A stretch of 52,496 nucleotides of DNA, taken from assembly GCA_048213135.1 (NCBI GenBank), contig PS015105.1:1-52496 (forward strand), written 5' to 3'. The position numbers and the translations under genes are program-made. Shown one piece after another: positions 1-52,496 of the stretch. The DNA comes from Reclinomonas americana ATCC 50394 (taxonomy: Eukaryota). The notes under the pieces were generated by a model. That model was given only the letters and a program-made list of their open reading frames with translations. It was not told where the DNA came from and ran no database searches. The stretch's first letter is position 1. Every line of letters begins with the position of its first letter.

Positions 1-35
<35 letters not shown>

Positions 36-575
36 GCGGAACGTGATACAAAGTGATGTTGCTGCTTGTGTGTGTGTGTGTGTTTGTGTGTTACTGTCTC
101 TTTTCTTTTCCCTCATGCACAAGATGCACAATGGTAGACATTTAAGAAGTAGGCGACGACTTTGTGTGCGTGTGTGTGAGTGAGAGAGAGAGAGAGAGAG
201 AGCGGAGCGTGATACGAAATGATATTGATGCTTGTGTGCGAGAGTGAGTAAGAATGTGTGTGTGTGAGAGAGAGAGTGTGAGTGAGTGAGTGAGTAAGAA
301 TGTGTGTATGAGTGTGTATGTGTGTTTGCGAGTGTATGTATGAGTGTGTGGGTGAGAGAGAGTGTATGTGTGTTTATTGTTTGTATGTTGTGTGTGTATG
401 CATGAAAGTGAGGCAATGAGAATTGGGAGTGGCGGAATTTGAGTGAGGCTTTAATTATATCCAAGGTCATGAGAACGAGAATGGGTGGTTTGCATCAAAA
501 TAAGCTGTAATGAGGCTTCGGCAGTGTGAATTGAGACGGACGAAATGCCGGGATTCATCTGTTTGTGCTTGCACG

Positions 576-706
<131 letters not shown>

Positions 707-956
707 TAGAGNNNNNNNNNNNNNNNNNNNNAGAGAGAGAGAGAGAATAGTTAAAGAAGGGCAGGAGAGTCGGAAAGCAGCACTGAGATGATGTGCGAGA
801 ATTGATGAGTGTGACTATGCGTGTGTGAGAGTGTTTGTGAGTTTGAGTGAGTGAGAGAGAGAGAGAGAGAGCGTTGCAGACGTTTGTGTTTTGTGAAGCT
901 CGAAGCGGGGCACGCGAGAATATCATGATTGCTCATCTTTTCTTTCGCCACCCCAG

Positions 957-1798
957 GGCATGAACTCCGCGGCTCTCCCACCCGGGGCCTACCCGCCTGG
1001 CCCACCCGGCTCGTGGGTGGCCATGAGTCAATTCGCTCCACATCCGCACGCCACGCCACCAGTGATGCGCGGTATGCCGGGTGCTATGGTCGGCAACGGG
1101 CACCGGGGAGGTGCTGGCGGTCGGCATCGTTGCGTGCATATTGTTGGGGAAGCGTGTTTGGTGATCTGCGACTGACTGCTCTTCGTCTGTCTGTCGATGC
1201 AGGCGGCGGTGGCGGTGGTGGTGGCGGCGGTCACCACCAGCATCACCATCAGCATCACGGACATCCGCACCAACATTCGCGCGGACCGATGCCGATGCAT
1301 GCCGATAATGGTGCATACTATCAGGGAGGCCCCGATGGTGCAATGATGGTGCGCGTGAGTATTTGGGAGAAGGAGGGTCAGGGGGAATCGATGCGAGCAT
1401 GAGATCTGAGATCGGAGTGGCATACACGGAATTGCATTCACGGTAGACAGAGCACAGACTCCTGCGACATACAGCAAGTTTTGTGAGTGCGCGAGTGAGA
1501 GACGGAGGGTGTGCATGATATCAAAATGTGCGAGTGATTCTTAGAGCGGGCATTGTTTCCCTGTCTCCAGTGCCACTCACATGCTGATGTGCAGAACCCA
1601 CCACCCGGCCTTCCCGCGCCACAACTGCCTTCCGCTGCCATCGGGTCCGCTCAGCCGCCACCACAACCCTCACAACCACCACCACCGCCACCACCACCGG
1701 CATCGTCAGTACCGGCGGCGGCAGGGGCAGGGGCACCACCCGCACCACCGGCCGCGGCCAACACTGCCTCCACCGACACCACCGCTGGAGGCCCCTGA
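957..1798 (+). CDS. 3' exons of a Pro/Gly/His-rich low-complexity protein (5' part not visible)
   Basis: Exons join in frame at GT..AG: cag|GMNSAALPPGAYPPGPP..GAG|gtcggc..cag|GGGG..HHQHHHQH..AMM|gtgcgc..cag|NPPPGLPAPQ..GGP-TGA (1798). No recognisable domain. Confidence 0.6.
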
Positions 1799-2389
1799 GC
1801 CCTCCAAGAAAAGTACCGCAGTCTGTATATAGCTACATGCACAAAGAAACACACGCGCACTCACTTGTCTAGCCTATCCATTCGACAGTGAGCGCGTGTA
1901 AAACGACAGCCACAAAGTGTATAATTCAAGGACAGTTACAGAGGCGATCAGTGGGTGGGTGCAATTGGAGGGAGGCCTTCTTTCTCAGTCACTGCATCGG
2001 ATGCAGAGATCATCGTCGGGTGGGTGCAGGCCTTCTTGTAGCATTGCAGCAGAAGTTGAAGAGAAGATTAGAGTGAGGCAGTTGTCTTGTTCCATCTCTC
2101 GCAGCGACCACTTGAGAAGCATCGTTCGACTGCTCCTTGCTGCGCTGATGGCACCGGAACTGACATCGAAAAGCTGCCTCTCTGCGCATGCAAGAGAAGG
2201 GACTGCAGGAAGCTAACTCAACGTCGAGGAAGGTTTCGCAGGTGCAATCGACACTCTTTTCTCCGAGTTTCAAGCCTTGGCTAGTACACAACACAGGCTA
2301 CTTGACACTGGAGACAGTTAAAGACTGAGAAAGCGACTGAAGTCCGCACAAGAGTCATTGTTGTCCTCCACTCACTTCATATCGCAATC

Positions 2390-2660
2390 ATGCGTCGCGC
2401 AGTCGTTCATGTCGCTCACGAATCAGTGGTGCGTGATGTGACCAAGGTGGCGGCGAGTGCGCCCGGCCTCTTCGTGCTCTTTTGTGGCGACAAGGTCAAT
2501 GTCGGAGGTCAAGGTGTGTCAAAGAAGAGTGATTTATTGCTTGTCTCTCTTGTCTCTCATGTGTGAGTGGCGGTGGTGCAGAGCGCAGCTGGTGCCCCGA
2601 TTGTGTGAGAGCGGAGCCGCTGATTGAGGAGGCCTTTAGCTCGTTGAGTGGAATGAGGGA

Positions 2661-2696
<36 letters not shown>

Positions 2697-3527
2697 GCCA
2701 GCACAGGAGCATTGTTGAAGAGAACGAGTGACACAGAGACNNNNNNNNNNNNNNNNNNNNNNNNNNNNNNNNNNNNNNNNNNNNNNNNNNNNNNNNNNNN
2801 NNNNNNNNNNNNNNNNNNNNNNNNNNNNNNNNNNNNNNNNNNNNNNNNNNNNNNNNNNNNNNNNNNNNNNNNNNNNNNNNNNNNNNNNNNNNNNNNNNNN
2901 NNNNNNNNNNNNNNNNNNNNNNNNNNNNNNNNNNNNNNNNNNNNNNNNNNNNNNNNNNNNNNNNNNNNNNNNNNNNNNNNNNNNNNNNNNNNNNNNNNNN
3001 NNNNNNNNNNNNNNNNNNNNNNNNNNNNNNNNNNNNNNNNNNNNNNNNNNNNNNNNNNNNNNNNNNNNNNNNNNNNNNNNNNNNNNNNNNNNNNNNNNNN
3101 NNNNNNNNNNNNNNNNNNNNNNNNNNNNNNNNNNNNNNNNNNNNNNNNNNNNNNNNNNNNNNNNNNNNNNNNNNNNNNNNNNNNNNNNNNNNNNNNNNNN
3201 NNNNCACCTCTCCAATGTCGACGGCATCGAGTCGGGCGACGTTCCGTTCCTAGTGTGCGATCTGCCGCGTGAGCCGTACAAGCAGGCGGACTTCCACTTG
3301 CGCCGAGACCCGCTGATCAAGCTGACGTGCGTGCCCACGCTGGCGTTTGTCACTGGAGGCGCGAGAGTTGTGTCTGCCTGTTGAAGATGTATGTGTGTGT
3401 GCGCGTTGTGCTTACCTCTTTTTTGTGTGTGTGCGTGGGGCAGCCTCGTGTTCTGTTCAAGCTGGAGGAGCCGTCGTCGGCGGATGATTTCGTGCCGGTG
3501 CTCACTGCGCTGGAGGATTTCCAGTGA
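2390..3527 (+). CDS. TXNDC17: Thioredoxin-related protein 14 (TXNDC17/DUF953 family), multi-exon, spans a gap
   Basis: Spliced MRRAVVHV..LFVLFCGDK..GQ/ERSWCPDCVRAEPLIEEAF; after the gap PFLVCDLPREPYKQADFHLRRDPLIKLTCVPTL; last exon 3444-3527. WCPDC active site plus VPTL is diagnostic of TRP14. Confidence 0.88.
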
Positions 3528-4075
3528 GCTTCTCTGACTCCTTGCAATCCGCGTGCGTGCATGGTTTTTTTCTGCTCGTGCAGTACACATGGTTATTGTG
3601 CAAGGCCAGAGGTGGGGGAAAGGGCTCTGCAACGTGCTCACAGGTGCTTTGGTGACCTTCGTGCAGTCGACGAGACCTGTTATCAAGCAATCCACGCTCC
3701 TACCGATACAGTGGTGTTGTGGTGAGGGGAACGCGGTGTGGCTGCAGCGTGTGGGAGTGGTCAGTAATGCTTGTGGCTGTGTGTGCCTCTTGCTTGCTCG
3801 GCTTCGGTCCGGATTTCGCTTGTCTGTCCCTTCCACGCGTAGCGTGTCGTTCGTGTGTGTGAGCAATATGCGTTGCGGAAGCCAATGGACAGAGGACACA
3901 ATGAGAGCCATGTCCTCCATTCACAAGCAGTCACATCACAGACCTCGGCAACACCTCTCTCGAGATCGAGCAGAAACCGCCGTCGATCAACAACCTCCAC
4001 CGCTCATCCCGTCCGGGTGAAGTTCAGTGGGATGCAGTTTTTATTTGCCTCCCTTCTCTTCCCCCTCCGTCACTA

Positions 4076-5327
4076 CTACAGATACGCCACGTGGTGTAGT
4101 AGCGCCTCGCTGTGCGTCTTCTCAAACTTGCTAATGGCATCCTCAATGTCCGCATCGAGGTCTTCGCATCCTCGCAACTGTGCGACGCAAGTCAGCGAAC
4201 AGAAAGAGAGAAGCGTGCGAGAGAAAGGGAGAGAGACAAGAGAAGAAACAGTGCGCTCATTCACCCGCCTCAGCGACAGCANNNNNNNNNNNNNNNNNNN
4301 NNNNNNNNNNNNNNNNNNNNNNNNNNNNNNNNNNNNNNNNNNNNNNNNNNNNNNNNNNNNNNNNNNNNNNNNNNNNNNNNNNNNNNNNNNNNNNNNNNNN
4401 NNNNNNNNNNNNNNNNNNNNNNNNNNNNNNNNNNNNNNNNNNNNNNNNNNNNNNNNNNNNNNNNNNNNNNNNNNNNNNNNNNNNNNNNNNNNNNNNNNNN
4501 NNNNNNNNNNNNNNNNNNNNNNNNNNNNNNNNNNNNNNNNNNNNNNNNNNNNNNNNNNNNNNNNNNNNNNNNNNNNNNNNNNGAGAGAAGGGTAGGCTGC
4601 ATGGGAGGACAAGGAGAAGGAGTAAAGTCTGGACTGGAGGTGAAGAAAGAGTGAACATCAGGGCTCCGCGATGGCGACCACGTAAGAAGCGCAACAGTCT
4701 TGGATCCTTGTCTGACAGATCCTGATACATGAACTCGTACGGTGTGCCAAAGTCGTACACGTTGGGCGTGTCTATTGAGGGACCAGGGAGCTTCACGCGA
4801 TCGCCGGTGCCTGCGAGAGAGCGAAAAAGGGCAACGAATGCAATCAGTGAGAGGGTGTGAAGGCACAAAGGGAGAGGAGGAGGAGAGAGATGGGCAAAGG
4901 ACATGGGGCGAAGGCAGAGAAGAGAGAAAGGAGGTGAGATGCAACGAGCGAAGGCGGAGTGACTGGCAGAGAGAGAGATTGACAAGAGCAACAGAGCAAG
5001 TGAAGACACAAAGGGAGAGGAGCAGTGAGAAGGGCAACGGACTTGTGTGGCTGGAGAGAGGGAATGGAGAGAGAAGGGAAAAGGATGCATTGAGAGAAGG
5101 CAGAGTGAGAGAAAGGAGGAGAAAGAAGGGTAAAGGATGCATTGAGAGAAGGCAGAGTGAGAGGGAGAGAGAGATCGGCAGGGACAAGAAGAACAGCGAG
5201 AGCAGTGGCAGAGAAGAGGACGGAGAAGAGCGAAGAATGCACAGACTGAGCGAGTGAGTGAAGACAGCGAGGGACAGGCAGTGGCAATGAGAGGCAGAGA
5301 CAAGAGCAAGGGAGCATAGACAGTGAC

Positions 5328-5384
<57 letters not shown>

Positions 5385-5956
5385 GAACGACGTACGTACG
5401 TACGTACGTACGTACGTACGTACGTACCGTACCGTACCGTACCGTACCGTACCGTACCGTACCGTACCGTACCGTACCGTACCGTANNNNNNNNNNNNNN
5501 NNNNNNNNNNNNNNNNNNNNNNNNNNNNNNNNNNNNNNNNNNNNNNNNNNNNNNNNNNNNNNNNNNNNNNNNNNNNNNNNNNNNNNNNNNNNNNNNNNNN
5601 NNNNNNNNNNNNNNNNNNNNNNNNNNNNNNNNNNNNNNNNNNNNNNNNNNNNNNNNNNNNNNNNNNNNNNNNNNNNNNNNNNNNNNNNNNNNNNNNNNNN
5701 NNNNNNNNNNNNNNNNNNNNNNNNNNNNNNNNNNNNNNNNNNNNNNNNNNNNNNNNNNNNNNNNNNNNNNNNNNNNNNNNNNNNNNNNNNNNNNNNNNNN
5801 NNNNNNNNNNNNNNNNNNNNNNNNNNNNNNNNNNNNNNNNNNNNNNNNNNNNNNNNNNNNNNNNNGACGACGACGTACGTACGTACGTACGTACGTACGT
5901 ACTACTCTACTACTCTCTCCTTACCTTCCCTCCCTCCCTCCTCTCTCTCTCTCTCA

Positions 5957-5995
<39 letters not shown>

Positions 5996-6142
5996 GCTCT
6001 CTCTCAGTCTCTCCCTCTCTCTCTCTCACTCACCAAACGAGCTCACTCTAAACCCCCGCTCATGCAACGCCAAGTGCGCAGCCATTGAGCGGTTCTGGTT
6101 GGAGGAGCACACAACAGCCACATGAAACTGTTGACCTTGCAT
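4076..6142 (-). CDS. SSU72: RNA polymerase II CTD phosphatase Ssu72, multi-exon, middle exon(s) in gap
   Basis: Exon 1 from ATG 6142: [31 protein letters not shown] (CX5R catalytic motif). Exon 2: [31 protein letters not shown]. Last exon: [31 protein letters not shown]. Confidence 0.95.
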
Positions 6143-6363
6143 GCTCTCAACACAAACAAACAAAAGAAAAACGTGATAGACAACTCAACAGGACACGCGC
6201 GGTGAGCGATTGCTGATGCTTGGCGCAGCAAAGGTGGAAAGGGAAGTGAAGTAGTGTTAGTAATGCGTCTGTGGAGTGACAGGAGAGAGCGCGAGGCTGT
6301 GTTCTTCAGTAATGACGACGTCGACGTCGACGTTTGTTAATTGCAGCGTAAAACGTCGTGGAA

Positions 6364-6697
6364 GCTGGCGCGCGTGATGCAGAGGTGTGTGCAGTATGAT
6401 CTCTTGCTCGTGGACAGCGTGGCGATGTGCAACACAACGCAGAACGCGCATAGAAACCAAGCAATTCCGTTTTTCACATCGCACTGGAGAACGCCGCAAG
6501 CGCAACACGCAGCGCCCATCTTACAGCTGGCGCGTGTGATGCAGTGGTGTGTGCAGTATACACTCTTGCTCGTGGCCAGCGTGGCGATGTGCGACACAAC
6601 GCAGAACGCGCATAGGAACAAACGTCGACAACAATAAAACAAGAAATTCCGTTTTTTTCACAGCGCACTAGAGAACCGCACGCGCAACACGCAGCGC
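6364..6697. repeat. Imperfect tandem duplication (~160 bp unit) in the SSU72 / PH-GTPase divergent intergenic region
   Basis: gctggcgcg(c/t)gtgatgcag..cacaacgcagaacgcgcata..gcaacacgcagcgc occurs at ~6364-6515 and ~6526-6697. Confidence 0.85.
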
Positions 6698-6803
6698 ACA
6701 AAAATACAGCACTCGCCACGACAGGATGCACGCACTTCGGCATTGTCCCCGCGTCCCACAACGACTCTCTCGCAAAAAAACTCACACACACAATCACAAG
6801 CGA

Positions 6804-7205
6804 ATGGCTTCCTCGGCCTCTGGCGACAGAGTTACGCGCAATGCACACTCACATATCACGCAGCAGACAAAAGAAAAGCGCAAGAAAAAGCGCGTGAGAT
6901 GTCGCGAGATGTCGCACTCACTCTTTTTGCTCTCCTTGTGCACAGCCTGTTCATGTCTTTGACATGCAAGGATGGGTGACCAAGGAGGGTGGATCAGTGA
7001 AGAACTGGAAGAAACGGTGGTTTGTGCTGGATGCGGATAAACTGTGGTACTTCAAGAGTCCCGATGTTGCGTAAGAAAGAGAGAGAGAAGAAGAAGTAGG
7101 GGAAGTGAGTGTGAGAGAGTGAGAGTGTGTGAGAGATTGAGAGGAGATCATGTGTGTGAGAGTGAGCAAGAGAGTGAGAGAGAGGAAGAAGAAGCAGAAG
7201 CACAC

Positions 7206-7236
<31 letters not shown>

Positions 7237-9248
7237 GAGGGAGAGAGAGTGTGTGTGTGTGAGTGAGTGAGTGAGAGAGAGAGAGAGAGACACTCACACA
7301 CACACACACACTCTCTCTCACACACACAAGAGACAGAGTGTGTGTGTGTGTGAGTGAGTGAGAGAGAAGAAGGAGAGTCTGATGTGCTTTCTCTCTCACA
7401 CTCTCACACCCTTTCCCTGAACCCCCTTCTATAGGACGTTCACGGCGAGGCATACCCACGATCAAGAGGATGCATTCCGCTTGCCGACTGCTCCGTGGGC
7501 GAGGAGACGTACAAGAAGAAGAAGAACGCGTTCTACTTAGACACCAAGGAGCGCAAGTATCATTTCAGCTGTGAGACACCCGAGGATCGCGATGCGTGGA
7601 TGGAGGCGTTCCGGAAGGCGTCGGAGATTGCGGTTGAGTTGCCACTCTCCTCCTCATCGCTCTTCTTGTGCTCATTTGTTGTGCAGCCACAAGAGAATTT
7701 GGTCGATGCCAAGGTGGTGATTGTGGGTCCGAGTTTTGCTGGCAAGTCGTCGTTGCTTCGACGGTGCGTGGAAGGGAAAGGGAGGGAGAAGAGAGGGAGA
7801 GGAGGAGGAGGAGGAGAATGTGGGGAAAGAGGAGAGAGGGCTGATGTTTCATCGAACGGCGGAGTCTCTGTGTGTGGTCTCTCCGTTTCTTCCTCCTTCC
7901 GGCTTCTCCTTTGTGTTCGTTGTCTTCTTCTCTTTCTTCCTCGTGTCGCCCACTGCTGCTTGCTGTGTTGATCGTGTTTTCTTGTTTGGCTCAGCTGCTT
8001 GTTTGAGACCTGCCCTTCCGGCTTCTCCTCTGTGTACTTCTCTTTCTTCCTCGTCTCTCCCACTGCTCCTGATCGTCTAGTTTGGCTCTGCTGCTTGTTT
8101 GAGACCTGCCCTACCCTTTCTTGTTTCTTCCTCCTTCCGGCTTCTCCTCTGTGTTTCGATGTCTTCTTCCCGTTCTACCTCGTCTCGCCCACTGCTCCTT
8201 GTTCTGTGTTGAATTGATCGTGTTTTCTTGTTGGGCTCAGCTGCTTGTTAAAGACCTGCCCTACCCTTTCTTGTTTCTTCCTCCTTCCGGCTTCTCCTCT
8301 GTGTTTCGTTGTCTTCGTCTCTTTCTTCCTTGTCTCGCCCACTGCTCCTTGCTGTGTTTTGAATTGATCGTGTTTTTTTGTTGGGCGCTGCTGCTTGTTT
8401 AAGATCCGCTCTATCCTTTCTTGTTTCTTCCTCCTTCCGACTTCTCCTCTGTGTTTCGTTGTCTTCTTCTCTTTCATCGCCTCGCTCACTGCTCCTTGCT
8501 CCGTGTTGAATTGATCGTGTTTTCTTGTTGGGCTCTGCTGCTTGTTTAAGACCTGCCCTGTCCTTTCTTGTTCCTCCTTTCTTCCGGCTTCTCCTGAGTG
8601 TTTCGTTGTCTCCTATTCTCCTTCATCGCCTCGCCCACTGCCTGTGTGTCTGGTTGCATCTCATGTTCTGCATACCAGTCTCTTGGTTCCACCTCCGTTT
8701 CGTCTTCCTTGTCCCCTTTTCTTCTTGCAACTCACCAAGTTCTTTGGTTGTCATGACTGCATCATCTTTCATTCCTGCCTCTTCGTCCTGTTTGTGCGGA
8801 TCATCTCTTTCTTTTATCTCTCGCCTGCATGTTTCTCTGATTCTCTCTTTGCTATCGTCCTTTGCTTCTCCCTTCCCCTTCGCCTCCCTCCCCTCTCGCC
8901 TCATTCCTGTATCGCGCAGATGGACAACGGGCGACTACACCGAGTTGTACACGGAGAGCACAGAACCATCATCGTCACATCAGCTGTTCCCGCTGGAGGG
9001 CGGTCTGCACTGCATGATGGACATTTGGGTGAGGCCTGTGTAGCTGCCCTTCACTTGCCTCGCCCATCGCTCACCCTTCTGCTATCTCTCTCCAGGACGT
9101 TCCCGGCTCGCAGCCACCGGGTCCACTGCCACCAAACATCGCCAGTGGATCGCACGCCGTCGTGCTGCTGTTTGACCTCACCAATTTTGCATCGTTTGGC
9201 AAGGCCAAGAAGTGGCTGCGCGCACTGCGTTCGCAGTTCCGCGAGACG
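6804..9248 (+). CDS. PH domain fused to a C-terminal Rab/Ras-like small GTPase domain (3' end not resolved, probably in gap 9880-10813)
   Basis: Exons from 6804, 6946, 7435, 7687, ~8919 and ~9096 splice to PH (MQGWVTKEGGSVKNWKKRWFVL..LWYFK..GCIPL..CETPEDRDAWMEAF), then KVVIVGPSFAGKSSLLRR (G1), MDIWDVPG (G3) and HAVVLLFDLTNFASFGKAKKWL. Confidence 0.8.
7880..8640. repeat. Intronic degenerate minisatellite (~120-150 bp unit, ~6 copies)
   Basis: Core ttccg(g/a)cttctcct recurs near 7897, 8016, 8135, 8285, 8435 and 8582, with shared ctgcttgttt.agacctgccc and gcccactgctcc blocks. Confidence 0.85.
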
Positions 9249-11540
9249 GTGAGTGGGAGAAAGGGGAAGTGGATGAGTTGAAGGAGTCGTATTTGGTTTC
9301 TCGGATGGTGTCTAGGATGTTTCGTGGCGGCTTGCCACCAGGTGTTCCACTCTCTCTGTCTTTTGTGTGCGTGAGAGAGAGGCGGAGAGGGAGATGCAAA
9401 GGTAGCGATAGGCAGGCGAAAGTCGGTGTGATGGGAGACAGTCAGAGGGAGAAACGACACTGACAAGCAGACGCAGAGCAAAGTTGAATTGTGACGAGTT
9501 GCGGGAGACTGAGTACCTACGCTTCGCACGGACTCTCGCTGCGCGCTTCTTTCTGTCTCTGTCCTCTTTTCTTTTTCTCTCGCTGTCGATCACTCTCTGT
9601 CTCTCTCTCTCTCTCTCTTGCTTGCTCTTCCTCTCCTTCTCAGTGCCTCATTGTCTGTGTGACTCCTGTCTCGTGCCATTCTTTGTCACTCGCTCACGCG
9701 GACACACACTCTCGCTCTCTAACTCTCTCTGCCACTCAGTCTCTGATTTTCGCTTACTGTCGCACTGCTGCTCACCCTCACTGCCTCTCTGTCTGCGTCT
9801 CTGGGCTTGTGACTCCTCTCTGCCTTTCTCTCTGCCATTCTCTCTCTCTCTCTGTCTCTCTCTCTCTTACTCTCTCTCTNNNNNNNNNNNNNNNNNNNNN
9901 NNNNNNNNNNNNNNNNNNNNNNNNNNNNNNNNNNNNNNNNNNNNNNNNNNNNNNNNNNNNNNNNNNNNNNNNNNNNNNNNNNNNNNNNNNNNNNNNNNNN
10001 NNNNNNNNNNNNNNNNNNNNNNNNNNNNNNNNNNNNNNNNNNNNNNNNNNNNNNNNNNNNNNNNNNNNNNNNNNNNNNNNNNNNNNNNNNNNNNNNNNNN
10101 NNNNNNNNNNNNNNNNNNNNNNNNNNNNNNNNNNNNNNNNNNNNNNNNNNNNNNNNNNNNNNNNNNNNNNNNNNNNNNNNNNNNNNNNNNNNNNNNNNNN
10201 NNNNNNNNNNNNNNNNNNNNNNNNNNNNNNNNNNNNNNNNNNNNNNNNNNNNNNNNNNNNNNNNNNNNNNNNNNNNNNNNNNNNNNNNNNNNNNNNNNNN
10301 NNNNNNNNNNNNNNNNNNNNNNNNNNNNNNNNNNNNNNNNNNNNNNNNNNNNNNNNNNNNNNNNNNNNNNNNNNNNNNNNNNNNNNNNNNNNNNNNNNNN
10401 NNNNNNNNNNNNNNNNNNNNNNNNNNNNNNNNNNNNNNNNNNNNNNNNNNNNNNNNNNNNNNNNNNNNNNNNNNNNNNNNNNNNNNNNNNNNNNNNNNNN
10501 NNNNNNNNNNNNNNNNNNNNNNNNNNNNNNNNNNNNNNNNNNNNNNNNNNNNNNNNNNNNNNNNNNNNNNNNNNNNNNNNNNNNNNNNNNNNNNNNNNNN
10601 NNNNNNNNNNNNNNNNNNNNNNNNNNNNNNNNNNNNNNNNNNNNNNNNNNNNNNNNNNNNNNNNNNNNNNNNNNNNNNNNNNNNNNNNNNNNNNNNNNNN
10701 NNNNNNNNNNNNNNNNNNNNNNNNNNNNNNNNNNNNNNNNNNNNNNNNNNNNNNNNNNNNNNNNNNNNNNNNNNNNNNNNNNNNNNNNNNNNNNNNNNNN
10801 NNNNNNNNNNNNNNGATTCTCGCTGTCTATAAAGAGGATGGCAACACTGCACTCGCAGAAGAAGGAATCGTTGCTTTGTTTTCTTCCGCTGCTTGCACTC
10901 TGCTCTCACTCTTCCACCTCGGCCACACTCCCGTGATAATTCTTTATAAAATCAAGGTGAAAATTTCGCCAAATTTCGAGCATCCGGCTTGTCCAGGAAC
11001 GACAACTTCGTCTCAAAGGCAGTGCTCCTCCTTCTTCGGGGCCACATCATCCGACCGCTTTCCGCACCCTTCCGCCAATTTCCCACACATTCCTTTGTTC
11101 CACCGCCTTTCCCGGTCACTCCTCCTTCCTTCTCTCGTTTCCTACATTCCTCCTCGTTCATCCACACTCCTCCTCCTCTCACCTTGCACTCCTGTCCCCC
11201 ATACCCCCACCTTCTCTCGCTTCCCTCATTCCTCTTCCTTCAACCACTCCTCCTCTTCTCGTCTGTCACTTCTGTCCCCCATATTCCCTCCTTCTAGCTT
11301 CCCTTTCCCCATCCTTCCCCCCATACCCCTCCTCCTCTCCCCAACCTTCCCCAAACCCCTTTCCCCATCCTCTCCTTCCCCCCGCTGCCACTATTTCGAG
11401 TCCAACTTTACTGCCAATTCCCCCCCACCATGAAATCAAAAGAACCTCGCGCGCGTCTCGACTTTTTTCCCCGTTCCCCCGCTCCAGCTATTACCACGCA
11501 CGACAATTATTTGACCATGCTGCGGTGCGCAATGGGAGTG

Positions 11541-14500
11541 TCAGTGACCCACATTCAACAACAAGCACACGAAGAGCGTCGGTGCACGAAACTTGTAAAT
11601 GTACTGCGCGCCGAGCGAGAGAGAGAAAAGAGAGGAGTGAGTGTAAGCAGCAGCAGGAATGGTCGCGGCGTGGTGACAAGGAGACTCACCCCGGCAATCG
11701 CCAACACCAGCACAATGCAACAAATGTCGATGCACAGGCGTCCGGGGCCGCGAATCTGTGGAGACGGAAGACAGCGATGAGTGTGTCGAAGCGAGCAAGT
11801 CATGCCGCTCATCTCCCACTCGTCTCTTATCCCTCACACACATACACAAACACGATCTGTATCTCTCCAGCACTACATCTCTCTCCCCAAAGTGTTTCGA
11901 ATGCACAGTCCCTCCCATATCCCCCATCTATTCTGCACGCACGCCACCAACAGAATATCTCTTTTCGGCTGGCGCACAACGACCTCGCGTATAATTCCCT
12001 GAATGATCTGGATTCCTGTGCTCTCTCTCCCTGTTTTTCGTTTCTCTCTCCCTCTCCCTGTGTGTGTGTGTCCGTTCCTTTCATCGCACTCTCGGCGCTC
12101 TTGCGTACACTCTGGTTTATCACACTAATTTCCTCTCTCTCACTCTCTCTCACTCCCTGCCGCTTCACGCTCTCTTGATTTCTCTCTCTTTCCCTGTCGC
12201 TTCCTGCCTCTCTCTCGCTCTCACCTCTCTCGCTCTCTCTCTCTCTCCCTTCGCCTTCCCTCCCTCCTTTTCCCTACTTTCCCCACCCTTCCCCGTCACC
12301 CTCCCTCCCCCGCGCACCTTCGACAGCACATCCTTCATCTTTCTGTTGATCGACACCAACTGCGAGTTGACATTCTCTGTGTGTGACTCCACGCGATCCA
12401 GCAGCAGCGATTGACGATCGAGTTGCTGTGCAGCAGCATTGAGAAGGTGCAAAACGAGTGAAGAAGGTCGTTCGCACACCAACCTCTCCCAGTGCCCGTG
12501 ACTGCTCCTTCAGCGTCGTCACGCGTCTGCCAAACTCGTCGAGGCCGGAATTCTGCAAGCGCAAAACATCAGCAATCTCTCTTCTGCCCTCTCCCCCATC
12601 ACCACCACACGCAACGATGGCCTTGTCCTTGCGCGTACGAATGGCTTCGAACTCGGTGAGATCGATTTGCTCCAACTGCGACACCGTTGGATCGCCTGCA
12701 ATCAATCGACGCACGGGTTACCACAACGGAGGTAACTCCTTCCCCTCACAGCAGAACATCACGAAACGATCAAGAAACGCCGCGCCAACGTCGGAGAAGC
12801 CACGGCCTGCGCCGCCGCGTCGCATGGCCTCCTCTGCTCCCTCTGCCGACCCGGTGCTGGTGAGGGCGCGCTTGAAGTTCGCCACCTCCTCCACGTGCTT
12901 CGTCAGCAGCTGGATGTCGGCTTTCCTCATGCTCAACATGCGCTGTCCCTCGTCGTCGTTCTGCGAGGAGAGCGGTGAGGGGAAGGGTGAGGGGAGGGGT
13001 GAGGGGAGGGAAGGGTGAGGGGAAGGGTGAGGGGAAGGGTGAGGGAGAGGGGAAGGGAGAGAGAAAGAGAGAGTGAGAGAGAGAGAGAAAGGGGACTTTG
13101 AAAGAGACAGATAATACGGAACCGACTGATTCGCACACACACACACACGCAGGAAGGGAGACAGGTAGAGAGTGAGTGAGAAAGGAGAGACAGAGAAAAC
13201 GGAGCCGACTGCTTCAGACACGCACACACACAGAGAGATAAAAGAGAGAGAGAGAGAGACATGGGAGGGAGAGAGAAGAGAGTAAGAAGAGTGCACGGAA
13301 GAAAACAGACAGGTTCAAATAGTATAGAATGGCAAGAAAGATAGATAGACACACAGGCACACACGCACGCACACACAGGGAGGGAGACAGGGAGGGAGAG
13401 AGAGAGAGGAGAGACAGAGAATACGGATCCGACTGTTTCAGACACACACACACACGCACGCACAGAGAGAGAGAGAGAGAAGAGAGAAGAGAGACATGGG
13501 AGGGAGAGAAGAGAGCGAGGAGGAGTGCACGGAGAAAAAAACAGAGACAGGTTCAAACAGAAATAGAGAATGGCAACAACGAGATATAGACACACACAGG
13601 CACACGCGCACGCACACACAGGGAGAAAGACAGGGAGGGAGAGAGAGAGGAGAGAGACAAGAAGAGAGAGTGAAAAAGGGACTTTGAAACGGACAGAGAA
13701 TAAGTATCCGACTGATTCAGACACGCACACACACACACAGAGAGAGAGAGAGAGACAGACAGAGAACAGCAGGGCAGAGAAGAGGCGCAGAGACACTGCG
13801 TCTATGTCGTTCTCCCACTCTTTGTGCGTCAATGTCGTTCTCCCACTCTCCGTGCGTCGCTGCCGCTCTACCAGAGAGAGAGAGAGAGCAGACCTTCTTC
13901 AATTTCCTCTCCTGATTGTCCACCATGCGTTGCATCTCCGAGAGGAAGCGATTAATGTTCTCATCCTCTGCGCGGGGCGTGTGAGTCACGAGAATTCTAG
14001 AGATGGAGAGGTGCGAGACGCAACGTCTTGCAATCGCCTGATGCAACTCGAGCTTCTTGCCAGACCTATCGCCATTCCTTCGCAATTCCTGGCGCTCCTT
14101 GAGCAACTGTGCGAGATTAGAAGTGAGTACGAAGGGTGAGAAGGGGCGATATAAAGGCTCGCGCAGGAGCGCAAGGAGGGAACAAGAATGTAGGTGTAAG
14201 ATGGAATGTTGATTGCGCTCCTGGAAATGAGAGGCGCGTGGCAACACGAAAGAAGAGCAGACGGAAGTAGAGCAGCCGTAAGAAGAGAATACTGGAGGAA
14301 AGGAATGCAAGAAAGGCAACTCGGGCAAAATGAGAGAAAAGGCCACAGAGGAGAAGCGCGAGATCTGAGAGATCGGTGATTTTGAGAGACGGAAAAACAG
14401 CGTGCGGAGACAGGAGAAAAGAACGAGGAGAAGGGTACTCAACGCGAGAGAAGTGAACACTCGAGAGATGCATGCGAAGGGAGAGAAGAATCAAACAGGA

Positions 14501-15121
14501 AGCGCGGTCGAGAAAGCTCAGTTGGCGCAAGATCGCAGAACTCAAGAGCAGGGCCCACTCCTTCTCCCCTCCCCTTCTCTCCCCAGCAACCCACCCGTCG
14601 CTGATCCGCCAGCGCCTCCGCCAACCACAGCTTGCGCTGATCGAATGGGTCCAGCGTGGCCTCCGCCTCCTGTCGCTCTCGTTCCTCGTACGTCATCTCG
14701 TCGGCGATTGGGTCGTGGATGTCCTGGGAGGCGAGGAAAAGGAGAGGGAGAGTGAGGACAAGGGACGGTGCGTGCATCTCAACTGTGCCTCTCGCCTCTA
14801 CGATAACGATGACGAGTGGATCAGCGCAGAAGGATGTGAAGCTAAAGTGCGCAGAGAGAAAGCGTCATACACACATAGTACTGTGTGTTTGTGTGAGAGA
14901 GAGAGAGAAAGAGAGAGCATGATGCGAGGAACGTGAAGAATCGATAGGCTCAATGAATTCACCGCACGAGCAGCACCGGGTCAACACAAGGAGCGCGACT
15001 TCTCGCTCAAAGCGATCGCAAATGCCAGCGACCCTCACTGCACCACACTCTCTCCCTCACACAGACAAACCAAAGGCACATGAGCGCGAGCGATTGCACA
15101 ACTCGAGAGATGCGATCGCAT
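11541..15121 (-). CDS. Qc-SNARE of the SYP7 (SYP71-like) family, ~11 exons; start and last few codons uncertain
   Basis: SNARE motif NSGLDEFGRRVTTLKEQSRALGE/QLDRQSLLLDRVESHTENVNSQLVSINRKMKDVLSK, then IRGPGRLCIDICCIVLVLAIAG/YIYKF transmembrane tail (SYP7-like CIDI..GI..Y.Y). N-terminal exons RVAGICDRFERE and LDPFDQRK. Confidence 0.75.
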
Positions 15122-15304
15122 TCGCTCATTCGCCACTCATCGCATTCACCAGCAACACTCACTGCACGTCTCCCACACAAGCACAAAAGCACACACACTC
15201 ACACACGCTCTCCCACAATGCGCATATATTTGCCCCAGCAAACCCCAGTCCTCTTCAAACGCGTTCACTCATTCCTCTGCCTCTCTGTCTCCATCTCTCA
15301 CACA

Positions 15305-15361
<57 letters not shown>

Positions 15362-15941
15362 CAACTCCTACTACTCTACTTACGTTACGTTAGTTACTTC
15401 GACACGACGTACCTAAACCTACAACTCTACTTCGTCCTACCACAACAACGACGCGCTACACTACNNNNNNNNNNNNNNNNNNNNNNNNNNNNNNNNNNNN
15501 NNNNNNNNNNNNNNNNNNNNNNNNNNNNNNNNNNNNNNNNNNNNNNNNNNNNNNNNNNNNNNNNNNNNNNNNNNNNNNNNNNNNNNNNNNNNNNNNNNNN
15601 NNNNNNNNNNNNNNNNNNNNNNNNNNNNNNNNNNNNNNNNNNNNNNNNNNNNNNNNNNNNNNNNNNNNNNNNNNNNNNNNNNNNNNNNNNNNNNNNNNNN
15701 NNNNNNNNNNNNNNNNNNNNNNNNNNNNNNNNNNNNNNNNNNNNNNNNNNNNNNNNNNNNNNNNNNNNNNNNNNNNNNNNNNNNNNNNNNNNNNNNNNNN
15801 NNNNNNNNNNCGTACCATCCGCCTTCGGTCCGGTACAGCAGCGTACACTCATTCGTATGTATTTGTCACAGGCGAAACCTACAATACACTTGTCTCCACC
15901 ACAACAAGCGCTCACATCATCTCTCTCTCTCACACACACAC

Positions 15942-16003
<62 letters not shown>

Positions 16004-16228
16004 CCTCGCACACAATGCACAAATATTTACATCTGCAAACCTCAATCACAACTCCACACACGCACACAACACAAACCCCCCTCTCTCTATCTCTCTTCTC
16101 TCTCCATTTGCACCTCTCTCCCCTCACACACACACACACTCCCCCACTCTCTTGTCTTCTTCCGCGCGCTGACATTGCACACACTTTCACCTCGCGCACA
16201 CACTCACCAATAAATGCCCACACATGAC

Positions 16229-16444
16229 CCGCATACGCGGATCCTGCAAGCTACGCAGAAACTGTGCGGTCTTTGGTGGACGATTGAGCGCCACCGAGGA
16301 TGCCGTGATCATCTTGCCTCCTCCGCTGCTTCCTCCTCCTGCTGCTGTGCGCGCTGCTCCATATCCACTGCCACTGCCTCCTCCTGCGGCCGCCGCAGAG
16401 GAGGAGGCGGTGCCGCGGAGAAGCGGCGCGGTCGGGCTTGACAT
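16229..16444 (-). CDS. Probable first exon (Gly/Ser/Ala-rich) of an unassigned gene, possibly an N-terminal extension of the SNARE gene
   Basis: GC-rich MSSPTAPLLRGTASSSAAAAGGG..RSLQDPRMR followed by a GT and a TG/GA-repeat intron-like stretch; downstream link not established. Confidence 0.35.
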
Positions 16445-16896
16445 GCCAGAATCAATCAAGAAAGTGATGCGTTTGTTCGTTCATCGGGGCTCCGATTGAT
16501 TTTCCGGCTTGTGGTGGATCTGGAACTACGCCACGGTGGATGTTTGCAGTATGATGGTCTTGTACGTAACGAATAGCAGCGGGTCCGGAGCGCGAAGAAA
16601 GTCGAATTGCCGATCTCGAATTGCGTGCATTTTGAATTCGAAGTCGCAGCGAAGGACACACTCACGCCGCATTCTGAAGTATGCTAGGGAGAGCAGAATT
16701 GTGGAACCACTGTTGGTCCAGCGGACTTTGGAATGCAGCGGGTCCAGACGAAGAGGAAGCCGCAGCGAATTGATTGCCGGCGTTGAATTTGATTCTCGTG
16801 TCTCGAAGTTGTTGCTCCCGCTTGCCAATTAATCCTGCAGGCTGCTGGTTGCCTTACATCACCGACTTCCTATCGCCGGATGCGTTGCTTGTCAGC

Positions 16897-17566
16897 ATGC
16901 AACACACATATGCCAGCAATTCGCTTTGCGTCTACATAAGCGTTTCCATTGTCCACAGCAATGCCGTAAGCCTGCTCTCCGCTGTCGGCGCATCGTGGAT
17001 CGTCGGTGGTGTGGTCACTCCCCCGCGCGCCGCAGAGGATGATGACGTGCAGCTGTGCCACGCACTGCAGAGCCTCCGAAACGCATCCGCGTTGGAACCG
17101 ACTGAGGTGCTGGAGGCCGCCAACGTGCTCAGCGCTCGCGGCTTGCTGCATAACACTCCCACAAGCATGCGCTTCTTCTACTCCACCACCGCGCACCACT
17201 CGATCCTCGCCATGCTCGTGAATCGGACGCGCCAGCTCGCCCGCGGCTCGTACGCCTCCACCAGTGGCGTGAACTCGGTGGCCCTCGTCGGTGCCACGGG
17301 CGTCGGCAAGTCCACGATGCTGCGCCTGTACGCCGACCTGTGCCGCCACATCGAGCCCTCGGTGATCCCGGTCTACATCAACTTCACCGACGTCTTGGTC
17401 GCACGCACCGCCACTCTCCGATTCATCGGCGAGTATGCCATGGAGGCCATGCGAGTCGCCGGCGTCCCCGTCACGGAGACATCGGATCGCGGTCTACTCA
17501 AGTGCGTGGAGGACACGTTGGAGCGGGAGAATCAACACATGTTGCTGCTCGTCGACGAGCTAGATC
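16897..17566 (+). CDS. Intronless P-loop NTPase (AAA+/STAND-like), 5' part
   Basis: Walker A VALVGATGVGKST, strand VIPVYINF, Walker B MLLLVDELD running into an N gap. Start codon uncertain. Confidence 0.8.
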
Positions 17567-17964
17567 NNNNNNNNNNNNNNNNNNNNNNNNNNNNNNNNNN
17601 NNNNNNNNNNNNNNNNNNNNNNNNNNNNNNNNNNNNNNNNNNNNNNNNNNNNNNNNNNNNNNNNNNNNNNNNNNNNNNNNNNNNNNNNNNNNNNNNNNNN
17701 NNNNNNNNNNNNNNNNNNNNNNNNNNNNNNNTCCTCTTTTCTTTTTTCCCTCCTCCCCTTCTTGTTGGTTTTGCTGTTATGGTGTGTGTTGCATAGAAAG
17801 AGATGGATCGTCGTATGTACGAAGTGTGTACGTTTTGTGTGCCGAGCTTTTTGTGCATGATGTTGTTGGTTTGTGTGTGTATTGCATAAGTTGGTGTGTC
17901 TCGCGTAAAAGGTTGGAAAACAGTGGTAACAGGGAGAGGGGGGGGGAGGGAGAGGGAGTTTCTG

Positions 17965-18224
17965 TCAACTGACGCGATAGGAAGGAAACTTGGATTCCTT
18001 GAGGTGGACGCAGTAGCGCACGAGTGGGAACTCCTTGCGCAGACCGGCATCGTGGCACGCCTGCTTGTTGATTAGCAGCGGCAGCGCCCGCGACGACCCG
18101 CACACAACCACCGCAATGCGGCCGCGAGGGTAGCCGATGGTGTCGCCGAGGCCTGCCAGCTCACCGAGGATGGCCTTGGCCACGGCGAAATCCTCGCCGG
18201 CTTCAGCGTCGACCATGTACAGCT
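17965..18224 (-). CDS. 3' part of the same P-loop NTPase on a misoriented contig
   Basis: The + part ends ..GAG CTA GAT C (17566) and this - strand piece starts AG CTG TAC ATG (18224), giving VDELDQLYMV. It continues LGELAGLG..RIAVVVCGSS..LPLLI..EFPL..KFPSYRVS*. Confidence 0.7.
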
Positions 18225-18259
18225 NNNNNNNNNNNNNNNNNNNNCGCGCGCGCGTCACC

Positions 18260-21200
18260 TTAACGCTGAATCTCGACCTTCCTGCGCGCCGTGCCAATGT
18301 CGCACGAGTTGACCTTGGCAGCAAAGCGCAACGACGACACACTCTCCAGCAGATGCAGCATGGCCGGCGAAATGTTGACAAACATGAGCGTCTTGGAGTT
18401 GCCGCCGAGCGACTTTTGCAGCAGGTAGGTGAGGCGCGAGTTACGGTACGGCACGTGGGTCGACTTGTTGGCCAGCGCGGCAATCACATCACCCAGGCAC
18501 GACAGCGACTTGTTAATGTGCTGCGTCTCCAGACGGCGATCGCCCGTGTGTTGCGTCTGCTTCAGGCGCTCCGAGCCGGCCAAATCGATGAGGTTCAGAA
18601 GGCCCTCCGACACGGCGCCGGTCTGCAAAGGGGGAAAAGAGGAAAAGGGAAAAGAGGAAAAGGGGAAAGAGGGAAAGGGTGAGTAAGGGGATAAATAAAA
18701 GGGAAAGGCGGAAGGGGGATAAAGGGGAAGGGGGAAGGGGAAGGGGGAAAGGGGAAGGGGGAAGGGCACAGGGGTGAAGAAGGACAAGAGGTGATAGAAA
18801 GGGAAGAGGAGAGAGAGAGAGAGAGGAGGCACATGGAAGGGAAAACGGCAGAGGGAGAAATGGCAGAGGTGAGAAAATGAGCAGAGACAGAATGCGTAGA
18901 GGCGAGCGACAAGGGCAGACGAGAGTGCAAGGGCAAATAAGAGACTGAAGCGCAGAGGAGAGTGACAAAACAGAGGTGCGAGAGGGCACAGAGAGAGAGA
19001 GAGAGAGAAAGCAGAGAAAAAGAGCACAGGTAGAGGAGTGGCCGACGTGAGATTAAGAGGATTGACACAGCAGTGGAGAGACAACTGGCAGCGGAGAGAC
19101 ATGGGTGCAGGCGAGGGGCAAAGCGAGAGAATCGGCAGATGCGAGAGAAAGGCAAAGGGGAAAACGAACAGGGAGAAAGAAAACGGCAGAGAGGACAGAC
19201 GGGAGACAAAGTATGGATGACAAAAGGGTGGAGTAGACGAGAAGAGAGGAAAGAGAAACGCAGAGCAGAGCAAGAAAGAAGCAAGCGCAATGGAGAAAAT
19301 AACTGAAGCGAGAAAGGGAACCGAAGAGCAAATACCAAACGGGAGGCGCGAGCAGCAGGCACAACAACTTAATGGATCACAATGCCACAAAGAAAGCACA
19401 AAAGACGAGTGACGACAGCCAACCACTCAAGGCCGAATGAGGACAGATACCTAAAGCAGTACTCATGAAATCAACACGCACCATTCTCTTCTCCTCTCAT
19501 CCCTCTCCTTCTCCCTCTCCACTATCTTCCTCCCCACACACCTGATGATTGTGTCCCTTGATGTACAGCTGGAACACAGAGTGCGAGCGCGACGAGTTGG
19601 CATTGAGCTTAGTCGCAGCCCACGAGCGCTGCCGACTGGCGCGGATGAGCAAGTCGTGCACCTCAGCCGGATCACGCACGGGCACTGTAGTGGATGAGGA
19701 AGAGGAAATTGAGTGGACTGAACAGCTCAGCAGGGCAAGCGAAGAGCAGCACGCAACAGAGTTCGAGATTGGAGACCGACACACTGCCGTCGCCATTCTG
19801 CTTGATGTCGTACTTGAGGTTGGTGCCGGGTTCGGCGAGCAGATCGCGAATCTGCTCGTTGTAGATTTCCAAAAAGCTGCGCAGAGAGGGAGGCGAGTGA
19901 GAAAAGGGGCAGAGATAAGGACAGAAAGTGTTCTCTCGCCATCTCACTTTCACCGCAGCTCCCTCTCATCGCTCGCTTCTCTCTCTCTCTCTCTCTCTCT
20001 CTTTCTCATCGCTCGCTTCTCGCTCTCTCGCCCTCCCCCTCTCTCTCTCCCCTTTCCTTTCCCTCTCCCCTTCACACTCTGCGCTCACCTGGCCTCCAGC
20101 GTGTACTCCCACCCCTGATCCCGCAGGCTCTCGGCCACCGTGAAAATCTTCTCCACCGTGCGCGGAATCACACCACCCTGCTCGGACAGGTTGTAGCGCA
20201 CGTGACCAGTGCCCGAGGCCTCCTCCCACACCGGACCCTCCATGGTGAAGGTCTTGCCGGAGCCCGTGACACCATAGCTGTTGTTGTGTAAGTCACTCGC
20301 CAAGAGAAAACAAAAAAAGAGGCAAGAGCAACACAGGAGTAACGCAACGCGAAAATGCACACGTGATAGCCGTCGAGTGCGCTCTGCACCAGCTGCGACA
20401 CCTCCTCAAAGACCTCTGCCTGCGTCGATGCCGGCGGGAAGATGCGATCAAACGAGAACTGGTGTGCCGAACCCTGTCCGTTCGACAGGATAATCGTGTT
20501 CTCCAGGTCCTCCGGGTACTCAATGTCGGCCGCCTCGCCGTCGTCGCCCAACATCGGGCGCACACGGCAGAACACACGAATGTTGCCCTTGAGCTCCTGA
20601 ATCTCATTGTGCAGCTTGCGGCGCAGCATTTCGTCGTTGCGGCGACGCTGCTCCAGCTCGTTGATCTCCTCAATGTGCGCGGCGAGACGGTTCTGCAGCT
20701 TGGCAATGGTGCGCTCGCGCTCCGCCACGCGTGTCTCCGCGGCCTCCAGGGATTTCTTGGCCTCGGCCACCTAATACAGGGGAAGGGAAAAGGGGGAAAG
20801 GGGAAAGGGAAAGGGGGAAGGGGGAAGGAGGGCGAGTGAGTGGCGAAGTCACACACGGAGANNNNNNNNNNNNNNNNNNNNNNNNNNNNNNNNNNNNNNN
20901 NNNNNNNNNNNNNNNNNNNNNNNNNNNNNNNNNNNNNNNNNNNNNNNNNNNNNNNNNNNNNNNNNNNNNNNNNNNNNNNNNNNNNNNNNNNNNNNNNNNN
21001 NNNNNNNNNNNNNNNNNNNNNNNNNNNNNNNNNNNNNNNNNNNNNNNNNNNNNNNNNNNNNNNNNNNNNNNNNNNNNNNNNNNNNNNNNNNNNNNNNNNN
21101 NNNNNNNNNNNNNNNNNNNNNNNNNNNNNNNNNNNNNNNNNNNNNNNNNNNNNNNNNNNNNNNNNNNNNNNNNNNNNNNNNNNNNNNNNNNNNNNNNNNN

Positions 21201-24200
21201 NNNNNNNNNNNNNNNNNNNNNNNNNNNNNNNNNNNNNNNNNNNNNNNNNNNNNNNNNNNNNNNNNNNNNNNNNNNNNNNNNNNNNNNNNNNNNNNNNNNN
21301 NNNNNNNNNNNNNNNNNNNNNNNNNNNNNNNNNNNNNNNNNNNNNNNNNNNNNNNNNNNNNNNNNNNNNNNNNNNNNNNNNNNNNNNNNNNNNNNNNNNN
21401 NNNNNNNNNNNNNNNNNNNNNNNNNNNNNNNNNNNCCCCCCACAGATGGACGAGGACTACTCATCCCACGAGGAAGAGATCACGCGCCTCCGCGGAGGCC
21501 GCGGCAGCAGCAATGGCCCCTCCTCCGACGGCGACTCCGCCGCGCAACAGCGGCGCCACCTGGAGCAGGAGTTTGAGGCGGCCAAGGCCCGCGAGGGCCG
21601 TCTGCTCGGCGAGCGCAACTCGCTCAACGAGAACCTCACGCGCCTGCACGCCGAGATGCAGCACGTGCAGGATGAGATCAACATGCTGCGCGACTCGTAC
21701 CGTGCCAAGGACGAGGATCTGCTGAAGGCGCAGGAGGAGATGCGTCGTCTGCAGGCCGCCGCCGAGCAGGAGATTGGCAGTGTGCGCGCCAAGTTTGCCA
21801 GGGATATGGAGGCGCTGCGGCAGTCGTATCATGAGCAGTTGGCACCGGCGCAGCAGGCGCTGGAGGAGTCGATTCGCGGCAAGGATGTCGAGTTGAGGGC
21901 GGCGCAGGATGAGGTGCGCAGGATCCGTTCCAAGGCCGAGGCCGACATGGAGGCGCTGAAGAAGCAGCATGAGGCCACGATTATGAGCTTCCATGCGGGT
22001 CTGCGTGCGCAGGTTTGTNNNNNNNNNNNNNNNNNNNNNNNNNNNNNNNNNNNNNNNNNNNNNNNNNNNNNNNNNNNNNNNNNNNNNNNNNNNNNNNNNN
22101 NNNNNNNNNNNNNNNNNNNNNNNNNNNNNNNNNNNNNNNNNNNNNNNNNNNNNNNNNNNNNNNNNNNNNNNNNNNNNNNNNNNNNNNNNNNNNNNNNNNN
22201 NNNNNNNNNNNNNNNNNNNNNNNNNNNNNNNNNNNNNNNNNNNNNNNNNNNNNNNNNNNNNNNNNNNNNNNNNNNNNNNNNNNNNNNNNNNNNNNNNNNN
22301 NNNNNNNNNNNNNNNNNNNNNNNNNNNNNNNNNNNNNNNNNNNNNNNNNNNNNNNNNNNNNNNNNNNNNNNNNNNNNNNNNNNNNNNNNNNNNNNNNNNN
22401 NNNNNNNNNNNNNNNNNNNNNNNNNNNNNNNNNNNNNNNNNNNNNNNNNNNNNNNNNNNNNNNNNNNNNNNNNNNNNNNNNNNNNNNNNNNNNNNNNNNN
22501 NNNNNNNNNNNNNNNNNNNNNNNNNNNNNNNNNNNNNNNNNNNNNNNNNNNNNNNNNNNNNNNNNNNNNNNNNNNNNNNNNNNNNNNNNNNNNNNNNNNN
22601 NNNNNNNNNNNNNNNNNNNNNNNNNNNNNNNNNNNNNNNNNNNNNNNNNNNNNNNNNNNNNNNNNNNNNNNNNNNNNNNNNNNNNNNNNNNNNNNNNNNN
22701 NNNNNNNNNNNNNNNNNNNNNNNNNNNNNNNNNNNNNNNNNNNNNNNNNNNNNNNNNNNNNNNNNNNNNNNNNNNNNNNNNNNNNNNNNNNNNNNNNNNN
22801 NNNNNNNNNNNNNNNNNNNNNNNNNNAGGGGGAAAGGGTGAGCAACAGGGAAAGGAGGGGGTTTGAAGGGAAAGGGAAAGAGGGAGGGAGAGGGATTGAC
22901 GGGAAAGGAGAGGGAGAAAAAAGTGACAGTGTGTATGAATGGTAATCACATTCCCTCTCCTGTTCTCTCTGAGTGAGTGAGCGAGTGAGAACGAGAGAGG
23001 AGAGAGAGAGAGAGAGAGTAAATGTGTGCCAGCGTGCCAGCGTGCGGAGAGGAAGTAGTCTCCAATTGCAGTCTTCTCTCTCATCCTCATTCTTTGTGTG
23101 CATGTGCGAGAGATGGAGAAGGAGAAGCAGCACACAGACCTGCAAGTTCTTCAGTCTCTCTCACACTGTGTGTGTGGGTGAGAGGTCTCTTGTCTCACGT
23201 TCTTTTCACTGTCTTCTCTCTCTTCCTCCCTCTTTCATGTTCCTTGTGTGCCTATGCGCAAGTGCGTGTGTGCAAGAGCGCGTTGAGAGAGAGAAAAAGA
23301 AGCAAAGAGACCTGTCTCTGAATGTATACGAATGAGCAAGAGGTCTACCTCTCTCTATGTGCACAAGCGTGTGTGTCAGTGGAGTGAGAGGTCACTTTTC
23401 TCACGTTTCTCTGTCGTGTGAATGAGTGAGATCTCTCTCCCTTCTGCTCCTTCTCCTACTCTCACTCTCTGACTGTGCAAGAGCGTGTTGAGAGAGAGAG
23501 AGAGAGTGAGAATAAAGCACAGAGACCTGTCTCAAGTTCTCTCTGACTGTGCACGAGTGAGCGAGAGGTCTATCTCTCTCAGTATGTGTGTCAGTGAGGT
23601 CTCTTTTCTCACGTTTCTCTGTCTGCTCCTCTCTCTCTCTGAGTGGTCGTGTGAATGAGTGAGAGGCCTTCCCCCTTCTGTTCTCCCTCTCTGACTGTGC
23701 AAGAGCGTGTTGAGAGAGAGAGAATAAAGCACAGAGACCTGTCTCAAGTTCTCTGACTGTGCACGAGTGAGCGAGAGGTCTATCTCTCTCAGTGCGCAAG
23801 TGTGTGTGTCAGTGGAGTGAGAGGTCTCTTTTCTCACGTTTCTCTGAGTGTGCGTGTGAATGAGTGAGTGGTCTTACTCTCTTTCTCTCTGTGTGTGTGT
23901 GTGCGTGCGCAAGTCTCTTTCTCACGTTTCTCTGTCGCCTCCTCGCTCTCTGAGGGTGCATGTGAATGAGCAAGCGGCCTTACTCTCTCCCCCTTCTGTT
24001 CTCCCTCTCTGACTGTGCACGAGTGTGTTGAGAGAAGAGAGAGAGAGTGGAGTGAGACCGTTATGGCACGCGCACACACACACGAGTGTCAACTGTGTGT
24101 GTGCGTCATAGTGCCTGTGTAACGCAACACTCTCAATGGCGGCAACACTCGAGGCTGATGAGGTGGCGGCGGTGGCAGAGGCAGACGAGGGGCGCGCGGG

Positions 24201-24218
24201 CACTCCAGAAACGCTCAT
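18260..24218 (-). CDS. Kinesin-14 (C-terminal motor; Kar3/Ncd/KIFC1-like), multi-exon; exons 18260-20771 secure, first exon 24129-24218 inferred
   Basis: Neck [84 protein letters not shown] at 18260. Upstream coiled coil; putative start [12 protein letters not shown] at 24218. Confidence 0.92.
21446..22012 (+). CDS. Coiled-coil exon on an isolated contig, probably an inverted piece of the kinesin-14 stalk
   Basis: cacag|[49 protein letters not shown]|gtttgt; phase 0 at both ends; gaps on both sides; lies between the phase-0 kinesin exons. Confidence 0.7.
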
Positions 24219-24964
24219 GCCCTGTGTGCAACACAAAACGTGAGACAACAGACTCTCTTCTTGTGTGTGACGACTTCTTTCTTTCTTTACGCACTGTCTG
24301 TGTGCTCTCGTTCACGATTAACTTGTGCGTGGTAACGTAGAAAAAAACGACTTTTTTCTGTTGTGAGTGTGTGTGTGGTGAAAGTGAGTGGGCATCTCGG
24401 ACATCACCCTGGCCGTCCTTTCTCTCTCTTGCAGTGCGTATCTGCCTCTATCTGTGTGTGCGAGTGTGTGCTAGTGGGTGTGGCATGCACGCAACTCGGT
24501 GGACGTGAAGGGTGTGTGTTGTTTTTTGTGGACAACTGTCCTTGTGTGTGTCATGACTCATCGCTCCGATTGTGATTCCATTCTCTCTGTGTTGCAGCGT
24601 GTGTGCGTGTTTGGTTGCAACTGTGTTGCAAGGCGAGGGCGTGTGAGTTGGCGTCGTTCGCTCATGCGCCATGTTCATCGTTGTGGTGCCTTGGTAACTC
24701 ATGTGCATGTGNNNNNNNNNNNNNNNNNNNNNNNNNNNNNNNNNNNNNNNNNNNNNNNNNNNNNNNNNNNNNNNNNNNNNNNNNNNNNNNNNNNNNNNNN
24801 NNNNNNNNNNNNNNNNNNNNNNNNNNNNNNNNNNNNNNNNNNNNNNNNNNNNNNNNNNNNNNNNNNNNNNNNNNNNNNNNNNNNNNNNNNNNNNNNNNNN
24901 NNNNNNNNNNNNNNNNNNNNNNNNNNNNNNNNNNNNNNNNNNNNNNNNNNNNNNNNNNNNNACA

Positions 24965-25036
24965 GCTCGTATGGTCTAACGGTTATGACATAGGACTCTG
25001 AATCCTGTAGCCGTGGTTCGACTCCACGTACGAGCT
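24965..25036 (+). tRNA. tRNA-Gln (anticodon CTG), intronless
   Basis: Acceptor stem GCTCGTA/TACGAGC, D arm GTC..GAC, anticodon arm TAGGA-CTCTGAA-TCCTG, T arm CGTGG-TTCGACT-CCACG; followed by oligo-T (Pol III terminator). Confidence 0.95.
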
Positions 25037-26002
25037 CTTATTTTTTTTATTTTTTTCTTCGCCTGCGCAGTGGTCGCTCATGGCTCCCAGTGCACTCACT
25101 ACTGAGCATGAGGAATGTTGCGTGGCATGACGGTGCTGTGGTCGAAAGTGAAATATACGGAAATGTCGATATCGATATTGGTAAAATCGACTGCCCAGCA
25201 CCTCTATGCCATCCACCAAGCAGCTGCAGTCTTATTCCTCAAGTCCAACTGCACCTGCATCCGACACTGGCACTGTTTACAAGAGCGCCACTGAGGGACG
25301 TCGCGACAACAACAATTCATTCACCAACAAACAAGCGACAGCTGTCTTGATGACCAAGTTCAGCCGTATCCAAAACATCAACACAGACACCAACTTTGAG
25401 GCATGCGCAGCAGCAGGTTCCTTGTGTGTGTGTCCGCTCTCGGAGCTCCGAACAAGTCAGAACTGTGATCTTCACCGAGAATCATGGGAAGGCGCTCTCC
25501 CACGCATACACCTAGGCCTCTGTACTCCACAAATCACGACCTGCACAAACGACTACGCAAGCACAGTTCAACCACGTGCACGCTGATGACAAGATGGTGA
25601 TCATCATGCAGCTGCGCATGCGTTGCTGTTTGGATTAGTAAAGTTGTTGTGTTGTTACGCTGCGGTTCTCGACGTCGGCATGCGCATGCAGTTGTTCGAA
25701 TTCGAAGGTTTGAGAGTGAATACACATACACACAGGAAAACCTACCGCTGTCCCCAAGAGGTGTTTGTGTAATCTCTTGCAGAAACGCCAGCATGTATAT
25801 ATGCCATCTCGACTTTTCCCCGGCCCGCTTTTTTCCGTGAAGTCTGAGGTCCTTGTGGAGCTCACTCAAGATGGTGATCATCATGCAGCTGTGTTACTGT
25901 TTGGATTAGTAAAGTTGTTGTTGTTGTTTGTTTTGCAAGCTGCTTGCATTGCATTGCATTGTTGACGAATCCGACAACTCCTTGTCCTGCTTCTCTTTTC
26001 CC

Positions 26003-29000
26003 ATGTTGCTGCTGCGACTTCCTCGCCGCCTCGCGGTTCCCCCAGTGCCCACGCACCTCAGAATATCACCACAATCTCCTCCTCACTCTCATTCCTCTCA
26101 CAAACAGCAGCAACAACAGAGACGACTGGTCTCCTCTGCGTCCTCCTCGGCCTCAGTCGCGCAACTGCGCGTCGGAGTGCTCTCCATGCAGAGCAAGTTC
26201 ACCATGCCGCCGGCGCCTAGTGTAAAGGTAAGGGAGAGAGAAGGAGACATGTGTAGAGATCAAGGAGAAATGAGTGGAGAGAGGGAGTGTGAGACNNNNN
26301 NNNNNNNNNNNNNNNTCTCTCCCTCATTCGTGAGAGCTTGCAGTTGTCTCTATTCTTCTCTCAGAGTCACTGAGTGCCTCTTCGGAGAGTGGGGTTGGAT
26401 GCTGTTGTCTCTTAGCCTCTCTCACTTGCTCACTGAGAACGAGCGAGAACGGAGAGCTGCGTACAGCTCGTCGTCTTCGTATTCATTGTCTCTCTCCTTG
26501 TTTCGCTCTCTCATAGTCACTGTGTGCCTCTTCGGAGAGTGGCTTTGCATGCTGTTGACTCATAGCCGGTCAGTCGCTCTCTTACTTGCTCACTGAGAAC
26601 GAATGAGAGCGGAGAGCGTCAAACAGAGAGTTGTCTTGTCGTCTCCATGTATTCATCGTCTCTCTTCTTCTCTCAGAGTCACTCTGTGTCTCTTCGGAGA
26701 GTGGGTTTGGATGCTGTTGCCTCTCAGTCGTTCAGTTCTCTCGCTTGTTCACTGAGAACGACAGAGAGTTGTCTCGTCATCTCCATATGTTCATAGTCTC
26801 TCTCCTTCTCTCAGAGGCACTCTGTGTCTCTTCGGAGAGTGGGTTTGGATGCAGTTTCCGCCTGCTCTAGTCGTTCAGTGACTCTCACTTGTTCACTTGG
26901 AACGACAGAGAGTTGGCTCGTCGTCTCCATTGATTCATTGTTTCTCTTCTTCTCTCAGGGGCACTGTGTGTCTCTTCGGAGAGTGGGTTTGGGTGTTGTT
27001 GTTTCTTGTCTTCAGTGTCTCTCTCACTTGCTCACTGAACGGAGAGCGTCATACAACGAGTTGTCTCCTCATCTCTATATTTTCATAGTCTCTCCTCTTC
27101 TCTCAGAGTCACTGTGTGTCCTTCGGAGAGTGGGTTTAGATGCCTTCTCCACCGCACTCGATACGTCGTGAGTGATTGCATGTTCTTCTTGTCGTCTCAC
27201 GTCTCCCTCGGTCCCTCGCGCTCATTGAGGAGAACGATCGAGAAGCCGAGTCGTCCGCTGCTCAGAACGAGAGAGAATGAGAATGAGGAATGAGAAATAG
27301 AGTTGTCTTGTTGTCTCTCTTGTTTGCTCGTCTCTGTTTCCTCTCGCTCATTGGGAGCGTCAGACAAAAGGCACTTGTTTGTTCCGTTCGCTGTGAACGA
27401 GATTGCCGGAGTTGCCTCCTCGTCTCAGTTTCCTATTCTTGAGTCTCTCGCGCGGGAGAAGCAACAGGCCAAGTGCATGCTTGTAGCTCTCTCTCTCTCT
27501 CTCTCACTCTCTCTCAACCTCTCTCCCCTTGTCTCACCCCCAGGTATTCACCAACGTCGACACCCTTGTCGAGTTCACCACCACGCTGGAAGACTGCGGC
27601 GCGTGGTTGTACACCTCGGCGCGTGTGGAGCACACGTACACGTCGGTGAATCGGGCGCCGGATCATCAGAAGCTGACGGTGACTGTCGACTGGCCGCAGG
27701 CGAGGGCGAGCTGGTTTGATCGATTGTTTGGCAGGCTGGTGAGGGGGGAGGAGGGAATGGAAGAGAAGCGTGTGAGCCCTGTACGTGGATGTGTTTGCCC
27801 GTTATGCTGTTGATCTCCTGTTCCGTGTATTGCGTGTCTTTCCTCTCACTCTCTCTCTTTGCGTTTTCTCTCTTTCTCTCATTCGTCCTTTATGTGTGCG
27901 CTGGCTGCCTTTCCTCCCACTGTCTCGCTGTTCGTCTCTTTCTCCCCCTCGTTCCCGTTTCTCTCTCTCGCTCTCATTCATTCTTGATGAGACAATCGGG
28001 CGCCTGTCCTCCCAAGTCATTCTTTGCGTCTCTTTCCCTCTCATTCCCGTTTCTCTCTCTCTCTCTCTCATTCTTCGGTTTGTGTTCATTGCGTGTCGTT
28101 CCTCATCTGTCTCCATGCATCTCACCTCCCATTTCGTTCTCTTTCTTTTTCGTTCTCCTTCCTCCCTGTCGTTCTCCCTCCCTGTCGTTCTCCTACCTCC
28201 CTGTCGTTCTCCTTCCCCATCTCGTTATCGTACCTTCCTACCTCCCTATCTTTCTCTCTCTCTCTCTCTCTTGTTCTCTCTCTCCTTCGTTCTCCTACAT
28301 CCCTCTCGTTCTCCGACCTCCCTCTCGTTCTCCCTCTCGTTCTCCCTCTCTCTTGTTCTCCTACCTCCCTCTCTCCCCTCTCCCCCCTCTCTCTCTATGT
28401 GTTCGCCTTCATTCGCGCTTTCTCTCTTCTTAATCTCTCATCACAGTTCGGCCAAACCTACCCCTCCGCATCGCTGTGCCTGCGCATCCCCGAGAGCGCC
28501 GATCTCGACGTGCACTCCTCCAACGGCGATCTGTTTCTCACGGGCGCCTTTCGTGGTGGTCCGTCTCTCCGCCAGTCTCCTCTTGCCGATGCTGCCTCCT
28601 CACCCTTGCGTGTCGCAGGCAATCTCAATATAAGAGCGCACGACGGCAGTGTCAACTGCGATCAACTGTGCGGTGTGTCGCACAATGCCAATGTCGAGGA
28701 GGGCGTCTTGTCGATTGGCCTGCTCGACGGCGCGCAGAATCAGGTTTGTCAGCATGAAATGCATACTCGGCGAGGCAGCTGGCAGAGAGAGAATGAGAAA
28801 GAGAGACGATGGGACGGAGAGAGAGAGGCAGAGAGAGAGGGACAGGGGGGAGAAGGATGCAGGGATTCAGGGAGACAGGGAGAATGAGAGACGAAGGGAG
28901 GGAAAGTGGGAGAAAGGAAGAGAGGGAGAGAGAGAGACAGAATAGGCAGGAAAAGGAAAGAGAAACCTGATGACTAGAGACAGCGAGGGTCGCGCGGACA

Positions 29001-30198
29001 GAAGCAAATGCACGCGCACGAGATGAGAACCAACATTGGAAGCCACGTGCTCTCACGAGAAAATGCACTCCAACAGTGATACTCACAGCACAGAGAAGAG
29101 GTAAATTGGAGAGAGTGAGAGAGAAATCGTGAGGGACAAGAACTAGAATTGCTTGTTGCAGAAGGAGTTGCTTTCGTTGTTGTCATCTCACATCTCCCTG
29201 CTCGATAGCTTTCGAGTGACGAGCGCAACATCGAGATTGGTCGCATCGAGGGCGGCAACACCATTCTGCGCTCCGACGAAGGCAGCATCTTCTTCGAGCT
29301 CACGGAGAACGGCAACGTCGATGCCAAGACCGAGGAGGGGCATGTGGAGGTGCGTGCGGGGGAGGAGAGGGGTGTTTGTAAAAGGGCATTTTTGACGTCT
29401 CCTTTCCCCACCCTCACGTGCATCACTCCCACTGTCACCTCAAACCTTCCCGGGTTGCTGTTGCCGTTTCTTGTTTTTACCCTCCTGCGTTCTCTTTCTT
29501 TCCCTTGTCACCAGAGGTGAAGGTAGATCGTGGCGATCTCATTGTACAAGCGTGTCGTCGAAGAGTGCGTTCTCAGGCGCCTTGACCACCTGTGAGCACG
29601 CGAAAATCACTGAGTCTCTTCTTCTGTCTCCTTCAATGTGTTTTCTGGCTTTCCTCTTCTTACATGTGCTTTGAAAATAACTGTTGACAGACAAGAGCAT
29701 GTAGTGTAGCAGTGTATTCATTACTCGCTTGCATGACTATTGCACTTGCACCCTCTGACCCTTGTTCGCACCGTTGCACTGCGACATGCTTGCAGGCGTT
29801 TAGCTCTCGCTCTTTGTTTCGCAGTGTTGCGCATTCATGGCAAGCAACGTGGCACGCAGAGCGTGGCCGATTCTACAGTGCTTGCAGTCCGACGAGCTTG
29901 CAAGCACCTCTCTCTCTCTCTCTCTATTTGTCGCAGTACATTCTTTGCTGAGCACTCGGAGAGTATGGCAGGCTTCGCATGAAAATTGATGCACCTCGAC
30001 GTCTCTAGTGCTTCCTATCTCTCTATGCNNNNNNNNNNNNNNNNNNNNNNNNNNNNNNNNNNNNNNNNNNNNNNNNNNNNNNNNNNNNNNNNNNNNNNNN
30101 NNNNNNNNNNNNNNNNNNNNNNNNNNNNNNNNNNNNNNNNNNNNCCCTAGAATGCAAGCCCAACATAGAAACGAATAGATGTGTGTGTGTTTGTGTGT

Positions 30199-30240
<42 letters not shown>

Positions 30241-30959
30241 GAGAGAGGTACTTGCGAGGTACTTGCACGCTCGACGAACGCAAAGGTTTAACAATGTATA
30301 TGCAGTGGAGTGAGACTGCGTCGTGCTATGCTCGTCGAGAGCACTCCAACGGATGCGCTACANNNNNNNNNNNNNNNNNNNNCACCTTGAACTTTTTTCT
30401 TTTTCGATTTATTTGCAGAAGTCTGTCTTCGCTTCCTGTCAGTTTGTCTCTCTTTTTCTCTGTAGCGCATCCGTTGCAGGACCCTCGACGAGCATAGCAC
30501 GACAGACTCTGCAGTCTCGCTCCACTGCACGCACATTGTTAATGCTTTGCTTTCATCGAGCTCATTCCCCTCCTCCCTTCTTCCCCCCCTCCAAGGCCAA
30601 CCTCGTCAACAACCGCTTCGGCACAATCCGCCTCGAGTCCGTCGAGCGCGACGTCCTCCTGCTCACCAACCCCCTCTGCCGCGCCAATCTGCACGTGCTG
30701 GGCCCGCTGAGCACCCTCAAGTATCCAAGAAAACGCATCTCGTTTGATGACGATTGTTGCGTTCCGTGCTTCCATGTGCCGTGCATTTCTTCCCCACTCC
30801 TCTAACGATTCTCCGCCCGCAGTGCACACTGAGGGCGAGGCAGCAGAGGCGCACAGCCACAAGAAGCCGCACCTGGGTCGCATGAATGGCGGCGACGCGA
30901 GTGGCAAGCGTGAAATCACGCTGAAAGCCCGCACCATGATTATTCGCATGGGCGGCTGA
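26003..30959 (+). CDS. DUF4097/FAM185A-like beta-strand-repeat protein with a putative mitochondrial presequence, ~7 exons
   Basis: Exons from 26003, 27544, 28447, 28619, 29209, 30596 and 30823 splice in frame. Repeats LRIPESADLDVHSSNGDL, LNIRAHDGSV, ILRSDEGSI, VDAKTEEGHV; C-terminal GRMNGG..EITLKA. First exon is Arg/Ser/Leu-rich with no acidic residues. Confidence 0.65.
26360..27150. repeat. Intronic degenerate minisatellite (~140-160 bp unit, ~6 copies)
   Basis: cttcggagagtgg recurs near 26380, 26530, 26693, 26830, 26974 and 27121, with shared ctcactgagaac and ctctcagagtcact blocks. Confidence 0.85.
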
Positions 30960-31093
30960 GGCGTGGCGACAGGCGAGTGTTTGTACAAAAGGACGAGCGG
31001 TAGCACCGAATGAATGAAGTGTGTTTTCTTTAGGGCACGCCTCTCGTCATCTCATTTTTCATTCACCGCGAGACACACAGCGCGCGCGACAAC

Positions 31094-34000
31094 TCATGTG
31101 TACCGACTCAGATCTGCGCTGCGCATGGCGTCCATGGAAGTGCGGTTGACATTAGAGGGCTGGAACGGATGCAACGTGGCGTCCTTCTTCAAAAACTCCC
31201 AGGCCAACTCGTAGAACGCAGAGGCGATGGCATCCTGTTGGGGGGAGGAAGAAGTGATGAGAAGGGAGGAGGAGAGGGGGAGGGAGAGGGCAAGGGGAAG
31301 GGAAAGAGGGAAAGAGGGGAGAGGGGGAGGGGAGGGAGAGGGAGAGGGAGAGGGAGAGGGNNNNNNNNNNNNNNNNNNNNNNNNNNNNNNNNNNNNNNNN
31401 NNNNNNNNNNNNNNNNNNNNNNNNNNNNNNNNNNNNNNNNNNNNNNNNNNNNNNNNNNNNNNNNNNNNNNNNNNNNNNNNNNNNNNNNNNNNNNNNNNNN
31501 NNNNNNNNNNNNNNNNNNNNNNNNNNNNNNNNNNNNNNNNNNNNNNNNNNNNNNNNNNNNNNNNNNNNNNNNNNNNNNNNNNNNNNNNNNNNNNCAACTG
31601 CAAGGGAGGAGAGAAAACACTCGAATTATCTCTCCTCCTTCATCTGCTGTCTTTGTCGCCACATTTCCCGTTCATCAACCGACAATAATGCATGGACGAG
31701 CGCTCACTCGCGAGCGAGAGGCCTCAATGAGACAACATAATCTCAACAAACTCTTTCTTCCGTTCTCCACAAACAACGAAGAGCGAAAGCACACACTCGC
31801 TCATTTCGAGAAAGAAGATTCACACAGACAACAGTGATCTCGTCAGGTGTCTCAATTCCCTCTTTCCCCGGCCCACAACAGAGGAATGTAAGAGCACACC
31901 CACTCGCAATGTGAAGATGCAAGAACAACTCAAGCAGCTCTTTTCTCTCTCTTTTCTTCTCACGAACAATCAATAATGACTCACTCGCTCGTACAACAAA
32001 CTCACACAACTCAACCAACTGTCCCGAGTTCGACCCTCCATGCTATCAACCCAAACAAGCTCTCACTCACAAACCTGACCAACTCTCTTTCCCTTTCTCC
32101 CTTCCCCTTGCAACCCCCTTCCCTTCACCGCACCTCCATTCCCGTCTGCACCCCCGCCGACACCCCCGTCGCCCTCTGCGCATCGTCGAGTCTCCGTTGC
32201 CAGTTATCCCGCTCCGCCGCATACTCGCGCTCTCGCCTCTCCATCGCGCTCTCGGTCTGCGCCATCAGCTCGTTGAACCGCCGATCGGCCGCCTCGCAGT
32301 GGCTGTTGGCCAACTGCACGGCGCCCTCGAGCTGGCCCACCGTTTTCCGCAGCTTGTTGATCTGCGCGTCCTTTTCCGCCAGCTGCTGCTCCATGGCCGT
32401 GGCCGCCTCCGCCAAGCGGCGCTCCATCTCCGCCGTCGCAAGCGCCACTTGCTGTCGCGCCTCCTCCAGCACTTGCGGGCTTGGGGCACTGGCGGCAGTG
32501 GGGGACGGTGTTGCGGCTGCGGCTGCTGTTGCTGCTGCCGTGGCGGCGGCCGCGGTGGCCGTCTTCAGACGCTGCTCCAGATCGGCCTGTGAGGAAAAGA
32601 GAGGAAGAGTGTGAGTTATTGACACAGAAGCTCAGTGTCTGTGACGACAAACCTGCGTGGCGGCGGCATTGGTCAGTGCGGCGCGGAACTGCTGCTCCAA
32701 CTCGCTCTTCTCCTTTTGCACGCGGTCCAGTCGCATCTTGGTCTCCTTCAGCTCGAATGACGCGTCGCGGCTCTCCATCTGGTCGGCCAGTCCGCTGCCC
32801 GCGTCGTCGCCCACCGAGGCGTGGCTCATGCGCGAGCGCTCGTCCTCCAGGCGCGACACTTCGACTTCCAGCCGGCGGACCTTGGCGTCGAGGCTCTCCC
32901 TGAATGGAGGGGAAAGGGAGGGAGGGAAAGGGAAAGGGGAGGGGGAAAGGGAAGGGGAGGTGAGGGGGAAGGGCAGGGGAGAAACATACATGAGAGGGAG
33001 CGAATTGAACTATGACGCAAGCACGAAATAGGGATGGAGAGAGAGAGTAACACGCGCGAAGGAAATGAGAGGAATGTGAAGACGATGGGAAAGAGGAAGT
33101 GGCAATGGCCCTCCCTGTGAATGGAGACAGAAACNNNNNNNNNNNNNNNNNNNNNNNNNNNNNNNNNNNNNNNNNNNNNNNNNNNNNNNNNNNNNNNNNN
33201 NNNNNNNNNNNNNNNNNNNNNNNNNNNNNNNNNNNNNNNNNNNNNNNNNNNNNNNNNNNNNNNNNNNNNNNNNNNNNNNNNNNNNNNNNNNNNNNNNNNN
33301 NNNNNNNNNNNNNNNNNNNNNNNNNNNNNNNNNNNNNNNNNNNNNNNNNNNNNNNNNNNNNNNNNNNNNNNNNNNNNNNNNNNNNNNNNNNNNNNNNNNN
33401 NNNNNNNNNNNNNNNNNNNNNNNNNNNNNNNNNNNNNNNNNNNNNNNNNNNNNNNNNNNNNNNNNNNNNNNNNNNNNNNNNNNNNNNNNNNNNNNNNNNN
33501 NNNNNNNNNNNNNNNNNNNNNNNNNNNNNNNNNNNNNNNNNNNNNNNNNNNNNNNNNNNNNNNNNNNNNNNNNNNNNNNNNNNNNNNNNNNNNNNNNNNN
33601 NNNNNNNNNNNNNNNNNNNNNNNNNNNNNNNNNNNNNNNNNNNNNNNNNNNNNNNNNNNNNNNNNNNNNNNNNNNNNNNNNNNNNNNNNNNNNNNNNNNN
33701 NNNNNNNNNNNNNNNNNNNNNNNNNNNNNNNNNNNNNNNNNNNNNNNNNNNNNNNNNNNNNNNNNNNNNNNNNNNNNNNNNNNNNNNNNNNNNNNNNNNN
33801 NNNNNNNNNNNNNNNNNNNNNNNNNNNNNNNNGCGTCTCCGCCAACTCAGTCTGCAGGGCCGATGAACCCGAGCCCGCAGCGTCTGGTGACGCCGGGGTC
33901 GCCGTGGTCATCTTGTCGAGCGTCTGTGCCAGGCGGCGCGTCAAATCGTCGCGGTCTTGTTGCAGGGATTCCTGTCGACCAAATAAAGTCAGTTCTACAA

Positions 34001-34785
34001 ACAGAGACTCCTTTGCCTGCCTCCGCACGCACATAGTCCTTTTGCATGCGATTGTTCTTCAGCGTCAACTCGGTGACCTTGACTTGCAGGTCGGCCACCT
34101 CCCGTCGCAGATCCGAGCCCATGCCCATCTCCGCCTCGAGGTCGTACTTCAGCGAGCTCACGCGATGCACCACGGGCGTCTCTGACACGCGGCCACCACC
34201 GCCACCTGGCGCTCCACCAGCGGCGGCACCGCCACTGGAGTGGTGATCGTCGTGTGGCGTGCCGCCCGAGGAGGAGGCGGTGCCGTCGCGCGGTGGACTC
34301 GCGGCGCCCATGTCGGGCATGGACAGGCCAAACTGGCTCATGGTCTCGAAAATCATGTGCATCAGCTGCTCCTGCGTGTGGCCGTCGAGGTTGCGCACGA
34401 TGCGGTCGACGAGGACCTCGCGGTTTTCGCAGGTGGAGAGGGTGCCGATCATGTAGCGGCAGAATTTGAAGATTTCGGCGGTGTTGCCGGAGACCATGGA
34501 TTCGGCGTCGATGTCACTGGAGGGGTAAGAAAGGGGAAGGGGGTTAGGGGAAGGTAATGGGGGAAGGCAAGGGGGAAAGGAGGGAAAGAGGGAAAGAGGG
34601 AAAGAGGGAAAGAGGGAAAGAGGGAAAGAGGGAAAGGGGGAAGGGGGAAGGGGGAAGGGGAAGGGGGAAGGCACAGAGAGAGGAGAGAGATTGCGTGTGT
34701 GGGAGTGATGGTTGTGCAAGATTAGAAAGAGTTCACACAAAAACTGCTTGATGATGCGCTCAGGCGCTGTCATGGGCGTGTGTGC

Positions 34786-34829
<44 letters not shown>

Positions 34830-37594
34830 GAGTGTAAGCGTGCTGATAATGCAAAGAAATGAGACTTCACACAAGAACAGATTGATGCTGCGCTCAAGCG
34901 CTGTCATGGGCGTGTGTGCGAGGAAAAGAGAGAGAGAAGAGAGACTGCTGTGTGAGCGCGCTGGTAATGCAGAGTGAGACTTCACACAATAGCTGATTGA
35001 CGTCGTTCTCAGACGATTCATCCGTGTGTGCGAGTGATAGAGAGAGAGAGAGGAGAGACTGCTGTGTGAGCGCGCTGGTAATGCAGAGAATGTGAGACTT
35101 CCCACAATAGCTGATTGACGTCGTTCTCAGACGTTCATCAGTGCGTGTCTGTGTGTGCGAGTGATAGAGAGGCAGATACTGCGAGGGCACCAGCGACATA
35201 TGAACCAGCAGACGACGAAGGATGTGCGAAGACATGAAGGAACAGATGGGATGCGCGGGTGTGTGAGTGGGCGTGCTACTTCTGCCTCGATTGCTGGGAG
35301 TCTCACGTGAAAAGCATTGACTGAAGTCTCGTCTGCGTTCTGTCTCAATCGCTCGCGTCACACTTGATGAGAATATCTCGTGAAACCAGAGGCAACTCTC
35401 TTCCATCACGTGAGAGAGCTGTGAATCAACCAACCTTGGGGCCGAGGCCGCATGCAACACCTCCGTGTAGTACTGTCCCAGCTTGCGCACCAGCGCGCCC
35501 ACATTTCGCTTCCGCACCACCTTGTTGTCGGTCTTGTCGCGCACGACGTCGTCGAGGGCGAACACGGAGGAGGAGCTGGAAGGGAAGAGAGTGAGTGAGT
35601 GGGACGAGGAAAGGGAGGATGCGAGACAGATGAAGAAGAGATATAGTGCAAGAGAACACAAGAGAGAGAGAGAGAGAGCGCGCGATAAACAGCGAAGCAG
35701 AAGACAAGGAACGCAGCGAGCGCGCAAGAGCTGGCACGAGCGAGAGAGTGAGACTGAGGCAGAGGAGAGTTCCCAGCGACCGAGAGAGAAGAAAGGAGCA
35801 GAGAGCGTCCGCACTCTTGAGAGACAGCTGGCGGAGACGAGACACAAGAGAGACTGACACAAAGCGAGACAGAGAGAACAACGAGAAGACGCAGAGAGAG
35901 AGAGAACGAGACAATGGGAAGAGAACAGAGTGATCGGTGACTGAGAGAACGCGATGTGAGATGGGCTGAGACAGAGGAGACAGAGGAGAGGAACAGCGGG
36001 ACGATGAGAGAAAACGAGACGAAAGAAGAGAACAGAGTGACACAGTGACTGAGACGAGACGAAAGCAGGAGAGCAAAACAACAAGAATAGTTTGAGACAA
36101 CGAGACAAGGAGAAGAGAACAGAGTGACACATTGACAGAGAGAACGAGACACAAGAGAGGCAGAAGCATAGGCAACAGAGGAGAGGAACAGCGAGGCGAT
36201 AAGAGAGAACGAGACAGGAGAAGAGAACAAAGTGACACAGTGGCTGAGAGACGGGAGAGTAAACAACGAGAGACAACGTGAGAACGAGAGAGAGAACAGA
36301 GTGACACATTGCCAGAGAACGAGACACAAGAGAGGCTCATGCACATGTAAGNNNNNNNNNNNNNNNNNNNNGCGTCTCCGCCAACTCGGTCTGCAGGGCC
36401 GATGAACCCGAGCCCGCAGCGTCTGGTGACGCCGGGGTCGCCGTGGTCATCTTGTCGAGCGTCTGCGCCAGGCGGCGCGTCAAATCGTCGCGGTCTTGTT
36501 GCAGGGATTCCTGTCGACCAAATTAAAGTGAGTTCTACAAACAGAGACTCCTTTGCCTGCCTCCGCACGCACATAGTCCTTTTGCATGCGATTGTTCTTC
36601 AGCGTCAACTCGGTGACCTTGACTTGCAGGTCGGCCACCTCCCGTCGCAGATCCGAGCCCATGCCCATCTCCGCCTCCAGGTCGTACTTCAGCGAGCTCA
36701 CGCGATGCACCACGGGCGTCTCTGACACGCGGCCACCACCGCCACCGGGTGCTCCACCAGCGGCGGCACCGCCACTGGAGTGGTGATCGTCATGTGGCGT
36801 GCCGCCCGAGGAGGAGGCGGTGCCGTCGCGCGGTGGACTCGCGGCGCCCATGTCGGGCATCGACAGGCCAAACTGGCTCATGGTCTCGAATATCATGTGC
36901 ATCAGCTGCTCCTGCGTGTGGCCGTCGAGGTTGCGCACGATGCGGTCGACGAGGACCTCGCGGTTTTCGCAGGTGGAGAGGGTGCCGATCATGTAGCGGC
37001 AGAATTTGAAGATTTCGGCGGTGTTGCCGGAGACCATGGATTCGGCGTCGATGTCACTGGAGGGGCAAGAAAGGGGAAGGGGTTAGGGGAAGGTAATGGG
37101 GGAAGGCAAAGGGGAAAGGGGAAGGGAGAGGGAGAGGAAGGGAAGGTGGATGGTAGGGAGAAGGCACAGAGAGAGGAGAGAGATTGCGTGGGTGGGAGTG
37201 ATGGTTGTGCAGGATTAGAAAGAGTTCGCACAAGAACGGAGAGAGCACGGAAGGGAGAAGAAACGAATGGCGGGCGGAGGCGAGAATAGAATAGCAGAGA
37301 TTTGGGTGAGAATAGGTGTTGCTCTCAGACGCTGTCATGGGCGTGTGTGTGCGAGGGAAAGAGAGAGAGACTGCGTGTGTGAGCGTGCTGATAATGCAGA
37401 GAATGTGAGACTTCACACAATAACTGCTTGATGTTGCGCTCAGGCGCTGTCATGGGTGTGTATGCGAGTGAAAGAGAGAGAGAGAGAGAGAGAGAGACTG
37501 CTGTGTGAGCGCGCTGGTAATGCAGAGATGTGCGACTTCACACAATACTGATTGACGTCGTTCTCAGACGTTTCATCCGCGTATGTGCGATGGA

Positions 37595-37654
<60 letters not shown>

Positions 37655-39631
37655 AANNNNNNNNNNNNNNNNNNNNAGAGAGAGAGAGAGAGGAGAGACT
37701 GCGTGTATGGGCGCGCTGATAATGCAAAGAAATGAGACTTCACACAATAGCTGATTGATGTTGCTCTCAGACGTTTCATCCGTTCGTGTGTGCGAGTGAT
37801 AGACAGGCAGATACTGTGAGGGCACCTGCGACACATGAACCAGCAGACGACGAAGGATGTGCGAAGACACGAAAGAAGAGATGAGATGCGCGGGTGTGTG
37901 AGTGGGCGTGCTACTTCTGCCTCGATTGCTGGGTGTCTCACACGAAAAGCACTGACTGAAGTCTCGTCTGCGTTCTGTCTCTATCGCTCACGTCACACTG
38001 ATGAGAATATCTCGTGAAACCAGAGGCAACACTCTTCCATCATGTGAGAGAGCTGTGAATCAACCAACCTTGGTGCAGAGGCTGCATGCAACACCTCCGT
38101 GTAGTACTGTCCCAGCTTGCGCACCAGCGCGCCCACATTTCGCTTCCGCACCACCTTGTTGTCGGTCTTGTCGCGCACGACGTCGTCGAGGGCGAACACG
38201 GAGGAGGAGCTGGAAGGGAAGACAGTGAGTGAGTGGGACGAGGAAAGGGAGGATACGAGACAGATAAAGAAGAGATATAGTGCAAGAGAACACAAGAGAG
38301 AGAGAGAGAGAGCGATAAACAGCGAAGCAGAAGACAAGGAACGCAGCGAGCGCGCAAGAGCTGGCACGAGCGAGAGAGTGAGACTGAGGCAGAGGAGAGT
38401 TCCCAGCGACCGAGAGAGAAGAAAGGAGCACAGTGCACAGGAGAGAGCGTCCGCACTCTTGAGAGACAGCTGGCGGAGACGAGACACAAGAGAGACTGAC
38501 ACAAAGCGAGACAGAGAGAACAACGAGAAGACGCAGAGAGAGAGAGAGAGAACGAGACAATGGGAAGAGAACAGAGTGATCGGTGACTGAGAGAACGCGA
38601 TGTGAGATGGGCTGAGACAGAGGAGACAGAGGAGAGGAACAGCGAGACGATGAGAGAAAACGAGACGAAAGAAGAGAACAGAGTGACACAGTGACTGAGA
38701 CGAGACGAAAGCAGGAGAGCAAAACAACAAGAATAGTTTGAGACAACGAGACAAGGAGAAGAACAGAGTGACACATTGACAGAGAGAACGAGACACAAGA
38801 GAGGCAGAAGCAGAGGCAACAGAGGAGAGGAACAGCGAGACGATAAGAGAGAACGAGACAGGAGAAGAGAACAAAGTGACACAGTGGCTGAGAGACGGGA
38901 GAGCAAACAACGAGAGACAACGTGAGAACGAGAGAGAACAGAGTGACACATAGACACAGGGAACGAGACACAAGAGAGGCTCATGCACAGGTACGNNNNN
39001 NNNNNNNNNNNNNNNNNNNNNNNNNNNNNNNNNNNNNNNNNNNNNNNNNNNNNNNNNNNNNNNNNNNNNNNNNNNNNNNNNNNNNNNNNNNNNNNNNNNN
39101 NNNNNNNNNNNNNNNNNNNNNNNNNNNNNNNNNNNNNNNNNNNNNNNNNNNNNNNNNNNNNNNNCACAGCGAGGCAGAGAGGCCATCGAGAAGAGAACAG
39201 AGTGACTGAGAGACGAGACACGAGAGAGGCTGAGGCACAGGGGAACAAGTGACTGAGCGATTTCGTGACTGAATCACTGAATGACTGACACACAAGAATG
39301 CCACCGAAGCACTCAGAGAACGCACTCAAGAGAGAACACGCGTTACGCGCGCGACAATTCCACAATCAACGAATTTGTGAGAGAAAACTCAACAACTGAT
39401 GCAACACATCGCACAACACCACGCCATCGCTCAGATCCTCCAGTCGCTCAAACGGTCGCGACACACCCTCCACAGTGTGCAACTGTGTGTGTGTGAGAGA
39501 GAGAGTGTAAACAAACGAAATTGCGCGCCATGTCACACACGAAAAACACAAAATCGTGGAGAAAGCGGTGGTGGGGAGAGTGTGCGCGTGCGTACCCATG
39601 CGAGCATGGCGTTCAACTGGTGCTCGTCCAT
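31094..39631 (-). CDS. Hook-family microtubule/dynein adaptor, multi-exon; central exons present twice
   Basis: MDEHQLNAMLAW/LHTV..LEDLSDGVVLCDVLHQ/..DNKVVRKRNVGALVRKLGQYYTEVL/..EIFKFCRYMIGTLSTCENREVLVDRI..LDGHTQEQLMHMIFETM (Hook N-terminal CH-like domain), long coiled coil, C-terminal IASAFYEL motif, TGA at 31094. Confidence 0.8.
33833..38995. repeat. ~2.5 kb tandem duplicate (33833-36351 vs 36372-38995), probably two alleles
   Basis: Both copies start at the same base (gcgtctccgccaactc) right after a gap and are separated by a 20-N gap; the exonic differences I checked are synonymous. Confidence 0.85.
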
Positions 39632-40048
39632 AGCGCTCTTGTGAGTGTGTGTTTTGTGTACGTGACAATGCTCGCTCTGTCCGCCACTGTCCGCCTCCCT
39701 TCTGTTGCGTGAGTTCTCGTGTTCTTTTGGTATTATTCAATAGGAGAGACACGCAAGCCTCCACGCGACGTTCGCTCATTCGCACTGGACTGACAGCGAT
39801 AGAGTGTGCATTCATTGATTGACAATGCTCGCTCTGTCCGTGTCACTTGTGTTGTGCCCGCGTGCGTGTGTGTTCATTCGACACAAGACACTCGTGCTTC
39901 TACGCAAACAATCACCAACGTGTCCACTGCTCAGCGTTTGAGCGTGTGCATTCTTTGAGTGACAGTGCTCGCTCTGTCCGCGACTGTCCGTGTGTCTTTT
40001 GTGCGCGCGTTTTTTTGACACAAAGACGTGTGTTTTTAAGGCACAACC

Positions 40049-40289
40049 ATGGCGCGCAATGCGGAGAAGAGTCAGGCGATGGTGCGTGTGGCAGAGGAAG
40101 AGAGAGAATGTGTGGGGAAAGAGTCGCATTCAGACTTGCTCAATTGCAAGACAAGAGAGATGAGAAGGAAGAGAATGTGTGAGAGAGAGAGCTCCTGTGC
40201 AAACACGCACTTGCACGTTCTCACAATAGTCAGAGAAGAGTCACTTGCAGCACACTGTTGCACACTCAATGCACACAAGAGAAAGAAAA

Positions 40290-40320
<31 letters not shown>

Positions 40321-41606
40321 AGAGCGAGGCAAGATCTCTCAACGAGACTCGCATTGTGACAGCAGTAAATGCACCTTACACGCAGACTTACACACACATT
40401 CTCTCTCACATACACACACACACACACACACTCTTGTACACCCACATACACACACACACACTCTCTTACACACACTCGCACACTCACACACTTGCACACA
40501 CTTACACACATTTGCACACATGAACACTTGTCTCTCACGCTCATTCCCACGCTTCTCTCTCTCCCTCCCTCCCCCTCCCTCCCTCACTCACTCTCCTTGT
40601 CTTCTCGCAGCTCAACAAGTTCCTGAAGGCGAAAGCCGACCGGATGTTTGGCAAGGAGGACGACAAGAGGCGACCGCGCATGGCGTCCATGTGCGATAAT
40701 CTGCAGGAGGCGGAACGATGGAGAAAGGAGATGATCAAGGATGTTGAGTGGATTCGTTGGGGGGATTTTGCCTGCATGATGGGGTCTCTCGCTGCTTGCC
40801 CTCTTACCCAATCGCCTTTTCTCCTTTTGTCTCCTTTCCTTGCCCTCCTGCCCATCTCACCTCCCTCCCTTCCATCCCTCTCTCCCAGATTTCCAAGAAA
40901 ATCACCGAAGTCCAGAACGGTTTGTGCCCTTTTCCCCAACCCCCCGCTCCCTTCTCCCCCACTCATCTCACCTCTCCCCCCCACAGCGAGTCTCGGCGAG
41001 CACAAGATCCGCGACCTCAACGACGAGATCAACAAGCTGCTGCGCACAAAACGGCACTGGGAGAGACGCATTGTGGAGCTCGGCGGACCCGATTACACGG
41101 TACTATTTCTACTTCTGCCCTCTCCACCTCCCTTCCCCTATCCCTCACTCCTTCCCGCCCAGCGCATCTCCGCCAAAGTCGCCGAGGAGGAAGGCATGCG
41201 CGTCGGCCGCTCCAGCTACCTCTACTTTGGCGCCGCCAAGGAGCTGCCGGGCGTGCGCGAGCTGTTCAAGACCGAGGAGAAGGTGGCGGTGCGCACGCGC
41301 CACGAAATGTACAAGGGCGTGGATGCCGACTATTACGGTTTCCGCGACGAGGACGACGACACGCTGGTGCCGCTGGAGACCGACGCCGAGGCCGCCGGTC
41401 GTCGTGCGCTGGTGGACGAGTGGGAGGCGCGTCACGGCAAGTATGTGCCGCCGGCGGCGCCGGTGGGGGCGGGAGGGGCGGCGGTGGGCGAGTTTGTGGC
41501 GCACGTGCCGATGCCGTCGACGGAGGAGATTGAAAAGGTGATTCTGCAGCGGCGCAAGCAGGAGTTGCTGGATCGGCTAAAGCATGTGATGGCGGTGGAT
41601 GAGTGA
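40049..41606 (+). CDS. ISY1: Pre-mRNA splicing factor Isy1 (NTC/Prp19 complex), 5 exons
   Basis: MARNAEKSQAM/LNKF..RRPRMAS..AERWRKEMIKD/ISKKITEVQN/ASLGEHKIRDLNDEINKLLRTKRHWERRIVELGGPDY/..YLYFGAAKELPGVRELF..DADYYGFRDEDD..ILQRRKQELL. Confidence 0.97.
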
Positions 41607-41771
41607 GAGGGGGGTGGGAGGAGAAGGATGGGGGAAAGGGTGAAGGGAGGAGTGAATGTGAGGAACTCGTTGAAAGGTTCGTGCGTGTACTTTCTTGTCG
41701 TGGACCGGTGCTCGTGCGTCTGGCGATCACGACGTGCAGATTGTCACTTGCCAGCATTTTAGGAACGCTGC

Positions 41772-42044
41772 CTGGGAACGAGTATGCCATTGATCCGTCC
41801 GCCGTGCGCTTCCTGTTCTCCGTTTCTTGGAGTGGTGCAAGAGCAGACGCTTGGCGCTGAAGTGTGACCGACAATGCCAGACCGTTGCTCACTGCACTGC
41901 GTCAGGTGCATACTTCGCAGATGATCACTGCCTACATATGTATGACGACTACAAGGGCATGAGCTACCGCTACACCTAGCTATAGAGCACCGACGGCGAC
42001 ATGGGATCGAAGTGGCAGACTGCAAAGTCTTTCTTGTTGAGTGA
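41772..42044 (+). pseudogene. Degenerate relic of the last (TLDc) exon of a third copy of the TRAF-TLDc family
   Basis: GNEYAIDPSAVRFLFSVSWSGA matches GNAYAADPSGTSFLFSASWSGA of copy 1, followed by a frameshift, a stop and deletions. It ends gtctttcttgttgagtgaatgagc like copy 1 (gtcttcctcgttgagtgaatgagc). Confidence 0.8.
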
Positions 42045-42201
42045 ATGAGCGATGCCGGGGAGCGGTGTTTCTTGCAGCAGACAGCACCACCTGTGTTGCA
42101 GCATCCCCTTGTCGTCGGTTGTAGTCGACGTTTTGCTCTGGAACCATGCGGGACACAACCAATCTCGTTCTTTATAACGAAGGGAAGAGAGCAGGGGTTG
42201 A

Positions 42202-42504
42202 ATGGGATTCGAGGACGTGCGCGTGGGCGCGGGTGAAGGCAGTGGCTCGACCTCTGCTGCTCCTCCTCCTTTCTCCGATGAACAGATTGTTCTCGAGCAG
42301 CAAGTGATGCGAGTGAGGAATGCACTCACTGGCGACGACGAGGAACAATACGTGTTTCGTGTGGTGCGCGCTGTGCATCGTCGTCCTCTATCAGAGGAGG
42401 GAGAAGAGGAAGCAAAGCCACCGCGTGTGTGGATGGAGCAAGTGGCGCCAGAGTCGCGGGAGAAGGCGGATGATTATCTGTGTCCAGTGTGTTTGGTGAG
42501 TGTG

Positions 42505-42564
<60 letters not shown>

Positions 42565-44685
42565 TGTGTGTGTGTGTGTGTGTGTCGTCTCTCTCTCTCT
42601 CCGCCCCCATCGAAATAAGACACTGACCATGACATGACTCCCTCGTGCGCTGCAGGATCTGTGTGCTCCGGATTTCGTTTTGTGTGTCAGCGAGTTGCAT
42701 CACCTGTGCCGGTGAGTGAGAAAGAGGAGCACAATGTGCTTCATGCTGGTTTTCTGACAAGTGCGACGCAGTGAGCACGTGACGGAGGCTGGAGTGGATC
42801 TGTGTGGCGACGGGGTCACATCGCTGGTCACGCTGAAGGAAGTAGCGCGACGAAGCCAGATATCGTATGGCAATGTCAAAGTTATGCGTTGTTGTTGATG
42901 ATCATGATGCAGAGGGCATGCAAGTTGCCAGAGATGTTAACATGAGGGAGCATCACAGATCACATGTCCACAGTGCCACGCGCCCATGGTTTGTGGTTGT
43001 TCATGGAGAGTTGTTTGTCTTGCTTTCTCTCTTCTCACTATGGATGAGAAACAGACGGTGGGCGACTATTACCGCACACATGCCCTGTCGCAGTGCCCGT
43101 ATGCGTGCGAGAGGTGTGGCCAGCAGATGACACTGGATCGCACGGCGGAGCATGAGTGGAGTGGATGCTTGCGTGAGTGTCCGCTCGGATGTGGAGTGCA
43201 ACTGGCGCTGAGTGAGATGGTGGAGCACAGCTGGAGTGGGTGCATGCGGGCGTGTCCGCGTGGATGTCAGCAGCAGTGTTCATTGGCGGAGATGCAGCGG
43301 CATCTTGGTGAGTGTGCTTGATGATGAAGAGATATGGCGTATGCTGCGACACTGATTTTGTCAATTTGTTCATTTGTGACAGAAACGGAGTGCCCATTGC
43401 AGCACACAGTGTGTCGTGGTAGTGAACTGGGGTGTGAATGGCGTGGTATTATTGGAGAGAAGGAGGAGCACGAGCGAGTGTGCGACGTGTTGCGAGTGGA
43501 AGGACCGCTGCGAGAGGTGATTTTGAAGGATGGGCGGTGGACGGTGCTGGTCATTCACGCAGCTGATGTAGCTTGCGTGATGTACACAGCTGCATGGGCA
43601 CGTGCGAGAGCTCTCACAGCTGGTGGCTCAGGAGAGAGAGGCAAGACAAGCTGTGGAGGAGCGTTTATCTCGCGAGCAATATGCGTGGCGATTATCTGAG
43701 GAGCGCCTTGTTGACTGCGTGGGAATGCTTGTCGAGTGCCGCCAGCAACTTGTATTGTGCACCGAGCAACTTGAGTCTGAGCGACGCATGCGGGAGTCCC
43801 TGGAGAGAGGCGTTGCTGAGGTTTGCTGTGTGAGTGCTGGGGGTCATCAGTGCAATTGTCCTCCCCTCATTCAGTCTCCTGTCAATCTGCAGCTCCTTGA
43901 TCGTGTCCAACCGCTGGAGGTGCGCGAACGGGCGATCCAGGAACGAGAGACGGCTGAGCGGGAGCGGCTGGCCAGAGAGCAGGAGGAGCGAGAGCGACAA
44001 GCCAGGGAGCGGGAGGAGCGGGAGCGCGAGGCCAGGAAACAGGAGGAACGTGAGCGGGCGAAATGGAAGATCAATAGCGATCTGCTGAGTGAGGCGGATG
44101 CGCGAATTGTGCTGCAGTGGGTGCAGCAAGCGCGAGGCGGCGGCGGAAGCGTGCCAAAGTTGACGTTGCTCTTCAAGGGCAGTCGAGATGGGTTTGCAGG
44201 AGCCACATTCCATCAACGATGTGACAATCGTGGGTGAGTGGTTGAGAAAAGGGGAGAGCTTGTTGTGCTCAGTGGCTGATGGGTGAGTGACTGCGCGCAG
44301 ACCGACACTGACTGTAGCCAAGTCGTCGGCGGGACGAGTGTGCGGCGGGTACACGCCTGTATCATGGACGTCTGGGAACGCTTATGCCGCCGATCCATCC
44401 GGCACCAGCTTCTTGTTCTCGGCGTCGTGGAGTGGTGCAAGTGCGCGACGATTTGCCCTGAAGGCTGATTTCAAACACCAGGCCGTTTACCATTACTCTG
44501 GACATGGACCAACCTTCGCGGGCTCTCATAGCCTTCTCCTTTATGGCAACTGCAACAGCAACAGCGGCAGCTACAGCGACCCTTACTCGTACCAGAGCAC
44601 CGACGGTGGGGCATTTGACGACAAGACACTGATGGGATCGAAGGCCTTCCAAGTGGCAGACTACGAAGTCTTCCTCGTTGAGTGA
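42202..44685 (+). CDS. RING-like + TRAF-type zinc fingers + coiled coil + TLDc protein, copy 1 (9 exons)
   Basis: YLCPVCL/DLCAPDFVLCVSELHHLCR/EH..LCGD; CPQC..H..C, CERC..H..C, CPLGC..H..C, CPRGC..HL/ETECP, CRGSELGCEW..HERVC; ERE-rich coil; TLDc LLFKGSRDGF..FHQRCDNRG/PTLTV..GGYT..W..SFLFS..GPTF..DYEVF. Confidence 0.85.
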
Positions 44686-44851
44686 ATGAGCTGTGTGCTG
44701 GAGAGCGATCATCACACAGCAGACAGCACCGCACACAGTAATTCAGCAGAACTTCATCTGTTCTATTGTCGTCTTGTTGATCCTGGCAACAAAGCAGATT
44801 GAACGGGACGACCAATCCCATTCCTTACAAGGCGAAGAGAGCAGGGGTTGA

Positions 44852-45160
44852 ATGGGATTTGAGGACGTGCGCGTGCACGAGGGCGAAGGCAGCGGATCTG
44901 CCGCTGCTCCTCCTCCTCCTCCTGCCGAGGATGCGAGTCAGATTGTTCTCGAGCAGCAAGTGATGCGAGTGAGGAATGCACTCACTGGCGACGACGAGGA
45001 ACAGCACGTGTTTCGTGTGGTGCGCGCTGTGCATCGTCGTCCTCCTTTAGAGGAGGGAGAGGAGGAAGCAAAGCCACCGCGTGTGTGGATGGAGCAAGTG
45101 GCGCCAGAGTCGCGCGAGAAGGCGGACGATTATCTGTGCCCAGTGTGTTTGGTGAGTGTG

Positions 45161-45214
<54 letters not shown>

Positions 45215-47336
45215 GTGTGTGTGTGTGTGCGCGCGCGTTGAGTCGTTCTCTCTCTCTCTCTCTCTCTCTGTTGTGTGTGCATTGATGATGACATCGACAT
45301 CATCTGTAATCAGGATCTGTGTGCTCCGGATTTCGTATTGTGTGTCAACGAGTTGCATCACCTGTGCCGGTGAGTGAGAAAGGAGAGTAGTGTGCTTCAT
45401 GCTGGCTTCATGACATGTGCGACGCGCAGTGAGCACGTGACGGAGGCTGGAGCTGATCTATGTGGTGACGGAGTCACATCGCTGGTCACGCTGAAGGAAG
45501 TAGCGCGACGAAGCCAGATATCGTATGGCAATGTCAAAGTTGCGTGTGGTTTGGTGAGTGGCATGGGCGCGTCACAGTTATGTTGACATGATCGAGCACC
45601 ACAGATTGCATGCCCGCTGTGCCGCGCGCCCATGGTTTGTGTTGTTCATGGAGAGTTGGTTGTCTTGCTTGTCTCTCCTCACTATGGATGGGAAACAGAC
45701 GGTGGGCGACTATTACCGCACACATGCGCTGACGCAGTGCCCATATGCATGCGAGAGATGTGGAGAGCAAATGTCATTGGATCGCACGGCGCAGCACGAG
45801 TGGAGTGGATGCTTGCGCGAGTGTCCACTCGGATGTGGAGCAAGAATGGCACTGAGTGAGATGGTGGAGCACAGCTGGAGTGGGTGCATGCGAGCGTGTC
45901 CACGTGGATGCCAGCAGCAGTGTCCACTGGCGGACATGCAGAGGCATCTGGGTGAGTGTGCATTGTGAAGAGAGGTGTATCAGGACACTGATGTGGTGCG
46001 TCTCCTGTGGCAGAAACGGAGTGCCGACTGCAGCACACAGTGTGTCGTGGTAGTGAACTGGGGTGCGGGTGGCGGGGTATTGGTGGGGAGAGGAAGGAAC
46101 ACGAGCGAGTGTGTGATGTGTTGCGAGTGGAGCGACCGCTGCGAGAGGTGAGAATGGAATGATGATCAGTGGACGTTGCTGGTCCTTGTGCGACTGATGT
46201 GGCTCGTATTTATGTGTGCACAGCTGCATGGTCGGGTGCGAGAGCTCTCACAGTTGGTGGCTGAAAGCAGGGAGACGCTACTTCAAGAGCGAGAGGCACG
46301 AAAGGCATGCGACGAACGTCTTGTCGATTGCGTTGGAATGCTTGTCGAGTGTCGCCAGCAACTGGCTGATGAGCGGCGTGCGAGGCAAGCCACTGACGAG
46401 AAACTTGTATCAGAGCAGCGCATGCGTGAAGCTCTCGAGAGATGTGTCGCCGAGGTCCGTTGTGTGAATGTCGGTGGCTTCGAGTGCGTCTCCGCTTCTC
46501 ACTCGAACAATCTGCAGCTGCTTGATCGTGTCAATCCGTTGGAGATACGTGAACGAGCGATTCAGGAGCGAGAGGCGGCTGAACGCGAGCGGCTGGTCAG
46601 AGAGCAGGAAGAGCGAGAGCGACAAGCCAGGGAGCGGGAGGAGCGGGAGCGTGCGGACAGAGAGCGAGAGGAGCGTGAGCGAGCGGAACGGAAGATTGAC
46701 AGCGATCTGCTGACTGTGGCGGATGCGCGAGTGGTGCTGCAATGGGTACAGCAAGCGCGAGGTGGCGGCACTGTTCCCAAGTTGACGTTGTTGTTCAAGG
46801 GCAGTCGAGATGGGTTTGCAGCAGCCACATTCCATCAGCGATGTGACAATCGTGGGTGAGTGATTGAGGGTGGAGATTGGTTGTCGACATAGATGACTGA
46901 TGTGTGAGTGATCGTGCACAGAGCAACGCTGACTGTGGTCAAGTCGTCGACGGGACGAGTGTGCGGCGGATACACGCCTGTCTCGTGGCAATCTTCTCCG
47001 CAAGGCACATGGGACCCCGATCCATCCGGCACCAGCTTCTTGTTCTCGGCGTCGTGGAGTGGTGCCAGTGCGCGTCGCTTTGCACTGAAGGACGATCAGA
47101 AACATCAGGCGATACAGCGATACCCCTTTTATGGACCTTTATTTGGAATGGGAGGCGGCCTTGTTTTGTCTCACAACTGCAACATCAGCAGCAGCAGCTA
47201 TAGCAACCCTACCTCGTTCCAGAGCACTGACGGGAGCGCGTTGGACAACACGACTCTGATGGGATCGCGTGACTTCCAAGTGGCAGACTATGAAGTCTTC
47301 TGCGTTGAACCTGCCTTCAATGACGGCTGGTGGTAG
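44852..47336 (+). CDS. RING-like + TRAF-type zinc fingers + coiled coil + TLDc protein, copy 2 (9 exons)
   Basis: Same exon structure and phases as copy 1, ATG 2650 bp downstream, all exons open; TLDc ends ..QVADYEVFCVEPAFNDGWW-TAG. Confidence 0.85.
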
Positions 47337-47400
47337 TGAAATATCAATCCGAAATTTCACCAACCACGAGCGCTCACACACACTTATTCCCATCTCGCAA

Positions 47401-50747
<3,347 letters not shown>

Positions 50748-52160
50748 GTTGCGTGCGGGGGTGGGAAATAGGGGGAAGGGGAAAGGAAGGATATAGGGGA
50801 ATGAGCCAGCATATCATTCGCCGGCAAGGATCTTTGTTTTTACGTGCTCTCCTGTCTCCTATCAATGGAGTTTCTTCTTTGGCTCAATGCATCGCTGCAT
50901 TCTCGATGTTTTCGTCATCGCTGCCCTTTCTCGTGACACGTTAACCTTCTCGGTTCTGTTGTCTCTCCTCTAATTCTCTCATCTATATACCTTCATGTCC
51001 ATTTCTTCCCTTTCACTCACTATCTTTGGGCGGATGCATCACTCTTTCACCGACCTTGTGATTCTCTCCTTTCACTGTGCGTGCCTTCTTCCTTTCATGG
51101 CGCTCTCGATTTGCTAGATTTCTTTTTTCTTTTCTTTCTTTCTTTCTGTCCCCTCCCTCTCACTCCCCTCTCTCTCTCCCCCTCTCTCTGTCCTCTCTCT
51201 CTCTCTCTNNNNNNNNNNNNNNNNNNNNNNNNNNNNNNNNNNNNNNNNNNNNNNNNNNNNNNNNNNNNNNNNNNNNNNNNNNNNNNNNNNNNNNNNNNNN
51301 NNNNNNNNNNNNNNNNNNNNNNNNNNNNNNNNNNNNNNNNNNNNNNNNNNNNNNNNNNNNNNNNNNNNNNNNNNNNNNNNNNNNNNNNNNNNNNNNNNNN
51401 NNNNNNNNNNNNNNNNNNNNNNNNNNNNNNNNNNNNNNNNNNNNNNNNNNNNNNNNNNNNNNNNNNNNNNNNNNNNNNNNNNNNNNNNNNNNNNNNNNNN
51501 NNNNNNNNNNNNNNNNNNNNNNNNNNNNNNNNNNNNNNNNNNNNNNNNNNNNNNNNNNNNNNNNNNNNNNNNNNNNNNNNNNNNNNNNNNNNNNNNNNNN
51601 NNNNNNNNNNNNNNNNNNNNNNNNNNNNNNNNNNNNNNNNNNNNNNNNNNNNNNNNNNNNNNNNNNNNNNNNNNNNNNNNNNNNNNNNNNNNNNNNNNNN
51701 NNNNNNNNNNNNNNNNNNNNNNNNNNNNNNNNNNNNNNNNNNNNNNNNNNNNNNNNNNNNNNNNNNNNNNNNNNNNNNNNNNNNNNNNNNNNNNNNNNNN
51801 NNNNNNNNNNNNNNNNNNNNNNNNNNNNNNNNNNNNNNNNNNNNNNNNNNNNNNNNNNNNNNNNNNNNNNNNNNNNNNNNNNNNNNNNNNNNNNNNNNNN
51901 NNNNNNNNNNNNNNNNNNNNNNNNNNNNNNNNNNNNNNNNNNNNNNNNNNNNNNNNNNNNNNNNNNNNNNNNNNNNNNNNNNNNNNNNNNNNNNNNNNNN
52001 NNNNNNNNNNNNNNNNNNNNNNNNNNNGCACTCTCCCTCTCTCAGGCACTTGCTTGCTTCATTGCTGTGTTGTCTGCTCACTCGACAGCATCATCGGTTT
52101 GCATCATTTACATAAGACCATTGCTAAACGAATTTGCCCTTCATTTTCTGTATCATGCAG

Positions 52161-52465
52161 TGCCGTGAGCTCTGGTCACGAGGGTGAGGAGGACGAGGAG
52201 TTTGTACCGAATGTGATTCCCAAGAGCCACGAGGAGGTGGAGCGAATTGGACGTGCTATCGAGGGCAACTTCCTCTTCAACAGCCTCGACGAGAAGCAGC
52301 GACGGATTGTGTTTGACGCGCTGTTTGAGGTGTACGCGCGCGCTGGCGAGACCGTTATTCAGCAGGGCGAGGAGGGCGACAACTTTTATGTCATTGACAG
52401 CGGTGTCGTGGAGATCTTCAAGGAGATTGACGGCGTGGAGCAGAAGGTGCTCCAGCTGGGACCAG
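52161..52465 (+). CDS. cAMP-dependent protein kinase regulatory subunit-like exon (linker + first cNMP-binding domain); gene continues beyond the window
   Basis: cag|T AVSSG..FVPNVIPKSHEEVERIGRAIEGNFLFNSLDEKQRRIVFDALFE..AGETVIQQGEEGDNFYVIDSG..|gtgtgt; typical PKA-R IPKS..NFLF..LD and VIQQG.EGDNFYVI. Confidence 0.85.
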
Positions 52466-52496
52466 GTGTGTTTTGCGGGAAATGGGAAGGGTGGGG

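Follow-up and report, generated by a model that had tools for sequence, protein, structure and literature searches.

Two classes of splice donor, linked to the last base of the preceding exon, are very probably real at the DNA level in the 52-kb window, by which we mean the whole stretch of DNA analysed here. We curated 47 GT-AG donors by hand. Fourteen of them are shifted donors, defined as GTTNNG with a base other than G at +5, 31 are normal donors with G at +5, and two are classed as other. The exon ends in G at one of the 14 shifted donors and at 32 of the 33 remaining donors (Fisher p = 1.4e-9, n = 47). The only shifted donor not preceded by A, C or T is GCG|GTTGAGT at 7633 (13 of 14 follow these bases), and the only one of the 33 non-shifted donors (31 normal and two other) not preceded by G is TAT|GTGCGT at 34032. 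Bar these two exceptions, the shifted and normal classes are mutually exclusive by exon base -1. An initial annotation of this DNA had counted 17 of 18 shifted donors after A, C or T and 45 of about 46 normal donors after G; our independent tally arrived at 13 of 14 and 32 of 33, with the same exceptions, and the contingency of exon base -1 against donor register that it expected is present in the 47 DNA-curated donors. It had also stated that the last exonic base sets the register: the association stands, but the causal wording exceeds the data.

The heptamer which that annotation had seen in both classes is found in our tally as well. G-[G/T]-T-N-N-G-T is common to shifted and normal donors and is cut either after or before its first G. 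About two thirds of the donors have an exon-final G followed by GT-N-N-G-T, and about one third have an exon-final A, C or T followed by GTT-N-N-G-T, mostly GTTGCGT (9 of the 14 shifted donors). A single signal may thus be read by the splicing machinery at two positions, one base apart. The window is rich in short GT-AG introns, almost all of them with CAG at the 3' end. All 47 donors begin with GT and all 43 acceptors that were seen end in AG, as verified by script; the acceptors of the shifted introns are CAG in 13 cases and TAG in one, like those of the other introns. With an introner-like origin in mind we compared the shifted introns by eye, and found no sequence shared among them beyond the donor.

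The association arises from the normal class, which needs the G at -1, while the shifted class has about the background level of G. In the curated exons G precedes GT in 25.8% of cases, and window-wide it precedes GTT in 13.9%; a single G in 14 shifted donors is no significant depletion against either value (p = 0.09 and p = 0.40, respectively). For the normal class the requirement is strong (32 of 33, p < 1e-17). The same is seen in decoys: GTNNGT occurs unused 30 times in 10.4 kb of curated exons, 26 times after a base other than G, and real donors with GTNNGT follow G 18 times and another base once (p = 1e-8 against the decoys). Therefore the G at -1 separates real normal donors from look-alikes. 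The word GTTGCGT occurs 15 times on both strands of the window and is never preceded by G. Nine of these occurrences are curated donors, five lie in plausible donor contexts and one is antisense inside a kinesin exon; no GTTGCGT decoy was found on the sense strand of the curated exons.

By codon reading, the encoded residue forbids a G at -1 in 9 of the shifted donors: at Asp (two cases) and Ile, at codon position one of Leu, Gln and Arg, and at position two of Ala. This fits the earlier proposal that the intron supplies the G when the exon cannot. Position +3 is T in all 14 shifted donors, and none of the curated donors has GT[ACG]NNGT after a non-G base. The next two positions are tighter than their aligned counterparts in the normal class: G at +4 in 11 of 13 and C at +5 in 9 of 13 shifted donors, against G at +3 in 14 of 24 and C at +4 in 4 of 24 normal donors. 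This tightness is not required by a single reader in two registers. In the normal class A is found at -2 in 13 of 24 donors, against A at -1 in 2 of 13 shifted donors (p = 0.035). Had the entire helix simply moved by one base, this preference, which in the normal class goes with pairing to U10, should reappear at -1 of the shifted class, and it does not.

For the tally each gene was read on its sense strand by hand. The sample is one 52-kb window with 47 donors, 16 of which come from two paralogous genes. Left out were the other, nearly identical copy of the 'Hook' region, UTR or terminal candidates with weak support, and four introns with several in-phase donors (1349/1355; 27739/27772/27781; 29350/29354; 50135/50156), each of which could have its donor either after a G or after another base. 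Automatic gene finding, with codon-score segments and four Viterbi variants, served as a pointer only and no count is based on it; these methods either picked up purine-rich 'introns' on the antisense strand or predicted too many, and they found 4-5 of 7 hand-read introns. Free enumeration of GT-AG pairs showed that frame alone does not fix the donors.

The possibility that the classes come from intron picking, by both readers, or from chance in a small sample is very improbable. In its favour, at least one other in-phase GT lies nearby in 29 of the 43 introns, the four introns set aside are ambiguous in just the relevant respect, and the donors were curated by hand from DNA where gene finders had failed. 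However, the association keeps a Fisher p of 4.2e-8 without paralogue m, of 1.6e-6 without both TRAF/TLDc genes and of 1.1e-6 when the four ambiguous and two weak donors are all scored against the rule. It also holds in the 14 introns without another in-phase GT, where the exon ends in G at one of six shifted and seven of eight other donors (p = 0.026). Nine junctions (K1-K4, L1-L3, D1 and M7) are exactly anchored through alignment with homologues or an unbroken Pfam profile, and none breaks the rule: four of four shifted donors follow non-G and five of five others follow G. The remaining 38 junctions are based on frame, coding look and motif. The decoy contrast, being drawn inside homology-supported exons, is independent of motif-based picking.

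The flagged intron K1 lies at 20278..20348 on the minus strand, in a kinesin-14 motor gene. It is a shifted intron of 71 nt in phase 2, with the last two exon bases at 20349-20350, and reads TTC GC|GTTGCGTT...CAACAG|C TAT GGT. It had been singled out as a well-anchored case, and it is real: the Pfam Kinesin profile continues over the junction (79|81) and the alignment to 60 homologues is gap-free. On the same strand follow the normal intron K2 (19877..20088, CAG|GTGAGC, Kinesin profile 127|130), the shifted intron K3 (19685..19757, CTCT|GTTGCGTG, Kinesin profile 167|171) and the normal intron K4 (18623..19541, CAG|GTGTGT), all three backed by homologue alignment. The spliced model of 410 amino acids aligns with homologues through every junction, and Pfam profile positions are continuous over K1-K4, D1 and M7. 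The ISY1 gene on the plus strand has the shifted intron L1 (40743..40888, GAT|GTTGAGTG), the normal intron L2 (40920..40986, ACG|GTTTGT) and L3 (41100..41162, ACG|GTACTA), which has no G at +5 or +6, is classed as other and follows an exonic G. These three are supported by homologue alignment, and the spliced ISY1 model aligns with homologues over all junctions. Among the proteins searched, no relative of the kinesin and ISY1 exons exceeds about 50-58% identity.

On the plus strand a PH-GTPase gene carries the shifted intron D1 (7066..7434, GAT|GTTGCGTA), where the PH profile matches exon 1 at positions 3-36 and, from residue 9 of exon 2, resumes at positions 43-104. D2 (7633..7686, GCG|GTTGAGTT) has the only shifted donor after an exonic G; it is 54 nt long, in frame and has no stop. 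D3 (7764..8919, ACG|GTGCGT) and D4 (9029..9095, TGG|GTGAGG) are normal, and for donor D5 (9249..9255, ACG|GTGAGT) the acceptor was not seen. A coiled-coil (SNARE-like) gene on the minus strand, whose 'SNARE' label was not confirmed by Pfam, has three normal introns, E1 (14107..14594, CGG|GTGGGT), E3 (12961..13893, AAG|GTCTGC) and E6 (12426..12483, GAG|GTTGGT), and three shifted ones, E2 (13968..14024, GAC|GTTGCGTC), E4 (12696..12767, ATC|GTTTCGTG) and E5 (12553..12615, ATC|GTTGCGTG). The acceptor of its donor E7 (12311..12317, AAG|GTGCGC) was not seen.

The other plus-strand genes with shifted donors include a low-complexity gene with intron A1 (1129..1202, ATC|GTTGCGTG) and a TXD17-like gene. 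In the latter the normal intron B1 (2514..2581, AAG|GTGTGT) is followed by an exon that matches positions 35-55 of the TXD17-like profile, and B2 (3367..3443, AGA|GTTGTGTC) is shifted. J1 (30756..30822, ATT|GTTGCGTT) and N1 of gene N (49397..49942, CTC|GTTGCGTA) are shifted as well. Normal introns on this strand are Ib (28559..28618, GTG|GTCCGT) and Ic (28744..29208, CAG|GTTTGT, acceptor TAG). Donor P1 of a cNMP-binding (PKA-R-like) gene (52466..52472, plus strand, CAG|GTGTGT) has its acceptor beyond the window, and donor H1 (22013..22018, plus strand, CAG|GTTTGT) is cut by an assembly gap and of low grade. On the minus strand the gene named 'Hook' in the initial annotation, of which the three exons tested gave no Pfam Hook match, has the normal introns Hk1 (34517..35434, AAG|GTTGGT), Hk2 (33972..34032, TAT|GTGCGT) and Hk3 (32587..32652, CAG|GTTTGT). 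Hk2 has the only normal donor after a non-G base, and there is no other in-phase GT that would leave an intron of at least 45 nt.

The two TRAF/TLDc genes are on the plus strand. Copy 1 has a shifted-like donor, AAA|GTTATGCG, in the intron 42881..42958 before a 30-nt exon, at the same position as the shifted intron 45539..45604 (AAA|GTTGCGTG) of copy 2; the latter has an in-phase alternative, TTG|GTGAGT, 15 nt downstream. Seven more introns of copy 1, between 42496 and 44300, all follow an exonic G (42496-42655, 42712-42771, 42989-43054, 43308-43382, 43517-43589, 43821-43892 and 44234-44300). Among them, 43517-43589 has the donor GTGATT and is classed as other, and the TLD profile runs 51|54 over 44234-44300. 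Copy 2 likewise has seven more introns between 45152 and 46921, all normal and after G (45152-45313, 45370-45429, 45635-45698, 45952-46013, 46148-46223, 46455-46517 and 46856-46921).

To calculate the pairing of the donors we took the canonical U1 5' end from Tan et al. 2016 (PMC4856993); that of the host may differ. In any register the canonical duplex has a mean of -1.3 kcal/mol for shifted donors (n = 14) and -8.2 kcal/mol for normal donors (n = 30), values that may change with the host U1. A pair between the +1 G and C9, the partner proposed in the initial annotation, occurs in the best canonical-U1 duplex of none of the 14 shifted donors. Eight of these 14 best duplexes do without the +1 G, and seven of the eight pair +6 with C4 and +7 with A3, which is the shifted frame; with this U1, which may not be the host's, the eight have 2-6 bp and range from -3.8 to +0.5 kcal/mol. 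Of the remaining shifted donors, five have the +1 G paired with C4 and one forms a bulged duplex with canonical U1. The two exceptional donors give -5.6 kcal/mol in a predicted bulged duplex (7633, after an exonic G) and -2.2 kcal/mol (34032, non-G followed by GTGCGT) with canonical U1. After non-G, GTGCGT is used once and the GTT type 13 times, though GTGCGT should bind canonical U1 better; therefore duplex stability with canonical U1 does not account for the rule.

If U1 had GC at positions 5-6, which is hypothetical, both classes would be bound, normal donors at -9.1 kcal/mol and shifted donors at -6.1 kcal/mol. On this hypothetical U1 the shifted donors have the +1 G paired, the +2 U unpaired and +3 to +8 paired. 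A hypothetical 5' end exactly complementary to GUUGCGU gives -9.6 kcal/mol for shifted and -5.5 kcal/mol for normal donors. No U1, U6 or U5 snRNA gene was found in the window with Rfam at E <= 1, where the matches were low-complexity hairpins only. At the Rfam gathering score the window holds one tRNA.

A U1 register shifted by +1 is the best reading of the GTT-type donors, and we give it roughly even confidence. The heptamer G-(G/T)-T-N-N-G-T would be the unit recognised by the U1 snRNP, its first G pairing with U1 C9, its T with A7 and its G-T with C4-A3. The cut would fall just 5' of the first GT within the heptamer and would be fixed later by U6 and the catalytic core, so in the shifted class the U1 helix would lie one base farther downstream from the cut than usual. 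This register may be used wherever the protein sequence forbids an exonic G. From the donor words we infer both that U1 reads the heptamer and that its register is shifted. GTTGCGT is very weakly held by canonical U1, therefore a diverged U1, a second U1 or a protein helper is likely: the U1 5' end may be altered at positions 5-6, for example with GC for two pseudouridines, or a protein or a second U1 may help. More specifically, the lineage may combine an obligatory G paired to U1 C9 with a re-tuned U1, either altered at positions 5-6 of the near-universal 5' end ACUUACC or present as two isoforms that differ at position 8, which we put forward tentatively as a possibility on the doubtful side.

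A bulged-U register, which seems rather unlikely, would leave the usual frame in place (+1 G with C8, +2 U with A7), loop out one U and pair +4 to +7 with positions 6 to 3. Bulges at +2/+3 are established in human cells, according to Tan et al. 2016 (PMC4856993), and the donor at 7633 is predicted to form such a duplex with canonical U1. A looped base could be any base while canonical pairing at -1, +1 and +2 is kept, yet all 14 donors have T there; a G at the exon end would gain the C9 pair and should be as common as in the normal class, yet only one of the 14 has it, and canonical-U1 duplexes are as weak for the bulge as for the shift. The invariant +3 T, which would pair with A7 in the shifted register, the lack of GT[ACG]NNGT after non-G and the lack of G at -1 thus argue for a shift rather than a bulge. 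A second U1-like snRNA complementary to GUUGCGU, with A for C at position 8 and GC at 5-6, could serve the shifted donors while standard U1 serves the rest. It would account for a shifted class that is sharp beside a normal class that is loose at +3 and +4, and the hypothetical complementary 5' end binds shifted donors more strongly than normal ones; variant U1 genes also exist in humans. Against it stand the Rfam result for the window and U10, which would still face exon base -1, where no A/G preference is seen, and we regard it as unlikely.

Recognition might also not depend on U1 pairing, with proteins (U1C, Prp8 or an SR-like factor) or U5/U6 reading two separate signals and the heptamer being coincidental. 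The failure of canonical U1 pairing to explain GTTGCGT over GTGCGT after non-G would fit this, as would the C favoured at +5 despite its mismatch to canonical U1. But at the U1-contact positions the G, T, G and T of one signal coincide with those of the other, and a catalytic requirement for the exonic G (U5 loop 1, Prp8) would leave the 13 shifted donors that lack it unable to function; we consider this distinctly improbable. Cleavage after the G, with introns that start with TT and end one base past AG, is disfavoured by the exon and homologue sequences and is hardly credible. The initial annotation held that it could not be told from GT-AG cleavage in DNA, and this is true of part of the introns: the products are identical at 4 of the 14, where the next exon begins with G, the outcome is synonymous at K1 (GCC vs GCG), and at L1 of ISY1 the choice of ATT (Ile) or GTT (Val) does not discriminate (Ile in 48 and Val in 27 of 80 homologues). 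At K3, however, GT-AG cleavage makes the junction codon TTG (Leu) and TT-start cleavage makes it TGG (Trp), and the residue in 60 kinesin homologues is Val in 38, Leu in 12, Ile in three (53 in total) and Trp in none. The GT-AG and TT-start products also differ at 14025/13967 (CAG and CGG, respectively), 12616/12552 (AAT and GAT), 30755/30823 (TTG and TGG) and 7632/7687 (CCA and GCA). In this one intron the cut is at the GU despite the shifted block, and for the other 13 by parsimony. TT-start cleavage would moreover need a separate 3' rule, given that shifted introns end in CAG or TAG like all others, and we know of no spliceosome that cuts in this fashion.

The introns have the GT and AG ends of U2-type GT-AG introns, and the kinesin and ISY1 models are in frame with homologues. 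U12-type introns have the donor [AG]TATCCTT and the branch site TCCTTAAC close to the 3' end. They resemble the present case in having a sharply defined second donor word beside a loose major class. As U12-type introns the shifted donors were rejected: none of the 14 carries [AG]TATCCTT, and their acceptors and lengths match the major class. GTNNGT is the donor consensus of short introns in Cryptococcus and other basidiomycete yeasts. The normal class here is like these donors in its loose GT-N-N-G-T core, and its introns likewise measure about 60-75 nt. We know of no report in those fungi of an obligatory exonic G or a GTTGCGT class. Human sites in the shifted register are said to number a few dozen.

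For human U1, shifted and bulged registers are established, and the test oligo in Table 2 is given as -6.5 kcal/mol, in Tan et al. 2016 (PMC4856993). The human +1 shifted register is described there, after Roca and Krainer 2009, as rare and with long complementarity at +4 to +9. The donors described here are like it in that the intron starts with GU and no exonic G is needed; the putative U1-complementary block would likewise lie one base downstream and the cut would be uncoupled from the U1 frame. They are unlike it in their number (14 of 47 donors), in having an invariant T at +3 followed by GCGT at +4 to +7, in their poor canonical-U1 pairing (about -1 kcal/mol, which the host U1 may change) and in being the near-exclusive solution for exons without a final G. 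With the bulge +2/+3 registers (Roca et al. 2012, as cited in Tan et al. 2016, PMC4856993) they share the GUU start and a downstream block displaced by one base; those registers keep the exonic G paired and the extra base free, whereas the present donors lack the exonic G and have T as the extra base throughout. A whole-word literature search found no splicing paper with GTTGCGT/GUUGCGU or GUUGAGU/GTTGAGT as splice words, and the literature found on shifted base-pairing or register comprised human, yeast, worm and tunicate work only.

If the re-tuned-U1 reading is true, about one third of the introns would be read one base out of register with the cut, and the U1 frame and the cleavage site would be systematically separable in a natural genome. 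If the rule extends genome-wide, this would be a natural system in which the two are uncoupled at thousands of introns, and the shifted register would be a main mode of splice-site definition and not a human curiosity. Gene finders trained on ordinary donors would then misplace about one third of the donors in the genome. With a genome-wide rule one would further expect the U1 5' end, which is among the most conserved RNA segments known, to be altered or duplicated, and it could be asked cleanly whether the cut is fixed by U1, by U6 or by the first GU.

The last base of the exon is tied to the register of the donor that follows it. Each gene was read by hand on its sense strand, which fixed 47 donors, and a script check found GT at all 47 of them and AG at all 43 visible acceptors. 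Donors with G at +5 were classed as normal, those reading GTTNNG without G at +5 as shifted (GTT donors) and the remainder as other; the exon -1 base was not a criterion in this curation. The exon ends in G at 1 of 14 GTT donors, against 30 of 31 normal and both other donors, together 32/33 (Fisher test on all 47 donors, p=1.4e-9). The association between last exonic base and donor register described in the initial annotation is thus recovered, with the same two exceptions (the slash marks the splice site): GCG/GTTGAGT at 7633 among the GTT donors and TAT/GTGCGT at 34032 among the normal ones. It persists without one of the two TRAF/TLDc paralogues (p=4.2e-8), without both of them (p=1.6e-6) and when six left-out donors are all scored against the rule (p=1.1e-6).

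Nine junctions were checked by homology, namely the four kinesin introns (minus strand, 20278-20348, 19877-20088, 19685-19757 and 18623-19541), the three ISY1 introns against 80 homologues, the intron at 7066-7434 of the PH-GTPase gene (PH profile positions 3-36, then 43-104 starting at residue 9) and the TLDc intron at 44234-44300 (profile positions 51/54). Among these nine, the exon ends in G at 0/4 GTT donors and 5/5 normal or other donors. The other 38 junctions were placed by frames that stay open, sequence with a coding look, acceptors of CAG or TAG and the motif on the intron side. We excluded the near-identical second 'Hook' copy (36372-38995), the weak candidates at 4656, 30538 or 30514, 24128, 24495, 25117, 39704, 49122, 50598 and 50748, and four introns with several possible in-phase donors (1349 or 1355; 27739, 27772 or 27781; 29350 or 29354; 50135 or 50156), each of which has one donor option after G and the others after non-G. 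In 14 of the 43 complete introns, the stretch from 30 nt upstream to the first in-frame stop holds no other in-phase GT compatible with an intron of 45 nt or more; here the exon ends in G at 1/6 GTT donors and 7/8 of the rest (p=0.026).

G precedes 25.8% of GT in 10.4 kb of curated exons and 13.9% of GTT window-wide. Against either background the depletion of G before GTT donors is not significant (p=0.09 and 0.40), whereas the 32/33 of the remaining donors lie far above background (p<1e-17), so the requirement falls on the normal class. The correct statement is that the exonic G is needed by normal donors and dispensable for GTT donors. Independent support comes from 30 unused GTNNGT words in curated exons; 26 of them follow non-G, and exons backed by homology contain some that are perfect GTGCGT or GTGAGT. 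Real GTNNGT donors follow G in 18 cases and non-G in one (p=1e-8 for the contrast).

For 9 of the 14 GTT donors the encoded residue itself rules out G at -1: Asp (7066, 40743), Ile (12615), the first base of a Leu, Gln or Arg codon (19757, 30756, 14024, 12767, 1129) and the second base of an Ala codon (20348). The sole GTT-type intron after an exonic G, 7633-7686 (+), has a length of 54 nt, stays in frame and lacks stops; if retained, it would lengthen the protein by 18 residues, placed between its PH and GTPase parts.

The Ala case is the 71-nt kinesin intron 20278-20348 in the motor, read as ...TTC GC/GTTGCGTT...CAACAG/C TAT GGT, with exon bases 20349-20350. The spliced five-exon model is 1,230 nt long and stop-free, and the split codon is Ala in 49/60 homologues. 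Because the alignment with these 60 homologues is gap-free around every junction and the Pfam Kinesin profile positions are continuous across the four introns (79/81, 127/130, 167/171 and 215/223), this GT-AG intron, whose GTTGCGT donor follows an exonic C, is real at the DNA level.

GTT donors form a sharply defined class and normal donors a loose one. GTTGCGT accounts for 9/14 GTT donors and GTTGAGT for two; without the one TRAF/TLDc paralogue (n=13) the counts are T 13 at +3, G 11 at +4, C 9 at +5, G 13 at +6 and T 12 at +7. Normal donors (n=24) carry G 14, T 8, C 2 and A 0 at +3 and any base at +4. A purine at +3 is common in most eukaryotes, by comparison with which the absence of A and the T in 8/24 are unusual. 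GTT introns and other introns are alike in length and acceptor, with CAG at 13/14 and 28/29 respectively (41/43 CAG and two TAG in the whole window). GTTGCGT occurs 15 times on both strands of the window, never after G: nine are curated donors, one lies antisense within a kinesin exon and five are in plausible donor contexts (39704, 50748, 25117, and 24128 and 24495 on the minus strand, after and before a likely first coding exon).

Several of these words lie beside possible gene structures. An ATG-led open exon from 24222 down to 24129 (-), ending AGT/GTTGCGT, is a likely unannotated gene start, and a possible 5'-UTR intron ahead of it runs from another GTTGCGT (24495) to CACAG at about 24222. 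The plus-strand gene with an intron at 49397-49942 may extend past its TGA at about 50606, through GAG/GTGGGT at 50598 and an acceptor at about 50654, into a further coding-like exon ending GCA/GTTGCGT (50748). The one tRNA gene, 24965-25036 (+; Rfam, 62.8 bits), has GTTGCGT about 80 bases downstream at 25117.

With 21 N runs (6,532 N) in 52,496 bases, the window is a draft scaffold. Simple repeats are numerous, exons are GC3-rich, the introns between them are short and mostly pyrimidine-rich, and two conserved exons have their closest protein relatives at only ~40-58% identity. Pfam supports a kinesin with a C-terminal motor (Kinesin and Microtub_bd), a PH domain with a weak Ras-like match after it, TLDc and cNMP-binding domain genes, a TXD17-like thioredoxin and an AAA ATPase; ISY1 was named from homologues carrying PF06246. 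Pfam did not confirm the labels 'Hook', from the initial annotation, and 'SNARE-like', returning no matches for the exons tested. The AAA-ATPase frame runs on the plus strand over 15811-17566 to the gap 17567-17731, ending ...LLLVDELD, and seems resumed on the minus strand in 17732-18224 (LYMVDAEAGE..., stop at about 17985); this 493-base piece looks inverted within the scaffold. The 'Hook' exons and introns occur in two near-identical copies (33834-36351 and 36372-38995, minus strand), the result of recent tandem duplication or of duplication in the assembly. Tandem paralogues with a RING/TRAF-like zinc finger and TLDc lie at 42300-44685 and 44950-47340 (+) with identical intron positions, and a third copy is represented by its 3' end only (41700-41980, +). 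Compared with the genes around them they appear less GC3-rich in codon usage, and most of their donors read GTGAGT; in both paralogues a GTT-type donor lies upstream of a 30-nt exon (42959-42988 and 45605-45634, +) that codes for the final Cys-x2-Cys pair of the RING-like finger. Tandem repeats occur at 8076-8641 (150-nt unit, inside the PH-GTPase intron 7764-8919), 26623-27143 (144-nt unit, upstream of the gene at 27.5-29.5 kb) and 34805-35147 (118-nt unit, inside the long 'Hook' intron 34517-35434).

A radical reading in the initial annotation placed cleavage one base later, giving introns that start with TT. This would alter one mRNA base, and at the ISY1 intron 40743-40888 the resulting change from Ile to Val involves two residues common among homologues (Ile 48, Val 27 of 80). 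At the kinesin intron 19685-19757 it would turn Leu into Trp, in a column with Val 38, Leu 12, Ile 3 and Trp 0 (n=60). Since Trp is absent from this column and the CAG ending is common to both classes, cleavage at TT appears very unlikely. In human cells, U1 is known to bind in shifted and in bulged registers (Tan et al. 2016, PMC4856993). The donor pattern fits a shifted register better than a bulge, because the extra base is T in every case, a base that would pair with A7, and because the exonic G, worth an extra C9 pair in the bulged frame, is absent.

The simple version of the earlier proposal runs into four difficulties. In duplex predictions with the canonical U1 5' end given by Tan et al. 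2016 (PMC4856993), all normal donors (n=30) adopt the usual frame (mean -8.2 kcal/mol), whereas GTT donors (n=14) hardly pair in any frame (mean -1.3 kcal/mol) and their best duplexes contain the +1 G to C9 pair in 0/14. There are three further difficulties. The donor at 34032, the sole GTGCGT after a non-G exon, scores -2.2 and beats GTTGCGT donors after non-G (+0.5 to -1.6), so stability with canonical U1 would favour the very form that the genome avoids; the +5 C favoured in the GTT class is a mismatch to canonical U1; and exon -1 of this class is not A-rich (A in 2/13, against 13/24 for normal donors at -2, p=0.035). A hypothetical U1 end carrying GC at positions 5-6 would pair with normal and GTT donors alike (-9.1 normal, -6.1 GTT), the latter precisely in the shifted frame, and an end carrying A at position 8 would be suited to GTT donors only (-9.6 vs -5.5). 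Both altered ends are predictions, not findings; an Rfam search of the 52,496-base window found no snRNA genes.

In the open-access literature we found no report of a genome with a GTTGCGT-type class at ~30% of donors replacing the exonic G. The existence of two donor classes tied to exon -1 is confirmed, far beyond chance, and a shifted register of a U1 that is itself putative here is the best available, partly supported, interpretation.
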